Positions 1 to 61,754 of a stretch of 61,754 nt of DNA are shown here, piece by piece. The stretch covers positions 1 to 61,754 of the IMG/VR virus record IMGVR_UViG_3300044983_000045; one strand, given 5' to 3'. Position 1 is the stretch's first letter. Each line of letters opens with the position of its first letter. This stretch comes from a virus. The notes under the pieces were generated by a model. It was not told the origin of the DNA. It searched no databases and saw only the letters and a list, made by a program, of their open reading frames with translations. Made by a program: the position numbers and the translations under genes.

Positions 1-127
1 ATTACGACACTGACGCCGCCGGCCGCGATTACTGGGTTTGCGACATCGGCCAAGCAGGACACGCTGCAGACGTCCGTCGATGCCATCAATACGAAGACTC
101 CTGCGCTCGGTCAAGCGCTGGCGGCGG
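1..127. repeat. Terminal redundancy: bases 1-127 are identical to 61628-61754 (circular-assembly overlap; unit genome 61,627 nt)
   Basis: Direct comparison of both ends (attacgacactgacgccgccggccgcgattactggg...caagcgctggcggcgg). The overlap lies inside an ORF and keeps its frame. Confidence 0.9.
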
Positions 128-987
128 CGTCGGTTCCCGTCATTCTTCCGTCGGCAACGATCACGACGCTGACGCCACCAGCGGCGATCACTGGATTTGC
201 GCTCGAGGCCGGACACGCTGCCACAATCGACACCAGCACCGCGGCAACTGCGGCCGTCGCTGGCACGACAGCCGGCGCGAAAGTTGTCACGGATGCCAAC
301 GGCACACTTCAGCAATATCTCCGCGGCATCGTCACGTTCCTCGCGAATGCCCTTGGAGCGGGTACCGCAGCCGCGGCGAACCGCGTCACGTTGGCTTCAG
401 ACGATCCGGCTGTGGCGACGCTCGGTGCGACCACTGGCGCCGCAGTCATCACCGACGCGAACGGGACGATTCAGCAGTACCTCCGCGGCATCGTCAAGCT
501 CCTGATCACCTCCGGCACGATCATCCTTGGCGCGGGCGCGAACCTGATCGGCTACGTCGGGTTCAAGAGCACATACGCCGGCAAGGTCGCGCTCACGACG
601 ACGAACTTCGACACTTTGGCAAACGGCTCGGGCTGGCAGTCGGTCGGGATCGCGTTCAGTGGGGCGCGTGACGCGCATTTCTGGCTCAAGACGCAATCCA
701 CTGGGACAGCGTATGTGGATTTCTATCTCGCGTCCAAACTGTCCAATGGCACGGGGTACACCGATGCCGCCACGGGGACAGAAGGCACATTCACCGCAGC
801 GAACCGCTTAAATTCGCGCTACCTAGGTTCGGTCCGCGTCAACAATGGCGCTGGCTCTGGTTTCTTCGCCCTCAGCGACATTTTTGGCAGCGCCATCCCG
901 GCGAACGGCGCACTCATTGCGATCAATAACGCGGGTGCGGCGATCACGACGGGAACCACCACCTTTGAATACGAACTGGTGAACTAA
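1..987 (+). CDS. Tail-fibre-like repeat protein, 3' part (5' part is 61280..61754; joined gene 1335 nt / 444 codons)
   Basis: Frame 1 is open from base 1 to TAA 985-987 and joins in frame, through the 127-nt overlap, to the ATG at 61280. It has 53-aa tandem repeats (TLTPPAAITGFA.SAKQDT.QTS...I..KTPALGQALAAASVPVILPSATIT). A second diverged repeat, V[VI]TDANGT[LI]QQYLRGIV, is at 283-333 and 445-495. The C-terminal beta-rich domain is fibre-like. Confidence 0.65.
   Translation: MTTLTPPAAITGFATSAKQDTLQTSVDAINTKTPALGQALAAASVPVILPSATITTLTPPAAITGFALEAGHAATIDTSTAATAAVAGTTAGAKVVTDANGTLQQYLRGIVTFLANALGAGTAAAANRVTLASDDPAVATLGATTGAAVITDANGTIQQYLRGIVKLLITSGTIILGAGANLIGYVGFKSTYAGKVALTTTNFDTLANGSGWQSVGIAFSGARDAHFWLKTQSTGTAYVDFYLASKLSNGTGYTDAATGTEGTFTAANRLNSRYLGSVRVNNGAGSGFFALSDIFGSAIPANGALIAINNAGAAITTGTTTFEYELVN
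4..205 (+). repeat. 159-bp (53-codon) in-frame tandem repeat, copy 2 and the start of a degenerate copy 3 (copy 1 is at 61472-61630)
   Basis: ACGAC(A/G/T)CT(G/A)ACGCC(G/A)CC recurs at 61472, 61631 (=4) and 163. Copies are about 70% identical at nucleotide level. Confidence 0.8.
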
Positions 988-1439
988 TGGCTTTTACCTC
1001 TTCGGCACTCGCGACGGAACTCACGACGGACCCGACGGCGCTCGGCTACGCCGCCACCGTGGCATCAGGCGCAGACCAGGCAACGGCCGACATCATCAAT
1101 CTGGCGCGCGTCGCCATTCAGATCAAACGCTCGGACATTACCCCGAGTGAAATCTTCCACGCCCTCGATCTCGTGGACTTAGTGACATCGCCGACCGCGA
1201 CCGTGAACAGTTACATGGAATCGCTGTTGACGGCGCCGTTTCCCATTCGGCTGATCAACGACGACGGCAGTTCCACGCCGGTCCAAACCAATGTGCTGAC
1301 GTTGTTGAAGACGGGTAGCACGGGCACTAAGACTCGGCTGGCGGCGCTCCAAACGCGAGCGGGGTCCCGTGCGGAGTTTCTGTGGGGCGCCGGATTCATT
1401 GTCACGGCGGGGATGGTCGCCACGGCGCTACGAGGATGA
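987..1439 (+). CDS. Hypothetical protein (virion-associated by position)
   Basis: 150-aa ORF. Its ATG overlaps the upstream TAA (taATGg) and its stop overlaps the next ATG (ATGA). Confidence 0.55.
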   Translation: MAFTSSALATELTTDPTALGYAATVASGADQATADIINLARVAIQIKRSDITPSEIFHALDLVDLVTSPTATVNSYMESLLTAPFPIRLINDDGSSTPVQTNVLTLLKTGSTGTKTRLAALQTRAGSRAEFLWGAGFIVTAGMVATALRG

Positions 1440-2140
1440 TCCCGAACGCTCTCAAATTCGGTGTCAACGCCACGGACAAGGTTGACTGCGGCGCGTTCGC
1501 GGCGATTAGTGTCCCAGCAGCCGCGACGTGGGCGGCGTGGTTCATGCCGACCGCTCAGGCTGATGCGGCGCATCGTCTCATCGCGAAGGGCACGATGCAG
1601 ATGTCGTACGCCAACGCCTCGAATAACCGTGTGGTGTTTGAGGCGCCTCGTGCGACGACCTTCATCCGGGCGCTCGCTGAGGCCGCGAGCTTCAGTGTGA
1701 ACTGGGCAACCCATCTGGGCACGCCAGTCTTCATGGCAGGGACACTGGATCTGGCGAGCGGGCTGCCTAAACTCTACATGGGCGACCTACTGACGCCCGC
1801 CAGCGAACCTAGTGCCTACGTCACACAAACACTGGGCAGCGGGGCAGGCACGGACACGACCGGGAACAATTTGACGCTCGGTGGCATCGGCTCAGTCCCG
1901 CTCAAGGGCTCGTACTTTTGGGCCTACGTCGCGACGGCGGTCTACGACCTGGGGGAGATTCAGCGGCTGCAATTTAACCCTCATCAGAACTACCGCAATT
2001 GTGCGGGACGGTGGCGGCTCGGCGCGAACGGTACCGGGTTGGTCTTGGACGACTCGGGCAACGGCAATAAGGGCACGATCACCGGAGCGGTCCCGACCAG
2101 TGACAACCTGCCGCGTGTCGGACATCGGAGAGTCGCGTGA
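1436..2140 (+). CDS. Concanavalin/LamG-like jelly-roll domain protein (putative fibre- or receptor-associated)
   Basis: ATG 1436 is coupled to the upstream stop. The N-terminus (NALKFGVNATDKVDCG...WAAWFMP...HRLIAKG...) and the ending LYMGD...GSYFWAYVATAVYDLGEIQRLQFNP resemble LamG laminin-G-like domains. Fold call is by eye only. Confidence 0.45.
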   Translation: MIPNALKFGVNATDKVDCGAFAAISVPAAATWAAWFMPTAQADAAHRLIAKGTMQMSYANASNNRVVFEAPRATTFIRALAEAASFSVNWATHLGTPVFMAGTLDLASGLPKLYMGDLLTPASEPSAYVTQTLGSGAGTDTTGNNLTLGGIGSVPLKGSYFWAYVATAVYDLGEIQRLQFNPHQNYRNCAGRWRLGANGTGLVLDDSGNGNKGTITGAVPTSDNLPRVGHRRVA

Positions 2141-2325
2141 GCCTGCTGCTCCTGTTCTCGGGACGTGGGACGGCGGCACCGACGGGAACGCCAGTCCATA
2201 TCGCGGAAGCGAACGCGTGGCCGTTGAGCACGGTCACTGAATCGGCGTGGCGTGTGGGTGATGCGACCGCCTACCCGTCCAACAGCGTCTCGGCCCAATC
2301 GTGGGACAAGGACACCGAGTCATGA
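2137..2325 (+). CDS. Hypothetical small protein
   Basis: 62-aa ORF with a GTG start overlapping the upstream TGA (GTGA); its stop overlaps the next ATG. Confidence 0.4.
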   Translation: MSLLLLFSGRGTAAPTGTPVHIAEANAWPLSTVTESAWRVGDATAYPSNSVSAQSWDKDTES

Positions 2326-2666
2326 GCCGAGCCAGTCCGTCTTTTGAGTTCGTGAAAGGGGAAGACGCCCAGATCACCTGGACGGTCTACACCACGGAAG
2401 CGAAGACCGCCGTACAGGACATTACAGGGTGGACGTTCGCACTGAAGGTGAAGCGGAAGCCCAACGATGCAGATCCTTCGCTGATCACGCCGACCATTAC
2501 GATCATCTCGGCGGCGGCCGGCACGGTCAAGACGGTGTTTGCCGCAGCCGATACCGCCTCGCTCAATGGGGACTATACGTACAGCTTCTGGCGCACGAAC
2601 GCGGGATCGGTGACATGCCTGGCGTTGGGTGGAAATATCGCCTTTTTGGACAGCACGCAATCGTGA
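2322..2666 (+). CDS. Hypothetical beta-sandwich-like protein
   Basis: ATG 2322 overlaps the upstream TGA. Alternating beta-strand pattern (FEFVKGEDAQITWTVY...WTFALKVKRK...GTVKTVFAAADTASL.GDYTYSFW). Confidence 0.5.
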   Translation: MSRASPSFEFVKGEDAQITWTVYTTEAKTAVQDITGWTFALKVKRKPNDADPSLITPTITIISAAAGTVKTVFAAADTASLNGDYTYSFWRTNAGSVTCLALGGNIAFLDSTQS

Positions 2667-2716
2667 CGTAGTTCGGTAGTTAGCATCGATCGCGGTGGAT
2701 TCCGCAGAAACCGTAT

Positions 2717-3694
2717 ATGCACACCATCGTCACCGGCGGCGCCGGATTCATTGGCTCACATCTTGTCGAACGACTCCTAAACGATGGTCACACCGTCACG
2801 GTGGTGGACGACCTCTCGTCAGGATCGCGTCGGACCATCGCTCCACATCGCCACCGTATTCGCTTCGTCGCTGGTGACATGGGCAAGCTCTGGGGTTATC
2901 AACGCATCGACATAATGGCGTGCGATTGGTGCTTCCATTTAGCCGCGAAGGCCGACATCGTGCCGTCCATCGAGAAGCCGTGGGATTACCATCACGCGAA
3001 CGTCACTGGCACCGTGGCGGCGCTTCAATATGCGAGAGCCTGCGGCGTGAACCGGTTCATCTATGCGGCGTCGTCATCCTGCTACGGCCTCGCCACAGTC
3101 TTCCCAACACCTGAAGACGCGCCGATCGCTCCGCAGTATCCCTATGCCCTGACGAAGTGGGTTGGGGAACAGTATGCGCTCCACTGGATGCAGGTCTACG
3201 GACTGCCGGTTGTCTCGCTGCGGTTGTTCAATGTCTTCGGTCCGCGCCAACGGACGGCCGGCACGTACGGTGCGGTCATGGGCGTGTTCTTAGCGCAAAA
3301 GGCCAACGGCCAACCACTGACGATTATTGGGGATGGGACGCAGACCCGCGACTTCACGTACGTCACAGACGTGGTGGATGCGATGGTCAAGGCGGCTGAG
3401 TCAGACATCACGGGCGTGTTTAATGTCGGCAGCGGCAGCACGCATTCAGTGGACGAACTCGCCACCCTCATCGGTGGAGATCGCATCTCCATCCCGAAGC
3501 GACCCGGTGAACCGGATTGCACGTTTGCCGACACGCGGAAGATTCGACAGGCACTTGACTGGGTGCCTCGTGTGCCCTTCGCGGAGGGTGTGCGGACCAT
3601 GCTCGAGCGGTTGGACGACTGGGCCGCAGCTCCCGTGTGGACGCCGGAGACGATTGCGGTGTCGACAGCCGCTTGGCATCGGTATCTCGGATGA
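2717..3694 (+). CDS. NAD-dependent nucleotide-sugar epimerase/dehydratase (extended SDR)
   Basis: N-terminal Rossmann motif TGGAGFIGSHL, catalytic YALTK (YxxxK), and RLFNVFGPRQ typical of the UDP-sugar 4-epimerase / 4,6-dehydratase / decarboxylase family. Confidence 0.85.
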   Translation: MHTIVTGGAGFIGSHLVERLLNDGHTVTVVDDLSSGSRRTIAPHRHRIRFVAGDMGKLWGYQRIDIMACDWCFHLAAKADIVPSIEKPWDYHHANVTGTVAALQYARACGVNRFIYAASSSCYGLATVFPTPEDAPIAPQYPYALTKWVGEQYALHWMQVYGLPVVSLRLFNVFGPRQRTAGTYGAVMGVFLAQKANGQPLTIIGDGTQTRDFTYVTDVVDAMVKAAESDITGVFNVGSGSTHSVDELATLIGGDRISIPKRPGEPDCTFADTRKIRQALDWVPRVPFAEGVRTMLERLDDWAAAPVWTPETIAVSTAAWHRYLG

Positions 3695-5016
3695 GGGTCG
3701 TCCAGGCGCACGGCTGCTTCGATCTGTTGCACTTGGGCCATATCCGCCATCTGCAAGCCGCGAAGGCCGCCGGGGACTATCTGGTGGTCACGGTGACGGC
3801 GGATCGGTTCGTCCGCAAGGGGCCTGGTCGTCCAGCCTTTACCGCGTGTGAACGGATGGAGGCGTTGCGCGGGTTGGGCTGTGTCGATGAAGTCCAACTG
3901 TCAGACAGTCCGACGGCGGCCGATGCGATTCGGCGCATCCGTCCGGCGGCCTTCGTGAAGGGGTCGGACTACTCAGAAGCGTCGCTCGATGCAGGCGAGC
4001 GGAACGCGTTGCAGGAGGTCGGCGGACAACTTGTGATTACCCAGACCGAGAAGTGGAGCTCCACCGCCCTATTGCAGCCGCGGCCAGATGTGTCTGACGA
4101 GATTCGGGCCTATCTTTCTGGTCTGAATGTGTCGGCTGATGCGGTCATCGGATGGCTGGAGAAGGCCCGCGCCTTGAACGTCGTGGTGATCGGGGACGCG
4201 ATCCTCGACGACTACCACTACGTCGAAGTGTTAGGGAAAGCCGGGAAAGAGCCGATCCTGGCCGCGCAGTTCAAACGCTCCGAACAGTTTAACGGCGGAG
4301 CGTATGCCGTGGCATCGCACGCTCAAGCCTGTAGTGAGCATGTGACGACAAGGAGCGGGCCAGCGGTCGTGAAACGCCGGTTCATCGAGACGTACCCGTT
4401 TCAGAAATTATTTGAAGTCTACGACATGGACGAAGCGGCGTCCGCCCAAGCCGGAGACGCTGCGGCCCGTGTCTCGCTCGCTGATGCGGACCTGCTCATC
4501 GTGGCGGACTACGGCCACGGGTTCGTGACGCCATCCTTGCTTGAGCGCATCCAGCAGGACGCGCGGTTCCTCGCGGTCAACGTCCAAGCCAACGCCGGCA
4601 ACCACGGCTACCACACGATCAGCAAGTACCGACGTGCCGACTTCATCTCGCTGTCAGAACGCGAGCTCAGGCTGGATGCGCGGGACCAGACAACGCGTGT
4701 CGATCAATTGATGGCTGATGCCGCCTCGACACGTCAGAGCACCGTGCTCGTCACGCGTGGGGCGCATGGTTGTCAAGCCATTCGGCGCGGTCAGATCGTG
4801 GATGCGCCGGCCTTGGCCAGTCATACGGTGGATCGTGTCGGTGCCGGGGATGCCGTGTTCGCGGTGGCAGCGTGTTGTGCGGCCGTCGGAATGCCGCTAG
4901 AACTGCTGACGTTCGTCGCCGCAGTGGTGGGCACGCTGGCTGTGGGCATCGTCGGGAACGCCCGCTACATCGAACGGGACGTCCTGTATCGAGAGATTAC
5001 GCGGTGGCTCAGATGA
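3691..5016 (+). CDS. Bifunctional sugar-phosphate nucleotidyltransferase (cytidylyltransferase-like, N-terminal) + PfkB-family sugar kinase (C-terminal). HldE/RfaE-like with reversed domain order
   Basis: ATG 3691 overlaps the upstream TGA. The N-terminus GCFDLLHLGHIRHL is the HxGH nucleotidyltransferase motif. The C-terminus DRVGAGDAVFA is the PfkB kinase signature. Confidence 0.75.
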   Translation: MRVVQAHGCFDLLHLGHIRHLQAAKAAGDYLVVTVTADRFVRKGPGRPAFTACERMEALRGLGCVDEVQLSDSPTAADAIRRIRPAAFVKGSDYSEASLDAGERNALQEVGGQLVITQTEKWSSTALLQPRPDVSDEIRAYLSGLNVSADAVIGWLEKARALNVVVIGDAILDDYHYVEVLGKAGKEPILAAQFKRSEQFNGGAYAVASHAQACSEHVTTRSGPAVVKRRFIETYPFQKLFEVYDMDEAASAQAGDAAARVSLADADLLIVADYGHGFVTPSLLERIQQDARFLAVNVQANAGNHGYHTISKYRRADFISLSERELRLDARDQTTRVDQLMADAASTRQSTVLVTRGAHGCQAIRRGQIVDAPALASHTVDRVGAGDAVFAVAACCAAVGMPLELLTFVAAVVGTLAVGIVGNARYIERDVLYREITRWLR

Positions 5017-5567
5017 CGGCTGCGGCATACGTGACCGCCCTCGGCGCGTGTATGTCGTCGGCGGTCTCTGGTCCGATCGTGTCGCTCGACGAGTCGATCG
5101 AGTGGCTGTGCGATGCCTTGCGACAGGTCCGTCTGTCCGGTGGCACCGTCCATCTGATCGGCAACGGTGGGAGCGCGTCCGTCGTGGCGCACGTGCAGAA
5201 CGACCTCGTCAAAGCCTGCGGGATTCGGGCGATGGTACATCAGGACGTCCCATTGTTGACTGCCTACGCGAACGACCGCGGGTATCAGCATGGCTATGCG
5301 AACGCGCTGGCTCTCTGGGTTGGCTCTCGCGACGTGCTGATTGCAGTGAGTAGTTCGGGGGAGTCGCAGAACATCTGGAACTCCGCAGAGCTTGCGAATA
5401 ACGCAGGCGCGACCGTCGTGACCTTCACCGGATTCTTACCGAAGAACACGTTACGAGAGATGGGGCACCTGAACTTCTACGTCCCATCCTCGAATTATGG
5501 ACATGTCGAATTGACACACGCGGCCCTGCTGCATTGCCTGACTGATCGGTTGGCTCATGCTGGATGA
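5013..5567 (+). CDS. gmhA: SIS-domain sedoheptulose-7-phosphate isomerase (GmhA-like)
   Basis: ATG 5013 overlaps the upstream TGA. Motifs VHLIGNGGSASVVAH...LIAVSSSGESQN...VVTFTG are typical of GmhA/DiaA SIS proteins. Confidence 0.75.
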   Translation: MTAAAYVTALGACMSSAVSGPIVSLDESIEWLCDALRQVRLSGGTVHLIGNGGSASVVAHVQNDLVKACGIRAMVHQDVPLLTAYANDRGYQHGYANALALWVGSRDVLIAVSSSGESQNIWNSAELANNAGATVVTFTGFLPKNTLREMGHLNFYVPSSNYGHVELTHAALLHCLTDRLAHAG

Positions 5568-6321
5568 ACGCTCGAAACATCTCCGCCGGCAGATCATCCG
5601 GGCGCTCGTCGGCGGGGGACGTGGGCATGTCGGCCCCTCGTTCTCGCTGGTCGAGATCATGCGCGTGCTCTATGACGACGTGATCCGATCAGAAGACATT
5701 GTGATTCTTTCGAAGGGGCACGGCTGTCTGGCGCAATACGTGATGCTGGTGGAGAAAGGGTTGATCGATGCCAAAGAACTCGACCGGTTCTGCCGGGAAG
5801 GGGCGCTCCTCGGTGGGCACCCTGAGCATCACATTCCAGGGATTACGGCGTCTACGGGCAGTCTTGGGCACGGACTCAGTCTCGGAATTGGATTCGCTCT
5901 TACGCAGCGAATGTGCGGCACTGGCCGCACGTTTGTCGTGGTGGGCGACGGAGAAATCAATGAAGGCTCGGTCTGGGAAGCGGCCCTCTGTGCCGGAAAG
6001 CATCGACTGCACAATCTTACGGTCATCATCGACTACAACAAGCGGCAGTCGTACGGGCCGACGGACGAAGTCCAGCCGCTCGAACCGTTGACCGACAAAT
6101 GGCGAGCCTTCGGGTTCATGCCGTGGGCGGTCGACGGCCACCATGTTGAGGCATTGCGACTCGGCTTCTCCGTCCTCTCGTACGGGGAACCGCGTGCGCT
6201 CATTTGCGACACCGTCAAAGGCAAGGGCGTCGCTGAGGTCGAGAACCATCCCTTCTGGCATCACAAGGACAACTTCACGGCCGAAGACGGCGCGAGACTG
6301 ACGGCGGCACTCGATGCGTAA
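5557..6321 (+). CDS. Transketolase, N-terminal (ThDP/PP-domain) subunit
   Basis: GHVGPSFSLVEI...LSKGHG...GHPE...STGSLGHGLS.G.G...VVVGDGEINEGSVWEA...NLTVIIDYN is the split-transketolase N-terminal section. Confidence 0.85.
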   Translation: MLDERSKHLRRQIIRALVGGGRGHVGPSFSLVEIMRVLYDDVIRSEDIVILSKGHGCLAQYVMLVEKGLIDAKELDRFCREGALLGGHPEHHIPGITASTGSLGHGLSLGIGFALTQRMCGTGRTFVVVGDGEINEGSVWEAALCAGKHRLHNLTVIIDYNKRQSYGPTDEVQPLEPLTDKWRAFGFMPWAVDGHHVEALRLGFSVLSYGEPRALICDTVKGKGVAEVENHPFWHHKDNFTAEDGARLTAALDA

Positions 6322-7219
6322 GACCTGCCTCCGGATGGTCTACGAACTCGCCAAGAAGGACGAACGGATCGTGTTCATCGGGTCCGATCTTGGCGCCGGT
6401 GTGCTGGATGACTTCAAGCGCGAGATGCCGGATCGGTTCTTCATGGAAGGCATCGGCGAAGCGAACATGGTCGGCATGGCGGCCGGGATGGCGCTGGCCG
6501 GCAAGATCGTCTACTGCCACACCATCGCCACGTTCCTGACGCGGAGAGCCTTCGAGCAAGTCTGCATCGACGTCGGGTTGCATCACGCGAACGTCCGGCT
6601 GATTGGGGCTGGCGGTGGAGTGGTGTACGCGCCGCTCGGGCCGACGCATCTCGCGGTGGATGACATCGCGTTGATGCGGACGATTCCAGGGATGACGATC
6701 CTCTCGCCGTGCGACGCGGTGGAGATGGAAGCCCTGATGCCGCAGACGGTCGAACACCAAGGGCCGATCTACATCAGGCTCGGACGCGGCGGAGATCCGG
6801 TCGTGTTTGACGGTAAGACCGTAGCGTTTAATCAGTCCGTGATAATGCGTTGGGGACACGGCGACGTCACGATGTTCGCTACAGGAACCACAGCACAAGT
6901 GGCGCTAAGTGCTGGTAGGAAACTGGATGCCACAGTAGTTCATTGCCCTGTAATGAAGCCGTTCGACAGGCGCTGGGTATCAGGCATGGAGAGTGACGTT
7001 GTGCTGACAGTGGAAGACCACAGCATCATCGGCGGCCTCGGAAGCGCAGTCGCTGAAGTCCTCGCTGAGTCAGGATGGTCAGGCAAGTTCAAGCGAATCG
7101 GCTATCCAGACGTCTTCCCATCAGGCTACGGCACTCAAGATGAGATGCGCGCACGCTACGGCATCTCCGTGGACAACATCGTCAAGACAGTACAGGAGCT
7201 TCGTGGGACAACTCGTTGA
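6314..7219 (+). CDS. Transketolase, C-terminal (pyrimidine-binding) subunit
   Basis: FIGSDLG...FFMEGIGEANMVGMAAGMALAG...GGVVYAPLGPTH..VDDIALMR.IPGMT... is the split-transketolase C-terminal section. It overlaps the N-terminal subunit gene by 8 nt. Confidence 0.85.
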   Translation: MRKTCLRMVYELAKKDERIVFIGSDLGAGVLDDFKREMPDRFFMEGIGEANMVGMAAGMALAGKIVYCHTIATFLTRRAFEQVCIDVGLHHANVRLIGAGGGVVYAPLGPTHLAVDDIALMRTIPGMTILSPCDAVEMEALMPQTVEHQGPIYIRLGRGGDPVVFDGKTVAFNQSVIMRWGHGDVTMFATGTTAQVALSAGRKLDATVVHCPVMKPFDRRWVSGMESDVVLTVEDHSIIGGLGSAVAEVLAESGWSGKFKRIGYPDVFPSGYGTQDEMRARYGISVDNIVKTVQELRGTTR

Positions 7220-7868
7220 ACTCGTCACCCCGCTACACAAGCGGACGACTCGGGACTACCTCGCCAGGATGAACGACGACAAGCCGCATTGCATGGAAGT
7301 AGCCCGAGAATACGGGCGTGAGTATTGGGATGGCGACAGGCGATACGGATACGGCGGCTATCACTACATCCCAGGGTACTGGAAGCCAGTCGCGGAGCAA
7401 CTGATCACGCGCTACGGTCTGACGAACGAGTCTCGTATTCTGGATGTCGGCTGTGGGAAGGCCCATCTCTTGACAGAGATCAAGAAGCTCCTGCCGACCT
7501 GCACGGTGAGAGGGTTCGATGTCTCACAGTACGGCATCAATGACTGCGAGCCGAACGTCCACGGGGCGCTGTCTGTCGGTCGCGCCGAAGACGTGTACCT
7601 GCATCCGGACAAGGTGTTTGATCTCGTGCTGTCGATCAACGTCTTGCACAACCTTAAACGTCACGAACGGGCGCGAGCACTCCGAGAGATTCAACGTGTA
7701 GGAAAGAACGCCTACATCTGCGTTGAAGCGTATCGGAACGCTCTGGAGCAATTTAACCTTCAGTGTTGGGCGCTGACGTGTTGGGCGTTCCAGACCGACG
7801 AGGAATGGATCCACGAGTACCACGAGTACGGCTATACCGGCGATTACGAGTTCATCTTCTTCGAATGA
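7203..7868 (+). CDS. Class I SAM-dependent methyltransferase
   Basis: Motif I ILDVGCGKAHLL and post-I RGFDVS. The start is uncertain: GTG 7203 overlaps the upstream gene end, with alternatives ATG 7140 and ATG 7269. Confidence 0.75.
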   Translation: MGQLVELVTPLHKRTTRDYLARMNDDKPHCMEVAREYGREYWDGDRRYGYGGYHYIPGYWKPVAEQLITRYGLTNESRILDVGCGKAHLLTEIKKLLPTCTVRGFDVSQYGINDCEPNVHGALSVGRAEDVYLHPDKVFDLVLSINVLHNLKRHERARALREIQRVGKNAYICVEAYRNALEQFNLQCWALTCWAFQTDEEWIHEYHEYGYTGDYEFIFFE

Positions 7869-7873
7869 GAACA

Positions 7874-8056
7874 ATGAAACAAAAGCCACAGAACGAGGCT
7901 GAGCGAAACGAACACACTCGGCAGATTGGCATACGTCTGCCTGTCAGCCTCCTTGCGCGACTGGAAGTGATCGCGCACCGTGAGGCGAATGGTGTATCTG
8001 CGGTCCGTAGGCGACTGCTCTCGGCTGCGCTAGAACGTGAGAACAAGGTCGAGTGA
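7874..8056 (+). CDS. Ribbon-helix-helix (CopG/Arc-like) DNA-binding protein embedded in the sugar island
   Basis: 60 aa. QIGIRLPVSLLARLEVIA...GVSAVRRRLLSAAL fits a beta-strand/helix/helix RHH pattern. Its stop overlaps the next GTG start. Confidence 0.6.
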   Translation: MKQKPQNEAERNEHTRQIGIRLPVSLLARLEVIAHREANGVSAVRRRLLSAALERENKVE

Positions 8057-9063
8057 AAGCCGCCATTCTCACGGAGATCGGGAAGCCACTGACGGTCGCG
8101 GACGTGCTTGTGCCGACGCTGGATGTCGGCCAGGTGCTTGTGCGTGTGGACTACGCCGCGATCTGTGGGGCACAACTGAACGAGATCGACGGGGCTAAGG
8201 GGCCGGATAGGTACCTGCCGCATCTGCTCGGACATGAAGGCGTGGGAACCGTGCTCGACGTCGGTCCAGGCGTCACCACGAAGAGTTCATGGGACCGCGT
8301 GATTCTCCACTGGAGGCCATCAGAAGGCATCGCGGCGAGCGGGGCTGTTTATGGCTGGCGTGAGTCTGACAAGCCTGGCATCACGTCCGTTCAGTCCGGG
8401 CCGATGGCGTGCTTCGCGGAACAGTGCATCGTCTCAGAGAACCGCCTGACGCTGCTACCTGACGGCATCGACGCACGCGTGGCGCCGCTGTTCGGCTGTG
8501 CGTTGACCACGGCCTATGGTGTCATGACGAGAGACGCGGACCTGAAGCCTGGACACTCGGTGCTCATCTTCGGGGCTGGAGGGGTTGGTCTGGCGATCGT
8601 GCAGATGGCGGCGCTCGTCAATGCGTATCCGATCCATGTGAAGGATCCGGTAGGGGCCAAGGTTACAGCTGCGATCGAGCGTGGCGCTCAGATCTGCCTT
8701 AGCACCGCATATGACCGCTACGACGTCGTCATCGATACCACGGGGCGGTCCGAGGTGATCCAACACGCCTACGAACTGACGAAGCCGCAGGGCCGCACGA
8801 TCCTCGTCGGTGTGCCGCGTCACGACGATCCGATCACGATTCATTCGCTGCCGTTGCACTTCGGGAAGGTGCTAGCAGGCTCACACGGTGGAGACTCGAA
8901 GCCACACGAAGACATCCCGCGTCTAGCCACGTTGGTACGCGCTGGCCTACTGAATCTGGATGGCCTCGTGACGCATGAGTTTCCACTGGAACAGGTTAAC
9001 GATGCGCTCGACGTCGTGCGGAGCGGTCAAGCAGGACGTGTGTTGTTGAGGATGGGCGCATGA
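8053..9063 (+). CDS. Zinc-type medium-chain alcohol/sugar dehydrogenase (MDR family)
   Basis: MKAAIL...VLVRVDYAAICGAQL...GHEGVGTV (catalytic Zn motif) and FGAGGVGLA (Rossmann). Confidence 0.8.
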   Translation: MKAAILTEIGKPLTVADVLVPTLDVGQVLVRVDYAAICGAQLNEIDGAKGPDRYLPHLLGHEGVGTVLDVGPGVTTKSSWDRVILHWRPSEGIAASGAVYGWRESDKPGITSVQSGPMACFAEQCIVSENRLTLLPDGIDARVAPLFGCALTTAYGVMTRDADLKPGHSVLIFGAGGVGLAIVQMAALVNAYPIHVKDPVGAKVTAAIERGAQICLSTAYDRYDVVIDTTGRSEVIQHAYELTKPQGRTILVGVPRHDDPITIHSLPLHFGKVLAGSHGGDSKPHEDIPRLATLVRAGLLNLDGLVTHEFPLEQVNDALDVVRSGQAGRVLLRMGA

Positions 9064-10025
9064 ATGTATTGGTGACTGGTGGTGCCGGCTACGTAGGCAG
9101 TCTGTTGGTGCCGGCCCTGCTTGAGCGTGGCCACTATGTCACGGTGATGGATTGGTTCCTCTACGGCGATTCGTTGAACGACCATCCCAGGTTGATCAAG
9201 GCGAAGGGCGACATCCGGACGATTAACCCCGCGCTGGTGTCAGGCCATACGGCCGTCATCCACCTCGCCTGCATCTCGAACGATCCGTCCTTTGAGCTCG
9301 ATCGCGGGCTCGGGAAGTCAGTCAACTACGACGCAACAAAGTGGCTCGTTGGGATGGCGAAGGATGCGGGTGTGAAACGGTTCATCTACGCGTCAAGTTC
9401 ATCGGTCTACGGCGTGAAGCCTGACGGTGTCGACGTGACTGAAGACCTCTCGCTTGAGCCGTTGACCGACTACAGCAAGTACAAGGCGCTTGGTGAACAC
9501 GTCGTCTTGAAGGCGCAGTCGAAGCACTTCACCACAACCGTGCTCAGACCGGCCACGCTCTGCGGCTATGCGCCACGGCAGCGGCTGGACCTGATCGTCA
9601 ACATCCTGACCAGCAAGGCGGTGCATGAGCGGGTGATTCCGGTACTCGGAGGCTCACAATCTCGTCCGAATCTCCATGTGGCCGATATGGTGCGCGCCTA
9701 CCTCGCCGTGCTCGACGCGCCAGCGAAACAGGTGGCCGGTCAGACGTTCAACGTCGGCTGTGAGAATGCCACGGTGTTGGAACTCGCGGAACGCGTGCAG
9801 GCCATCACGGGGGGAGCGTTTGTCTTTCGGCCGACGGATGACAAGCGGTCGTACGCGGTGAACAGCGACAAGATCGCCAGCGTGCTTGGTTTCCGTCCTC
9901 AATTCTCGATCGAGGATGCGGTGCGAGATCTCGTGGCCGCGTTTGCGGACGGGAAGGTGCCGAACGCGATGACCGATCCGATCTACTACAACATCAAGCA
10001 GATGCAGACATGTCACATCTCGTAA
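9060..10025 (+). CDS. NAD-dependent nucleotide-sugar epimerase/dehydratase (extended SDR), second copy
   Basis: [12 protein letters not shown]..., SSSSVYG, YSKYK (YxxxK). Confidence 0.8.
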
Positions 10026-10720
10026 TCGTTGGCGGTTCGTCAGGCATCGGGCGCGACACGATTCCGTACATGGAGGGCATGGGCCATCGCGCCACGGCGT
10101 TGCCGAGAGGGACGCGGAACGTCTGCGATGCTGAGTATTTGCGGGACATTGATTCTAAAAATCCCGTGTCCAGCCTGTTGTTCTGTCAACGCTATCGAGG
10201 CGATGATGACGATTGGATCAACGAATGGGCTGTTTCTCTGACGAGGACGAAGGAACTAATTGAATGGAGCGCTGCGAATACGGCGGTGTCCTCCATCGTC
10301 GTGATGGCCTCTGTTGCTGCCGTCTCCGTCGAAGAAGAACAGCCCGTCAGCTACCACGCCTGTAAAGCCGCCCTCGTGGAGATGGTGAAGTACTACGCGG
10401 TGACGCTCGGGCCGAGGCGGATTCGTGTCAATGCCATCATCCCCGGTCTGACGATCAAGCCAGAAGCGCGGGCGTTCTACGACAGCCATCCTGAACTCGA
10501 AGCCACGTACCGAGACATCACACCGCTCGGGCGCATGGGCACCGTGGAAGACCTCGCGCACCTCGTGGACTTCCTGATCTCTGACCGTTCCAGTTATCTG
10601 ACGGGACAGACCATCACGCTCGATGGCGGCATCGGTCTCCGCTCGGCATGGGCGTTGGCGCGACGTGTTTCTCCGGCTCTCCGAGACATTCCGGTGACAC
10701 AACGAAAGGCGGCGAAGTGA
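10010..10720 (+). CDS. Short-chain dehydrogenase/reductase (classical SDR; ketoreductase-like)
   Basis: [18 protein letters not shown] (YxxxK) and a RVNAIIPG...GR.G..EDLA...FL.SD.SSY.TGQ tail. Confidence 0.75.
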
Positions 10721-11910
10721 AGGACTGCGTGCGTGTGACGGCCTGTCGGCTCTGCGATGGTCCACTCGATCTGATCGTCTCATTCACGCCGACACCGTTG
10801 GGCGATCAGTACCTCAAAGAGCCTCAGCCCCAAGCGTGTTATCCGCTGGACCTGATGACCTGCCGATCATGTGGGGCGGTGCAGCTCGCGGACACGGTGA
10901 ACCCTGCAGCGATCTATACGGACTACATCTACACAACATCGATCTCGCCTGGATTGGATGAGCATTTCGACCGCTACGCCGAGTCGGTGCTAGAACGGGT
11001 GAAGCCGAAGCGTGGCGCGTTCGTAGTGGACATCGGCAGTAACGATGGGACGTTGCTCAAGGCGTTCGACAAACGCGGATGCTTCGTGGCTGGCGTTGAA
11101 CCGGCCGAGAGAATCGCTGAATTGGCGAGGGAATCGGACATTCCGACGTATTGCGGATTCTTCGGTCAAGCCTTCGCTGAAGAGATCCTGCAGGGAGAGA
11201 GCCTCGCCGACATCATCACCGCGAATCATGTCATGGCGAACGTGCCTGATCTCCACGACTTTATCAAAGGCGTGAAGACGCTGCTGGCACCGGACGGGAC
11301 GTTCGTCTTCGAGACGGGCTATTGGCCGGCGATCATGCGGAATAGGCTCATCGACACGATCGAGCACGAACACATTCACTACTTCGCTGCGACGCCGTTG
11401 GCGAGTTTTTTCCTCAGTCATGGCTTGACGCTTGGAAGGGTCGAAGAACAGCCAACAAAGGGCGGATCTCTTCGTGGGTATGTCCGGCACGTTGGCGATG
11501 GGCCTGTCTGGACGTCACCACTGCTGGCCGTCACTGAGCGCGCGAGTTTAGACGCTGACCATCAAGCAGCGTTGGCGTGCGAGATTTCCGCATTGCGCTC
11601 AGAGATTGGTTTGTGCGTGGCCACGAAGCCCAAGTCGGAACGGTGGGTCGGCTACGGGGCCGCGGTTGGCTCCACGCTCCTGTGCCATCATTTCGGACTC
11701 GGAGACGTCCTGACCGAGCTCTGGGACGACAACTCCAGCAGACATGGGCTCGTGTCTCCAGGCTTTCATCTTCCCGTCGTGGCGCCGAACAGTTCACAGC
11801 CTGACCGTATCGTCATTTTGGCGTGGCGCTATGCCGACAGGATCATGGCGGCCCATCCAGAGCACGCGGGGAAGTGGATTATCCCATTGCCGTCATTGAG
11901 GTTCACATGA
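10717..11910 (+). CDS. NDP-sugar C-methyltransferase (TylCIII-like, with N-terminal Zn-ribbon)
   Basis: GTG 10717 overlaps the upstream TGA. CRLCDG...CRSCGAVQL Zn-ribbon, then [12 protein letters not shown], then SAM motif [12 protein letters not shown], then a C-terminal extension. This is the architecture of sugar C3/C5 C-methyltransferases. Confidence 0.7.
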
Positions 11911-12902
11911 CCTCACTGCTGGACTTCTACCAACAGCACAACATCTCTCCGGTGCGTCAGGACATCACCGATCTGCCGGCGCACTTCGCACGACGGGCGG
12001 GTCTGTATCGGTCGCTCGGCCTGCCACCGATGGCGGTTAAAGGCAAGACAGTCTTGGAAGTGGGTCCGGGTTCAGGGGAAAACGCGCTCTACACGGTGTC
12101 GTTGAAGCCGCTATTGTATCGGGCTCTGGAGCCGAACAAGACGGCCGCGCAGAAACTGCTTGATCGATTCCCGCCGACACGGACGCCTATAGTCGGGGTC
12201 ATCCATCAACGCGTTGAGGATTTCGACAGGGATCGGCGGTTTGACATCGTGCTTTGTGAAGGCTTGCTCGGCCTCTGCGGCACGGATCCGCGACAGCTTC
12301 TCGAGGCCGTGGCCAAACACGTCGCGCCTGACGGGGTGTTGGTCATCACCTGCATCGACGCGATCTCCGATCATGCGGAAGTTCTGAGACGAGCACAGGC
12401 CCAACAACTCATTGACCGGTCGGCCCCGCTCGCGGACCAAGTGGCCATTCTCAGACCGGTGTTCGCGCCGCACCTCGCCACATTGAAAGGCATGACTCGG
12501 AGCGTGGACGACTGGATCATCGACAACCTGCTGAATCCGGCGTCTATCGGGCCAACGTTCTCGATTCCAGAGGCGTGCGAGGCGTTAGGCGGACGATTCG
12601 ATGTTCTGGGCTGTTCACCACGCTTTCTGATGGATTGGCGCTGGTACAAAGACAGCCCTGCCGGGAATCAGTGGGCGATCGACGCCTACTGGGCACAGGC
12701 GCACAACCTCCTCGACTACCGAAGCATCCGTCCACCCCGCGCAGAGGCCGATAACCGTGCTCTCTTGGCCGGTTATGAGAAATACCGTGAAGAACTACGA
12801 GCCTACGAACATGGTCATGGCAGGCTGCCCAATATAGGAACCATTGATCCTGCGTGGTTTGGTCGTGGCCAGCAGTATCTAAGCTTTGTACGCCATGACT
12901 GA
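11907..12902 (+). CDS. Class I SAM-dependent methyltransferase
   Basis: ATG 11907 overlaps the upstream TGA. Motif I VLEVGPGSGENAL; later FDIVLCEGLL. Confidence 0.7.
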   Translation: MTSLLDFYQQHNISPVRQDITDLPAHFARRAGLYRSLGLPPMAVKGKTVLEVGPGSGENALYTVSLKPLLYRALEPNKTAAQKLLDRFPPTRTPIVGVIHQRVEDFDRDRRFDIVLCEGLLGLCGTDPRQLLEAVAKHVAPDGVLVITCIDAISDHAEVLRRAQAQQLIDRSAPLADQVAILRPVFAPHLATLKGMTRSVDDWIIDNLLNPASIGPTFSIPEACEALGGRFDVLGCSPRFLMDWRWYKDSPAGNQWAIDAYWAQAHNLLDYRSIRPPRAEADNRALLAGYEKYREELRAYEHGHGRLPNIGTIDPAWFGRGQQYLSFVRHD

Positions 12903-13086
12903 CCGCCTATTAGACGTCGCCACGGTGGCACGTCGCTTGGGGGTATCGGATCGCACGGTGCGTTTGTGGATTAGTAAAGGCCTTGTTCCAGAAGCGGTGC
13001 AGACGTTTACTGGTCGACTCAAGATTCCGCTCTCCGCCCTCACTCGCCTACGAAAGACGGAAAAGTCGGTAGCGGATGCGCCCTAA
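12895..13086 (+). CDS. Excisionase/MerR-type helix-turn-helix DNA-binding protein
   Basis: LLDVATVARRLGVSDRTVRLWISKGLVP is a typical excisionase-family HTH. It sits just upstream of the HNH-terminase module. Confidence 0.6.
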   Translation: MTDRLLDVATVARRLGVSDRTVRLWISKGLVPEAVQTFTGRLKIPLSALTRLRKTEKSVADAP

Positions 13087-13122
13087 ACCGCTCAGTTACC
13101 CGCACAATGGACGCATCCACTA

Positions 13123-13602
13123 ATGCGCTACTGCGCTCAGCCTCACTGCACGGTACTGGTGAATAAGGGACGCTGCCCGACCCATGCCAAGCAGGTGGAC
13201 ATCGCCCGTGGTACCGCCCAACAGCGCGGCTATGACTATGCCTGGAGCCAATACAGCGCCCGCTTCAGAGCAGAACACCCTGTGTGTGGGGAGCGCGCAG
13301 ACGGCAGCATGGACCCTGTCAACAGCCGTTGTGTCCAGCGTGGCCTGACGACACCCGCTGAGTGTGTGGACCACACGGTACCGCTCAGATCCGCGCGTTC
13401 ACCAGAAGAACGGGAGCGTCTGAAGTGGGACGCGCGCAATCACATGAGCGCCTGTCTCGAGTGCAATAGCTGGAAGGCCAACACCCTCGAACGCCAACCC
13501 CACGCACCTGAGAGGGGAGGGTGGGTCAAATCCTCAGAGACTGAAGGCATCCAAACCGCTCCGGAGGTCGCCTCGCGTGAGGTTGGAATCAAGACGGCGT
13601 GA
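13123..13602 (+). CDS. HNH endonuclease (terminase-associated)
   Basis: C..C pairs plus VDHTVPL...NHMSACLECNSWKA. Its position immediately 5' of terS/terL matches HK97-like cos phages. Confidence 0.8.
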   Translation: MRYCAQPHCTVLVNKGRCPTHAKQVDIARGTAQQRGYDYAWSQYSARFRAEHPVCGERADGSMDPVNSRCVQRGLTTPAECVDHTVPLRSARSPEERERLKWDARNHMSACLECNSWKANTLERQPHAPERGGWVKSSETEGIQTAPEVASREVGIKTA

Positions 13603-13613
13603 AGGAAATCAAG

Positions 13614-14135
13614 ATGGCCAATGGACACGGAGGGTTACGGGTAGGGGCAGGGAGGAAGGGACGCGGGGCGCGCGTGTTGGCGTTGCATGGCGGTCGGGTC
13701 CGTTCAGAGTCTGCCAAACGTGAGCAAGCGGCGCCTATTGTGCCTCAAGAGCCGGTGAACACACCGGAGGCGCTCTCAGACGCTCAGAAAGCCGTCTGGA
13801 ATGACCTGGCGCCGCACGCGACTAAGGCAGGCACATTGACGCCGGCCACTGCGGTGAGCTTCCAGCGGCTCTGCACGGCCATCGTGAAGCACGCGCGGTG
13901 GGAGGCGCAGATCGCGACGGACGGGGACACCTACCTGAAGGTCACGATCGACGGCGCCGGACAGGAGCACACGGAGGTCAAGGCGCATCCGCTGATTGCG
14001 AAGTCCCAGGCGCTCGACAAGGACATCCGCGGGTGGATGAAGGAGTTCATCATCAGCCCTGTCGGGAAGCCGATCGTGCAGCCGACCAAGGTCGAGGATC
14101 CGTTTGAGGAGTTCACGGGAGCCGGCACGCAGTGA
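13614..14135 (+). CDS. terS: Terminase small subunit (P27 family)
   Basis: LSDAQKAVWNDLAP...TLTPATAVSFQRLC...ARWEAQI...HPLIAKSQALDKDIRGWMKEF. ATG 13614 follows AAGGAA; an alternative GTG start is at 13599. Confidence 0.75.
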   Translation: MANGHGGLRVGAGRKGRGARVLALHGGRVRSESAKREQAAPIVPQEPVNTPEALSDAQKAVWNDLAPHATKAGTLTPATAVSFQRLCTAIVKHARWEAQIATDGDTYLKVTIDGAGQEHTEVKAHPLIAKSQALDKDIRGWMKEFIISPVGKPIVQPTKVEDPFEEFTGAGTQ

Positions 14136-15802
14136 ACCCAGTCGACGACTACGCGCGTGCGGTGGTCGCGGGCGACGTGCCAGCCGGGAAGTACCACCGG
14201 CTCGCCTGTGCTCGGCATCTGAAAGACCGTGCTCGCGAAGCATCCGAGGGTTTCCCGTATCGGTTCGACCTGTCGAAAGCTGAACGGTTTTTTCGTTTTG
14301 CTGAGAAGTTGAAACACTACAAGGGAGAATGGGCAGGGCAATTCATCCAGCTGCGGCCGTACCAGAAGTTCCGCCTCGGGTCGATCTTTGGCTGGGTCCA
14401 TGTCGGGACCGACATGCGACGGTTCCGGAACTCCTACAGCGAGATTCCGAGAAAGAACGGCAAATCGCTCGAAGCAGCCGTTGTGGCGCTCTACCAGACG
14501 TTCTTCGACGGCGAGCCAGGGGCGGAGGGCTACTGCGCGGCGACGAAACGGGACCAAGCCGCCATCGTGTTCAACGACTGTAAGAAACTGGTCCAGTCGT
14601 CAGGGCTCAAGACGCGGATCGCGGTGCAGGTCTCGAACCTCCACCGAGACGATACCGCCTCGAAGCTCGAGCCGCTCGGGGCCGACCACGATTCGACGGA
14701 CGGCTTGAACCCGAACCTGATCATCATTGATGAGATGCACGCGCACAAGAACCGCGGACTCATCGATGTGCTCGAGACGGCGACTGGCGCACGCCGGCAA
14801 CCGCTCGTCTTCAAGATCACGACGGCTGGAGACGATCCGGTCACACCAGGCGGCGATGAACATGACTACGCGTGCAAAGTGCTCGAAGACGTTCTGAAGG
14901 ATGAGAGCTACTTCGCGTTCATTGCCCATGCGGATCCACAGGATGACTGGAAGCTGCCGGCGACGGCGATGAAGGCGAACCCCAACTATGGTGTATCGGT
15001 CAACGCAGAGGATCTGGCGTCGAAAGTCACAAAGGCCACGTCGATGCCGTCGGCCGCGGCCACGTACAAACAGAAACACCTAAACCTCTGGGTGAATGCG
15101 ACCGCGCCGTGTCTATCCGTGGAAGGCTGGCGGAAAGGCCAGAGCGACTGGGAGATTGACGAACTCGAACATGAACCGTGTTTCGTCGGGGTCGACCTCG
15201 CGTCAAAGATCGACCTCTGCGCGGTGTCGTTTGTCTTCCCGCCTGGAGTCGGCCGGCCGAAGTGGCGGATCTTCCAACAGCTCTGGACGCCGGCTGACAC
15301 CCTCATCGACCGAGCGCATCGGGACCGGGCGCCGTATCCAGTGTGGGTCGACCAGGGCTGGTTGATGGCCGTGCCAGGGACATCGATCGATCACGACGTG
15401 GTGAGACAGGCGATTCTTGAACTCCGCGACAAGTTCGACATCCAACAGATTGGGTTCGACCCGTGGCACGCGGATACGCCGATCAAGAACCTTGTGAACG
15501 TCGATGGATTCTCGGAAGAGCAGGTGATCGCGGTGCCGCAGACGTTTGCCGGGATGAGTGGCGCGTGTCTCCGGGTCCAGGCGGACATCCTCGCAGGGGA
15601 CATCGACGCGCGGCGGTGTCCGGTAACGGCGTGGGCCGTGTCTAACACTGTAGGTCAGCGGGACGGGAAGGATAACCTGATGTTCGCGAAGGGTAAGAGC
15701 CGCGGGCGGATCGACCCGGTGATCTCGGCGACGGTGGGGGTGAGTCTGGCGATTCGGCACACGGCGGTGCAGCCGGTGGATACATGGGCGGAATGGCTCT
15801 AG
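14132..15802 (+). CDS. terL: Terminase large subunit
   Basis: 556 aa. FRFAEKLKHYKGEWAGQ...LRPYQKF, Walker-like region, and IIIDEMHAH with a C-terminal nuclease half, as in Terminase_1/HK97-like TerL. Confidence 0.9.
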   Translation: MNPVDDYARAVVAGDVPAGKYHRLACARHLKDRAREASEGFPYRFDLSKAERFFRFAEKLKHYKGEWAGQFIQLRPYQKFRLGSIFGWVHVGTDMRRFRNSYSEIPRKNGKSLEAAVVALYQTFFDGEPGAEGYCAATKRDQAAIVFNDCKKLVQSSGLKTRIAVQVSNLHRDDTASKLEPLGADHDSTDGLNPNLIIIDEMHAHKNRGLIDVLETATGARRQPLVFKITTAGDDPVTPGGDEHDYACKVLEDVLKDESYFAFIAHADPQDDWKLPATAMKANPNYGVSVNAEDLASKVTKATSMPSAAATYKQKHLNLWVNATAPCLSVEGWRKGQSDWEIDELEHEPCFVGVDLASKIDLCAVSFVFPPGVGRPKWRIFQQLWTPADTLIDRAHRDRAPYPVWVDQGWLMAVPGTSIDHDVVRQAILELRDKFDIQQIGFDPWHADTPIKNLVNVDGFSEEQVIAVPQTFAGMSGACLRVQADILAGDIDARRCPVTAWAVSNTVGQRDGKDNLMFAKGKSRGRIDPVISATVGVSLAIRHTAVQPVDTWAEWL

Positions 15803-15814
15803 GAGGACGGGTGA

Positions 15815-18580
15815 GTGTCTAACCTGCCAGTGCGTCAGTCCGGCCTCACACGTCTTGAGCGTATCAAGGAGGCGGTGCGGTCCTATTGGCTGGGACCGAT
15901 CATGTCCAGCGACCCACGCGCCAGAGACTTCTTCGGCGGATCGCCCACCAGTACAGGCGTGTCGGTCGATGAGTTCTCCGCGATGAACTACTCGGCCGTC
16001 TATGCCGCGGTGCAGTTGATTTCGTCGCAGGTCGGCAATCTGCCTCTGGTCCTGTACAAGAAGCTACCAGGAGGCGGGAAGACCCGCTACGAGGCGCATC
16101 CGCTCTATCGACTTGTGCATGATCGGCCGAATCCGGAGATGTCGTCACTCGTCTGGCGCGAGAGCCTTCAGGCGCATGTGTTGACGTGGGGCAATCTGTA
16201 TTCGGAGATCGTCCGCAATGGCGAAGGGCGTCCTGTGGCGCTGTGGCCGATTACACCAGACCGAGTGACGCCGTTTCGTCGTGGGTCGGATACCCCGCTC
16301 GAGTATCGCATCGTGAATGGTGACGGGAGCGATGATTTTATCGCCGCCGCCGACATGATCCACGTACCAGGGCTGGGGTTCAACGGGATCATCGGCTATT
16401 CCGTCATCCAGAAAATGCGGGAGTCGATCGGGCTCGGCATGGCCGCGGAGCGCTTCGGTGGCGCGATGTACGGGAACGGTCTGGCCATCGGTGGCGTCGT
16501 GTCCTTTAAAGGCCCGAAGCCGCAAGAACTCTCAGACGCCAACTATCTCGCCTCGCTCAACTCGAAGCATCAAGGCGTGGATCGCGCGCATAGAATCCTC
16601 GCGCTCTACAACGATGCGAAGTACGAGCGGATGAACATTCCGCCGAACGACGCTCAGTTCCTCGAAACGCGGCAATTCCAGGTCGATGAAATTGCACGGT
16701 GGTTCAATCTCCCGCCGCACAAACTCAAAGAACTGATGCGCTCGACGAACAACAACATCGAACACCAGAACCTGGAGTATTACATTGACTGCCTGTCGCC
16801 GTGGCTGGAACGGTGGGAACAGGAACTCTGCGAGAAGCTGATTTCGCCACTAGAGCGGAATCAGCAGGAGATCGAGTTCGTCGCGGACGGCCTCTTGCGC
16901 GGAGATGTGACATCCCGTGGAGAGTTCTACAGTAAGCAATTCAGCATTGCGGGGCTGAAGCCGAACGAGATGCGAGCGAGCGAGAATCGTAACCCGATCG
17001 ATGGCGGGGACGACGCGTTCGTCGCACTGAATCTCATTCCGTTGAAGTTGGCGGTTCCGTATTACGAGGCGTTGATCGATTCGACGAAAGCGAAGGCCGA
17101 AGCGGATCGGCGTCCACCGCCGCCTCCTCCGCCGCCGCCGGGCAATGACCAGAATGCCGGACGGGCGTGGGAAGTGCTTCAGGAGGAACTCGCGACAGCG
17201 CGCCGGATCGCGCAAGAGTTGGAAGACGCCAAGGATCGGGCGGCTGTCGAAAGTGCGTCCGCACTCGCGCGAGAACAGGAAGCACGGAAGGCCGACGTGG
17301 AGCGGCTGACGGCTGAGGCTACCAGGATCGGCCTTGATCTGATGAATGCCGTCCGCGATAGGGGCGTGGTGGTTGAGGAGCGCGATGCGGAGCGCAGCCG
17401 CAACGCTGACCATGCGGCGGCAACCGCGTCGATGGAAGCAGCCGCGGTGGAGCTTCGTGCCCAAATCGCGACGCTGACCACGGAAAGCGAGGCGACACAG
17501 CGCGAACTCGCCACCGCCACGGAACGCATCGCCCTGATCGAAGCCGACTATCAGCGAGTGTGCGGAGAGAAGACGAATCTTGAAGGCTGCGTCACGTCGG
17601 CCGGCCTCACGATCATAGCGCTGGAAACCGAACGCACCGAACTCAAGAGCCAGGCGGAAGGACTCAGTCTCGATGTCGTCAAGGCGCAGCGTGAGACGGC
17701 AGCAGCCGAGGCACGCGCGGCCGAGGTGGAAGTCGGACGGTCAGAGGCGCTGACGCTCGCCGCTGAGACTGCAATCGCACGGGACGAAGCACTGGCGACC
17801 GCTGAGCGGGCTGAGGCAGCCCGCGTGGAATGGCAACAGCAGGCCGAGAGCCTGAAGGCGGCGGCTCAACAGGTCGATAGCGAACGCGCACAGGAACGCG
17901 AGACAGCACTACAGCGCATCGCGGCCTTGGAAGCGGAAGGCCAACGGCTGATCGAGGCGCGGACCCATGCCGATGAAGTAAATCAGGCGACCGTGACGGA
18001 ACTCCGCGGACAGATCGACGCCGTAACGCAGGAAATGGCGTCCACCACGGCGGCGCTGCTTGAGGCGAAGACCGTGATCGGGACGCTGGAGGCGACACGT
18101 GACAGCCAGCGCGCACTCCTGACGGCCTCAGACGAGGCCATCGCGGCTCACACGGCGGTGCGTCAGCAGCTCGAAACACGACTCGCGGAGACACGATTGG
18201 CCATCCGCGGCACCGTCGTTGATGCAGTGAACCGCCTGCTGGCCAAGGAAACGGAACGGGCTCGAAAGGCCCAAGCCTCACCGGAAAAGTTGGGTGCCTG
18301 GATCCATACGTTCTATCCGATCCATGAGGACTTCTGCCGGATCGCTCTGAAGCCGGCGGTGCGTGCATTGTTGATCGCACACGGGTCCGATGTGCCCGTC
18401 GATCGTCTGTTGGACCGAATGGTGCTCGCGCACATCAGCGAGTCGACGCGGCAGTTGCAGGGCGTGCTGCAGGATTCAGACATCGAGAGTCTCCCGCCGG
18501 CGCTGGAACGTCTGCTGCGTCGATGGGAAGCGGAACGGGCGGAATCGTTTGCCGATCGCATTTTAACCGAGGTGGCCTAG
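15815..18580 (+). CDS. Portal protein (HK97 family) with an approximately 500-aa C-terminal coiled-coil extension
   Basis: AGGAGGA lies 8 nt upstream of GTG 15815. The first ~420 aa have portal motifs (VSVDEFSAMNYSAVYAAVQLIS...WFNLPPHKL...). Then come a P10 linker (17117-17146) and a long A/E/R/Q-rich heptad-like region. Confidence 0.85.
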   Translation: MSNLPVRQSGLTRLERIKEAVRSYWLGPIMSSDPRARDFFGGSPTSTGVSVDEFSAMNYSAVYAAVQLISSQVGNLPLVLYKKLPGGGKTRYEAHPLYRLVHDRPNPEMSSLVWRESLQAHVLTWGNLYSEIVRNGEGRPVALWPITPDRVTPFRRGSDTPLEYRIVNGDGSDDFIAAADMIHVPGLGFNGIIGYSVIQKMRESIGLGMAAERFGGAMYGNGLAIGGVVSFKGPKPQELSDANYLASLNSKHQGVDRAHRILALYNDAKYERMNIPPNDAQFLETRQFQVDEIARWFNLPPHKLKELMRSTNNNIEHQNLEYYIDCLSPWLERWEQELCEKLISPLERNQQEIEFVADGLLRGDVTSRGEFYSKQFSIAGLKPNEMRASENRNPIDGGDDAFVALNLIPLKLAVPYYEALIDSTKAKAEADRRPPPPPPPPPGNDQNAGRAWEVLQEELATARRIAQELEDAKDRAAVESASALAREQEARKADVERLTAEATRIGLDLMNAVRDRGVVVEERDAERSRNADHAAATASMEAAAVELRAQIATLTTESEATQRELATATERIALIEADYQRVCGEKTNLEGCVTSAGLTIIALETERTELKSQAEGLSLDVVKAQRETAAAEARAAEVEVGRSEALTLAAETAIARDEALATAERAEAARVEWQQQAESLKAAAQQVDSERAQERETALQRIAALEAEGQRLIEARTHADEVNQATVTELRGQIDAVTQEMASTTAALLEAKTVIGTLEATRDSQRALLTASDEAIAAHTAVRQQLETRLAETRLAIRGTVVDAVNRLLAKETERARKAQASPEKLGAWIHTFYPIHEDFCRIALKPAVRALLIAHGSDVPVDRLLDRMVLAHISESTRQLQGVLQDSDIESLPPALERLLRRWEAERAESFADRILTEVA

Positions 18581-19152
18581 TGGACACTCTTGAACGTCGC
18601 GCCTTCGTCGACTGCCGCGTGGACGCCATCGACAATCGCCGTCTTCGTGGATACGCGATCGTCTTCAACGCCCGAAGCCAGAACCTGGGCGGGTTTCAGG
18701 AAATCATCGCACCAGAGGCGATCGATCGCACGTTCAAGGAAGCGATTGACGTGCGGGCACTGGTGGATCATGAATCGTCCAAGGTGATCGGACGCCTGCG
18801 GGCCGGCACGTTGGACATGAAGAAAGACGGCAAAGGGCTCCGTGTCACCATTGAGCCCGATCCGGACATCAGTTACGCGCGAGACATCATGCTGGCGGTC
18901 AAGCGCGGCGATGTGTCAGGCATGAGCTTCGCGTTCCGCACGATCGAGGACGACTGGAACTACGAAGACGACAACATGCCGCTGCGGACGGTACTCGACA
19001 TGCGGGTGAGCGAGGTGAGCATCGTCACGTTCCCGGCGTATACCCAGACGGACGTCCAGGTCGCGCAGCGTTCCATGCAGGAGTTTGTGGCACACCGCAA
19101 GGGCATGTCTGTCGATTTCGCGCGGAAACTTCATCAAACGAGGTTGGCATGA
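18580..19152 (+). CDS. Prohead maturation protease (HK97 family, S78-like)
   Basis: GTG 18580 overlaps the portal TAG. LRGYAIVFN...GFQEIIAPEA...VRALVDHESSKVIGR...GDVSGMSFAF. Confidence 0.85.
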   Translation: MDTLERRAFVDCRVDAIDNRRLRGYAIVFNARSQNLGGFQEIIAPEAIDRTFKEAIDVRALVDHESSKVIGRLRAGTLDMKKDGKGLRVTIEPDPDISYARDIMLAVKRGDVSGMSFAFRTIEDDWNYEDDNMPLRTVLDMRVSEVSIVTFPAYTQTDVQVAQRSMQEFVAHRKGMSVDFARKLHQTRLA

Positions 19153-19400
19153 GCGACGGCTGGCATCCGATCAGTGACGACGGCGAGCGCATGGTGACCG
19201 CTGCACCGATGGGCTATTCGCTGTATGCCGTGCATGGATCGATCGATCCGACGGCGTCCACGCGACGGTTTCACTGGTCCGGATTCGTGCCAGAGTTCGC
19301 GCACGCCGAGCAGTGGTTGAAGGACGGACAGATCATCGGCGAGATCGTGGAGATCACGGTGACGCCGAAACCGGTGAAGGTCAAGAGTGGGGCGGCGTAG
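19149..19400 (+). CDS. Hypothetical protein
   Basis: 83-aa ORF coupled by ATGA to the protease gene. Confidence 0.5.
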   Translation: MSDGWHPISDDGERMVTAAPMGYSLYAVHGSIDPTASTRRFHWSGFVPEFAHAEQWLKDGQIIGEIVEITVTPKPVKVKSGAA

Positions 19401-20964
19401 TTTCAGCCACGGCGGCACGATTCGGAAGGCGTCTCGCCAGCAGCAACAGGCATGGGTGCCGAAGGTCCGCGATCAGTCGGCCCTGAAGATGACCGCCGAG
19501 ATCCTGCAGGACATCTGGAAGGCGCAAGCGCTCTACGATGCCGGGGACTGGGACGCCTGCGAGCCGGTGATCCGACGACTGCTCAAGGCGGGGTTGACCC
19601 AGCCGCTGACGTATGACGCGCTCGGCAGCGTGGCGCAGTTCCAAGGTCGGATGGACGTCGCGATCGAGTGTTTCCGAAAGGCGCTGTCTGTCGATCCAGG
19701 CTACGTGGAAGCGCGCAACCGGATCATCATGATCCTCGACGCGTTACCAGAGACATCTCCGGTGACCGCAGCACGCGAGCGGGCGAAATGGTGGGCGCAG
19801 CATGGCGCGGATCGGTACGCACGCCGCCGGCCGCCGCTCGGGAGCCGCGATCCGCATCGGCCGATTCGCGTCGGCTATGTGTCAGCGGACTTCCAGTTTC
19901 ACAGCGCCGCGACGGTGTTTCACCGGATCGTCACCGAGCACAGTGAGGGGTTCGTTCCGTATCTCTACTCATCGACGCCGTACACGAAGTACGACCAGAT
20001 CACGAACACCTATCGGGCCATGCCCGGCTGGCGGGATGTGGTGGACTGGCCAGACATTCTCGTCGCCGAGAAGATCCGCGATGACCAGATCGACGTGCTG
20101 GTGGACCTGTCCAACTTCACCGCGCACAATCGGTTGGGTGTCTTTGCGTCTAAGCCAGCGCCGATTCAACTCACGGGGTTCGGATACGCCCTCGCGACCG
20201 GGTTTCCGTGTTTCGATGGCGTGCTAACTGACCGAATCGTGACGCCACCAGGCACGACGGAAGGCGAGCCACCCGTGTATCTTCCATCGGTGATCGACTA
20301 CCAAGGCACTGAAGGACTACCCGAGGCCAACCCGCTGCCGTGCCTGACCGAGCGGCCGACGTTCGGGGTGTTCCAGCGCAGTCTGAAGATCAACGCGCAT
20401 GGGATCCGGCTGTGGGCGCGCGTGCTCGAGCGATTGCCTGAAGCGCGACTGATCATGAAGTCGCACTATTCACCGAGTCTCCAGCAGTGGATCCGTGAGC
20501 AGTTCGGCGCACAGTCGGCCCAAGTCGAGATCCGCGGCGCGACGAGTTCGTACGAGCACAAGTTGATGTATTCCGAGATCGACCTGAACCTTGACCCGTT
20601 CCCGCAAACGGCGGGCGTGTCTGGCTGTGACGGGATCTATATGGGCGTGCCGATGGTTACGCTTCTCGGTGAGCGCGCGATTCAGCGGACGTCGGCGTCA
20701 TTGCTCACGAACTTGGGCCTGACCGACTTCATCACCACGTCTGAGGATGCGTACGTGGACACCGCCGTGGAAAGGGTGACAACGCGGAGAGACGAGCTCG
20801 CGGCGATTCGGCAGACGTTGCGGGCGACGTTGGTCGCCTCACCGATCTGTTTCGGATACACCGAAGCCGTGGAAGCCGTCTATCGTGACCTATGGCACAC
20901 CTATTGTGCGAAGCCGATGACGCTCGCCGATGCTGCCTATCGGCTACAGGAGGCTGTCGCATGA
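19387..20964 (+). CDS. TPR-containing GT41-family glycosyltransferase (O-GlcNAc transferase / SPINDLY-like)
   Basis: N-terminal TPR-like helices (AQALYDAGDWDACEPVIRRLLKAG...ALSVDPGYVEA). Then IRVGYVSADF..HS...DVLVDLS.FT..NRL.VFA.KPAPIQ....GY..TTG...D.....D and PTFGVF....KI, LDPFP..GGVS..D, which are typical GT41 catalytic lobes. The start is uncertain (GTG 19387 or ATG 19489). Confidence 0.75.
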   Translation: MGRRSFSHGGTIRKASRQQQQAWVPKVRDQSALKMTAEILQDIWKAQALYDAGDWDACEPVIRRLLKAGLTQPLTYDALGSVAQFQGRMDVAIECFRKALSVDPGYVEARNRIIMILDALPETSPVTAARERAKWWAQHGADRYARRRPPLGSRDPHRPIRVGYVSADFQFHSAATVFHRIVTEHSEGFVPYLYSSTPYTKYDQITNTYRAMPGWRDVVDWPDILVAEKIRDDQIDVLVDLSNFTAHNRLGVFASKPAPIQLTGFGYALATGFPCFDGVLTDRIVTPPGTTEGEPPVYLPSVIDYQGTEGLPEANPLPCLTERPTFGVFQRSLKINAHGIRLWARVLERLPEARLIMKSHYSPSLQQWIREQFGAQSAQVEIRGATSSYEHKLMYSEIDLNLDPFPQTAGVSGCDGIYMGVPMVTLLGERAIQRTSASLLTNLGLTDFITTSEDAYVDTAVERVTTRRDELAAIRQTLRATLVASPICFGYTEAVEAVYRDLWHTYCAKPMTLADAAYRLQEAVA

Positions 20965-21137
20965 GCCGACCGAAACAGTTTGACGGGCCTCCGATTAGCG
21001 TTCGACTCCCGGCACGCCTTCAGGACGATCTCTGCCGAGAGGCTATACGCCGAGAGATCGACTTAGCCCAGGTGATCCGAGAACGGTTGGGTTTCGTATC
21101 TCAAAACTCCGCCCAAGCCCAAACCTCCGCATACTAG
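20961..21137 (+). CDS. Ribbon-helix-helix (CopG-like) DNA-binding protein
   Basis: 58 aa. PISVRLPARLQDDLCREAIRREIDLAQVIRERL fits an RHH pattern. The ATG overlaps the GT41 stop (ATGA). Confidence 0.55.
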   Translation: MSRPKQFDGPPISVRLPARLQDDLCREAIRREIDLAQVIRERLGFVSQNSAQAQTSAY

Positions 21138-21333
21138 CCTCAGCCAACACAGTGAGCGGCGCACGCTCTCGGCGGTGTCCGAGAGCCACACGCTGCGTAA
21201 AGCCGAAGTGACCTGACGGTGATCGGGCGCTTCCACAACAACGGACTGAACTCGTTTTCAGTTCGTGCGTGGAATGCCGCTAGGTGCCATGTGTCGCCCA
21301 GCCGTTCCTCCGCACGACCCCAGAGGAACGCAC

Positions 21334-22701
21334 ATGACCCGAGTCGAACTGCTCGAAAAGAAAGGACGCTTGGCCAATGAAGCCAAGGAGATCCTGACCG
21401 CGGCCCAGGCCGATGGTCGCGAAACGCTCCGCAAGGAAGAGGAAGACAAGTTCCACGCGATCCACGCCGACATCGAGGCATTGACCAAGCAGGTCAGCAT
21501 CCTCGACAAGCAGGACGAAGTCGAGCGGTCGATCGCCGAACCCGGCAGCCGCCGGAGCGAGCCGAATCAGCTCGAGAGCCAGCGCAGTGCCCAGCCATCC
21601 AGTATCGCCCGTGGCAATCGTGACCAACAGGACGCCATCCGGGGCTGGTTCCTGGCTGGTGCGCCAAGTGCGGGCGCGGTGCCGCAGCACTATCGGGATG
21701 CTGCACGAAGGGTCGGGTTGAACCTCGACAACAAGAGCCTGAACTTCCGTCTGGCCGGCAACAGCCTCCAGTCCCGCACCTCAGACGAGATGCGCGTGTG
21801 GCAGACCCTCCACGACGAAGAGCGCGCGATGGCCGGCCCGCAGTCGACCACAAGCGTCGGCGGCTATTCGATTCAGGACGCCGCGATGCGCGAGGTCGAA
21901 GTCGCGCTCTTGGCCTACGGCGCCATGCGTCGCGCGGGTTGCACCATCATCCGCACGGATACCGGTGGACCGCTGCCGATTCCGACCGTCAACGACACCA
22001 CCAACGTCGGGGCGCTCATCGGTGAAGGTGTGACCGTCGGCACGCAGGACGTCGCGTTCGGCCAGCTCGTGCTGGATGCGTGGAAGTACACCTCGAAGTC
22101 CGTGCTGGTCTCGACCGAACTGATGCAGGACAACTCGGTCAACCTGCCGCAGCTCCTCGGTCGCCTGCTCGGCGAGCGTCTCGGCCGCATCACCAACACG
22201 CACTTCACGACCGGCACCGGCACAGGCCAGCCGAACGGCGTCGTAACGGCGGCCACCTTCACCCAGGCGACGACCGGTAACACCACGAACATCACGCTGA
22301 CCAACCTCGTGGGCCTCTACCACTCGGTCGATCCGGCCTATCGCGACAACGCGAAGTGGATGATGAACGACAACTCGCTGTCGAAGATCAAGCTGCTGAC
22401 CGATTCGCAGGGCCGTCCGCTGTGGCTGCCTGGGCTCGTCGATCGCGCACCTGACACCATTCTTGGTTCGCCGTACGTCATCAACCAGGACATGTCCTCG
22501 ATGACGATCAGCGGGAAGTCGATTCTGTTCGGGGACTTCTCGAAGTACTGGATCCGCGACGTGCGGGACGTGACGCTGCTCCGGCTCGACGAGCGGTTCG
22601 CCGAGTTCCTGCAGGTGGCGTTCCTCGCGTTCATGCGGACGGACGGCGACCTGTTGGACGCCGGCACGCACCCGATCAAGGGCTACCAGAACTCCACGTA
22701 G
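21334..22701 (+). CDS. Major capsid protein (HK97 fold) with N-terminal delta/scaffold-like domain
   Basis: N-terminal coiled segment, then GGYSIQD...LLAYGAMRRAG.TIIRT.TG.PL.IP.V.D...AFGQLVLDAWKY...VSTELMQD...LGERLGRI.N.HFTTGTGTGQP.G. GAGGAA lies upstream of ATG 21334. Confidence 0.9.
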   Translation: MTRVELLEKKGRLANEAKEILTAAQADGRETLRKEEEDKFHAIHADIEALTKQVSILDKQDEVERSIAEPGSRRSEPNQLESQRSAQPSSIARGNRDQQDAIRGWFLAGAPSAGAVPQHYRDAARRVGLNLDNKSLNFRLAGNSLQSRTSDEMRVWQTLHDEERAMAGPQSTTSVGGYSIQDAAMREVEVALLAYGAMRRAGCTIIRTDTGGPLPIPTVNDTTNVGALIGEGVTVGTQDVAFGQLVLDAWKYTSKSVLVSTELMQDNSVNLPQLLGRLLGERLGRITNTHFTTGTGTGQPNGVVTAATFTQATTGNTTNITLTNLVGLYHSVDPAYRDNAKWMMNDNSLSKIKLLTDSQGRPLWLPGLVDRAPDTILGSPYVINQDMSSMTISGKSILFGDFSKYWIRDVRDVTLLRLDERFAEFLQVAFLAFMRTDGDLLDAGTHPIKGYQNST

Positions 22702-22713
22702 TTCGTTCCACGA

Positions 22714-22742
22714 ACGGCGGGTCGGGTATACCGGCCCGTCGT
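22714..22742 (+). terminator. Stem-loop just downstream of the capsid gene (terminator/attenuator candidate)
   Basis: ACGGCGGGTCGG-gtata-CCGGCCCGTCGT forms a 12-bp stem (two G:U pairs), followed by TCCTTC. Confidence 0.4.
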
Positions 22743-22759
22743 TCCTTCAGGAGTCCTCC

Positions 22760-23080
22760 ATGAAAGTCACCATCATTCCTTCCAGCGTGCTCGGCGGGCA
22801 GGGCAGCATCGGATCGGGTTCGCTAAGCGTGCCGAATGCGGCTCCCGGCGTCGGACCGATCAACGGCGAGATGGGAAACGACGACGTCGTGGTCTCGATC
22901 GCGAATCCCGGTAACGACAACTTCAGCAGCGAAGCGGATGAAGCCTTCCCGATGCACCTTGATGGAGGCATTCAGCCGATGGCCACACCCGCGCCGAGTC
23001 CCGTCATGGCGACGCATCCGCCGGGCGGGAACGAACCCATGAGTCAGTACTCCACGCAAGGCCCGATTCCGAAAGGGTGA
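22760..23080 (+). CDS. Hypothetical protein (possible head decoration or accessory protein)
   Basis: 106-aa ORF with CAGGAG 8 nt upstream. Gly/Pro/Ser-rich. Located directly after the capsid gene. Confidence 0.55.
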   Translation: MKVTIIPSSVLGGQGSIGSGSLSVPNAAPGVGPINGEMGNDDVVVSIANPGNDNFSSEADEAFPMHLDGGIQPMATPAPSPVMATHPPGGNEPMSQYSTQGPIPKG

Positions 23081-23083
23081 ACG

Positions 23084-23455
23084 ATGACGCATACGCATAT
23101 CTCGATCACGGAAAAATTCGTGCGGCTCCACGCGCGACGCATCACGCAGAACGGACACGTCGTGCTCTCCACGAATGGCGATCCCCTGCTTGTGGAAGCG
23201 TTCGAAGAGCTCGGATGGGCCGATCCCTACCGGGATCCCGCCGACCTCAAGGCTGAAGCGAAACAGGCCGCTCAGGAGAACGCCGACTTCAAAGCCGAAC
23301 TGAAGCGTGACGCGCATACGGACGCCGAGAAGGCGCACGAGCTTCAAGCCGCCACACTGGAGGCCCCTGAGCAGGCGGTGATGCCAGCGGCTAAGGGCCA
23401 CAAAGCCGACGCAGACGCTGATCATTCCCATCATCGGGTCGGCAGGCATCGCTGA
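23084..23455 (+). CDS. Hypothetical protein
   Basis: 123-aa ORF. Its stop overlaps the next ATG. Confidence 0.5.
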   Translation: MTHTHISITEKFVRLHARRITQNGHVVLSTNGDPLLVEAFEELGWADPYRDPADLKAEAKQAAQENADFKAELKRDAHTDAEKAHELQAATLEAPEQAVMPAAKGHKADADADHSHHRVGRHR

Positions 23456-24096
23456 TGACCTTCCCGGTCGACACGTCCTCGCGCCGGGACGTGTTCGATC
23501 TGCAATGGACGCGGACCGTGGCACCGACGGCGCCCACGATCACGGTGAGCGACCTCAAGGACCACGCGCGTATTACGCAGAGCAATGGGGACTCGACGCT
23601 GCGGAGCTACATCGACGCCGCGACAGACGCGGCTGAGCAGTACATGAACCGCGGCCTCGTAACCCAGACGTGGGCACTGACGCTCCGATGGTTCGCTGAT
23701 GTGATCTGGCTGCCGATGGCGGCGCCGCTGCAAAGCGTCACCACCGTGAAGTACTACGACACGACGGGTGTCCTGCAGACGTTGGCGGCGACCGAATACG
23801 AAGTCGATACGGTCAGTAGACCCGGCCGGATTCTCCGCGGTGCCAACAAGAGTTGGCCGGCGTTACAGAGCGGGAAGCTCGGCGGTCGCGTCGTCATCAC
23901 GTACGTCGTGGGCTGGACCGATCCGGCGCTGGTTCCAGAGCGTATCAAGCAGGGCATCAGGATGTACGTTGCCGCGATGGACTGTGATCGAGAAGGGGCG
24001 GCGGTCCCGGCGGCGTCAGAAGCGTGCTGGAACGATCGCGTCTACCTGATTGAACCGACTCAGACCTGTTACGGGTATTCGCTATGCCCCGTGTAG
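23455..24096 (+). CDS. Head-tail connector / DNA-packaging protein (gp6-like)
   Basis: ITVSDLKDHARITQSNGDSTLRSYIDAATDAAEQYMNRGLVTQTWALTL is the classic gp6-like N-terminal signature. Confidence 0.8.
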   Translation: MTFPVDTSSRRDVFDLQWTRTVAPTAPTITVSDLKDHARITQSNGDSTLRSYIDAATDAAEQYMNRGLVTQTWALTLRWFADVIWLPMAAPLQSVTTVKYYDTTGVLQTLAATEYEVDTVSRPGRILRGANKSWPALQSGKLGGRVVITYVVGWTDPALVPERIKQGIRMYVAAMDCDREGAAVPAASEACWNDRVYLIEPTQTCYGYSLCPV

Positions 24097-24425
24097 GGAA
24101 CTGCAATCCTGGCCGCTTAAATAAGTGGGTCACGTTGTCGCAGTGTCCGCAACTCACGGATGACAGCGATGGGTGGTTCGAGCCGTTGGATCCCGTCGGT
24201 GCGTGGGTCTCGATCAAGCCGACGCTGGCGGCGAACGGACGCACCACGGAACACATCGTCGAGATGCGCCATCACCCACAAGTGTCGGTCGATACGCGGA
24301 TCGTGTACGAAGACTCCGCCAAACCGGTCGGGAAGAGGACGCGGGAACTCTTCGTCAAGGGCGTGCAGAACGTCGATGAGATGAACGACACGCTGGTCCT
24401 GATCTGCGAAGAGGTCGCTCCATAG
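24084..24425 (+). CDS. Head closure / head-tail adaptor protein (SPP1 gp16-like)
   Basis: 113 aa. LNKWVTL...W..VGAWVSIKP...R.V.....RELFVKGVQNVDE.N..LVLICEEV pattern, and position. Confidence 0.65.
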   Translation: MPRVGNCNPGRLNKWVTLSQCPQLTDDSDGWFEPLDPVGAWVSIKPTLAANGRTTEHIVEMRHHPQVSVDTRIVYEDSAKPVGKRTRELFVKGVQNVDEMNDTLVLICEEVAP

Positions 24426-24847
24426 TGGGTGCCAGAGTCGTGTTGAACGGCCTCGACGAACTGCGCGCGCAGTTACGGGCGCTGCCTGAAGACTTGGCGA
24501 CCGAAGCTCAAGAGATTGTCGTCGCCAACGCCAACGCGGCGGCGAACGATATTCGCTCAGGCTATCCGCACGGGCCGACGGGCAATCTACGAAGCCATGT
24601 CACGGTGGCGCAGACGCGTTCACGCGTGACGACGACGGCCAAGGTGAGCAGCCGCGCACCGCACGCCAACATCTTCGAGCGCGGGACCGCAAACCGTGTC
24701 ACGAACAAAGGCTGGAACCGCGGCCGGATGCCACAACCGCCAGCGTCGGAACGGATGATCCCAAAGGTCGCTCGTCAACGCCGGATCATGGTCGAGGCAC
24801 TTAAGGCGCTGGTTCTGCGGCACGGGGCGACCGAGGTCAGCGAATGA
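24425..24847 (+). CDS. HK97 gp10-family neck/tail-completion protein
   Basis: GTG start. LDELRAQLRALPEDLATEAQEIVVANANAAANDIRSGYPHGPTGNLRSHV. Confidence 0.7.
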   Translation: MGARVVLNGLDELRAQLRALPEDLATEAQEIVVANANAAANDIRSGYPHGPTGNLRSHVTVAQTRSRVTTTAKVSSRAPHANIFERGTANRVTNKGWNRGRMPQPPASERMIPKVARQRRIMVEALKALVLRHGATEVSE

Positions 24848-25581
24848 CGCCGACCCTGACGATCGTCGTGCCGACGATTGGCCGTCAGACGCTGGAGACG
24901 ACGCTGGCCTCCATTGCGCGGCAGGATCTGCGGCCAGGCGACCGCGTCGTAGTGGCGTTGGATACCTACCAGGAACCGCATCGGCCTGACGTGGCGGCCC
25001 TCGTCGCGCGCTACGGCTTTGAGCTCTTGCCGGTCGATGGTGGCGTGCATTTCATGGGCAACCCGCAACTCAATGCGGCGATCGCTACCTGTACGACGGA
25101 CTACTTGTGCGCGCTCGGTGATGACGACGTGTATGTCGACGGAGCCATTGCCACGATCCGCGCGAGGCTGAAACCCGGCCGCGCGCTTCTGTTCCAGTTC
25201 TACGCCCCACCCTACTTGGTGGCTGGCGATCCGCGCCGGTTCGTCATGTGGGCCGATCGGAAGTTGCGGGTGGCCAACATCTCCGGGTGCTGCGTCGTCG
25301 CGCCGCGTGAAGCACTTGTGCCGGTCAGCGCTCAGCAGCGGTGCGAGGTGGACTTCGACTGGATCCGAGACATTGTCGCCCAGACCGGTCGCAGGCCGAT
25401 CTGGCTCGAGCAGGTGCTGATCATCGCGCGTCCTGATCTCAGGAACGGGGAGCCCGTGCATCAGGGCGTCGCGACATGCCCTGGCTGTGGGTTCCGTGGG
25501 TTCGTTGAGGACTTCGCGGGCGGGCTCTGCGGAGACTGTGCGCCTGTCGTGATCCGCGAACTGCTGGGAGCCTCCGCGTGA
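24844..25581 (+). CDS. GT2-family (GT-A fold) glycosyltransferase with C-terminal Zn-ribbon
   Basis: LTIVVPTIGRQTLETTLASIARQDLRPGDRVVVALD, DxD-like LGDDDVY, and C-terminal CPGCG...CGDC. The start overlaps the upstream stop. Confidence 0.75.
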   Translation: MTPTLTIVVPTIGRQTLETTLASIARQDLRPGDRVVVALDTYQEPHRPDVAALVARYGFELLPVDGGVHFMGNPQLNAAIATCTTDYLCALGDDDVYVDGAIATIRARLKPGRALLFQFYAPPYLVAGDPRRFVMWADRKLRVANISGCCVVAPREALVPVSAQQRCEVDFDWIRDIVAQTGRRPIWLEQVLIIARPDLRNGEPVHQGVATCPGCGFRGFVEDFAGGLCGDCAPVVIRELLGASA

Positions 25582-26681
25582 CAGTCCGCAAGTTGCGGCT
25601 CCTGCTGTGTCACCCCGGAGCGAGTTGGGCGACCGCGGATATTTTCTGGGGGCTCCTGCACGGTCTGAAGTATCACGACGTCGAGGTCGTACCGTTCCGG
25701 CTCGATCAGCGCTTCGCGGCCTCGCAGTCGTCCTTGTACTGGCTGTGGCGCACGAAGAAGAAGACCGAACCGAATCTGGAGCGGCCCAACGCGGCGGATC
25801 TGAGTTATCACGCCAGCATCGGGGCGCTGGAAATGGCCCTCCGACATCACGTCGATTGTGTCGTGGTGGTCAGCGCCATGCTGCTCCATCCCGACGTGTT
25901 GATCATGATGAAGGAAGCAGGACTGCGCGTCGTGGTCCTGTTCACGGAATCGCCGTACGACTACGACGCCGAGATGCGAGTCGCGAAGATCGTGGATGGG
26001 GGTTGGACGAACGAACGGTGTGTCGTCCGCGCGTTTCGCTCGGTCAATCCGCACTTCGGCTACCTGCCGCACGGCTGGAACCCGCTGGTGCATCGCACCG
26101 ACACGCCGATCGATGACAGCGTGCCGGCGCATGACGTCGTGTTCGTCGGGACTGGCTTTCGAGAACGGTATCGGTTCTTCAACAGCATCGACTGGACCGG
26201 GATCAACCTCGGTCTCTACGGGACATGGGATCCACGTCTGCTGAATAAGCAAGTGCGGGCGTGTCTCCAGAACGGCCCGGTCGCTAACGAACAAGCCGTG
26301 TTGCTCTATCGCCGAGCGAAGGTTGGACTGAATCTCTATCGCACCTCGCAAGGATGGGGATCGCAAGCGCCATCGATCGCCCATGCGGAATCGGTGAATC
26401 CGCGGGCGTATGAACTGGCGGCGTGTGGCACGTTCTGTCTCTCAGATTACCGATCGGAATCGGCGGAAGTCTTCGGCGATCTCGTGCCGATGTTCCGTTC
26501 ACCGATTGAGGCGGCGGCCCTGATCCGGAAATGGCTGGCTGATGAAACTGGCCGTCAGCGGATCGCGGCAGCACTTCCTGCGCGTGTCGCAGAGGCTTCG
26601 TGGATCCACCGCACCAAGACGGTGTTGGGGGATCTGCAACAGCTCCTTTCAGGACGGCCGGAGTTGGCCGTAGGAGCCTAA
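25578..26681 (+). CDS. GT-B glycosyltransferase (CgeB-like / Glyco_trans_1_2)
   Basis: DVVFVGTG...R..FF......INLGLYG..W and the C-terminal NPRAYELAACGTFCLSDYR.E..E.FGDLVPMF.S..EA...I..WL are typical of CgeB/DUF3880-type GT1 proteins. Confidence 0.65.
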   Translation: MTVRKLRLLLCHPGASWATADIFWGLLHGLKYHDVEVVPFRLDQRFAASQSSLYWLWRTKKKTEPNLERPNAADLSYHASIGALEMALRHHVDCVVVVSAMLLHPDVLIMMKEAGLRVVVLFTESPYDYDAEMRVAKIVDGGWTNERCVVRAFRSVNPHFGYLPHGWNPLVHRTDTPIDDSVPAHDVVFVGTGFRERYRFFNSIDWTGINLGLYGTWDPRLLNKQVRACLQNGPVANEQAVLLYRRAKVGLNLYRTSQGWGSQAPSIAHAESVNPRAYELAACGTFCLSDYRSESAEVFGDLVPMFRSPIEAAALIRKWLADETGRQRIAAALPARVAEASWIHRTKTVLGDLQQLLSGRPELAVGA

Positions 26682-26685
26682 TTTC

Positions 26686-27090
26686 ATGTCTGCACATGCC
26701 GGCCGCTCTGGTGCTGTCTATCTGGCGATTGAATCCGCCACAGGCGTCGCCACTTCCACGATCAAGCTCAACGCGTGGACCCTCGATCGCTCGACGGACA
26801 CCTATGACGTCACGTCCTTCGGAGACGCGAACAAGACGTATGTCCAGGGCCTCCCTGACCTGAAAGGCACGATCTCGGGATCGTGGGATGACTCGGAAAC
26901 GAAACCGTTTGCGGGCGCGTCCTCGTCCACGGGCGTCAAGCTCTATCTCTATCCGGACATCACCAATTCGCCGACGAAGTACGCCTACGGCACGGCGTGG
27001 CTGAACGCCTCGATCGAAACGCCAGTCGCCGGCGCGGTCAAGATCACGGCGAACTTCGTCGCGGCAGCGAGCTGGACGGTCAACCTGTAA
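26686..27090 (+). CDS. Major tail (tube) protein
   Basis: 134 aa with AGGAG upstream. G.AVYLAIES....T..IKLNAWTLDRSTDTYDVTSFGD....YV.GL.D..G.ISG.WD is a siphovirus tube-protein pattern. It sits 5' of the chaperone and tape measure genes. Confidence 0.8.
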   Translation: MSAHAGRSGAVYLAIESATGVATSTIKLNAWTLDRSTDTYDVTSFGDANKTYVQGLPDLKGTISGSWDDSETKPFAGASSSTGVKLYLYPDITNSPTKYAYGTAWLNASIETPVAGAVKITANFVAAASWTVNL

Positions 27091-27356
27091 TGAACACGTT
27101 CGTTTTCCGAGGAGAGTCGGCGGAGTTGCGGTGGGGGTATCACACCGCCGCAACGCTCAAGGACTGGGTCTTGACGCCGACGGACGCCTCGAGGTTCTCG
27201 GTGACGGCACAAGTGGTGTCGTCAGACGCGTATCGGGTTTCGCAGCATCCGATCGCGTTTGTGGTCCCACGTCAGGCCGATGCCTGGAAGTGGACCGTGG
27301 AGTCGCTGCAGATCGCGGGCCGAACGATGACGGCATCGCTCAGTCCGCAGGAGTAG
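27090..27356 (+). CDS. Hypothetical tail-module protein
   Basis: ATG 27090 overlaps the upstream TAA. 88 aa. Confidence 0.5.
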   Translation: MNTFVFRGESAELRWGYHTAATLKDWVLTPTDASRFSVTAQVVSSDAYRVSQHPIAFVVPRQADAWKWTVESLQIAGRTMTASLSPQE

Positions 27357-27360
27357 TCAC

Positions 27361-27789
27361 ATGGCGTCTCGTTTTGTCTCCCCGGACGTCGTCCGGTTGC
27401 CACTCACGGATGGTGATTGGATCGATGTCAAGAAACGCCTGAACACCGGCGAACAGCGGCGCATCTTCGCGAAGATGGCGCGCGATATGGTCCCTGGCGA
27501 GAAGGTCAAGCTCGACCCGGAACAGGTCGGGATTGCCAAGGTCTTGGAATATCTGATCGGTTGGTCGTTGACCGACGGCGTGAAGCCGGTGCCGTTGTCG
27601 GCCGCCGCAGTCGGCAACCTCGAAGTCGAGACATTCAACGAAATTCGTGAAGCGATCGAAGCGCACGAAGAAAAGCAAGACGCCATTCGGGAGCAGGAAA
27701 AAAACGAGAAGGCTGGCGGTCCTGCATCGAAACCGACCTCGCCATTGCCATCCGATGCCATTGGCCCTATGACTACGTCGCCCAGTTAG
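27361..27789 (+). CDS. Tail assembly chaperone (gpG-like, zero-frame product)
   Basis: AGGAG upstream. Located between the tube and tape measure genes. Acidic C-terminal region; contains the slippery heptamer. Confidence 0.75.
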   Translation: MASRFVSPDVVRLPLTDGDWIDVKKRLNTGEQRRIFAKMARDMVPGEKVKLDPEQVGIAKVLEYLIGWSLTDGVKPVPLSAAAVGNLEVETFNEIREAIEAHEEKQDAIREQEKNEKAGGPASKPTSPLPSDAIGPMTTSPS

Positions 27790-27851
27790 ACCCTGACGTC
27801 TACGAGATCTTGGTCGCAATGCTGAAGGAATCGGAGACCACGAAGCCCTGA
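27361..27851 (+). CDS. Tail assembly chaperone, -1 frameshift product (gpGT-like; shift at 27699-27705)
   Basis: After A_AAA_AAC the -1 frame is open for 48 codons (REGWRSC...HWPYDYVAQLDPDVYEILVAMLKESETTKP) and ends at TGA 27849-27851, just before the next gene. Confidence 0.6.
27699..27705 (+). promoter_or_regulatory. Programmed -1 ribosomal frameshift slippery heptamer A_AAA_AAC
   Basis: The zero-frame reads G GAA AAA AAC. It fits X_XXY_YYZ in the correct phase, at the conserved position of G/GT chaperone genes. Confidence 0.6.
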
Positions 27852-27870
27852 CAACGGTGTCTAACTAAAG

Positions 27871-28593
27871 ATGGCTACCGACTTAGAAAAGCGCGAGCGC
27901 CAAAAGGCGTACTACCTCGCAAACCGCGACAGGATTATCGCGCGGGTGTGTGAGCGTGCGCGCGAGAAGGCGGCGGAGATCAAGGCGTACAAGCAGGCGT
28001 GGCAGGCGAAGAACGCCGAGCGGATTGCAGCGAAGAAGCGGGTCTATCAAGCCGAGCATCGCGACGACATCTCCGCTTACCACAAGGCGCGATACGCCGC
28101 ATCTCCAGAAGCAGCCAAAGCTCGCTCCATCGCCTACAACAAGGCACACGCAGCCAACGTACGTGCGGCGAATAAAGCCTACCGTAGTGCCAATAAGCAC
28201 AAGATCGCGGCTGCTAAACGCGAGCACCAGGCCGCCAACGCAAAGCGATTGAACGAGATCAGTCGATCGTACTACCGAGAGAACAGGAATGTGCTCAGGC
28301 CAAAGATGAACGCCTATATGAAGGGGTTTCGCCTGAGGCATCCAGAGAAGCACGCTGAAAAGGAAGCGCGCCGAAGAGCTCAGAAGAAGCTGACGCAGGT
28401 CGAGAAGGTCGACTACAGGCAGATCTTGGAGGACTCGCGCGGTTTGTGCGGCATCTGTCGCAAGCCTCTTGATTTGTTCGGCATCGATTTCGACCATATC
28501 GTTCCTTTGGCCCGTGGTGGATCTCACACGCGCCAGAACCTGCAAGCGACGCACTCGTATTGCAACCGCGCTAAAGGCGCAAGGACGGCATGA
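27871..28593 (+). CDS. HNH endonuclease with N-terminal basic helical repeats (free-standing, homing-endonuclease-like)
   Basis: C-terminal CGICRKPL...DFDHIVPLARGGSHTRQNLQATHSYCNRAKG. The N-terminus has reiterated (K/R)AY..AN...I.A.K(R) units. It is inserted between the chaperone and tape measure genes. Confidence 0.8.
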   Translation: MATDLEKRERQKAYYLANRDRIIARVCERAREKAAEIKAYKQAWQAKNAERIAAKKRVYQAEHRDDISAYHKARYAASPEAAKARSIAYNKAHAANVRAANKAYRSANKHKIAAAKREHQAANAKRLNEISRSYYRENRNVLRPKMNAYMKGFRLRHPEKHAEKEARRRAQKKLTQVEKVDYRQILEDSRGLCGICRKPLDLFGIDFDHIVPLARGGSHTRQNLQATHSYCNRAKGARTA

Positions 28594-28596
28594 ACT

Positions 28597-31500
28597 TTGG
28601 CGGTCACCGCAAAATTTAGTGCAGATTTTTCGTCCTTCATCCAAGCCATCGACAAGGCTGAAATCGCGCTCGTCGACTTCGGTAAGGGTGCGGGGAAGGT
28701 CGAATCGTCGCTCAACCGCATGGTTGACAATTTTTCAGGGCGCAAACTGGTGCAAGAGGCGTCTTTGATGACGATCGCGGTGGAGAAGGCCGGAGGTGTC
28801 GCGAAGCTGACGGCACAGGAGATCGAACGGGTCGGCGCGAAGGCGAACGAAGCCGCCGACAAGATGAAGCGGCTGGGCTATGAGGTGCCGGCTGGACTGC
28901 AGAAGCTCGCAGACGAAACGAAAAATGCGTCCGTTGAGACGGACAGCCTTGGTTTGTCGTTTACCAAGTTCGTCGGCGGGCTCGTCACCGCGCAAGCCAT
29001 CCTCGGCGCCATCAAGGGCGTGTTCAACGCGTTCACTGGTGAAATTTCGTCTTCGATCAAAGCGGCTGGCGATGCGGAAAAGGCACATGTCCAACTCGTC
29101 GCCGCGCTGCGCGCCCAAGGGACAGCAGTCCCGAGCGTCATCACTGCGTTTCAGGGTTACGCGACGGCGCTTCAGAAGACGACGATCTATCAGGACGACG
29201 CCGTTGAGAGTGCGGCGGCCCTTCTCGTCACGATCGGCAATGTCATGCCGCGCGATATGGAGAAGGCACTGAAGGCGACGACAAATCTTGCGTCCGGTCT
29301 CGGGATCGATCTGGACTCGGCCGCGCGCACGGTCGCAAAAGCGGCGGAAGGGAACACGACGGCCTTACGGAAGGTCGGCGTGGTCATGGACGACACGAAA
29401 GGCAAGACGCACGACTTCGGCCAAGTGCTCGACGCGATAACGGCGAAGTTCGGCGGGCAGGCGGAAGCGATCGCCGGGACGTATCAGGGGCGCCTAGCGC
29501 AACTCGGAAACACTTGGAACAACGTCGAAGAGTCGATTGGGCGCGTCATCACGCAGAACGCGACCGTACTCAAGGCGATGAACAGTGTCAATACGTTAAT
29601 CGATGAACAGACGGGCGAACTAAACGAAAACGCGACCGCAAATAATCTTGTGTCGACATCGGTGATCGGACTAGTGAAGGTGATGGCCGGGTTAGCACAG
29701 GCTGTCGAGTCAGTCGTGGGTGTATTTGAACCGCTGAATCTGGCTGCAGCGAAATTCGAACGGATCAAGCTGAACCTTTCCGATCCGTTGGGGCAAAGCA
29801 TTGAGGTGAGCGTTAGGCTCAAGGAAGTCAATGCGGACATCGACGCGATGACGGCGAGCATCGCGAAGGGCGGAGATGGCGGAAAGGGCCTAGCCAAGAC
29901 ACTCAACGATCTAGCGGCCAAACTCGAAGAGACCCGCGGTAAGACGGTCGCCCTCTCCGACGTGACCGACGGCGCTGCGAATGCGTGGAATCGTCACACC
30001 GTGGCCGTTCATCAAACGTCAGAAGCCGAGAAGAAATTCGCCGAGGCGATGGCGGAACTCAACTCGGCAGGCGAAGGTTGGCGCGGCACGCTGGACGGCA
30101 TTGACGGCGCCGTTGTGGAGTCGGTCAAGTCTTACATCGCCGCCAATGTCGAGCAGGACAAGCTGGCGACAGCCTTTGGCCTCACGGCCGTTCAGGTGAA
30201 GGCTATTGAATCCGCGTTCAAGGCCGAGAAGGAAGCCGCGAAGGACATTCAGGAGATCCACAACAAGATCGAAGCTGGCCTCTACGGGATACATACCGCC
30301 GTCGCGTTCGTCGATGAATCAGAACTGAAATGGGTCGAGACACAAATTAAGGTCGCCGACGCACTGAAGATGGTCGAGCGGAGTATCCCATCTGCTGTCG
30401 CTGGGTTCTACAGTCTCGGCGGAAGCCTTGAGAATGTTGGCCAGAAATCAACAGAGATCGATCAGATCCGAGTGAAGCTGAAGTTGTTTGAGTCGACGGC
30501 GACAGCGGTCTTTCAGCGATTACCGCAGACGTTGATCGCCGCGTTCACAGGCGGGGGCGGCATCATCGGTGGGCTTAAGGCGTTCGGGACCGATATGGGC
30601 GCAGCGCTCTTTGGACCGAAAGGTGCTTTCGCCAGTGTCACGAAAAGCGCGACGGCTGGTCTGACGAAGCTGTTTGGCAGCACGATCGGCGGGGCGCTCG
30701 GCGCGGCGATTCCCGGTATCGGAGCCCTGATCGGTCCGGCCATCGAAGGGCTCAGTAAACTCTTCGGCAAAATCTTCGGCGGCCCGTCACAGGCTGAACT
30801 CGACGGCCGGAAGCTCGAAGCCTCCTTTGAAGCGCAGTTCGGCAGCTTCCAGAAGATGCTCAACGCGGTCGGAGACGTCTACAAAGCCACAGGCCGCACG
30901 TACGAGATGGCAACGGCCGACGTCAAGGCGCTGCTGGACGCGGAGAAACAGGGCGGCGCCGCTGTCCAGACCGTGCTTGACAAGATCAACGGCGCCTTCA
31001 ACGAACAGGCCCAAGACGCTGCGGACTTGACAGCCGCGATCGAGAAGTACGGATTCACGATCGAACAACTCGGTCCGGCGATGCAGAAGCAGAAGCTGGA
31101 CGATCAAGCGAAGGAGCTCGCGAACTCGTGGCGGCTGTTGGTCGGCTCTGGTATTGACGTCGTGGCCGTCGATCAGAAGATGGCCGCGACGACCTGGGAC
31201 TACCTCCAGATTGCCAAGAAGACGGGGCAGGAAGTGCCGGCGGCGATGAAGCCGATCATCCAGTCGATGCTCGACCAAGGCGTGTTCACCGATGAGGCCG
31301 GGAACAAACTGACCGACATGGCGCAACTCGGGATCAAGTTCTCCGAGACGATGTCGGCCGGGTTCGATCGGGTGGTGGACAAACTCCAGACGTTACTGGA
31401 AGGGCTCGGGCTCGTCCCGAAAGCACTCGACGCGATTCCAAATACGAAGACGATCGACATCGGGTTCAACGTAGCCAACCCACCGAACTATCGCGATGGC

Positions 31501-31875
31501 GACAACTACGCCGCACACGGAGGACTCGTCACTAACACCGGCATCCAGTACCTCGCCGGCGGAGGGAACGTCCTTCGGTGGCGTCCCCGTGGCTCGGACA
31601 CGGTCCCCGCGATGTTGACACCCGGCGAAGGTGTCGTCAGTCGCCGCGGGATGCAGACGCTGGGAGCAGACGGGCTATCGAAGTTGAATGCGGGTGGATC
31701 GGCTGGTGCGCGGACGATCTCATTCGGCGACGTCAACATCATCATCCCGCCAGGCACAAACGTCAACGATCCGCAGGCACTTGCGCTGGTGATTCAGCGC
31801 ATCCTACGCGGTGATGTGGCCGGCACGACGACGGCACTCGAAATCCTTGTCGACCGAAGGATCGCCGCAGCATGA
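28597..31875 (+). CDS. Tape measure protein
   Basis: 1092 aa, helical and Ala/Gly-rich, with a glycine-rich hydrophobic segment (GGGGIIGGLKAFG...GGALGAAIPGIGALIGPAIEG). TTG start directly after the HNH stop. Canonical position. Confidence 0.85.
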   Translation: MAVTAKFSADFSSFIQAIDKAEIALVDFGKGAGKVESSLNRMVDNFSGRKLVQEASLMTIAVEKAGGVAKLTAQEIERVGAKANEAADKMKRLGYEVPAGLQKLADETKNASVETDSLGLSFTKFVGGLVTAQAILGAIKGVFNAFTGEISSSIKAAGDAEKAHVQLVAALRAQGTAVPSVITAFQGYATALQKTTIYQDDAVESAAALLVTIGNVMPRDMEKALKATTNLASGLGIDLDSAARTVAKAAEGNTTALRKVGVVMDDTKGKTHDFGQVLDAITAKFGGQAEAIAGTYQGRLAQLGNTWNNVEESIGRVITQNATVLKAMNSVNTLIDEQTGELNENATANNLVSTSVIGLVKVMAGLAQAVESVVGVFEPLNLAAAKFERIKLNLSDPLGQSIEVSVRLKEVNADIDAMTASIAKGGDGGKGLAKTLNDLAAKLEETRGKTVALSDVTDGAANAWNRHTVAVHQTSEAEKKFAEAMAELNSAGEGWRGTLDGIDGAVVESVKSYIAANVEQDKLATAFGLTAVQVKAIESAFKAEKEAAKDIQEIHNKIEAGLYGIHTAVAFVDESELKWVETQIKVADALKMVERSIPSAVAGFYSLGGSLENVGQKSTEIDQIRVKLKLFESTATAVFQRLPQTLIAAFTGGGGIIGGLKAFGTDMGAALFGPKGAFASVTKSATAGLTKLFGSTIGGALGAAIPGIGALIGPAIEGLSKLFGKIFGGPSQAELDGRKLEASFEAQFGSFQKMLNAVGDVYKATGRTYEMATADVKALLDAEKQGGAAVQTVLDKINGAFNEQAQDAADLTAAIEKYGFTIEQLGPAMQKQKLDDQAKELANSWRLLVGSGIDVVAVDQKMAATTWDYLQIAKKTGQEVPAAMKPIIQSMLDQGVFTDEAGNKLTDMAQLGIKFSETMSAGFDRVVDKLQTLLEGLGLVPKALDAIPNTKTIDIGFNVANPPNYRDGDNYAAHGGLVTNTGIQYLAGGGNVLRWRPRGSDTVPAMLTPGEGVVSRRGMQTLGADGLSKLNAGGSAGARTISFGDVNIIIPPGTNVNDPQALALVIQRILRGDVAGTTTALEILVDRRIAAA

Positions 31876-32723
31876 GTGCCCTCTATAACCTCCCAACGGA
31901 CAACGTTGCTGGGAACGCGACATGGGCAGCCATCGCCAGCGCGGATACGGCCTATCCCGCGTCGAATATCTCCCTACTGACGGACCTCGATCGCGGCAAC
32001 CCGGCGAAGCTCACGATCAAGACGGCCGGTGGCTGGTATGGCAGTTTTGCGTCTTCTCCTGGCGTGCAGATCGTCGTCCTCTGGCATAACGGAGACGCCG
32101 GTCAAACCGTCAAGATCGAGTCCCATACATCGACGCTCTCGAATCCGGTGACGGCGGCGACGATGTCCACGACGCTTACTCTGCCAGCGGTGCGCGAAGA
32201 CGGCTATTTCGTCAAGGTCTTCAAAGACATCACTGGCGTGTCAGGTTATTCGGCGACACATCTTCACTGGAGGATCTACTTCCCGGTATCAGGCGCGAAC
32301 AACACGCAGAACTGGGGACTCAAGGTCTGGATGGGCAGCACCATCCGAACCTTGGATCGGTCGCTGCAATCGCCGACACGCAAACCCGATCAGCATCAGC
32401 GGCTCCATCTGCCGACCGATTACGGCTACTCGTGGCGCTACGACCTCCAAGGCGCTCCGCGTCAACTGAGCGGCACCATTGGGACCAAGAAGGGCACGTC
32501 GTGGGAGAACCTGTTGTCGTGGTATCGGGCATCGAGCGGGTCCGTGAAGCCCATGTTGTTCGTGCCTGACATCTCGGAGAATGACGCATGGATCGCGCAG
32601 TTCGGGGCGACCGGGTCAGGTGTCGGAACGGATCAACTGGACGCCACGATGACCATTCCGAACTACAACCCGATCATCTTCTCCATTGAGGAAGTCACGG
32701 CCGGTGGGCCGGAGTGGACGTAG
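31872..32723 (+). CDS. Distal tail protein candidate
   Basis: 283-aa ORF coupled by ATGA to the tape measure gene. Function assigned by position only. Confidence 0.5.
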   Translation: MSALYNLPTDNVAGNATWAAIASADTAYPASNISLLTDLDRGNPAKLTIKTAGGWYGSFASSPGVQIVVLWHNGDAGQTVKIESHTSTLSNPVTAATMSTTLTLPAVREDGYFVKVFKDITGVSGYSATHLHWRIYFPVSGANNTQNWGLKVWMGSTIRTLDRSLQSPTRKPDQHQRLHLPTDYGYSWRYDLQGAPRQLSGTIGTKKGTSWENLLSWYRASSGSVKPMLFVPDISENDAWIAQFGATGSGVGTDQLDATMTIPNYNPIIFSIEEVTAGGPEWT

Positions 32724-32921
32724 ATGCCGAGCCATCCTGATCGCGTCAGGCGGAACTACGAAGAGTCGAAGCCGTGGCGGTCGAACGATGCCGTAGCGAC
32801 CTTCCGCGCCTCGTTTTCTGAAGATGCGGTCCGCATGATCTTTCACGGGCCACTTTATAGCGGTCCTGACGATGACACGCTGACCGGTGCGTGGCCGGCG
32901 AAGCCTGTGGACGAGATCTGA
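32724..32921 (+). CDS. Hypothetical small protein
   Basis: 65-aa ORF starting immediately after the upstream TAG. Confidence 0.4.
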   Translation: MPSHPDRVRRNYEESKPWRSNDAVATFRASFSEDAVRMIFHGPLYSGPDDDTLTGAWPAKPVDEI

Positions 32922-32922
32922 G

Positions 32923-33708
32923 ATGCCAGCCCAGATCGTCACGAATCGGCAGTTTTGTTCACCCTCTGCGGCGGCGGCGCCGACCGTGGCGGCAGCCGGC
33001 GTCGCGTGGACGAATACCGCAGCGGTGGAGCTCGCGGCGACGACCGATGTCACATGGATCCTCACCGGGTTCAACCTCTGGTCGAACTTCAACGCGGCCG
33101 TGACAATCGACGGCGAAGTCGACTTCCTGACCGGGGCCTCATTGAACGTCGTCATCGGCACGTTCCCATTCCGTGCGAAGGGCGGCGTGCTGCTCTTCTA
33201 CGACGACATCTGGTTCCCGATTGGCATCGACAACCTGAACGGTCGCCACGGGTTCAGGATTCGCACGAGTGGGACGCGTACGGATACGTGGAGCGTCAAG
33301 GCGAAGTATTACAAGAACCCGATCAACGGGCTATACCAAATCACGCGGCAGTTGATGCGCGTCACGTCACCCAGCGCGGTGCCGGTGACCTGTACGTCCG
33401 GTGCGTCCGCGTGGCAGAACGGATCGGCGGTGACGCTGATGGCGTCGGCGGCGTCCGATCTGGTCATCACGCACATGCTGCTGGGGTACGCGTCTAACTC
33501 GCAGATGGAAGTGGATCTGCTGGTGAATTCGGTCGCCGTCTACACCTTCCGGCTTCAGCTCGAGAACCTCGGAGCACCCTATAACTTCGTTCTGCCGAAT
33601 CCGTTCGGCAATGTGGCAGTTGGCGATCTCGTACAGGTCCGTTCACGAGCCAAGACGGGCAGTTCCGACGTCGTCGCGAAGGCGACGTACTTCCATAAAC
33701 CACTATGA
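32923..33708 (+). CDS. Tail/baseplate structural protein with two copies of a ~125-aa beta domain
   Basis: Internal duplication. Both halves end in G.[RL][VF].[VI]R[ST][RS]......[VW].[VA]KA.Y[YF]. It is paralogous to the N-terminus of the next gene. Confidence 0.55.
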   Translation: MPAQIVTNRQFCSPSAAAAPTVAAAGVAWTNTAAVELAATTDVTWILTGFNLWSNFNAAVTIDGEVDFLTGASLNVVIGTFPFRAKGGVLLFYDDIWFPIGIDNLNGRHGFRIRTSGTRTDTWSVKAKYYKNPINGLYQITRQLMRVTSPSAVPVTCTSGASAWQNGSAVTLMASAASDLVITHMLLGYASNSQMEVDLLVNSVAVYTFRLQLENLGAPYNFVLPNPFGNVAVGDLVQVRSRAKTGSSDVVAKATYFHKPL

Positions 33709-36281
33709 GTGTCGTCACTAATAGTGCGTTGCTCTCGGCGCCGGCTGCCGCGGATGCCGTGGCGGTGACGACTGGAGGCTCGGCGTTTGCCTATGGCGCC
33801 TGGGTCGAAGTGCTCGCGGCGACGACTAATCCCGCCGAGATCGCCGGCGTCATCATTACGCCGTCTGGCGGTAGCACCTGGTCAAACGCTCGGCTCGATG
33901 TTGACGTGGGGATCGGGATCTCCGGCCACGAAGTCTCCGTCGACTGTCCCATCCCACTCACTTTAGGTAACAGCGGCGGCCAAGGCAGCACGAAGACGCA
34001 TATGTTGCCGGCGCCGGTCAGGGACAAGATCCCTCTCGGGGCACGCGTGTCACTTCGAACAAGGGGTGACGCTGGTCTGGTCAGTACGACGTTCGCGTTC
34101 GCGCTGCAGTACTTCCAGGGGCTGGATAGCGATCACAGCGTGCCATACGGGACGATCGCCTACCCGACCGCCGCAAGCCCAGTGACCGTGACGCCGAACG
34201 GCACCGCGTGGGTCAACTCAACAAAGCAGGTGCTATCAGCGGCGGTCACGAACGACACGCTGGTGTACGGGCTTGGAGTGTATCCGCCGAACACCTGCTT
34301 CGACTACGAACTCGACATCTTGATCGGCGGCGCTGGAGTAGAGGTCGCCATCGACACATTGTCTGGTCCAGGGCCAGTCAATGGCGGTTTGCTGCAAACA
34401 CTGTTTCTTCCGGCACTGAAGTTAATCGCCGCCGGGACGCGGGTCACTGTGCAGCAACGGTGGAACAGCACGAGCACGAATACGTTCAAGGTCGTTTTGC
34501 TGGCCTACGACGCGCCGGCCGCAGTCGCGCCACCCTCCCCGGCCAACGACTATCCCTGCGGTATAAAGACGCCCGTCTTCTGGGGGGCACTCTCAGCGGC
34601 GGGTAGTGTGTTTCAGTTCAGCTATCAACCGCTCCGTGACGACAGCACGTACTACGGCGGCTACAAAACGCCGCGGCTGTTGACTATGGGGCCGATCACC
34701 AAGGTCGGGAGTGATTGGTTGACGGGCGCGTGGCAAGCGCAGACGGCCATGATGAAACTAGCGGATGCGGATCACTACTTCCGCAATCTCTCACGACCCT
34801 CGCTGATGAATGCGCGGGCGTACTTCTACCTACAGTCCGAAGCCACACGTCTGGCTCAGGGCAATCCGACGCTGCTGTTCCAGGGACCGATCTACGACGA
34901 TCCGATGACGGAGCACCTGACCTACACGGTGCAGGCCAACGACTTCATCAGTGTCGACTACAACCTGTTCAAAGAAGACAAACTGATCCCGCAGCGGACG
35001 ATCGAAGAGGACTTCCCGAATCGACCTGCGTCAAGTATCGGCTTCGGCATTCCGATTATTGGCGGGATCGTCAGTGATGCCGGAGACCCGACACCGAGAG
35101 GCGCGACCAAGGCGATCAACGCTGGTGTCATGTCCATCGGCGGCACGAACTACGTGATCATGATCTGCGCTGGTCATGCCTGCGCTGGTGGCATCATCCA
35201 AGCCTACGACGACGCCGGAGCGGTCCTGACGTGGGGGTCGGACGCCTACGCACCTGGGCAGAGCAACTGGACGACGATCCAGCCGTCCGGGGCGCTGTTC
35301 TTCGACATCAACGGCAACCGCTACACGTTCATCGCGATCCTCGCATCAGGAACACTCGGCACGCGGCTGATGGACCCGACCGATTCAACCGCTGCGGTGT
35401 ATTTCAACGCGAACGGTATGGAGCCAAACGCCGACGGATCGGGAACGGTCATCGTCGACCTCCTAACGCTCTACAAGTACCTGCTGATTCAGCATCTCAT
35501 TCAGGTCTACCGATCTGGCTCGTGGCTCACGACACCGACGTTCCCCTTCTACCCTGGCACGCCTGGAACGACGTCACCCGTGGTCAACGAGGCCAGCTTC
35601 GCGACGGCCAGTACGGTGTCTGGCACCTATCTCGGCGGCGGGTTCCTCGGAGGATTTGTCATCGGGGCAAACGGTCGACGGACGTCGATTCGAGACGTGC
35701 TCAAGGCCGCGAACGTCTCCTGTAACGTCCTGATGGGCATCAACGCGCAATCGCAAATCTTCGTGAAGATGTTCAGTACATCACGGTCGACACTGCTCGG
35801 CTCAGCACGCACGGTCACGGATCGCCGGGACGTGCTGAGCTCGCCTCCGTTCGCGCTGTCGCATCGGTCGGATTGGTTCGCTAATGATCTCGGGTATCAG
35901 TGGAAAGAAAACTACCGAGACGACAACACCGGGCAGTGGGGCGCCAGCGACAGCCAAGGCCATGCGCCATCGAAGGTGAAGTACGGCGTCGTCACGCGTC
36001 GAGAGACGTATCCGTTGATTCGAGATACAGCCACGGCTGCGGCGGTCGCCGGGCAGCGGTTGACGTTTGGTGGGGCGGATCCACCGCAACTCGTGCAGTG
36101 GTCACAGTCGCTCTGCGGACTGGCGAATGATTTACTGGCCGGCGTGCCGATCACGCACTACAGCGGGTCAGGTCCGGCCGGCTGGAGCGCGAACGCGGTG
36201 TGGATGATCGGGCAGACGATAGACCCGGCGACGTGTCGGGTGACGATGACGGGGATCGATGTACAGGGGTTGGTATCGTGA
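33705..36281 (+). CDS. Large tail tip / host-specificity protein
   Basis: 858 aa, coupled by ATGA. The N-terminal ~270 aa repeat the same beta domain twice (GARVSLRTRGDAGLVSTTFAFALQYF; GTRVTVQQRWNSTSTNTFKVVLLAY). The remainder is large and beta-rich. Confidence 0.6.
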   Translation: MSVVTNSALLSAPAAADAVAVTTGGSAFAYGAWVEVLAATTNPAEIAGVIITPSGGSTWSNARLDVDVGIGISGHEVSVDCPIPLTLGNSGGQGSTKTHMLPAPVRDKIPLGARVSLRTRGDAGLVSTTFAFALQYFQGLDSDHSVPYGTIAYPTAASPVTVTPNGTAWVNSTKQVLSAAVTNDTLVYGLGVYPPNTCFDYELDILIGGAGVEVAIDTLSGPGPVNGGLLQTLFLPALKLIAAGTRVTVQQRWNSTSTNTFKVVLLAYDAPAAVAPPSPANDYPCGIKTPVFWGALSAAGSVFQFSYQPLRDDSTYYGGYKTPRLLTMGPITKVGSDWLTGAWQAQTAMMKLADADHYFRNLSRPSLMNARAYFYLQSEATRLAQGNPTLLFQGPIYDDPMTEHLTYTVQANDFISVDYNLFKEDKLIPQRTIEEDFPNRPASSIGFGIPIIGGIVSDAGDPTPRGATKAINAGVMSIGGTNYVIMICAGHACAGGIIQAYDDAGAVLTWGSDAYAPGQSNWTTIQPSGALFFDINGNRYTFIAILASGTLGTRLMDPTDSTAAVYFNANGMEPNADGSGTVIVDLLTLYKYLLIQHLIQVYRSGSWLTTPTFPFYPGTPGTTSPVVNEASFATASTVSGTYLGGGFLGGFVIGANGRRTSIRDVLKAANVSCNVLMGINAQSQIFVKMFSTSRSTLLGSARTVTDRRDVLSSPPFALSHRSDWFANDLGYQWKENYRDDNTGQWGASDSQGHAPSKVKYGVVTRRETYPLIRDTATAAAVAGQRLTFGGADPPQLVQWSQSLCGLANDLLAGVPITHYSGSGPAGWSANAVWMIGQTIDPATCRVTMTGIDVQGLVS

Positions 36282-36434
36282 TCTGATTAGGAAGACCGAA
36301 GCGGGCCGCCGGATCCGGACAAGGGAAACCGGCGACCCTGACCGCAAGTTTCCGCGTGACGAGACGCGGCCTCTCACGGCTGGCGTGAGATTAGCCGATC
36401 TGTTCACCGGACCGTATGGCCTGAAAAGGGACAG

Positions 36435-36815
36435 TTGGCTGATATGTCGAGAGATTCAGGGGACGACGACATGGAGTTCGCGGCCGGCCGGCGCGATTAC
36501 GACATTCGCCTTCGGCGTCTGGAGGATCTCGTCCAGGCGCTGGACAAGATCGTGGCCGTCACGGACGTACGGGTGCAGGGGTTGATGCAGACGTTGGAGT
36601 CCCGGTTCAAAGCCTTCGATCATGGGCAATCGCTGATTCTCTCGAAGCTCAACGAGACATCACCAGTCACCGTGACAACGTCGCTGGCACACCGCATCGA
36701 GAACCTCGAGGAGCTGCGGTCTCAGGCGCAAGGCGCGATCTGGCTGGCGAGAATTATCGGAGCGACGTGGATCGTCGGCGCGGCGGTGTGGATTTACAAG
36801 ATGCTGCACGGATAA
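36435..36815 (+). CDS. Coiled-coil protein with C-terminal transmembrane anchor
   Basis: The C-terminus AIWLARIIGATWIVGAAVWIYKML is a TM helix. The start is uncertain (TTG 36435 or ATG 36444). Confidence 0.5.
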   Translation: MADMSRDSGDDDMEFAAGRRDYDIRLRRLEDLVQALDKIVAVTDVRVQGLMQTLESRFKAFDHGQSLILSKLNETSPVTVTTSLAHRIENLEELRSQAQGAIWLARIIGATWIVGAAVWIYKMLHG

Positions 36816-36818
36816 CAC

Positions 36819-37355
36819 ATGGCTACGGATGCACGCGTGCCCACGTCTGACGGACCGAGTCGCGGCGGATGGTCGCTCGAAACGGCGATTGACTATCTGC
36901 TGGCCGTCATTGGGGAGAAACACGAACACACGCGCACGCTGATCGCGGGGAATGACAAACGGTACGAGGAACGGTTCGCCGCGTCTCAGAAGGCGTTGGA
37001 ACTCGGCCTCGCTGGTCAGAAGTCTGAGATTAGCGCGGCGTTGGCCGCCGCGGATCGCGCGGTGCAGAAAGCGGAGACGGCGACGGAGCGTCGGTTTGAG
37101 GGCGTGAACGAATTTAGAGGCGCACTCGACAGCCAGCAGCGAACCTTAATCACGCGCTCGGAAGTTGACGTCACGGTGAAGGGGCTCGAAGAGAAGATCG
37201 GCAGCATCACGAAGATCATTGACGGTCTTCAGGCGGACTACCGGGAACAACTCTCGGAACGGAAGGGCGTGGTTGGCGGCTGGGGTTATGCGGTCGGAGC
37301 GGCTGGTCTGATTATCGCGCTGGCCTCATTCGGGTTGCGACTGGCGGGGAAGTAA
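36819..37355 (+). CDS. Coiled-coil protein with C-terminal transmembrane anchor
   Basis: 178 aa, helical, with C-terminal GGWGYAVGAAGLIIALASFGLRLAGK. Same architecture as the preceding ORF. Confidence 0.55.
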   Translation: MATDARVPTSDGPSRGGWSLETAIDYLLAVIGEKHEHTRTLIAGNDKRYEERFAASQKALELGLAGQKSEISAALAAADRAVQKAETATERRFEGVNEFRGALDSQQRTLITRSEVDVTVKGLEEKIGSITKIIDGLQADYREQLSERKGVVGGWGYAVGAAGLIIALASFGLRLAGK

Positions 37356-37370
37356 CAAGGAGAACTCACA

Positions 37371-37508
37371 TGCTCACATCGGTCTTTCTACTCGTCCTCG
37401 CGGCGTTCATTGTCACGATTGCCAATGCGGTCGGCAAGGCTCCGCTATGGGTTGCCGTGCTGCTGTTGGTAATGGTGGAACTGTTGCGAGTCGTGCCGGT
37501 CGGGCGAT
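37371..37508 (+). CDS. Small two-TM membrane protein (holin-like candidate; below the ORF-track size cut-off)
   Basis: AAGGAG lies 8 nt upstream of ATG 37371. The 45 aa are MLTSVFLLVLAAFIVTIANAVGKAPLWVAVLLLVMVELLRVVPVGR. Confidence 0.55.
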
Positions 37509-37518
37509 GAAGTGCTGT

Positions 37519-37794
37519 CTAGCGGGGCTCTGGGTCGTTGCGATATTCCGACTCTCCGCGATCAAGCACGAGAGCTCGACTGACCGTGAACGGCTTGGAC
37601 GCATTGTCAGCGCGCTCTGCATGTTCGTGCGGTCCGTACACCGAAGAGCCGTCTCCGTGGAAGTTCAGCGCGACGTCGATCTCTTTCACCTCGGAAGGCG
37701 CGAGGTCTTCGAATCCGTCCTCGTAACCTCGTACAAGCACGCGAAGGTCATCGGGCTTCCGAGCGAGGATGTCGCGCAATTCCTTAACGGTCAT
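37519..37794 (-). CDS. Hypothetical small protein (antisense to the + strand ORF 37505..37929; see findings)
   Basis: MTVKELRDILARKPDDLRVLVRGYEDGFEDL...VALNFHGDGSSVYGPHEH reads like a natural globular protein. The opposite-strand translation is Arg/Cys-rich in this stretch. Confidence 0.45.
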   Translation of the reverse strand: MTVKELRDILARKPDDLRVLVRGYEDGFEDLAPSEVKEIDVALNFHGDGSSVYGPHEHAERADNASKPFTVSRALVLDRGESEYRNDPEPR

Positions 37795-37925
37795 GCGCCG
37801 ATTCTACAACAGGACTCACCTCGGTGCCCCAAATGTGGTGAAGAAAACTTCGGCCTGCATCGCCCAATCGAACGCATCGGTTACGAGTGGTTCTGCAACA
37901 CCTGTTCGCATTCGTGGAGACAACT

Positions 37926-38213
37926 GTGAAATTCACGCGTGACGGCTCGATCTGGCTCGTCCTGTTCATCGGAGGACTGGCCGGGTTTCTCGGCGGTCAC
38001 TTCGACCTGTTGGCGAAAGCCTTTCCAGGCATCAGTGCGGCGTGGGAAGCCCGCGTTGAACTCGTGTCCACCCTCTCTGGCTTCGTTGGAGCCTATCTCC
38101 GTATGAGTCCGGCATCGTTGTCGGCTAGCAACGTCATGGCCTCATCAGAGCACGCAGAAACACTCGGGATTGCGGGCGGGGTAAAGACGCCTGATAAGGA
38201 CGCCAGACTATGA
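37926..38213 (+). CDS. Membrane protein (holin/antiholin candidate)
   Basis: GTG 37926. The N-terminal TM is GSIWLVLFIGGLAGFLGG and a second hydrophobic segment is LVSTLSGFVGAYL. The stop overlaps the next ATG. Confidence 0.5.
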   Translation: MKFTRDGSIWLVLFIGGLAGFLGGHFDLLAKAFPGISAAWEARVELVSTLSGFVGAYLRMSPASLSASNVMASSEHAETLGIAGGVKTPDKDARL

Positions 38214-38671
38214 AAGCTAAGTTCGTCTTCCTCGCGCTGCTGTTCCTGCCGCAGATGGTGTCGTGTCAGACGCTCCAGGTGGAGCCTGTTCCGGATTGGG
38301 CCAGCTATGCGACCGCGGCGGTGAATCCGACCGTCGCGGCGGTCCAGGCGTTCCGCTCAGAGCACCGTTGGTGTCGGCTTGGTCAACTCGGCCTCAGCGA
38401 ACTCGTCGTCAACGGCTCAACGCTGACGTTGAAACACTTCATCCGTTCGGCGCGGCCTTGTCTAGGCTGTCCACCTGACGGATTCCCGTCTGGTCATACA
38501 GCGAATTCGGTCATTGGCATTTCGTCAGGCTGGCAAGTGGGGATGACCTTTCCAGTGAGCACGGCGGGATTGCGAATGGCGGCGCACCGACACACGCCGA
38601 TGCAAGTGCTGACCGGGGCGCTCCTCGGGGCGGGTTCTGAATACGTCGGGCATTTACTGAGGTGTGAGTGA
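38210..38671 (+). CDS. Secreted PAP2-superfamily phosphatase
   Basis: Signal peptide MKAKFVFLALLFLPQMVSC. PAP2 motifs KHFIRSARP (KxxxxxxRP), PSGH and RMAAHRHTPMQ (SRxxxxxHxxxD with D->Q). Confidence 0.7.
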   Translation: MKAKFVFLALLFLPQMVSCQTLQVEPVPDWASYATAAVNPTVAAVQAFRSEHRWCRLGQLGLSELVVNGSTLTLKHFIRSARPCLGCPPDGFPSGHTANSVIGISSGWQVGMTFPVSTAGLRMAAHRHTPMQVLTGALLGAGSEYVGHLLRCE

Positions 38672-38759
38672 TGGCGGAAGGTACAGGAATCGAACCTGTG
38701 CGCGCCGAAGCGCGGCCTCCGGTTAGCAACCGGGCGCGATGCCTCTCTGCCAACCTTCC
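38672..38759 (-). tRNA. tRNA-Ser (anticodon GCT), class II
   Basis: The reverse complement is GGAAGGT-TG-...-CCGG-TTGCTAA-CCGG-[long arm GGCCGCGCTTCGGCGCGC]-ACAGG-TTCGATT-CCTGT-ACCTTCC-G-CCA. Folded by eye, 88 nt with encoded CCA. Confidence 0.8.
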
Positions 38760-38764
38760 GAAAA

Positions 38765-38843
38765 TGGTGCGCGAGGTGGGACTTGAACCCACAAAATCTC
38801 CACGGTCTGAACGTGGCGCCTTTGCCAATTTGACCACTCGCGC
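38765..38843 (-). tRNA. tRNA with anticodon CAG (Leu codon CUG) but a short (7-nt) variable region
   Basis: The reverse complement is GCGCGAG-TG-GTC-AAATTGGCAAA-GGC-G-CCACG-TTCAGAC-CGTGG-AGATTTT-GTGGG-TTCAAGT-CCCAC-CTCGCGC-A-CCA. The D-arm is Leu-type (3 bp, 11-nt loop) with A73. Confidence 0.65.
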
Positions 38844-38852
38844 ATTCGAAGA

Positions 38853-38929
38853 TGGTTCGAACGGTGGGAGTCGAACCCACACTAGACAGGCTCTCAACCT
38901 GTTCCCTCTGCCAATTGGGGTACGTTCGA
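38853..38929 (-). tRNA. tRNA with anticodon GAG (Leu codons CUC/CUU) but a short (5-nt) variable region
   Basis: The reverse complement is TCGAACG-TA-CCCC-AATTGGCAG-AGGG-A-ACAGG-TTGAGAG-CCTGT-CTAGT-GTGGG-TTCGACT-CCCAC-CGTTCGA-A-CCA. It has a U1:A72 pair and A73. Confidence 0.65.
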
Positions 38930-38930
38930 A

Positions 38931-39007
38931 TGGTGGGCCGCGCAGGATTCGAACCTGCACCTGTACCGCTTTTGAGACGGTGGCCTCTGCCGTTGGGCTA
39001 GCGGCCC
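38931..39007 (-). tRNA. tRNA with anticodon CAA (Leu codon UUG) but a short (6-nt) variable region
   Basis: The reverse complement is GGGCCGC-TA-GCCC-AACGGCAG-AGGC-C-ACCGT-CTCAAAA-GCGGT-ACAGGT-GCAGG-TTCGAAT-CCTGC-GCGGCCC-A-CCA. Confidence 0.65.
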
Positions 39008-39021
39008 GACGTATTCAGTTG

Positions 39022-39112
39022 TGGCGGAGAGAGGGAGGATCGAACTCCCAAGAGGTTGGTTACTCGGTGGTTTTCGGGACCACTGGACTTGCCGGCCGTG
39101 TCCAATCTCTCC
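39022..39112 (-). tRNA. tRNA-Ser (anticodon CGA), class II, with C at position 33
   Basis: The reverse complement is GGAGAGA-TT-GGAC-ACGGCCGGCAA-GTCC-A-GTGGT-CCCGAAA-ACCAC-[long arm CGAGTAACCAACCTCTTG]-GGGAG-TTCGATC-CTCCC-TCTCTCC-G-CCA. Confidence 0.7.
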
Positions 39113-39199
39113 GCAAAATTACAGTAAGCGACTGCGCAACTGCAGTCGCACGCTGGAACTTAGCGATGAGAGAAGTCGAAACACAAGGAGCATTTTAGC

Positions 39200-39775
39200 A
39201 TGAATATGCAGTTTGGCGATGCGGACTGGTACGACATGGTCGCGGGCACGATTTTGGCGCTGCACGCGGAGAACGGGTATCCCCCCACGTTACACACGTC
39301 CGGGCACATGTTCTACATGGCGCGTGACGTGCCGGGAACCGATGTCAACGCGCTCCGGGCGTGGCTGTTGACGCAGCCGCGTCCGACACCTGTTCCGCAG
39401 CCTGTGCCTGTCCCTGTGCCAACGCCAACTCCAGTCCCTCCGCCTGCCGGTGGACCGATGCCGAATCGGAAGGACGAGGTGAAGATGATCTGCGATCTGC
39501 ACCCAGAAGCCTTCCCAGAAGGCGACGATGACGCGCTGAACGCCGCGCGACTCAAGCTACTGAGGACAGTCATCATCCCGACGCTGAACGCGCTCGACGG
39601 CGGTCAATGGGGATTACTGATGAAGAAGGACCAAAACGACAAAATCCCCGTGGATATTCTGGTGTGGCGTCCCACAGCGGCGACGGAATACATCGATGTC
39701 ATGAGCGGGACAGGCGCCACATGGCAACATCGGGACAATCCGAACCCGAGTAAGTGGGTCTGGGTCGCGGCCTGA
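39200..39775 (+). CDS. Hypothetical two-domain protein with Pro-rich linker
   Basis: AAGGAG lies upstream of ATG 39200. The linker is PRPTPVPQPVPVPVPTPTPVPPP. No catalytic motif recognised. Confidence 0.55.
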   Translation: MNMQFGDADWYDMVAGTILALHAENGYPPTLHTSGHMFYMARDVPGTDVNALRAWLLTQPRPTPVPQPVPVPVPTPTPVPPPAGGPMPNRKDEVKMICDLHPEAFPEGDDDALNAARLKLLRTVIIPTLNALDGGQWGLLMKKDQNDKIPVDILVWRPTAATEYIDVMSGTGATWQHRDNPNPSKWVWVAA

Positions 39776-39776
39776 T

Positions 39777-39956
39777 TCAGTGGACTCTTGCACCTTCGGG
39801 GAGTGGAGCATTGAACGCGGCTATTTGTAGTTCGCGCTTCACAACTCGGCCACATGCGCGGCATTCAGGCCAGCGGTTCCACATTGGTGATGGGCGACAA
39901 GTTTCAGGCATGAGCGGATCAGGAACGAACGGCTTCTCGCATTCGCAGTATTTCAT
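39777..39956 (-). CDS. Small Cys-rich (zinc-ribbon-like) protein
   Basis: GGAAGGA lies 5 nt upstream of ATG (minus strand) at 39956. MKYCECEKPF...CRPSPMWNRWPECRACGRV. It is convergent with the preceding gene, in a locally lower-GC stretch. Confidence 0.5.
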   Translation of the reverse strand: MKYCECEKPFVPDPLMPETCRPSPMWNRWPECRACGRVVKRELQIAAFNAPLPEGARVH

Positions 39957-40083
39957 CGTGTCCTTCCGCGCAGAGAGCGAGTAGATGGTAACACAGGAAT
40001 GGGTGGGTCGGTTGATGCTGGAACGTCTCGATGCCCCCATCGAGATGATCAGCCGATCCGCTCAGCGTAGGAAGTAGGAACCC

Positions 40084-41547
40084 ATGACAGATCCTCTCGT
40101 ACAGTCCGGCGATCTCGTCTACCAAGGCTCATTCAAACTGCCGAACATCGGCAGCACAGACGCTGAAGGGTTTCCCTACGGCGGGTCTGCGCTGTCCTTT
40201 GATCCGATTCGGCAGTCGCTGTTCCTCGTCGGGTTCGAGCTCGCGCACAAGGTGGCAGAAGTCTCCATCCCGGCACTCGGCGGTGTCGCGACCCTTCTAC
40301 AACCCCTCTCCGATGTCACAGAAGGCGCCCTGCCATCGGTGAATCCCGGCGATCCGAACGGTTCACGCATCGGTGGGTTACTGCCGTGGGGCGCGAAACT
40401 CATCGTCTCGGCCTACGCCTACTACGATGCGAACGGGACGCAAGTGCTGTCGCATTTTGTCTCTGGTCAACCTCTCGCAACGACCGGAGATTTATCGGGA
40501 CCGTTCCAAGTCGGTTCCGCTCCGGTCAAAGCGGGTTACGTGTCGGGCTACATGGGCGTGGTTCCTCCAGCGTGGAGAGCGGCGCTCGGTGGACCAGCGT
40601 TTACCGGAAACTCCGCACTGGCGATTGTGACACGCACGTCCCAAGGGCCAGCGGTCTGCACGTTCGATCCTGACAACATCGGGGTCAAGGTGCCGTGTCC
40701 TGCGACGCCGTTGGTCTACTACGATCCGTTGCATCCGCTCGGCCAGTATTCGATGGCGAATCCGTACTACAACGGATCAACCGAAATCCGCGGCGTCGTG
40801 ATGCCGGAAGGTTCACGGTCGGTGCTGTTCTTCGGTCGGCACGGGATGACGTTCTGCTACGGAGCGGGGACGACGAATCAGGCGCTCGATCAGCAACCTG
40901 TTCCGAACGAACCCGGCGTTCACTACTGCTACGATCCTGAAGATCAATCAAAAGGGACACACGGGTATCCCTACAAAGACTACGTGTGGGCGTATGACGC
41001 CAATGACCTCGCGGCCGTCGTCGCTGGCACGCTGAAGCCGTGGGAACCGAAACCGTACGCGACGTGGGACATCACGTTCCCGACGAAAGGCGCCGGGACA
41101 CACATCAACGGCGCGGCCTACGATCCGGCGACGAATCGACTGTTCCTGAGCCAAGCGAAGGCCGACGGCGACAAACCGCTGATCCATGTGTTCATGGTCG
41201 GATCGGGCACTGTCGTGACGCCGCCGCCACCGCCGCCGCCTGATCCGATTCCCGTGCCGCCGCCGCCGCCACCTCCACCGCCTGTGGTGACGGTGCAGAG
41301 TGCGACGCTGGTTCCGAGAATATGGACGCTCACCGTGACGGATGTTCCCCCGGATTCAACGGGTGGGTGGTCGGTGCAGTTCTATCGGGCGCCGGGGATT
41401 GTGCTTGGTGGGATCGATGCGTCAGGACCGTATACCCGCTCAGCCATTGTGTCGGCGGGCACCTATCTCGTCACGGCTGTGTGGACGAAGGCAGGGCAGC
41501 CGACGGTGACGCGGAGCCCGAAGACGATGGTGTGTCCAACACCGTGA
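40084..41547 (+). CDS. Hypothetical large beta-rich protein with poly-Pro linker and C-terminal Ig-like domain
   Basis: 487 aa. The linker PPPPPPPDPIPVPPPPPPPPP is encoded at 41221-41283. No signal peptide or catalytic motif recognised. Confidence 0.55.
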   Translation: MTDPLVQSGDLVYQGSFKLPNIGSTDAEGFPYGGSALSFDPIRQSLFLVGFELAHKVAEVSIPALGGVATLLQPLSDVTEGALPSVNPGDPNGSRIGGLLPWGAKLIVSAYAYYDANGTQVLSHFVSGQPLATTGDLSGPFQVGSAPVKAGYVSGYMGVVPPAWRAALGGPAFTGNSALAIVTRTSQGPAVCTFDPDNIGVKVPCPATPLVYYDPLHPLGQYSMANPYYNGSTEIRGVVMPEGSRSVLFFGRHGMTFCYGAGTTNQALDQQPVPNEPGVHYCYDPEDQSKGTHGYPYKDYVWAYDANDLAAVVAGTLKPWEPKPYATWDITFPTKGAGTHINGAAYDPATNRLFLSQAKADGDKPLIHVFMVGSGTVVTPPPPPPPDPIPVPPPPPPPPPVVTVQSATLVPRIWTLTVTDVPPDSTGGWSVQFYRAPGIVLGGIDASGPYTRSAIVSAGTYLVTAVWTKAGQPTVTRSPKTMVCPTP

Positions 41548-41726
41548 AAGCGAAGCCGGTCACGCTGTATTGTTCGAGGTGTGAGACGGGGTATATGAGC
41601 CGTGGAGAGCTGCCGACGATTTGTCCTGAATGTCGGTTAGCGCCAAGTTGGACGACAACGCCGCCCTATCGTCTGTCGGTGAATGACCGGAGATTTCTGC
41701 GCCAGCTACACATTGACCCGGCGTAA
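41544..41726 (+). CDS. Small zinc-ribbon protein
   Basis: GTG 41544 overlaps the upstream TGA. CSRCETG...(13)...CPEC. Confidence 0.45.
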   Translation: MKAKPVTLYCSRCETGYMSRGELPTICPECRLAPSWTTTPPYRLSVNDRRFLRQLHIDPA

Positions 41727-41903
41727 GGACCATTCGCTGGAGCGCCAGCTACACCCTCTCAGCGCCCCAGCGGAGGCAGGTGCGTGATCACCGCGATCAT
41801 GGTGGCAAGGATCACCAACCAGAGCAGGATCTGCAACCACAGGCCGGTCTTCACAGTGATTCCGCACGCAGCCGGCGCACGAACCAGCGGCGGTAGGCCG
41901 TTG

Positions 41904-43034
41904 TCATGGGCAGTTCTTCACGAGCCATGCCCTCAGTCTCGGATCGACCGCATCGGCGGGCCATGTCTGCACCTCGCGATCGTGATCGAGCGTACCACGC
42001 GCGCACGGAGCGTACTGCGGCAGAATCGTCCCGAACGTCAACGCAGCCCACACGACCGCCGTCCAGATCCCGATCGCCACAGCCACACGTCGCGGCGCAC
42101 GATGTATGACTTCCGCGAGCAGCCACGCCAGCATCAGGATCAGACCGTGCCAGCGGTTCGGAGCACTCCGCGCGATCAGCGGCAGATTCCACAGAAGCAG
42201 GCAGACGATTGGCGCGACCCACCAACGGCCAGGCGCACGCGCTACGGCGACGCCGACGAGCAGGAGTACTGGAATACCCGCGACGAGGCCGAGCGGACTA
42301 TTCAGCCAGAGGAGCTCGCGCAGGCCGCGCCACCACATCGCGCCGGGATCCGGCACGCCCGGTCCGCCGAGACCGTGGAGAGTGAGCCAACGGACGCCGA
42401 CTGCCGCGACGGCGAGCGCCACCGATCCGATCACCCACCGCCGCGGCCACGACACACCACGCGCCCACCACAGCACGGCCAGCATCGGCGTCAGCATCGC
42501 GCCGTCTTCCTTCAGCAGGATCGCGGCGGTCTGCAACAGTAGGAGCGCACCGACCGCCTGTGGGTTGACCGTCGCCAGCCAGCACGCGCCGGCCACGTCG
42601 AGCAGGAGTAGGAGGTGCATTTGGTTCGTGATCCAGATCGCGCCGGACGTCGCGAACCACGGATGAACGGCCAGGAGGACAGCGGCTGCGGCTGCGGCCA
42701 ACGGCGAGACGCCCGCCGCCGTCCACCATCGCCAGCAGATCCACAGGAGCAGACTATTCAGGCCGATCGAGAGCGCGTGCAATTCTTGGGCGGAGAAGCC
42801 CACGGTCCAAGACCGCAGCGCGAACCAGGCGATCGTGAGCGGGCGATAGTAGGCGTCCTCGATGCCGAACGTGTCCCACGGGCCAGTGAACGCGCGGCCG
42901 ACGTCGGTAAGTGTGTAAATCCGGACGAAGTGATAGTCGTCCCAATCGAAGCCGTAGCTGAGCGTGATGCCGTAGAACAGCCACGGCAGCACCAGCATCA
43001 GCGCTATCAGAAGGGCCGTCGACCAACGTTGCAC
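41904..43034 (-). CDS. Polytopic membrane glycosyltransferase (GT-C fold; ArnT/PMT/Gtr-type-like)
   Basis: About 10 predicted TM helices. The first periplasmic loop has FDWDDYHFV...AYYRPL (acidic DD/DxD-type motif as in GT-C enzymes). The start is uncertain: I use GTG 43034, because the longer ORF to 43247 translates the tRNA fragment. Confidence 0.55.
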   Translation of the reverse strand: MQRWSTALLIALMLVLPWLFYGITLSYGFDWDDYHFVRIYTLTDVGRAFTGPWDTFGIEDAYYRPLTIAWFALRSWTVGFSAQELHALSIGLNSLLLWICWRWWTAAGVSPLAAAAAAVLLAVHPWFATSGAIWITNQMHLLLLLDVAGACWLATVNPQAVGALLLLQTAAILLKEDGAMLTPMLAVLWWARGVSWPRRWVIGSVALAVAAVGVRWLTLHGLGGPGVPDPGAMWWRGLRELLWLNSPLGLVAGIPVLLLVGVAVARAPGRWWVAPIVCLLLWNLPLIARSAPNRWHGLILMLAWLLAEVIHRAPRRVAVAIGIWTAVVWAALTFGTILPQYAPCARGTLDHDREVQTWPADAVDPRLRAWLVKNCP

Positions 43035-43072
43035 TACAGGTAAGGCTATCCCCTTAGCGCGGGAGACTGCGT

Positions 43073-43087
43073 GGGAGACTTTCGCCG
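43073..43087 (+). repeat. 15-nt direct repeat GGGAGACTTTCGCCG, left of the attP core (integrase arm-site candidate); a partial copy GGGAGACT is at 43061-43068
   Basis: An exact second copy is at 43304-43318, on the other side of the tRNA-like core. Confidence 0.45.
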
Positions 43088-43197
43088 GTCTGTGCTGGTC
43101 AATTCCGGTGAGATTCGGACTATAGGCCGTGTCGGTGTTGTGAGCGTCTTTCGGCCGGATCAGGCCGGTATTTGTTGAAGTATTAGCGTTTTTGTGA

Positions 43198-43243
43198 TGG
43201 AGCGGGCTACGGGGATCGAACCCGTGTCCGAGGCTTGGGAAGG
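43198..43243 (-). other. attP core candidate: 3' half of a tRNA-Gly(CCC) gene (anticodon loop to CCA)
   Basis: The reverse complement is TTCCCAA-GCCTC-GGAC-ACGGG-TTCGATC-CCCGT-AGCCCGC-T-CCA. There is no matching 5' half (upstream TTGACC cannot pair with GCCTC). It abuts the integrase stop codon. Confidence 0.6.
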
Positions 43244-44347
43244 TCAAGAGGCTTGCCGTAAGCCGCCGTGTTTGCGCGGTTTACGGTTTTCGGTGGACTT
43301 CTGGGGAGACTTTCGCCGTTGTTCCTGTGCGCGGGCCACGCTGAACGCCTTGGCCGCTGCCTGATCGACCGTCAGATTCGCACCTTCTGCATATCGCGCG
43401 GTCACGGTCGATCCTTCCGCGTGTCCGAGGAACCGCGCCACCGTCGCGAGATCGCGCGTCAGCCGGTAGATTTCACGGCCAAAGCTGTGACGCAGATCAT
43501 AGAGACGGACGCGCGGATCAAGTTTCAGTCGTTTGATGGCTCGTTTGAACGAACGGTTCAACGCTTCAACGGCGAACGTGCCGTAGGCGTTGGCGGTGTC
43601 GAACGCGCGCAACGCTCGGATGCCTTGAACGGTCAGCGGGATCGTCCTGGCGGCGACGCCACGGCCCTTCTTGCGGGCAATGAGCCGGACGCTCGCCCCT
43701 TTGAAGTTCACGTCGTGTGGTGTCAACGCCTGGAGCGCAGCCGGCGACATCCCGGTGTAGGCCAGCACGGCGACACGCAACCGTCCGAGCGCGGGCTTCG
43801 GTACGGCGTCGGGCTTCACGTCCTGCTGTTCGGGCATCACCTCGAGGATTCTGGCGATCGTCCGGTAGTCGATACCGCGAGACTCGGGTTTCGGCACGCG
43901 AGGATTGATTGAGGCACGGACGGGGTTGCGCGCGTGCTTGCCGTCGAGCAGGACGAACAGGGATTGCAGCGCCGTACGTCGCTTGCGAACGGTGACTGGA
44001 GACAGACCGGACGCGAGCCAGCCCTGGAGCACTTGATCGATTTCGGCCGGCGTGATGGAACGGCGTGAGCGGTTGGCTCCGAGTGCGTCGAGCCAGAGCG
44101 CCAGATGTTTTGCCCGCTGCTTGTAGGACGGCATTGCTGAGACGCGGGAGAGGTATTCGGCCACGTCCGCCGCGAACGTCCCTGCCTTTGCGCCGCCGTG
44201 GAGCTGGATCTGATCCTCGCGCCATTCTTTCATCGTGGCGAGTTCGGTGTCGTACTCGAACTGCTTGGTGTAGAGCTTGCCGCGGACACGGATTTCGGCA
44301 CGCCAGCCAGATCGTCGCCGCGTGATCCCGATGACCTTGCGTGCCAT
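43244..44347 (-). CDS. int: Tyrosine integrase
   Basis: N-terminal SAM-like domain, then a C-terminal catalytic domain with LYDLRHSFG...ATVARFLGHAEGSTVTARY (HxxR ... H ... Y). Confidence 0.9.
   Translation of the reverse strand: MARKVIGITRRRSGWRAEIRVRGKLYTKQFEYDTELATMKEWREDQIQLHGGAKAGTFAADVAEYLSRVSAMPSYKQRAKHLALWLDALGANRSRRSITPAEIDQVLQGWLASGLSPVTVRKRRTALQSLFVLLDGKHARNPVRASINPRVPKPESRGIDYRTIARILEVMPEQQDVKPDAVPKPALGRLRVAVLAYTGMSPAALQALTPHDVNFKGASVRLIARKKGRGVAARTIPLTVQGIRALRAFDTANAYGTFAVEALNRSFKRAIKRLKLDPRVRLYDLRHSFGREIYRLTRDLATVARFLGHAEGSTVTARYAEGANLTVDQAAAKAFSVARAQEQRRKSPQKSTENRKPRKHGGLRQAS
43304..43318 (+). repeat. 15-nt direct repeat GGGAGACTTTCGCCG, right of the attP core (inside the int 3' end)
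   Basis: Exact copy of 43073-43087. Confidence 0.45.
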
Positions 44348-44350
44348 CTC

Positions 44351-44713
44351 CTACCAGCCGCGCTGCTTGCCTTCGGCGACCATCGCTTCCAGTTCGGTGT
44401 TGCACGCCTTCGCTGCGGGAACGGTGAGCGGGACGTTCACCCATGCATCGCATCGCCGATGCCAGTCGGCGCGACGCAGTTTAAAGGCCTCAAGGTCAGG
44501 ATCGGGACGAGCAGTCAACGAACTGAGGACGATCACTATAAACCCGACACCCATGACGGCCATGAATGCCGCGCCGATAAATCGTGGCCATGTGTTCTCG
44601 ACAGCATTGCTGACTGGCGCCGATGTCGTCTTATCGGACAAATCGGAACCGCAGTAGCGGCACCTGATCGCTGCGTCCTGGATGTCTTCCGCGCAGAATG
44701 GGCACGCTTTCAT
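44351..44713 (-). CDS. Zinc-ribbon membrane protein
   Basis: GGGAGAAGG lies upstream of ATG (minus strand) at 44713. [25 protein letters not shown], then [21 protein letters not shown]. The stop is 3 nt before the int start. Confidence 0.6.
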
Positions 44714-44738
44714 GGCCTTCTCCCTTACCGGACATGGC

Positions 44739-44951
44739 TCAGCCTGGTTGTTCGTGTTCCTGTTGTTCGGCGCGAGGCAGACGAATGCGTTCCTCGTGGG
44801 CAAATTGCGCCAGCACGCGAAGCACCACGCCGCGGTCGTGCGCCGCCAACATCTGGACATCGTTCACGAGTTGGTTGACGAGTTGTCGCGTGTCGTTCGA
44901 TGGTCTGATCTTCATGCGGGGACGTGGCATAAAGGAGAGGAGGTCGTGCAT
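44739..44951 (-). CDS. Hypothetical small protein (first gene of the int operon)
   Basis: 70-aa ORF with G/C-rich third codon positions, co-directional with and adjacent to the downstream genes. Confidence 0.4.
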
Positions 44952-45033
44952 GGGTGCGCCTTCCTAGTTCAGGGATCCTAACGGAAGGCATAGTGTAAAT
45001 CGATCATCAAGGTTCCGTAACGGATCTAACCAA

Positions 45034-45513
45034 CTATTTTTTGCGACCCTGACGTTTTTTTGGACGAGGCGGTTGCACGGTGCGGGCGTCTGACCGATCA
45101 GACTCTTCCGCGCGTTCGCGTTCTCGCGTCGCTTGGTGCATGTTCCGCATCGTCTGCTCGAAATCTAGCGGAGCCGTGACGGCTTGCGCGGCGAGATCCG
45201 CCTTCACGCGTGCGACGATCGCTTGCATCATCGCGTTGTCGGGTTGCGTCAGTCCCATCGGTACCAGCAGCACATCGGCGATGTCCACCGAGAACACCTC
45301 AGCGATGGACTGCAATTTCCGCGTTTGGGTGTGTTGGCCCTTTTCGATCCGCCCGTACGTCGTCGCCGTCATCTTCGCACGTCGCGCGACGACTTTCTTT
45401 GAGAGCCCGTGTGCGAGACGGAGCCGAGCGATCGCCGGTCCCCACGGTCCTGGCATGGGTGGGAGTATAGCCACCTCTGCTATCTCCTTGGCTCTCATAT
45501 AGTTGCTAGCCAT
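45034..45513 (-). CDS. CI-like repressor (XRE-family HTH)
   Basis: HTH RLAHGLSKKVVARRAKMTATTYGRIEKGQHTQTRKLQSIAEVF. Divergent from the Cro-like gene. The start is ATG 45513 or 45498, both inside the operator region, so the mRNA may be leaderless. Confidence 0.75.
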   Translation of the reverse strand: MASNYMRAKEIAEVAILPPMPGPWGPAIARLRLAHGLSKKVVARRAKMTATTYGRIEKGQHTQTRKLQSIAEVFSVDIADVLLVPMGLTQPDNAMMQAIVARVKADLAAQAVTAPLDFEQTMRNMHQATRERERAEESDRSDARTVQPPRPKKRQGRKK

Positions 45514-45636
45514 CAGTGGTTGAGTATCCCAAAAAGTTGCGGCCTCCTGCAAATAATTTCGCTTTAGCACTTGACGGCATCTCAAATAGTTGCTAGAGTC
45601 GCGTTTACTTGCTATGAAATCACAGAAACTTGCTAG
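45500..45636. promoter_or_regulatory. Immunity-region operator set: reiterated (A/T)(A)(G/C)TTGCTA(G/T) motif
   Basis: TAGTTGCTAG at 45500-45509 and 45587-45596; AACTTGCTAG at 45627-45636; ACTTGCTAT at 45607-45615; weaker AAGTTGCGG at 45534-45542. All lie between the divergent repressor and cro-like genes. Confidence 0.55.
45571..45599 (+). promoter_or_regulatory. Sigma70-like rightward promoter candidate (TTGACG-17 nt-TAGAGT) overlapping an operator
   Basis: The -35 is at 45571-45576 and the -10 at 45594-45599, with exact 17-nt spacing. The ATG of the cro-like gene is 15 nt downstream. Confidence 0.5.
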
Positions 45637-45844
45637 TCGAAACCTCGCCCTCAAGTTCGCGATTCTTGAATCCGGTCGAACGCAGCGCGAGACAGCGAAG
45701 CGTCTACGTATGGATGAGACGCGGTTGAGCAAGATCATTGGCGGGGAAGCCATCGCCTACGAGCGCGAGCGAGAGAAGCTTGCGCAACTGCTCGGGCGTC
45801 CTCAAAGTGAACTGTTCCCGGTGCCTGAGTCGATCGCGTCATGA
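45614..45844 (+). CDS. Cro-like HTH regulator
   Basis: RNLALKFAILESGRTQRETAKRLRMDETRLSKIIGG is an HTH. It is the first gene of the rightward operon. Confidence 0.7.
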   Translation: MKSQKLASRNLALKFAILESGRTQRETAKRLRMDETRLSKIIGGEAIAYEREREKLAQLLGRPQSELFPVPESIAS

Positions 45845-46191
45845 ACCGTCAACAGGCGCTCCAAGCGGTGCCGGCGAATACGGAGCAGTCGGATCGCCGC
45901 GCGCACCTCCCAGCTCGCCGCAGCTATTCGGCCAGCCAGATCATCCATGACCTCGGGATTTCCCGCAGCACCTTCTACGAGTGGAAGCGCTTGAAGCTGA
46001 TGCCGTGGTTGGTCGAGTTGGATACGCCGACCGGACGCGCCGTGCGGTATCAGGCGGAACCGGTAGATCGGTTTTTTGAGAACAAGCGCGGCACGTCGCG
46101 TCACTTCTTCGGATCTCATGCGGTGCAGTCTGTCGTAAACCAATCAGTCCGTCTCCGTCCTACGTTTGGACATAAGGGAGTTCCCCAATGA
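45841..46191 (+). CDS. HTH DNA-binding protein (AlpA/excisionase- or CII-like)
   Basis: YSASQIIHDLGISRSTFYEWKRLKLMP. Coupled by ATGA on both sides. Confidence 0.55.
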   Translation: MNRQQALQAVPANTEQSDRRAHLPARRSYSASQIIHDLGISRSTFYEWKRLKLMPWLVELDTPTGRAVRYQAEPVDRFFENKRGTSRHFFGSHAVQSVVNQSVRLRPTFGHKGVPQ

Positions 46192-46568
46192 TCGTCCCGC
46201 ATTGGTCGGCGTGGCTGTTTCAGGTGGCGATGATCGGTCTCGCCATCGCGAGTGCGTTGTCCGCGATCAGTCTGCACGACATGAACCGCCTGCTCGGTCA
46301 GGCCGTGCGGAAGGCGCTGATCGACGCGGACATTCCCGTCAAGGTCGCGGTCGATGTGATGAAGGTGGACCGCTCACATTTCAACAAAGCCCTGAACGGC
46401 GACGGGTATCGCCATCTGTCGCTGAATCACCTCGTCCGGCTCGGCCCGGAGTTCATGGTCCATCTGACACGACATCTGATGTGGTTGACCGCAGAACATC
46501 GGGTCGCCGAGTTCAAGCAGGAAGTCACCGAGTTGACCGAGCTGGTCCGCGAAAGGAAGCGGGCGTGA
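46188..46568 (+). CDS. Hypothetical protein with N-terminal TM helix
   Basis: 126 aa with WLFQVAMIGLAIASALSAI. Preferred over the overlapping Arg/Gly-rich extension of ORF 46166. Confidence 0.5.
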   Translation: MIVPHWSAWLFQVAMIGLAIASALSAISLHDMNRLLGQAVRKALIDADIPVKVAVDVMKVDRSHFNKALNGDGYRHLSLNHLVRLGPEFMVHLTRHLMWLTAEHRVAEFKQEVTELTELVRERKRA

Positions 46569-47587
46569 TTACGAAATCTATTGCGCTCTCTGACATTCGC
46601 ATCGACGGCGGGACACAAGTGCGCGCAGCCATTGATCAACAGGTCGTCGCGGATTATGCGGAGGCGATGACGAGCGGCGCACAGTTTCCGCCGATCGTCG
46701 TCTTCCACGACGGGAGTCATCATCATCTCGCGGACGGTTTTCACCGCTTCCTCGCGGCGCAGCGGCTTCAGTTCAGAGAATTTGTCGCCGACGTTCGTCC
46801 GGGGACAAAAGAGGACGCCTTGTGGTTCGCACTTGGCGCGAATCGCATCAACGGACATCGGCTGTCGGGCGCAGACAAGAAACACGCGATCTTGCTCGCT
46901 CTTGCCGCGTGGCCTGAGCGGAGTTCCAACCAAATCGCAGAGCAGATCGGTGTCAATGCGGGCTACCTATCCCGCGTGAAGGCTGAGCATAACGTGCAAG
47001 CAACACCTGATGCCCGCGTCGTTGGCAGAGACGGAAAGAGCTATCCGGCGACGAGTCCTAAGCCAATGCGCCAAGAAAGTGCTCAATTTGTAGCCGTCAA
47101 GCAACTTGTGCAGGAGGGGAAGTCGTCCAAGGACATCAAATCGGCAACGGGCGCAGCCGATGGGACGATCGCCAAAGTCCGTAAGTCGCTCGGCCTGACG
47201 GTGCTTGACAAGACTAGGAACGGGATCGCGCAGCGTCGAGAGCGCATCGGTTCAATGGCAGCGGAAGGCTATTCATCGCGGCAGATCGCAGCGGCCATAG
47301 GAATCACAGGCGATCGAGTGCGAGAACTGGCGAGACGGATCGGTGTCGATGTTCACGCTGACAAGGATGTCGGCAAATCGCCGCGCCACAATTCCAACCG
47401 CATCATCGAGCGCATCGTCATGGATGCGGAGAACCTTACCGAAGGCGTTGATTTGATCAAGTTTGCCGAGCTAGATCGAGAACAGCTAACGGACTGGCTG
47501 CGGTCATTGACGCAATCCCGCGACAAGCTCGGATCGTTCATTCGTCGTTTGATGAAGGAGCAACAGCGCAATGGCGAAGCAGCCTAG
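46565..47587 (+). CDS. ParB/sulfiredoxin-like N-terminal domain protein with three C-terminal HTH modules
   Basis: GTG 46565 overlaps the upstream TGA. IALSDIRIDGGTQVR...PPIVVF.DG..HHLADGFHRFLAA is a ParB-like nuclease domain. HTHs: SNQIAEQIGVNAGYLSRV, SSKDIKSATGAADGTIAKV, SSRQIAAAIGITGDRVRELA. Confidence 0.7.
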   Translation: MITKSIALSDIRIDGGTQVRAAIDQQVVADYAEAMTSGAQFPPIVVFHDGSHHHLADGFHRFLAAQRLQFREFVADVRPGTKEDALWFALGANRINGHRLSGADKKHAILLALAAWPERSSNQIAEQIGVNAGYLSRVKAEHNVQATPDARVVGRDGKSYPATSPKPMRQESAQFVAVKQLVQEGKSSKDIKSATGAADGTIAKVRKSLGLTVLDKTRNGIAQRRERIGSMAAEGYSSRQIAAAIGITGDRVRELARRIGVDVHADKDVGKSPRHNSNRIIERIVMDAENLTEGVDLIKFAELDREQLTDWLRSLTQSRDKLGSFIRRLMKEQQRNGEAA

Positions 47588-48380
47588 TCGTCGTCCGTCG
47601 AAGATTCATCCGGTGCCGATCGCGAAGATGCGAATCCCTCCAGCGCTCGTGACACAGCGAGAGTTTCGGAAGGCGCATGGTGATCGCATCGCGGCGGAAC
47701 TCGACCTCAACAAACTCGGCTACCCGATCATCAACCATCGCGACGGCAACTTTTGGGTGTGTGACGGTCAGCACCGGATCTACGCGCTGAAGCAGAACGG
47801 CTTTGATAAGGACGTGCTCGATTGCGAGGTGTTCGAGGATCTGACCGACGCTGAGATGGCGGAAATCTTCCTCGGTCGCGATGACCGCAAGCCGATTCCG
47901 CTGTACGACAAGTTCCATGTTGCCTGCACGGCTGGCCGTCGTCGTGAGCAGGACATTCAGCGAGCCGTGGAGTCCAACGGGCAGAAGATCGCTCGCAGTA
48001 AGGGCGACGGCATTAGTGCGGTCGGCGCTCTGGCGACCGTGTATGACCGCAGCGGCGATGTCGTCCTCGGCCAGGTTGTGCGGACCATCAATCTCGGCTT
48101 CGGCGGTGACCCGCTGGCGTTCGATCGTGCGGTCATCGAAGGACTGGGCCTCGTGTTCAACCGCTACAACGGCAAGACGAACGAAAAGCAACTCGGCGCG
48201 CGGCTGTCGGAACTGCGTCACGGTGCCCGCGAAGTACTGCGTAAAGCCGAGACGATGCGTGAGCGCACGGGCAACCAGAAAAAGCAGTGCGTGGCCGCTG
48301 TCGTCGTGGATGTCTACAACAAGGGGCTCGGTCCTCGTGACGCGCATCGTCTCCCGTCGTGGTGGAAGGAAAGCGCGTAA
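47571..48380 (+). CDS. DGQHR-domain protein (DndB-like / ParB-fold)
   Basis: Contains NFWVCDGQHRIYAL, the hallmark DGQHR motif, with upstream basic region and downstream helical region. Confidence 0.65.
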   Translation: MAKQPSRRPSKIHPVPIAKMRIPPALVTQREFRKAHGDRIAAELDLNKLGYPIINHRDGNFWVCDGQHRIYALKQNGFDKDVLDCEVFEDLTDAEMAEIFLGRDDRKPIPLYDKFHVACTAGRRREQDIQRAVESNGQKIARSKGDGISAVGALATVYDRSGDVVLGQVVRTINLGFGGDPLAFDRAVIEGLGLVFNRYNGKTNEKQLGARLSELRHGAREVLRKAETMRERTGNQKKQCVAAVVVDVYNKGLGPRDAHRLPSWWKESA

Positions 48381-48532
48381 TGCGTGGCGTGCTCGGTGTC
48401 GCGGTATGGGCGGTCGTGCTGGTCTGTGCGGTGCCGTTCGTGTTCGTCGGGTTGTTCTTTCTGTCGATTCACCTCAAACGAAAGGAGCTGAGAGCGTGCG
48501 AACCAAGCGATTCGTCGGAGCATTCCTCGTAG
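48380..48532 (+). CDS. Small membrane peptide candidate
   Basis: The ATG overlaps the upstream TAA. MRGVLGVAVWAVVLVCAVPFVFVGLFFLSIHLKRK... It overlaps the next candidate by 37 nt, so one of the two may be spurious. Confidence 0.3.
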   Translation: MRGVLGVAVWAVVLVCAVPFVFVGLFFLSIHLKRKELRACEPSDSSEHSS

Positions 48533-48621
48533 CCGTGGTGATCGCGCTGGCCTTGGGAAGCCAGTCGGTCGGCGCGGTCTACTTCGAGTGCTGGTATCCC
48601 TGGATGTGTGGACTGTTCTGA
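48496..48621 (+). CDS. Small membrane peptide candidate
   Basis: AAAGGAG lies 7 nt upstream of GTG 48496. VRTKRFVGAFLVAVVIALALGSQSVGAVYFECWYPWMCGLF. Confidence 0.4.
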   Translation: MRTKRFVGAFLVAVVIALALGSQSVGAVYFECWYPWMCGLF

Positions 48622-48630
48622 GGAAACAAC

Positions 48631-48658
48631 GGCCCGGACGCCTAGGAACGTCCGGGCC
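48631..48658 (+). terminator. Perfect 10-bp GC-rich hairpin (terminator candidate, no U-tract)
   Basis: GGCCCGGACG-cctaggaa-CGTCCGGGCC. Confidence 0.45.
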
Positions 48659-48694
48659 GCACACGAAAGCGGGGCGTGAAAGGCGCCCACACCC

Positions 48695-48910
48695 ATGACT
48701 TTAACACACGCCGTCCTCCTCTCTCTGCCGACCGCGTTGGACCTTCGGCACGCCGTGATCGCCTATGGATCCATTCTCGGCTGTGCGGCCTCGCTCTGGC
48801 TCGTGGCGGTCGTCGTCACTTCGATTGCCGATCGGATCAAACAGGCGCGTCTGGAGCATCGGCAGTTCGTTATCAGACGCTTAATGGAAGGTGACGGAGC
48901 GAAGCGATGA
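48695..48910 (+). CDS. Small membrane protein
   Basis: 71 aa. TM GSILGCAASLWLVAVVVTSIA. Confidence 0.45.
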   Translation: MTLTHAVLLSLPTALDLRHAVIAYGSILGCAASLWLVAVVVTSIADRIKQARLEHRQFVIRRLMEGDGAKR

Positions 48911-49215
48911 GCCTCACATCGATCCACCAGGCCGCGGCGCTCGACCAGCTTGCGCGGGATTTGTACGTGAATCGGATGGAGTATCTCGGCCTGCCGATCA
49001 CGCTGTGGCCAGATGTCCCGTTTAATGAGCGGCAAATCTTCGTGGAACTCTCCGCGAGAACGTTACGGATGATGTGTGAACCGTCTGCGGGGACGACGAC
49101 GGATGCACTGTTCCACTTGGCGAATGCGTTGGGACGGGCAGAGATTACGACAGGGCTTCGACAGACACGCCACGACAACGTAATTGGTCGGATACAGCCG
49201 CAGGGGGCCGCGTGA
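48907..49215 (+). CDS. Hypothetical protein
   Basis: 102-aa ORF coupled by ATGA/GTGA on both sides. Confidence 0.5.
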   Translation: MSLTSIHQAAALDQLARDLYVNRMEYLGLPITLWPDVPFNERQIFVELSARTLRMMCEPSAGTTTDALFHLANALGRAEITTGLRQTRHDNVIGRIQPQGAA

Positions 49216-49559
49216 AGGTCGGCGACACGCTGTGGTGTTACGACCCGAACAACCGCGTGTATGCGGCCGGCAGCAGCGCACCGACGGAGCGCGGCTACTG
49301 GCGTCCTCGCGTGATCACTGGCGAAAACAAAGCGAGCTGGCTGTGTGAAGGCTATCTACGTGTCGTCAAGAAGACGATGCGGACAGCGAAGGTCGGAGGG
49401 TTTGGCGGGTATCGCGTGCTCGCATCGCAGCAAGCCGTAGACGACGAAGTGTGGTTACGCGAAAACCGCCACGCCATAGCCCGCGAAGTCGAGATGTTGA
49501 CGAACCACGAGACGCTGAAGCGCATTCACGCCGTGCTATTTCCGCAGGGGGCCGCATGA
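49212..49559 (+). CDS. Hypothetical protein
   Basis: 115-aa ORF coupled to both neighbours. Confidence 0.5.
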   Translation: MKVGDTLWCYDPNNRVYAAGSSAPTERGYWRPRVITGENKASWLCEGYLRVVKKTMRTAKVGGFGGYRVLASQQAVDDEVWLRENRHAIAREVEMLTNHETLKRIHAVLFPQGAA

Positions 49560-50809
49560 CCGGCGACGAGATGTTCGGCGCTCCTGTTCCCGGTGAAGCC
49601 GTAGCGTCTCACGGACCCTACGAAAACATCGCAGGCGGTCAGGCACGACGGCACTGGAAGCGAGACGCCCGGAACAAGTGGTACGACGCAGATGTAGTGC
49701 AGAAGGAGCAGACGATGAGCACGACGCCAGCCGAAGCAGAAATCGTACACGACGCACCGCCGGTCGCACTGGCGCGAGTCGAGCGGAGTGCCGTGTTGCT
49801 CACGCCCGTCATGGACGTTCGCACGGCGATGGCGCGGCTCCAAGAGTTTCAAGCCTTCTGCGCGGAGTACCTCAGCGAATCACACGACGGCGGCAACGAC
49901 GGCGGCGACTACGGGGTGATTCCTGGCACCAAGAAGAAGACGCTGCTGAAGTCCGGCTCGGACAAGCTCTGCGAAGTCTACGGCCTCTATGACGAATATG
50001 CGCTGATTAGCAGCGTGGAAGATTGGGAGCGCGGTCTGTTCGATTACACGCTCAAGTGCCTGCTCAAGAGTCGCCGCGATGACAGCGTGGTCGGCACAGG
50101 CGTGGGTTCGTGCAGCAGCTACGAATCGAAATACCGCTGGCGCGAGATTCAGCGCCTGTGTCCGCAGTGTGGTAAGGCCGCGATCATCAAGGGCAAGGCG
50201 GAGTTTGGCGGCGGGTGGGTGTGCTTCAAGAAGAAGGACGGCTGCGGCGCGAAGTACAGGGACGGCGATACGGTTATCGAGGGGCAGACGGTTGGCCGCA
50301 TCGAGAACACGGACATCATCGACAGCAAGAACACGGTCCTGAAGATGGCGAAGAAGCGGGCCAAGATCGACGCGGTGATTGGTGCGACTCGATCATCGGG
50401 CATCTTCACACAGGACTTAGAAGACCTCACCGCTCCAACCGTACAGGGCGCTCATCCTGTCGCGCCTGTCGGTCTGTCCCCGTCGGTCCCGAACGGTGGA
50501 GATTCGGGACGCTCTGACGAAGGGCCGGATCTCGGTGTAGACATGCCAGCCGGCGCCCGGCGCGTCCTGAAGGTCGGCCCTGGTATCGCCGGCGCGAAAG
50601 CGGAGATCACGTTCAACGCCAACGTCGGCGAGTCGGGACGGTCCACGCTCCTGACCTACAAGCAGTCGATTGCGGACTTCGCCGAGCGGATGGCTGAGAC
50701 GGGTGAGCCGGTGTTTCCGGGTCTGAAGCAGTCGGCGTCAGGTAATTGGCGGCTAGAAGATCTTGTCGGCGTGCCGAAGGCTTTCAACCCCGATACGGAC
50801 GCATTCTGA
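49556..50809 (+). CDS. Putative single-strand annealing/recombination protein with an inserted zinc-ribbon
   Basis: ATG 49556 overlaps the upstream TGA. LLKSGSDKLCEVYGL...GVGSCSS.E.KYRW...NTVLKMAKKRAKIDAVIGA resembles Erf/Rad52-type SSAP cores. The insert is CPQCG...GGWVCFKKKDGCG. Functional call is tentative. Confidence 0.35.
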   Translation: MTGDEMFGAPVPGEAVASHGPYENIAGGQARRHWKRDARNKWYDADVVQKEQTMSTTPAEAEIVHDAPPVALARVERSAVLLTPVMDVRTAMARLQEFQAFCAEYLSESHDGGNDGGDYGVIPGTKKKTLLKSGSDKLCEVYGLYDEYALISSVEDWERGLFDYTLKCLLKSRRDDSVVGTGVGSCSSYESKYRWREIQRLCPQCGKAAIIKGKAEFGGGWVCFKKKDGCGAKYRDGDTVIEGQTVGRIENTDIIDSKNTVLKMAKKRAKIDAVIGATRSSGIFTQDLEDLTAPTVQGAHPVAPVGLSPSVPNGGDSGRSDEGPDLGVDMPAGARRVLKVGPGIAGAKAEITFNANVGESGRSTLLTYKQSIADFAERMAETGEPVFPGLKQSASGNWRLEDLVGVPKAFNPDTDAF

Positions 50810-51063
50810 TGATCCCCCGTCCTGAGTTCGGGAACCGCGACGCTGACATCCTCCTCCGCCTCCGTGAACGGCGAGTGACCGCCATTGCTGACATCGATGA
50901 CGCCCTAGCCGCGCTCGAAGTGCGACGTGTGGAGGAACAGCAGGCCAACGGGCCGCGTGCGTGCTGTGCGGATTGGGCCTTCGTGACGGACTGCGTCGAT
51001 GGGATCGATTCGTGGAAGTGTGGCTGCTGTGATCGTCGGTGGGAGATGCCGTGCGCGAACTGA
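50809..51063 (+). CDS. Small Cys-rich protein
   Basis: 84 aa. CCADW...C......W.CGCCDRRWEMPC. Confidence 0.45.
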   Translation: MIPRPEFGNRDADILLRLRERRVTAIADIDDALAALEVRRVEEQQANGPRACCADWAFVTDCVDGIDSWKCGCCDRRWEMPCAN

Positions 51064-51476
51064 CGTACGAGCGTTTCCAATCTCGCCGTAAGAAACCCGG
51101 TGTTGCGGCCAGGTATCGGGCCAAGCGCCGCCGTGCGAAACAACAAGGCGTTGGTGAAGTTCGCGCCTACGTGTTCGAGCGCGAGAAAGGCATCTGCCGG
51201 TGCTGTGGCTACATGGCGGCCGAGTCGATGCACGAGATCACCTTCCGTAGTCAGGGCGGCTTGGTGTCGCCTGAGAACAGTATCGCGGTGTGCGGTGACG
51301 GCGTTCGCGGCTGTCATGGAAAGCTCCAGCGGCACGAAATTAAAGTCCGCATGGGCTCAAAGCGCAAAGGCGCTGAAGGGTTTCTCGCCTTCTCTGGTGA
51401 CGTGTCGTTGTTTGCTGGCGTTGAGCGCGGTTCTGAACCGGGTAGCGGTCGGATTACCTGCGAGTGGGTGAAGTGA
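51039..51476 (+). CDS. HNH-family nuclease
   Basis: CRCCG....ESMHEITFRSQGG....NSIAVC......CH. An alternative GTG start is at 51051. Confidence 0.6.
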   Translation: MGDAVRELTYERFQSRRKKPGVAARYRAKRRRAKQQGVGEVRAYVFEREKGICRCCGYMAAESMHEITFRSQGGLVSPENSIAVCGDGVRGCHGKLQRHEIKVRMGSKRKGAEGFLAFSGDVSLFAGVERGSEPGSGRITCEWVK

Positions 51477-51646
51477 CGTATTTCGCCCTTCTCGTCCTGG
51501 TGCTCGGCGGGGTGCGCTGGCTGGCGTACTTGGTGAAACGTCGTCGTCGTGATCAGGCGGCGGACTACGTACAGCGGATTCAAGTGCTGAAGTCTGATTC
51601 GCCGCTCGCGCTGCCGGCGATCAAGCCGTTGAAGGGAGTTCGCTGA
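51473..51646 (+). CDS. Small membrane protein
   Basis: The GTG overlaps the upstream TGA. TM YFALLVLVLGGVRWLAYLV followed by KRRRR. Confidence 0.45.
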   Translation: MTYFALLVLVLGGVRWLAYLVKRRRRDQAADYVQRIQVLKSDSPLALPAIKPLKGVR

Positions 51647-51843
51647 TGGCTGACTGGCAACCAATTGAAACAGTGCCGAAGCGGGATGGCGTGGCTATTC
51701 TCGTGCGCGAGCCGAAGAACAATCAGATCCGTATCGTATTTTGGCAAGCCGCGTGGGGTATGTGGCTCTCAGTTCCGGGTCGTATTCAGGTCCGACCGAC
51801 GCACTGGATGCCGCTTCCTGCTTTTCGGACGGAGGCACGCTGA
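51646..51843 (+). CDS. DUF551-like phage protein
   Basis: MADWQPIETVPKRDGVAILV......W.......THWMPLP is the typical DUF551 pattern. Confidence 0.6.
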   Translation: MADWQPIETVPKRDGVAILVREPKNNQIRIVFWQAAWGMWLSVPGRIQVRPTHWMPLPAFRTEAR

Positions 51844-52052
51844 TGCCGTCCTTCCTCATCACGGTCAAGTCTCAGCCTGATGCCGAGTGGAAGATTGCCG
51901 GCTGGGAAGACGATCTGATCGAAGCGAAGACGCAAGCCGGTGCTCTCGTGCAGCGGCCCTACATGGCGGTGATGGCGTGTGTCTCTCAGGTTGGGGGCTC
52001 CGACGCCTCGCCGACGTTCACGCTGAAGTTCCAAGCGAAAGGGCAGGCGTGA
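51843..52052 (+). CDS. Hypothetical small protein
   Basis: 69 aa. ATG 51843 overlaps the upstream TGA. Confidence 0.45.
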   Translation: MPSFLITVKSQPDAEWKIAGWEDDLIEAKTQAGALVQRPYMAVMACVSQVGGSDASPTFTLKFQAKGQA

Positions 52053-52967
52053 GTGGCAGCGTACTACAACGAGATCGACCCGTTCGCCGCGGCATGGCTG
52101 CGGGAACTGATCAAGGCAGGGCTGATCGCAGATGGCGAAGTCGATGAGCGGTCAATCGAACTTGTTCGGCCTGACGACGTGCGAGGATTCGTCCAGTGCC
52201 ATTTCTTCGCCGGCATTGGCGGCTGGAGCCTCGCGCTCAGACTCGCAGGCTGGCCCGATTCTCAGCCAGTCTGGACCGGCTCATGTCCCTGTCAGCCGTT
52301 CTCGTCAGCCGGCACCAAAATTGGCGGGAATGATCCGCGCGACCTTTGGCCTGTCTGGTTCCAGCTCGTCAAAGAGTGCCGCCCTGTCGTCGTCTTTGGT
52401 GAACAAGTTGAAGCAGCGATTGGATATGGATGGCTCGATCGTCTTTGCGATGACCTGGAAGCGGAAGACTACGCCGTCGGGCCGGTTGGTTTACCGGGTC
52501 CATGCGTCGGCTCGTTCGATGCGAGACACCGCTTGTGGTTTGTGGCCGACGCCGGACACGCACACGGGAGGGCGAACAGTTCCGAGCAATTCCGTTTGGT
52601 CGGGCGCGACGGTTCGCAGTCCGAAGGGCCAAAAGCGACAAGTCAGTCTCGAAACGGTCGCACGTTTTGCGACGTGGGCGAGTCCTACCGTCGGAGACAG
52701 CGAACGCGGCGGATCGATCAATCAACAGTCTGGAATGACGCGACCGAGCGGCGCGAAGATTGGTCTGATGTTAATTCATCAGGCGCAACTTTCTGGTCCG
52801 CTGCCGAGTGGATCAACTGCACCGATGGCAAAGCGCGGCCAGTTGAACCCGGCACATTCCCGTTGGCTCATGGGGTATCCAACCGCGTGGGACGACTGCG
52901 CGGCTACGGTAACGCGATCAAGCCGCAAGTCGCGCAAGTCTTCATCGAAGCCTATATGAGCATTTAG
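52053..52967 (+). CDS. DNA (cytosine-5)-methyltransferase, copy 1
   Basis: Motif I FFAGIGG, motif [10 protein letters not shown], motif VI FGEQV, motif [12 protein letters not shown], motif [11 protein letters not shown], all in one 304-codon frame. Confidence 0.8.
52132..52959 (+). CDS. Nested +1-frame ORF inside methyltransferase gene 1 (PTP-motif / ...[17 protein letters not shown] protein; coding status unresolved)
   Basis: 275-codon ORF fully inside 52053..52967. Its translation is not low-complexity: ...[13 protein letters not shown]...[16 protein letters not shown]...[13 protein letters not shown]...[21 protein letters not shown]. Confidence 0.4.
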
Positions 52968-52979
52968 AGAGTAGTGGCT

Positions 52980-53093
52980 ATGAAATATTTCTTCATGTCT
53001 TTGCGCTGCTGGATCACTCACCGGAGATCGTGGATGGTGTGGCGCGAACCATCAATACGGAGGACGTGCCTTAAGTGCGGACGGATGTTCTAG
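52980..53093 (+). CDS. Small ORF candidate
   Basis: 37 aa (MKYFFMSLRCWITHRRSWMVWREPSIRRTCLKCGRMF) with an AT-richer 5' end. Weak. Confidence 0.25.
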   Translation: MKYFFMSLRCWITHRRSWMVWREPSIRRTCLKCGRMF

Positions 53094-53254
53094 TGATTGC
53101 GGAGCATCCGTCGTTGCGGACGGTGATTCGCCGCGAGACGCGCGAGGTGTGCGTTTTGTCGTGCGGGCACGAAGTCGTGCTATGGGACGGATGCAAAGAA
53201 GCGCCAGTCGTGCTCTGTCCGTTTTGTGAAGCCTTACCGTTGGAAGTGGCCTAG
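53093..53254 (+). CDS. Small zinc-ribbon-like ORF candidate
   Basis: GTG 53093 overlaps the upstream TAG. ...CVLSCGHEVVLWDGCKEAPVVLCPFCE. Confidence 0.35.
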   Translation: MIAEHPSLRTVIRRETREVCVLSCGHEVVLWDGCKEAPVVLCPFCEALPLEVA

Positions 53255-53257
53255 ATC

Positions 53258-53551
53258 ATGTCTGAATCCCTCACCCAAGAGATTACCCATCGCACCGGGA
53301 AGCGCAACGACATCATCGCGCTGTTCCAGTCCAAGCCGTTGCAATGGATCGGTGTCCACGAACTCGCGCATGTCGGCGGCTTCGCCTCCTGGCGGACACG
53401 GGTGAGTGAAGCTCGTCAAGTGATCGAAAAAGAGGGCGGATCGCTGAAGTGGAACGAGGACTGCCGGGAGTCAGCCTACATGTTCCTGCCGTACGTTCCG
53501 GTCGCTCGTGCGGCGGATGTTCAGCCTCCCGACCAACCGGCGCTGTTTTAA
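53258..53551 (+). CDS. Hypothetical (winged-helix-like) protein
   Basis: 97 aa. NDIIALFQSKPLQWIGVHELAHVGGFASWRTRVSEARQVIEKEGGSL. Confidence 0.5.
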   Translation: MSESLTQEITHRTGKRNDIIALFQSKPLQWIGVHELAHVGGFASWRTRVSEARQVIEKEGGSLKWNEDCRESAYMFLPYVPVARAADVQPPDQPALF

Positions 53552-53654
53552 GGCTGAAATGCTGAGTGTTTCTGGTAAAATGAGCGGAGTCAGCGAGTGT
53601 GTTCAGCACGCGCTGACCCCTAACCACAATCCCGACACTGGAGGTGTCGCGGTC

Positions 53655-54206
53655 ATGGCTGAAGTTCATTCTATCAGGCGTGTCAGCGTTCGGACTCGCT
53701 TCGAGATTTTCAAGCGCGACAAGTTCACCTGTCGCTACTGTGGTCGCACGTCGCCGGCCGTCGTGCTCGAGATCGACCACATCGTTCCGATCTGTGAAGG
53801 TGGGACGGACGATCCGATCAATCTGGCGGCGTCGTGTTGGGAATGCAACCACGGCAAGTCAGGCGTGCCGCTCTCAGAGACGTTGACTGGAGAAGACCCG
53901 CACGATCGCGCGATTCAACTTCTCGAACGTGAACGCCAGCTCCGCGAGTACAACGCCGTTCTCGCTGAGGCGCGTGAGCGCCGTCTAGACGATGCCTGGG
54001 AACTTATTCGCTACTGGATGAACGACGAGAAGTGCTGCACGTTTAATCGGTCTGAACTCTCGTGGTTGGTGAGCACGCTGGAGTGGTTGCCGTTGGAAAC
54101 CATTCGCGCTTTCATGGATTCCGCGATTCGTGCCGACGCGATTAAGGACTTGCGCTACGTCAAGGGCTGCGTTCGCAACTTTAGAGGCGCCCAAGGGAAT
54201 GGCTAG
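53655..54206 (+). CDS. HNH endonuclease with C-terminal helical domain
   Basis: GGAGGTG lies 10 nt upstream of ATG 53655. RFEIFKRDKFTCRYCGR...LEIDHIVPICEGGTDDPINLAASCWECNHGK. Confidence 0.8.
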   Translation: MAEVHSIRRVSVRTRFEIFKRDKFTCRYCGRTSPAVVLEIDHIVPICEGGTDDPINLAASCWECNHGKSGVPLSETLTGEDPHDRAIQLLERERQLREYNAVLAEARERRLDDAWELIRYWMNDEKCCTFNRSELSWLVSTLEWLPLETIRAFMDSAIRADAIKDLRYVKGCVRNFRGAQGNG

Positions 54207-54873
54207 GATTCGGATGATCAAGCCTGAATTCTTCGACGATCCTGATGTGGCTGACGTATCGCTGGCCGCACGTCTCTGCTTCATTGGGCTGTGGACCCAA
54301 GCCGACCGAGAAGGGCGTCTTGTGGACGACCAGCGCCGGTTGAAGGTGCGTCTGTTCCCTTACGACGACGTAGAAATTGCCGACCTATTAGACGAACTCG
54401 TCGCGAAAGGCATGGTCATCAGTTACCGCGGCGACGATGGACGCGATTACTTGTTCATTCGGAAGTTCTCAAAGCATCAACGCCCGCATCCTAAAGAGCC
54501 GGCGTCAGTTATACCAGTACCACCTAGTAAGACCGTGGCCAGTAACGGCGAGCCGTGTAAAAACATTTCCGACCCGTCGGAATCTGGAGTCTTGAGTCTT
54601 GAGTCTGGGACACGGAATCTGGATCAAAAAGATAAAGCAGCGGCGAGGACGCCGCGTCCGTCCGCTTCGCGTTCGGAGCCGCCGACGGAGAACTTTCGGA
54701 TCATCACGAAGATCGCGCATGAAGCGATCGACATCGAAGGCATCGACGCAGACCTGGGGCAACTCGCGGACGCCGTCAAGAGCCTCTGTGCGATTCGGTC
54801 GATCACCTACAACAGCGACGTGGTTCGGAAGGCTGTCGATTCAGCGCTCGCGCAACGGCGGAAAGCCTCATGA
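54199..54873 (+). CDS. Putative replication-organiser / winged-helix DNA-binding protein
   Basis: IKPEFFDDPDVADVSLAARLCFIGLWTQADREGRL...RLFPYDD...FIRKFSKHQRPH is an N-terminal pattern common in phage replication-region proteins. Function tentative. Confidence 0.35.
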   Translation: MARIRMIKPEFFDDPDVADVSLAARLCFIGLWTQADREGRLVDDQRRLKVRLFPYDDVEIADLLDELVAKGMVISYRGDDGRDYLFIRKFSKHQRPHPKEPASVIPVPPSKTVASNGEPCKNISDPSESGVLSLESGTRNLDQKDKAAARTPRPSASRSEPPTENFRIITKIAHEAIDIEGIDADLGQLADAVKSLCAIRSITYNSDVVRKAVDSALAQRRKAS

Positions 54874-54907
54874 CGGTGGAGCGGTGTGAAGCCTTGGAGC
54901 GCCAAAA

Positions 54908-55108
54908 GTGAAAGATCAGGCCGTGATGTGTGGTTGGCGTTGTCGGAAGTGCGACAAGCAGGGCGAGATGCGCGTATTCAAGTACCGCATGGAGACAGAC
55001 GTTCAGGCGGCTGACCGGATGGCGCGGCAGACGCGCGAGAGGTGCGTGACTGGCTGCGTGTTCAAAGCCGAACCGAAGGGGTGTGAAGCCTTGGAGCGTG
55101 AGCAGTGA
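54908..55108 (+). CDS. Small Cys-rich protein
   Basis: 66 aa. CGWRCRKCDKQG...C..GC. Flanked by 19-nt direct repeats (see findings). Confidence 0.45.
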   Translation: MKDQAVMCGWRCRKCDKQGEMRVFKYRMETDVQAADRMARQTRERCVTGCVFKAEPKGCEALEREQ

Positions 55109-55320
55109 ATAATTCGTACACGCTGAATTCACTGGCGCAATACCTTGGTTGGGGCAATCAGATGTCCGACGAGGCGATCTGGAACTTCGCGATTAAGCGA
55201 GAGCACACGTTGCGAATGGCTCAGAACGCGCTCGAAACACACCTGAGCGATGCGGCCACAGCGGAAGAGGCGTTGCTGGATAGGATCAATTTATTGAAAG
55301 CTGAGCGGTCTACCTCGTGA
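55105..55320 (+). CDS. Hypothetical small protein
   Basis: 71-aa ORF with a GTG start overlapping the upstream TGA. Confidence 0.45.
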   Translation: MNNSYTLNSLAQYLGWGNQMSDEAIWNFAIKREHTLRMAQNALETHLSDAATAEEALLDRINLLKAERSTS

Positions 55321-55505
55321 CGCGTAAGCATGTCCGCGAACGCCAGCAGCGCAACCGCGAGCTCGGGAAGCGAGACCGTGAAGCGCGGTGTCCTGAGTGC
55401 TGGCTACCGCGTGAACGGAACTGTTTTTACGCGCCTTGGTGCTCGCGTCGATGCCAATTGGACGCTGAGGAATACCAGGCCAAGTTGAACGAGGCTAGAC
55501 GCTGA
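55317..55505 (+). CDS. Small zinc-finger protein
   Basis: 62 aa. CPECW.....C....WCSRRC. Confidence 0.45.
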   Translation: MTRKHVRERQQRNRELGKRDREARCPECWLPRERNCFYAPWCSRRCQLDAEEYQAKLNEARR

Positions 55506-55867
55506 TGAGACTGCCCATCGTGACCCGAGAACATGCCATCCACGAAGACGCCAGAGCACATAACGAAGCGCTCTATACCGCCTTTCTCGCAGGGGAATCC
55601 ATTGCGGTTCCTGTTACGCCAGAGTCTGTGCATCAGGTGCAACTGAAAGAGTCTGGGGACTATCGACGGTTTTGGTTAGCGCGAGGGTTTCGGATTCGGA
55701 CGAAACGGAATCGGGAGGCGACGGTGTTGGCGGTGTGGTTGGAACAGATTGCGTCATTGCCCAAGGCGAGTGCAACGCAGGTGCATGATGAACGACGGTG
55801 CGTGACACGGATGCACCGGATGAACCAGTTGATTGCCCTCGATCTCTCCCCAGAAGGACGCGCCTAG
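55505..55867 (+). CDS. Hypothetical protein
   Basis: 120-aa ORF; the ATG overlaps the upstream TGA. Confidence 0.5.
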   Translation: MRLPIVTREHAIHEDARAHNEALYTAFLAGESIAVPVTPESVHQVQLKESGDYRRFWLARGFRIRTKRNREATVLAVWLEQIASLPKASATQVHDERRCVTRMHRMNQLIALDLSPEGRA

Positions 55868-55871
55868 TTCC

Positions 55872-56135
55872 ATGAGCCTCAAACGGTATGCCGCTCGCCG
55901 CGACGAAACCGAAGCCGGGATCGTCAAAGCCCTCCGGCAAGTCGGCGCGCATGTCCTCCGGTTGGACCTGTTCGATCTGTTGGTCCTGTATCGGGGCAAA
56001 GTGTTCATGTTGGACGCCAAGACCGCTAAAGGGCGGGCGACGTTGGCTCAGGAAGCGATGATCGCTGCGGGCTGGCCCCTGACGTATGTCCGAGACGAGA
56101 TCGCCGCTCTCAGGGCTATTGGAGCCGTACGCTGA
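55872..56135 (+). CDS. VRR-NUC / PD-(D/E)xK-type nuclease (resolvase-like)
   Basis: 87 aa. ETEAGIVKALRQVGAHVLRL...DLLVLYRGKVFMLDAKTAKGRATLAQ fits the E...D...(D/E)xK pattern of VRR-NUC. Confidence 0.55.
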   Translation: MSLKRYAARRDETEAGIVKALRQVGAHVLRLDLFDLLVLYRGKVFMLDAKTAKGRATLAQEAMIAAGWPLTYVRDEIAALRAIGAVR

Positions 56136-56362
56136 TGGCGAAGCCGAGCCTGTTCAATGAAGTCCCGCAGATTCCCGATACGGTACGGGATGAGGCGATC
56201 ACGGTCCCGGCCGGCGAGACGGCGTACTGGCTGCTGTTGGACGACGCGACCGTGGAACTCCTGGCGCAAGGGATCTGCTCTGAAGAATTGGCGCGGCGCG
56301 CGTTCGGTATGACCGACTGGAAGCGTGAACATTATCGCAACGAAGCGCGAAGGGTGGGGTAG
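56135..56362 (+). CDS. Hypothetical small protein
   Basis: 75-aa ORF coupled by ATGA. Confidence 0.45.
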   Translation: MAKPSLFNEVPQIPDTVRDEAITVPAGETAYWLLLDDATVELLAQGICSEELARRAFGMTDWKREHYRNEARRVG

Positions 56363-56369
56363 GGGGTTC

Positions 56370-56927
56370 ATGGCTGACCAACGGTTTCAGAAGTTGATCC
56401 AAACGTGGCTGGAGAAGGCGGCCACCGCGCGGCGACTCGCGGCTGAAGCAGACAAGGCTCCCGATCCGGCCGGCAATGCCCACGCCTTTCTCAAAGAGGC
56501 GCGCGTGCGAATCGAACAAGCCATAGAACTCGAAGCGATGCTGGCCTCTCCTGGCTCAGTCCAGTGGGCACGCGAACAGATCCATCAACAACTCAGAGAC
56601 GTGCGAGCCCGGTTGACGGCCACACAGGAAGGCGAAGATTACGATCGTGGGGTCTGCGATGCCTGTAACGAGGCGATCGAACAGTTCAACACCTCTCCTG
56701 GCTCAGTCTCGGATCAGGGGGAGAAGAGGCCGCAGATCAGGCGCTTGGTCTGCAAAAAGTGCGGCCTGGACATCGACGGCACGCTATGTAGCTACGGCTG
56801 CGATCTGGATTTCAAGAGCAGATCAGAGCGACCGCTTGCCGAGATGGAAGTTCGCATCTACGAATTCTTGAGAGCTGAACCCCTCCCTGCGTCTCCTGTC
56901 TCGCCAGCCCAACTGAAGGAGAAGTAA
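56370..56927 (+). CDS. Hypothetical protein (helical N-terminus, Cys-rich C-terminus)
   Basis: 185 aa. CDACN...CKKCG...CSYGC. Ends in the Pro-rich tail PASPVSPAQLKEK. Confidence 0.5.
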   Translation: MADQRFQKLIQTWLEKAATARRLAAEADKAPDPAGNAHAFLKEARVRIEQAIELEAMLASPGSVQWAREQIHQQLRDVRARLTATQEGEDYDRGVCDACNEAIEQFNTSPGSVSDQGEKRPQIRRLVCKKCGLDIDGTLCSYGCDLDFKSRSERPLAEMEVRIYEFLRAEPLPASPVSPAQLKEK

Positions 56928-56930
56928 ATC

Positions 56931-57179
56931 GTGGGAACCAAACTGAAGCCGGGGAAGTTCGACTGCTACGAGAACGCGGCACCAGACGAGCCGATGTTCG
57001 TGCTGTTAGCCCGCGATCCAATGGCGCCAGTCCTTGTCAGGCTGTGGGCCGATCTGCGCGAGCACGCGGCTGGTAATCCGTCGAAGGTGTTCGAAGCGCG
57101 GACGTGCGCGATCGACATGGAAGAATGGCGCCAGAAGCAAATCCGGCCTGTCTCGCCAGCCCAAGGGGAGCCGAAATGA
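56931..57179 (+). CDS. Hypothetical conserved-looking small protein
   Basis: GAAGGAG upstream of the GTG. GKFDCYENAAPDEPMFVLLARDPMAPVLVRLWA. Ends in RPVSPAQGEPK. Confidence 0.5.
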   Translation: MGTKLKPGKFDCYENAAPDEPMFVLLARDPMAPVLVRLWADLREHAAGNPSKVFEARTCAIDMEEWRQKQIRPVSPAQGEPK

Positions 57180-57382
57180 GATCAAGCGCAGCTACCGATC
57201 GAGAAGTTGAGCGTATTCGTAATGTGCTCGGCACGTTGATTTCGTGGATGGCTGGTTCTGCGAACAGTCCTATCTCTCGGTCTGAAGCTGAGAAACTGTT
57301 AGCAAAACTTCAGGAGCCCTCGGAGCCACGTCGAATGACTAAGCCTCAGATGGCTGCTAGGCGGCGCGAAGATTCTGTCTGA
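57176..57382 (+). CDS. Hypothetical small protein
   Basis: 68 aa. AGGGGAG upstream; ATG 57176 overlaps the upstream TGA. Confidence 0.45.
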   Translation: MRSSAATDREVERIRNVLGTLISWMAGSANSPISRSEAEKLLAKLQEPSEPRRMTKPQMAARRREDSV

Positions 57383-57499
57383 AATATCCAGCCCAAGGGG
57401 AGCCACAGAAGACGTAGCCACAAGAAGACAAGAAGAAGATTTATACGCGCCCTCGGAAAGCATGACGACTCAGGTACCGCGATTGCGAACGGGTGATTA

Positions 57500-58480
57500 A
57501 TGGCGCTGACAGTCGGATCGTTGTTCGCAGGAATCGGCGGGTTCGACTTGGGCTTTGAGCGTGCGGGTTTCGAGATTCGGTGGCAGGTTGAGATTGACCC
57601 GTTTTGTCGGGAAGTGCTGGCGAAGCACTGGCCTGACGTGAGGCGTTACGAAGATGTTCGATCCTGTCGCGGTGTGGCTCGAGCGGCATACGGGAAAGAC
57701 TGCGGACCTAGCCACGGACCAGAAAGCGACGTTTGGGAAGATCGCGGATGGACTACGCCCGATGGAGTGGAGCCGGCCAATCGGCCGCACCAACTCTCAG
57801 GCGTCGATGTCATCGTCGGCGGATTCCCCTGCCAGGACATCAGCAGCGCCGGCGCCAAGGCAGGAATAGATGGAGCGCAGTCGGGTCTTTGGTCGGAGAT
57901 GTTCAGATTGGTTCGCGAGATTCGACCCGCCTACCTCGTTGTGGAGAACGTCGCAGACCTCCTTGCTCGGGGACTCGGACGTGTTCTTAGCGATCTGGCC
58001 TCGGTCGGGTATGACGCGGAATGGGACTGCATTCAGGCTGCAGCCATTGGCGCGCCGCATGGCCGTGACCGTCTCTGGCTCATCGCTTATCCCAACACCG
58101 ACGAAGGGCGATGCGAAATCTGCGGCCAATGCCACGGCTCGGCGTCACAAAACGCCGCCGACGGGCATTCACGCCGGCATGACCCTGACCGACTTCGTGC
58201 GAATCTACCCGACGCCGCAAGCGAGACAGAAACAGAACGGGCGCGGCGGCGGCAGGGGAGCCGGCTCAATTTCGAGGGGTGGCGGGTTGATGCTCGACAA
58301 CGTGCTGGGTGGGAAACCGAACCCGATGTTTGTCGAGTGGCTGATGGGGTATGCCCTGGGTTGGACAATGCTCGACTCGCTGCGTTGGGAAACTCTATCG
58401 TCCCGCAGATCGCGGAGTTTCTCGCGCGTCGCATCCTCGAAGCGGAAACCGTAGCAGCGACGGAAGTTACCCGTGCATGA
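57500..58480 (+). CDS. DNA (cytosine-5)-methyltransferase, copy 2
   Basis: Motif I LFAGIGGF, motif IV GGFPCQDIS, motif VI LVVENV, motif VIII GAPHGRDRLWLIA, motif X LGNSIVPQIA, all in one 326-codon frame. The middle (58090-58330) is Arg-rich and low-complexity in this frame. Confidence 0.75.
   Translation: MALTVGSLFAGIGGFDLGFERAGFEIRWQVEIDPFCREVLAKHWPDVRRYEDVRSCRGVARAAYGKDCGPSHGPESDVWEDRGWTTPDGVEPANRPHQLSGVDVIVGGFPCQDISSAGAKAGIDGAQSGLWSEMFRLVREIRPAYLVVENVADLLARGLGRVLSDLASVGYDAEWDCIQAAAIGAPHGRDRLWLIAYPNTDEGRCEICGQCHGSASQNAADGHSRRHDPDRLRANLPDAASETETERARRRQGSRLNFEGWRVDARQRAGWETEPDVCRVADGVCPGLDNARLAALGNSIVPQIAEFLARRILEAETVAATEVTRA
57870..58454 (+). CDS. Nested +1-frame ORF inside methyltransferase gene 2 (PTP-motif / ...NPMFVEWLMGY..GWT protein; coding status unresolved)
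   Basis: 194-codon ORF: ...SLWRTSQTSLL...IWPRSGMTRNGTAFRLQPL...SSLIPTPTKGD...IYPTPQARQ...NPMFVEWLMGYALGWT. The same frame is also open at 57654-57869, separated by one TAG. Confidence 0.4.
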   Translation: MERSRVFGRRCSDWFARFDPPTSLWRTSQTSLLGDSDVFLAIWPRSGMTRNGTAFRLQPLARRMAVTVSGSSLIPTPTKGDAKSAANATARRHKTPPTGIHAGMTLTDFVRIYPTPQARQKQNGRGGGRGAGSISRGGGLMLDNVLGGKPNPMFVEWLMGYALGWTMLDSLRWETLSSRRSRSFSRVASSKRKP

Positions 58481-58589
58481 TCTTCGCGTGTTGCTGGACG
58501 GCAGTGTCGGTGATATACGCGAATAAATCTTCTCGTTCTTTAGCTTTTCTGAGGTATTTATGACTGATCTCGCGCTGGACGGATAGAAG

Positions 58590-58919
58590 ATGAACAAGCT
58601 GATTGCCGACAACCCGCCGAACGATGGTCGTGACTGGGACTGTCAGTGCGCGCGCTGCGGATCTTCGTGCGTGTCTGAAACGTGTGATACCTGCGGCGGG
58701 ACCGGGGTTAACGATTGGGGCGAGGACGATTGGGACTACGGCGGGCCGCAAGCCTGCGATATTTGCGAAGGCGGTGGAGGATGGATGCACTGCTGTTCGT
58801 CTCTAGACTGGTGTGAGGCGCATCCCATTGAGGGGCGAGAGAACACCGGACGCGGCGCTATTGAGTGGTTTGCATTCGACGATGAACCACAGGCCGACGA
58901 CGCGGTAGGTCAGCGTTGA
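58590..58919 (+). CDS. Cys-rich protein with DnaJ-type CxxCxGxG zinc-finger motifs
   Basis: CQCARCGSSC..ETCDTCGGTG....CDICEGGGGWMHCC. Confidence 0.55.
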   Translation: MNKLIADNPPNDGRDWDCQCARCGSSCVSETCDTCGGTGVNDWGEDDWDYGGPQACDICEGGGGWMHCCSSLDWCEAHPIEGRENTGRGAIEWFAFDDEPQADDAVGQR

Positions 58920-58980
58920 CTGAACCCCATTTGACCACGCGCGAAGACTCATCGTCGTGCTTTCGTGTTCAGAGGTATCT

Positions 58981-59574
58981 ATGACTGATCTCGCTCTGGA
59001 CGGAGAGGGAAGGAAGAAACTGGTAGCCAAAGCTACTGAATGGCTGTCGGTGGGCGGGTTCTGGAATCCAGAGATGATGTCAACTCGTCAAATGGCGGAC
59101 CTGATCATGGAACTTCGGGACGCGCTGAAGGCCGTCTGCGACGCGTCGCAACTTGCTGGTCTGGACGGAGAGGGAAGGCTACAAGAGCGAATCGATCGCT
59201 TTCTAGCCAGCAAGGCATGTAGTCGGAATCCTGGTTGCCCGTGGGACGATCGCGCTGACCGTCTGTGCTATCAGTGCGAAGCGCGCGAACTCATCACGCT
59301 GCTATCGGCGCTCTCAGTGCCCGCAGCGCCACCAAGGTCGGAACAGTTTCAGCGTGTGTTGCAGGAGATGGAAGGCGCGGCAGGCCAGTATGGGCTCGGC
59401 GAGACACTGGCGGTCGCGTTGCACAGTTGGGTGCGTCAACTGGAATCACTCACGGTCGCCCCGCCACCGCAGGAAGGCTTCTGCGATTGTCGTTTATTAC
59501 CACCGACGGTTTGTGCTTTGTGCCATCGTCCGAAACAGCCAACGGTCGCGCCGCCACCGCAGGAGCAGTCCTGA
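58981..59574 (+). CDS. Hypothetical protein
   Basis: ATG 58981 follows AGAGG. Internal repeats: LDGEGR twice and TVAPPPQE twice. Confidence 0.5.
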   Translation: MTDLALDGEGRKKLVAKATEWLSVGGFWNPEMMSTRQMADLIMELRDALKAVCDASQLAGLDGEGRLQERIDRFLASKACSRNPGCPWDDRADRLCYQCEARELITLLSALSVPAAPPRSEQFQRVLQEMEGAAGQYGLGETLAVALHSWVRQLESLTVAPPPQEGFCDCRLLPPTVCALCHRPKQPTVAPPPQEQS

Positions 59575-59810
59575 TGAACTTAGATGACGACGATCCGAGT
59601 GTGCTGGGTGCGGGCGATGGTCCATCACCTGTGCCGACGATGGCAGAGGGTGAGAGGGTTTGGAAAGCCGCATACGTGGCTCAGATGATCTTTCGCGGCA
59701 TTCACGTTGATGACGCGCAAGCGTGCTGCAACGCAGGCAGTGTGGACTTGTCATGCGATCCAGCCGAAGCCGCTGACGACGAGTTGGAATATTGGAGCAA
59801 CGATGAGTAG
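59574..59810 (+). CDS. Hypothetical acidic small protein
   Basis: 78 aa. ATG 59574 overlaps the upstream TGA. Confidence 0.45.
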   Translation: MNLDDDDPSVLGAGDGPSPVPTMAEGERVWKAAYVAQMIFRGIHVDDAQACCNAGSVDLSCDPAEAADDELEYWSNDE

Positions 59811-59849
59811 GCCCGCGCCACCGCAGGAGCAGCCGCAGGAGACACCGAA

Positions 59850-60038
59850 ATGAGCGCCTGTAGTCATGTCTGGATCGATCCGACGGTGCCGCCGATTCAG
59901 CGGGCGCCAGTCTCGCCGATTATCGGAACGGGTTCACGCCAGATGCAAGTAGGCACAACCTATATATGCCTAAACTGTAACGCTTCGATCACACCGAAGC
60001 CTCCTGTCTCTGCCCCTCCCGTGCCAAAAGGGGGCTAG
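59850..60038 (+). CDS. Hypothetical small protein
   Basis: GCAGGAG upstream. 62 aa. Ends in SAPPVPKGG. Confidence 0.45.
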   Translation: MSACSHVWIDPTVPPIQRAPVSPIIGTGSRQMQVGTTYICLNCNASITPKPPVSAPPVPKGG

Positions 60039-60042
60039 GCCG

Positions 60043-60240
60043 ATGAAGTCGAGTTGGAGTCATTGTCACGCAGGTATTACTGAGCGAAAGGGCCGGTTCT
60101 ATTTCGATGTCGGTATTGAATACGACACATTGTTCAGCATCGAAATAGATGAATTACAGGTCGCACAGATTTTACTTCGAGGCGCTGAAGCCGATCTTCG
60201 GTCGGCTGCCGCCCCTCCCGTGCCACAGGAGAAACCGTGA
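60043..60240 (+). CDS. Hypothetical small protein
   Basis: AAGGGGG upstream. 65 aa. Ends in AAPPVPQEKP. Confidence 0.45.
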   Translation: MKSSWSHCHAGITERKGRFYFDVGIEYDTLFSIEIDELQVAQILLRGAEADLRSAAAPPVPQEKP

Positions 60241-60542
60241 AGACGAAAGACACGATCACGGTGAAGCCAATGAACGGCGTCAGGGGAATCTACTTTGCCG
60301 TATCGGTTGGGTATGCCCCGATGGGAACCGTCGAAAAACGCTCTGATGGTTATCTGCCGCAAGGTCGCCGGAAGACAGTCGCGACGTTGGAAGAAGCCGC
60401 TCTAGAAACAGTGTGGACGCGAGTCAGACATTCACTCAAAGACGCTGCGGATTGGTCACGGTTGGTGAATGACCGTAAGTTGGATTTGTCGCCCTGTGAT
60501 CTGCTGTCGGCCTCTCCCGTAGACGAGAAGGCACAACTATGA
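60237..60542 (+). CDS. Hypothetical protein
   Basis: AGGAGA upstream of the GTG, which overlaps the upstream TGA. 101 aa. Confidence 0.5.
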   Translation: MKTKDTITVKPMNGVRGIYFAVSVGYAPMGTVEKRSDGYLPQGRRKTVATLEEAALETVWTRVRHSLKDAADWSRLVNDRKLDLSPCDLLSASPVDEKAQL

Positions 60543-60660
60543 GCCTTCCACATGGCCATATCGTGTTTGCGTTGGCAGCGCTCTGGTTGGTGCTGAGGCG
60601 ACGAACTAGGCGAAATAGAAGGCGTTATTGATGGCGGCCGTCCCAGGAAAGGAAGCGTAG

Positions 60661-60927
60661 ATGAGCGCGCGACAGCAACAAGACAACGACGCTGGTGTTC
60701 GCAGGTTTGCTCTCTTCCTCGGCTTAGGCATGGTGTTTACCTGCTGTGTGTCATTGAGTGCGATGCGCGAATCATGGTCACTGCAATCGCTCGAATTCGC
60801 CCTTAGTATGATGGGGGTTCTTTTCTCTGTCCCGATGGGATTACTGCTGTTCTTCCTCGCTACCGACGAGCCAAGACAGCGGCAGAAGTCTTCATCGTCT
60901 GACGTTGCGAGTGCGGATGGCCACTGA
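60661..60927 (+). CDS. Two-TM membrane protein
   Basis: FALFLGLGMVFTCCVSL and MMGVLFSVPMGLLLFFL. Confidence 0.5.
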   Translation: MSARQQQDNDAGVRRFALFLGLGMVFTCCVSLSAMRESWSLQSLEFALSMMGVLFSVPMGLLLFFLATDEPRQRQKSSSSDVASADGH

Positions 60928-61165
60928 TCGTCGCCAGCCGCCGGACGAACGCGCAGAGGCCGAGGCCCATCTAGCCGAAGCTGATCGCGAGCTCGCCCGC
61001 TGTCGCGTGCTCCTGAGTCCGTCAACGATTGCCAAGCGGTTAGGCGTTCACGTCGAAACGGTCCGCGGCTGGATCCGTGACGACAAGATCGAGTATGTGC
61101 GATTGCCAAACGGCTACTACAAAGTCAGCGGCGCGACGTTAGACCATCTGCTCTCAGCGAAATAA
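60917..61165 (+). CDS. Excisionase-family HTH DNA-binding protein
   Basis: LSPSTIAKRLGVHVETVRGWIRDDKIEYVRLPNGYYKVSGATLDHLL is a typical excisionase/MerR-like winged HTH. Confidence 0.6.
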   Translation: MATDRRQPPDERAEAEAHLAEADRELARCRVLLSPSTIAKRLGVHVETVRGWIRDDKIEYVRLPNGYYKVSGATLDHLLSAK

Positions 61166-61279
61166 ACCGCACGGAACCGCACACAACCCACAAGAAGACC
61201 TGATCGGTCCTCCCTCACTATAAAGGCCACGGCTCAGCGGTGTCACGCGTGAGCCCTACCTTTGCCTTATGGCTGAACA

Positions 61280-61754
61280 ATGACGACGCGGAAGGTTCCG
61301 TTCACAGGTACAGGTGATTCGACCGCCGACATTAAGGTCGATCCGGTTGCTGGTGAAGACATCCAGGTCGTCAAACTTGACCTTGGCGGCACGAACCTAA
61401 GCGTCCCGATTGTCGCCGGCCAGCAACTCGCGGCTGGATCGGTCCCGGTCGTTCTGACGGCCGCTCAGGTCACGACTCTAACGCCGCCTGCAGCAATTAC
61501 CGGATACGCGACCAGCGCCAAGCAGGATACCGCGCAGACGTCGTTGACGAGCATCGACGGGAAAACACCAGCGCTCGGCCAGGCGCTGGCCGCGGCCTCA
61601 GTGCCAGTCATTCTGCCCTCAGCGACCATTACGACACTGACGCCGCCGGCCGCGATTACTGGGTTTGCGACATCGGCCAAGCAGGACACGCTGCAGACGT
61701 CCGTCGATGCCATCAATACGAAGACTCCTGCGCTCGGTCAAGCGCTGGCGGCGG
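61280..61754 (+). CDS. Tail-fibre-like repeat protein, 5' part (continues at base 128 of the window via the circular junction)
   Basis: ATG 61280. The frame stays open to the contig end and is in phase with frame 1 at the contig start. Confidence 0.65.
   Translation, partial: MTTRKVPFTGTGDSTADIKVDPVAGEDIQVVKLDLGGTNLSVPIVAGQQLAAGSVPVVLTAAQVTTLTPPAAITGYATSAKQDTAQTSLTSIDGKTPALGQALAAASVPVILPSATITTLTPPAAITGFATSAKQDTLQTSVDAINTKTPALGQALAA
61472..61754 (+). repeat. 159-bp in-frame tandem repeat, copy 1 (61472-61630) and most of copy 2
   Basis: Period measured from ACGACTCTAACGCCGCC (61472) to ACGACACTGACGCCGCC (61631). Confidence 0.8.
61628..61754. repeat. Terminal redundancy, right copy (identical to 1-127)
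   Basis: Exact 127-nt identity with the contig start. Confidence 0.9.

What the first reader, a model, noticed from the sequence alone, without database searches (positions are those of the whole stretch)
57500..58480. C5-methyltransferase gene 2 shows the same dual-frame pattern; a canonical enzyme seems to need frame A, then B, then A
Frame A is open for 326 codons and holds motifs I, IV, VI, VIII (GAPHGRDRLWLIA) and X (LGNSIVPQIAEF). Between 58090 and 58330 it reads as Arg-rich low-complexity sequence (...SRRHDPDRLRANLPDAASETETERARRRQGSR...).

Frame B (+1, 57870-58454) reads WPRSGMTRNGTAFRLQPL, LIPTPTKGD, IYPTPQARQ and NPMFVEWLMGYALGWT. That looks like a target-recognition domain plus motif IX.

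The nucleotides for NPMFVEWLMGY (frame B) also encode EPDVCRVADGV (frame A). A single -1 step after GWT would join frame B to ...NARLAALGNSIVPQ in frame A, giving the usual order of motif IX then motif X.

Frame B is also open at 57654-57869 and is interrupted by only one TAG. Finding the same arrangement in two diverged paralogues in one genome argues against chance or a sequencing error.
Basis: partly seen in the sequence, partly recalled or inferred. Interest (0 to 1): 0.7.

Follow-up and report, generated by a model that had tools for sequence, protein, structure and literature searches.

The report
Two-frame split cytosine methyltransferase gene
This phage gene most likely makes a DNA cytosine methyltransferase from two proteins read in overlapping frames of the same DNA: the catalytic body in one frame, the DNA-recognition part in the other. 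That layout is known from the E. coli enzyme M.EcoHK31I, but here it is conserved in hundreds of examined phage and metagenome loci, and gene callers report only one of the two proteins.

Summary
Frame A (57500-58480, 326 aa) carries C5-methyltransferase motifs I, IV, VI, VIII and X. Frame B (+1; 57870-58454, 194 aa) carries WPTP-type recognition modules and the motif-IX-like NPMFVEWLMGY.

It is not an error or chance:
- All 80 metagenome loci picked by frame-A homology alone have a frame-B homologue in the +1 frame.
- Against close relatives, the wobble-like position switches from frame A to frame B in the "linker" (58096-58320) and back.

Two results argue against a double ribosomal frameshift. 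Frame A stays open through the unconserved linker in 152 of 153 loci, where 25 are expected. Frame B stays open at least 70 codons upstream of the linker in 149 of 149 loci.

The best reading is a two-polypeptide enzyme. Alpha is the large domain plus a disordered tether plus the motif X helix. Beta is the recognition region plus motif IX, nested in the +1 frame. This is the layout shown experimentally for M.EcoHK31I. Gene 1 (52053-52967 / 52132-52959) is a diverged second copy.

I file it as a new member of a known kind. The family is very large (47,613 beta clusters) and poorly annotated.

The parts
57500..58480 (+). Alpha ORF (frame A, 326 aa): C5-MTase large domain with motifs I, IV (GFPCQD), VI (ENV) and VIII (HGRDR), then a non-conserved tether, then motif X (LGNSIVPQ).
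   Evidence: PF00145, E 2e-40. (phrog_363, E 1e-72). AF2 pLDDT above 90 for residues 1-60, 95-200 and 295-326. Foldseek top hits M.HaeIII and M.HhaI, with only about 200 aligned columns.
57870..58454 (+). Beta ORF (frame B = A+1, 194 aa): conserved N-terminal part (FDPPTSLWRTSQ...WPRSGMTRNG), two xPTP recognition modules (LIPTPTKGD, IYPTPQARQ), and the motif-IX-like NPMFVEWLMGYALGWT.
   Evidence: 282 homologues. (47,613 clusters at E <= 1e-3). (phrog_1008, E 3e-20). (hhalign to the recognition region of one-frame MTases, probability 96%, E 2e-9).
57500..57869 (+). Segment under frame-A selection only (motifs I-IV).
   Evidence: Substitution rates at A codon positions 1/2/3 are 0.127/0.083/0.448 (57500-57664) and 0.065/0.022/0.297 (57797-57869).
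57870..58095 (+). Dual-coding segment: alpha motifs V-VIII and the beta N-terminal part. WRT in B corresponds to VEN in A, and TWPxSGMTRNG in B to DLAxxGYDAEW in A.
   Evidence: rates 0.167/0.046/0.240, so the A third-position rate is halved relative to the alpha-only segment; frame B is open at least 70 codons upstream of the linker in 149 of 149 loci.
58096..58320 (+). Segment under frame-B selection only. It encodes the beta recognition modules; in frame A it reads as an Arg-rich, non-conserved, predicted-disordered tether that is nevertheless kept free of stops.
   Evidence: rates 0.385/0.087/0.074, so the most variable position is B3; frame A open in 152 of 153 loci against 25.3 expected; no consensus in alpha across this stretch; pLDDT below 50 for residues 204-239 and mostly low up to about residue 290.
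58321..58380 (+). Second dual-coding segment: beta motif IX (NPMFVEWLMGYALGWT) over the conserved alpha stretch just before motif X (EPDVCRVADGVCPGLDNARL).
   Evidence: rates 0.100/0.058/0.217, all reduced; near-invariant residues in both frames.
58381..58480 (+). Alpha motif X and the C-terminal helix. The beta tail here (to 58454) is not constrained.
   Evidence: rates 0.259/0.128/0.447 (frame-A pattern); helix 302-325 with pLDDT above 90.
57857..57872 (+). Likely beta start: a purine-rich AAGGCAGGA (57857-57865), then frame-B stop TAG (57867-57869) abutting ATG (57870-57872).
   Evidence: Read directly from the sequence. This is inference only; no test of initiation was made.
57654..57869 (+). 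Frame-B remnant ORF (71 aa). Its end (SSADSPARTSAAPAPRQE) is homologous to the N-terminal extension of longer beta proteins in close relatives. It is cut off from beta by the TAG.
   Evidence: compare P0005 ...STSSAADSPVRTSAAPAPRLVSMASSPVFG...
57665..57775 (+). An insertion of about 110 nt in alpha between motifs III and IV, absent from the closest relatives. It brings stops into frame B.
   Evidence: alignment with L007, L087, L089, L090, L092; low pLDDT for residues 62-95.
52053..52967 (+). Gene 1 alpha (304 aa), a diverged paralogue of the same kind (28% identity to gene 2 alpha).
   Evidence: (phrog_363, E 2.5e-73).
52132..52959 (+). Gene 1 beta (275 aa, +1 frame): [47 protein letters not shown].
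   Evidence: (phrog_1008, E 1.3e-27); in 67 distinct viral loci chosen by alpha-1, beta is always +1 and motif X always in frame 0; frame A is open in the linker in 65 of 66 against 4.5 expected.

Best explanation
Gene 2, and likewise gene 1, is a nested two-polypeptide C5 cytosine DNA methyltransferase.

The two products:
- Alpha comes from frame A. It is the AdoMet-binding catalytic large domain (motifs I-VIII), tied by a roughly 80-residue disordered tether to the motif X helix that completes that domain.
- Beta comes from the +1 frame of the same DNA, from its own start (probably ATG 57870). It supplies what alpha lacks: the target-recognition modules and motif IX, which form the small domain in solved C5-MTases.
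- Alpha and beta then assemble into the active enzyme, as in M.EcoHK31I.

The tether's amino-acid sequence is only the by-product of beta's codons; selection merely keeps it free of stops.

Shown here:
- selection switches frame along the gene;
- both frames are kept open beyond what a single product needs;
- beta's modules are homologous to the recognition region of one-frame relatives;
- alpha is predicted to fold as a large domain only.

Inferred:
- translation of beta from ATG 57870;
- physical assembly of alpha with beta;
- the biological role. By general knowledge of phage methyltransferases, this would be protection of phage DNA from host restriction.
For: 1. Selection by frame. Against L007, L087 and L089, the most variable codon position is A3 in 57500-57869 and 58381-58454, and B3 in 58096-58320. 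Both are damped in 57870-58095 and 58321-58380. The same pattern appears in independent locus pairs.
2. Conservation of the layout.
   - 80 of 80 loci picked by alpha homology have beta in the +1 frame, and 78 of 78 have motif X back in frame 0.
   - 70 of 80 loci picked by beta homology have all four alpha motifs in the -1 frame.
   - The gene-1 family gives 67 of 67.
   - Isolate genomes show it too: Mycobacterium phage SG4 gp64, Acinetobacter phage ABMM1, and a Leptospira interrogans plasmid at about 46% GC.
3. Frame A is open through the non-conserved linker in 152 of 153 loci. Synonymous shuffling of B predicts 25.3, and the third frame is open in only 12.
4. Frame B is open at least 70 codons upstream of the linker in 149 of 149 loci (mean 142.8 against a null of 54.7; Fisher P = 5e-76). 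It is open over the whole alpha N-domain in 67.
5. In 34 of 148 loci beta's ATG lies exactly 4 nt after alpha's start (NTGAATGAG), often behind a purine-rich Shine-Dalgarno-like run in the examples read.
6. Structure. In the AF2 model of alpha the large domain and C-terminal helix are confident and the linker is below pLDDT 50. Foldseek aligns only about 200 columns to M.HaeIII and M.HhaI.
7. Homology of beta. The beta profile against one-frame MTases gives E 2e-9 over the xPTP modules. The FVEWLMG motif sits about 20 aa before motif X in one frame in P0460, P0461 and KBurrousTX gp80.
8. Precedent. For M.EcoHK31I, beta lies wholly in another frame of alpha. Alpha with beta's starts silently removed gave no methylation, and supplying beta from a second plasmid restored it (PMC2836561).
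Against: - There is no expression or activity data for this phage.
- In the window alone, the openness of frame B is not significant (P = 0.13; upstream openness P = 0.38).
- Beta alone folds poorly in AF2 (pLDDT 61.5, pTM 0.25). It has no sequence match in the PDB, so 'small domain' rests on homology to one-frame MTases and on motif position, not on a structure.
- This window's beta has one of the shortest upstream frame-B extensions in the sample. It is cut by a TAG and has Ala where motif IX has a near-invariant Pro, so it could be decaying.
- Conservation of beta's N-terminal part may be partly a by-product of alpha motifs VI-VIII.
- M.EcoHK31I's sequence could not be obtained, so homology to it is untested.
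- A minor frameshifted fusion product cannot be excluded.
Confidence: 0.8

Rival explanations
1. Programmed double ribosomal frameshift: +1 after motif VIII near 58090, then -1 after GWT near 58368. This would give one canonical chain, I-VIII, recognition region, IX, X.
For: The fused order matches one-frame relatives. An in-silico A-B-A chimera aligns slightly better to a solved prophage MTase (3g7u) than alpha alone, 61.2 against 57.2 bits, and places beta's motif opposite M.HhaI's RKLHPRECARVMGYPDSY, though that stretch scores insignificantly.
Against: - Frame A need not stay open in the linker under this model, yet it does in 152 of 153 loci against 25 expected.
- Frame B need not be open upstream of the shift, yet it is by at least 70 codons in 149 of 149 loci, and from alpha's start in 67.
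- 34 of 148 loci have a conserved beta ATG 4 nt after alpha's start.
- By eye I found no classical slippery heptamer in phase at either junction. The only GGGAAAC (58387-58393) is in phase for frame A and is simply the LGN codons.
- No Rfam element was found in 51900-58700 apart from an unrelated hit.
- For M.EcoHK31I the two products were supplied as separate genes on separate plasmids and methylated DNA in vivo (PMC2836561).
Confidence: 0.06
2. Sequencing or assembly indels, or a decaying pseudogene of an ordinary one-frame methyltransferase.
For: - Single exceptions exist that look like real indels or errors: L072 has motifs I-VI fused to the beta frame, and L070, L140, L204 and L215 each have one stop.
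- This window's beta is cut by a TAG.
Against: - The same two-frame layout is found in several hundred independent loci from different studies and in finished isolate genomes.
- Identities range from 26% to 80%.
- Indels between relatives always preserve both frames.
Confidence: 0.01
3. Alpha alone is the working enzyme, and frame B encodes an unrelated overprinted protein such as a regulator or an anti-defence factor.
For: - Beta has no Pfam or NCBIfam model and no PDB relative.
- Its fold is not predicted with confidence.
- Its N-terminal part has no counterpart in textbook C5-MTases.
Against: - Alpha has no conserved or structured recognition region and no motif IX.
- Beta's modules and motif are homologous to segments lying between motifs VIII and X inside one-frame or sequentially split MTases.
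- M.EcoHK31I alpha without beta gave no methylation (PMC2836561).
Confidence: 0.08
4. Frame B is not translated at all. Its apparent conservation would come from constraints on frame A or on the RNA.
For: - In 57870-58095 and 58321-58380, frame-B motifs are frame-shifted images of conserved alpha motifs (WRT/VEN, TWPxxGMTRNG/DLAxxGYDAEW).
- A long open +1 frame is fairly likely at this GC content.
Against: - In 58096-58320 alpha is not conserved at all, while frame B shows a clean coding pattern (0.385 at B3 against 0.087 and 0.074).
- Frame B there carries conserved xPTPxxxD modules across relatives down to about 30% identity.
- Frame B also stays open in low-GC hosts where chance open frames are rare. 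L005, at 0.50 GC, is open for 164 codons against 39.7 expected.
Confidence: 0.03

Closest known systems
M.EcoHK31I (E. coli HK31; YGGCCR), a natural heterodimeric C5-MTase
   Same: Beta is encoded entirely in another reading frame inside the alpha gene. [quoted passage not shown] Alpha stripped of beta's starts gave no methylation and beta restored it. The N-terminal part of beta matters for association (PMC2836561, PMC3404938). The published alpha is about 309 aa from memory; the alphas here are 304-326 aa.
   Different: The literature places the predicted recognition domain in alpha. Here the segments homologous to recognition modules are in beta, and alpha's variable region is an unconserved tether. 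Sequence homology to M.EcoHK31I was not tested, because neither its sequence nor the 1995 paper was available.
M.AquI, a sequentially split alpha/beta C5-MTase
   Same: It is a two-polypeptide C5-MTase split within the variable region (PMC3404938). Close structural analogues within this family are Arthrobacter phage KBurrousTX gp79/gp80 and Mycobacterium phage Wizard007 gp76/gp75, where the recognition region, IX and X all lie in the +1 frame.
   Different: In the window, motif X returns to alpha's frame, so beta is nested rather than downstream.
One-chain C5-MTases M.HhaI and M.HaeIII (solved structures)
   Same: Alpha's predicted fold matches their large domain (1dct E 1.6e-14). Motifs I, IV, VI, VIII and X are present.
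   Different: About 120 residues of the small domain are not matched by alpha. That part is supplied from the other frame.
PHROG families phrog_363 (alpha) and phrog_1008 (beta)
   Same: Both alphas hit phrog_363 (E about 1e-73). Both betas hit phrog_1008 (E 3e-20 and 1e-27). Both families are labelled 'DNA methyltransferase'.
   Different: PHROGs treats them as two separate families. Nothing in the label says that they are two frames of one gene.
Long same-strand overlapping genes of viruses (overprinting)
   Same: Two proteins are read from one stretch of DNA in the +1 register, and one of them is disordered and compositionally skewed in the overlap (general pattern reviewed in PMC8227390).
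   Different: Here neither product looks like a de novo protein. Both appear to be parts of one pre-existing enzyme, and the skewed, disordered part is only a tether.

Membership tests
C5 cytosine DNA methyltransferase (PF00145) | Motif I (FxGxGG) AdoMet-binding loop | tested here: met
   LFAGIGGF at alpha residues 8-15. PF00145 E 2e-40. Aligned to 3g7u, M.HaeIII and M.HhaI.
C5 cytosine DNA methyltransferase (PF00145) | Motif IV with the catalytic Cys (PCQ), motif VI (ENV), motif VIII (RxR) | tested here: met
   GGFPCQD, VVENV and HGRDRLW in frame A. They are invariant columns in the 118-sequence alignment.
C5 cytosine DNA methyltransferase (PF00145) | Motif X (GNxVxP) helix completing the large domain | tested here: met
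   LGNSIVPQ in frame A. AF2 helix 302-325 has pLDDT above 90.
C5 cytosine DNA methyltransferase (PF00145) | Recognition domain and motif IX in the same polypeptide, between motifs VIII and X | tested here: not met
   Alpha has no conserved or structured segment there. The homologous segments lie in the +1 frame.
M.EcoHK31I-type nested heterodimeric C5-MTase | Alpha ORF carries motifs I-VIII and X | tested here: met
M.EcoHK31I-type nested heterodimeric C5-MTase | Beta ORF lies wholly inside alpha in another frame | tested here: met
   57870-58454 lies inside 57500-58480 in the +1 frame. Conserved in 80 of 80 loci.
M.EcoHK31I-type nested heterodimeric C5-MTase | Beta carries motif IX | tested here: met
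   NPMFVEWLMGY matches the motif that precedes motif X by about 20 aa in one frame in P0461 (BLASTP E 0.004), P0460 and KBurrousTX gp80. The direct alignment to M.HhaI motif IX is only suggestive.
M.EcoHK31I-type nested heterodimeric C5-MTase | Both polypeptides are made and both are needed for methylation | not testable with these tools
   Indirect evidence only: both frames are kept open beyond what one product needs.
M.EcoHK31I-type nested heterodimeric C5-MTase | Sequence homology to M.EcoHK31I alpha and beta | not tested
   The sequence was not obtainable. The 1995 paper is not held, there is no supplement, and blastn found no match in E. coli genomes.
M.AquI-type sequential split | Motifs IX and X together in the second polypeptide | tested here: not met
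   Motif X is in alpha's frame in the window and in 78 of 78 relatives. The feature is met only in actinophage relatives.
Programmed ribosomal frameshift gene | A conserved slippery site at the junction, with the second frame needed only downstream of it | tested here: not met
   No in-phase slippery heptamer was seen at 58080-58100 or 58355-58385 (by eye). Frame B is open at least 70 codons upstream in 149 of 149 loci, and frame A is open downstream in 152 of 153.

The most novel reading that the evidence does not exclude
The window's two genes would be examples of a very large and largely unannotated class of C5-methyltransferases that are obligately read in two frames.
- The beta profile finds 47,613 clusters at 50% identity.
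- One mRNA would give a large-domain alpha and a recognition-domain beta.
- The overlap reaches the full gene length (about 260-300 codons in both frames).
- In many members there are two start codons 4 nt apart, apparently behind one ribosome-binding site.
- The point where the recognition half returns to alpha's frame differs between clades: after the first recognition module, after motif IX, or never.

If so, two-polypeptide C5-MTases are common in phages rather than the two curiosities cited in the literature (M.AquI and M.EcoHK31I). This would also be one of the largest natural sets of long same-strand overlapping genes in prokaryotic viruses.
Probability: 0.45. Interest if true: 0.75.

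Novelty: new member of a known kind. Interest (0 to 1): 0.5.

Why it matters
- **Annotation.** Gene callers report only one of the two frames. Alpha was not called in L001, and beta is not listed in the Leptospira, ABMM1 or SG4 records. Half of the enzyme, the half that most likely sets specificity, is therefore routinely missing or labelled hypothetical. In actinophages its start seems to be annotated about 100 codons too far downstream.
- **Restriction-modification biology.** The held literature calls two-polypeptide C5-MTases rare exceptions (PMC3404938). The family sizes found here suggest they are a common phage solution.
- **Overlapping genes.** This is a large, alignable natural data set in which two parts of one enzyme share DNA. 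It has clean internal controls: A-only, B-only and dual segments within one gene.
- **Engineering.** Naturally split alpha/beta pairs have been used as platforms for targeted methylation (PMC2836561). A large family with modular xPTP recognition units could widen that toolbox.

Tried and rejected
- **ORF-length test inside the window.** Synonymous shuffles of frame A gave P = 0.13 and 0.09. Openness alone proves nothing at 60% GC, so I dropped it as evidence.
- **AF2 of beta with a 114-sequence alignment.** pLDDT 61.5 and pTM 0.25, too poor for a fold search, so none was run.
- **Beta profile against PDB sequences.** Nothing was found.
- **Pfam and NCBIfam for beta.** Nothing was found.
- **A-B-A chimera against the PDB.** The gain was marginal, and the motif IX alignment to M.HhaI was insignificant.
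- **Attempts to obtain M.EcoHK31I.** The 1995 paper is not held, PMC2836561 has no held supplement, blastn found no match in E. coli genomes, and the plasmid collection gave only two hits.
- **Closest phage genome.** Megablast of 25 kb against INPHARED found none.
- **Literature searches for a description of the family.** I found only the M.AquI and M.EcoHK31I statements.
- **'One-frame relatives prove the ancestral single chain'.** I rejected this as too simple. In two such loci the +1 frame still encodes the beta N-terminal part and the first module.
- **TAG read-through as a way to lengthen beta.** I considered it but did not test it.
Full report
**1. The observation**

- Frame A runs 57500..58480 (326 aa).
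- Frame B runs 57870..58454 (194 aa), one base downstream in register.
- Frame A is a C5 cytosine methyltransferase by Pfam (PF00145, E 2e-40). Frame B matches no Pfam family.
- The bases that give NPMFVEWLMGY in B give EPDVCRVADGV in A.
- A second frame-B ORF (57654..57869) ends at a TAG that abuts the ATG of the 194-aa ORF.
- "Gene 1" is 52053..52967 (frame A, 304 aa) with 52132..52959 (frame B, 275 aa, also +1).

Openness by itself is weak evidence. When frame A's synonymous codons are shuffled, an equally long +1 open run appears with P = 0.13 (gene 2) and 0.09 (gene 1).

**2. Frame B is a real, conserved coding frame**

- The 194-aa product has 282 homologues of 125-337 aa at E <= 1e-3. 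Most are unnamed or "hypothetical protein", and none has a Pfam domain.
- A profile of 114 of them finds 47,613 clusters (50% identity) at E <= 1e-3 and 10,294 at E <= 1e-30.
- Conserved features are WPRSGMTRNG, a variable number of (L)WPTPxxxD modules, and LNPxWVEWLMGxPxGWT.
- In PHROGs both betas of the window fall in phrog_1008 and both alphas in phrog_363.

**3. The two-frame layout is conserved**

- The locus of a 38%-identical beta (P0028, a 44-kb contig) again has a 352-aa MTase in the frame one base upstream. That MTase has an Arg-rich linker and TEPDVGRVAHGVPSRVDRLRCLGNAIVPQ.
- Of 80 viral contigs picked by beta, 70 have motifs I, IV, VI and X in that upstream frame. Seven more lack one or two of these motif matches, two of them cut by a contig end, and three have frame A interrupted.
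- Of 80 metagenome contigs picked by alpha homology only (39-66% identity), all 80 have the beta homologue in +1. All 78 that reach the 3' end have motif X back in frame 0.
- Gene 1's family behaves the same in 67 distinct loci.
- Finished genomes show it too:
  - Mycobacterium phage SG4 gp64.
  - Acinetobacter phage vB_AbaM_ABMM1, with alpha 304 aa and beta 298 aa.
  - A Leptospira interrogans plasmid at about 46% GC, with alpha at 921..1736 and beta at 925..1713.

Sequencing error and chance are therefore excluded.

**4. Where selection acts**

I compared gene 2 with its three closest relatives (L007, L087, L089). The table gives substitution rates at frame-A codon positions 1/2/3, where A1 = B3, A2 = B1 and A3 = B2.

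| Segment | Content | A1 / A2 / A3 | Reading |
|---|---|---|---|
| 57500-57664 | motifs I-III | 0.127 / 0.083 / 0.448 | frame A |
| 57797-57869 | motif IV | 0.065 / 0.022 / 0.297 | frame A |
| 57870-58095 | V-VIII and beta N-terminus | 0.167 / 0.046 / 0.240 | both |
| 58096-58320 | linker and recognition modules | 0.385 / 0.087 / 0.074 | frame B only |
| 58321-58380 | pre-X stretch and motif IX | 0.100 / 0.058 / 0.217 | both |
| 58381-58454 | motif X and beta tail | 0.259 / 0.128 / 0.447 | frame A |

Independent locus pairs give the same picture.

**5. One chain or two?**

Two tests separate a double frameshift from two polypeptides.
- **Frame A through the linker.** A frameshifted chain does not need frame A open in the linker. 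Yet among 153 distinct loci with B open there, A is open in 152. Synonymous shuffling of B predicts 25.3, and the third frame is open in 12. For gene 1's family the figures are 65 of 66 against 4.5 expected.
- **Frame B upstream of the switch.** A frameshifted chain does not need frame B open there. Yet it is open at least 70 codons upstream in 149 of 149 loci (mean 142.8 against 54.7; combined P = 5e-76), and over alpha's entire N-domain in 67.

Further points:
- In 34 of 148 loci beta's ATG lies exactly 4 nt after alpha's start, in a conserved NTGAATGAG context. In the examples read it often sits behind a purine-rich Shine-Dalgarno-like run. Alpha's start codon varies (ATG, GTG or TTG) while beta's is ATG in all 34.
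- I saw no in-phase slippery heptamer at either junction.
- Rfam found no element in the region apart from an unrelated hit.
- The literature gives a direct precedent. In M.EcoHK31I beta is encoded entirely in another frame of alpha. Alpha with beta's start codons silently removed gave no methylation, and beta supplied from a second plasmid restored it (PMC2836561; see also PMC3404938).

**6. What the parts are**

- **Alpha.** With a 118-sequence alignment, alpha is predicted confidently for residues 1-60, 95-200 and 295-326. The prediction is poor for the linker (mostly below 50 for 204-290) and for a window-specific insertion (62-95). Foldseek puts M.HaeIII and M.HhaI first, but with only about 200 aligned columns. 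That corresponds to the large domain.
- **Beta.** Beta alone is not predicted with confidence (pLDDT 61.5) and has no PDB sequence relative. Its identity comes from relatives:
  - Arthrobacter phage KBurrousTX gp80 and Mycobacterium phage Wizard007 gp75 carry the same modules, then LNPAFVEWMMG, and about 20 aa later LGNGVCPQ, all in one frame.
  - Proteins of 360-400 aa with PF00145 (P0460, P0461 and others) carry I-VIII, LxPTP modules, RFVEWLMG and LGNGVVPQ in one frame.
  - Profile against profile, beta matches the recognition region of these proteins (probability 96%, E 2e-9), and alpha matches their N-domain (E 1e-57).
  - BLASTP places window beta 151-164 on P0461 309-322, and window alpha 285-319 on P0461 327-362.

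Beta is therefore the recognition region plus motif IX. From the solved structures of M.HhaI and M.HaeIII (established knowledge), these make up the small domain.

**7. A complication worth recording**

- In two of the "one-frame" relatives (L250, L251), the +1 frame over motifs VI-VIII still encodes the beta N-terminal part and the first module.
- That +1 ORF stops just where frame 0 picks up L[IM]PTP, and frame 0 in between is unconserved.
- In the sequentially split actinophage genes the beta ORF really begins about 100 codons upstream of the annotated start, inside alpha (L249 658..2271; L004 1456..2190).
- The element seen in every layout I examined is therefore a +1 ORF overlapping alpha's motifs VI-VIII. 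What varies is where the rest returns to frame 0: after the first module, after motif IX (the window's type), or never.
- A rough regex survey of 82 actinobacterial-type loci found all these classes.
- The function of beta's N-terminal part is unknown. By analogy with the M.EcoHK31I truncations (PMC2836561) it may dock beta on alpha.

**8. This window's copy**

- The window is a tailed-phage genome, with a large terminase at 14132-15799 and a portal at 15815-18577. It has no close relative in the phage collection.
- Gene 2's beta has one of the shortest upstream frame-B extensions of the 149 loci sampled (77 open codons upstream of the linker).
- An insertion of about 110 nt in alpha (57665-57775) and the TAG at 57867 cut off the N-terminal extension that close relatives have. 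The part that stays open in every locus sampled is retained.
- Motif IX has Ala where Pro is nearly invariant. Its closest relatives also lack the Pro.
- Alpha's catalytic motifs are intact.
- Genes 1 and 2 are old paralogues. Alpha to alpha is 28% identical. Beta to beta is detectable by BLASTP only at motif IX.

**9. Verdict**

That makes this a new member of the M.EcoHK31I kind, with two caveats: homology to M.EcoHK31I itself is untested, and expression is unproven. What seems under-appreciated is the size of the family, the full-length overlaps with paired start codons, and the fact that annotation sees only half of the enzyme.

Noticed in passing
L005 1215-1230; L247 921-936; many of L009-L059: In 34 of 148 loci, alpha's start (ATG, GTG or TTG) and beta's ATG are exactly 4 nt apart in a conserved NTGAATGAG[CT]TGGC context. 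In the examples read it often sits behind a purine-rich Shine-Dalgarno-like run. Beta then begins MSW[LH]FSQAL, and the two ORFs overlap over the whole gene (about 260-300 codons).
   Followed up: partly
L250 801-1889; L251 801-1958: Relatives with motifs I-X in one frame still carry a +1 ORF over motifs VI-VIII. It encodes the beta N-terminal part and the first xPTP module and stops where frame 0 picks up the next module.
   Followed up: partly
L249 658-2271 (Arthrobacter phage KBurrousTX gp80); L004 1456-2190 (Mycobacterium phage Wizard007 gp75): The second 'DNA methyltransferase' CDS of these actinophages is annotated from 943 and 1618. The conserved beta N-terminal motif (SETWPMQGMTRNG / GTFPTSGMTRSG) lies upstream in the same open frame, overlapping the first CDS by about 100 and 57 codons respectively.
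   Followed up: partly
L248 (Propionibacterium phage B22 gp50, a 700-aa DNA methyltransferase): The beta-like match lies in the +1 frame of this much longer annotated methyltransferase.
   Followed up: no
window 57665-57775: An insertion of about 110 nt in gene 2 alpha between motifs III and IV, absent from the five closest relatives. It is predicted disordered and brings stops into frame B.
   Followed up: partly
window 57867-57872: In frame B the stop TAG directly abuts the ATG of the 194-aa ORF. The upstream 71-aa frame-B ORF is homologous to the N-terminal extension of longer betas. This could reflect termination-reinitiation or a recent nonsense mutation.
   Followed up: no
L072 1440-2476; also L070, L140, L204, L215: Rare exceptions to the layout. 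L072 has motifs I-VI fused in frame to beta, with a separate ORF for VII-X, which looks like a 1-nt indel. The other four each have a single stop in one of the frames.
   Followed up: partly
window 53583-53660 (- strand): An Rfam match to the SymR antitoxin RNA, below the gathering score (51.5 against 61 bits, E 8e-8). It lies antisense to the 5' part of an HNH-endonuclease-like ORF (53508..54206), not to a SymE gene.
   Followed up: partly
window 46166-47587 and 47571-48380: The first ORF matches ParB-like PHROGs. The adjacent second ORF was not scanned; ParB-like is only my reading of its sequence. Both lie upstream of the two methyltransferase genes.
   Followed up: no
L001 3001-3849 (JGI and NCBI gene calls): On this contig the gene caller reported the beta frame (282 aa, hypothetical) and not the overlapping 352-aa methyltransferase. 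In the RefSeq and GenBank records for L247, L005 and L003 only alpha is listed. Pipelines report one frame or the other, never both.
   Followed up: partly
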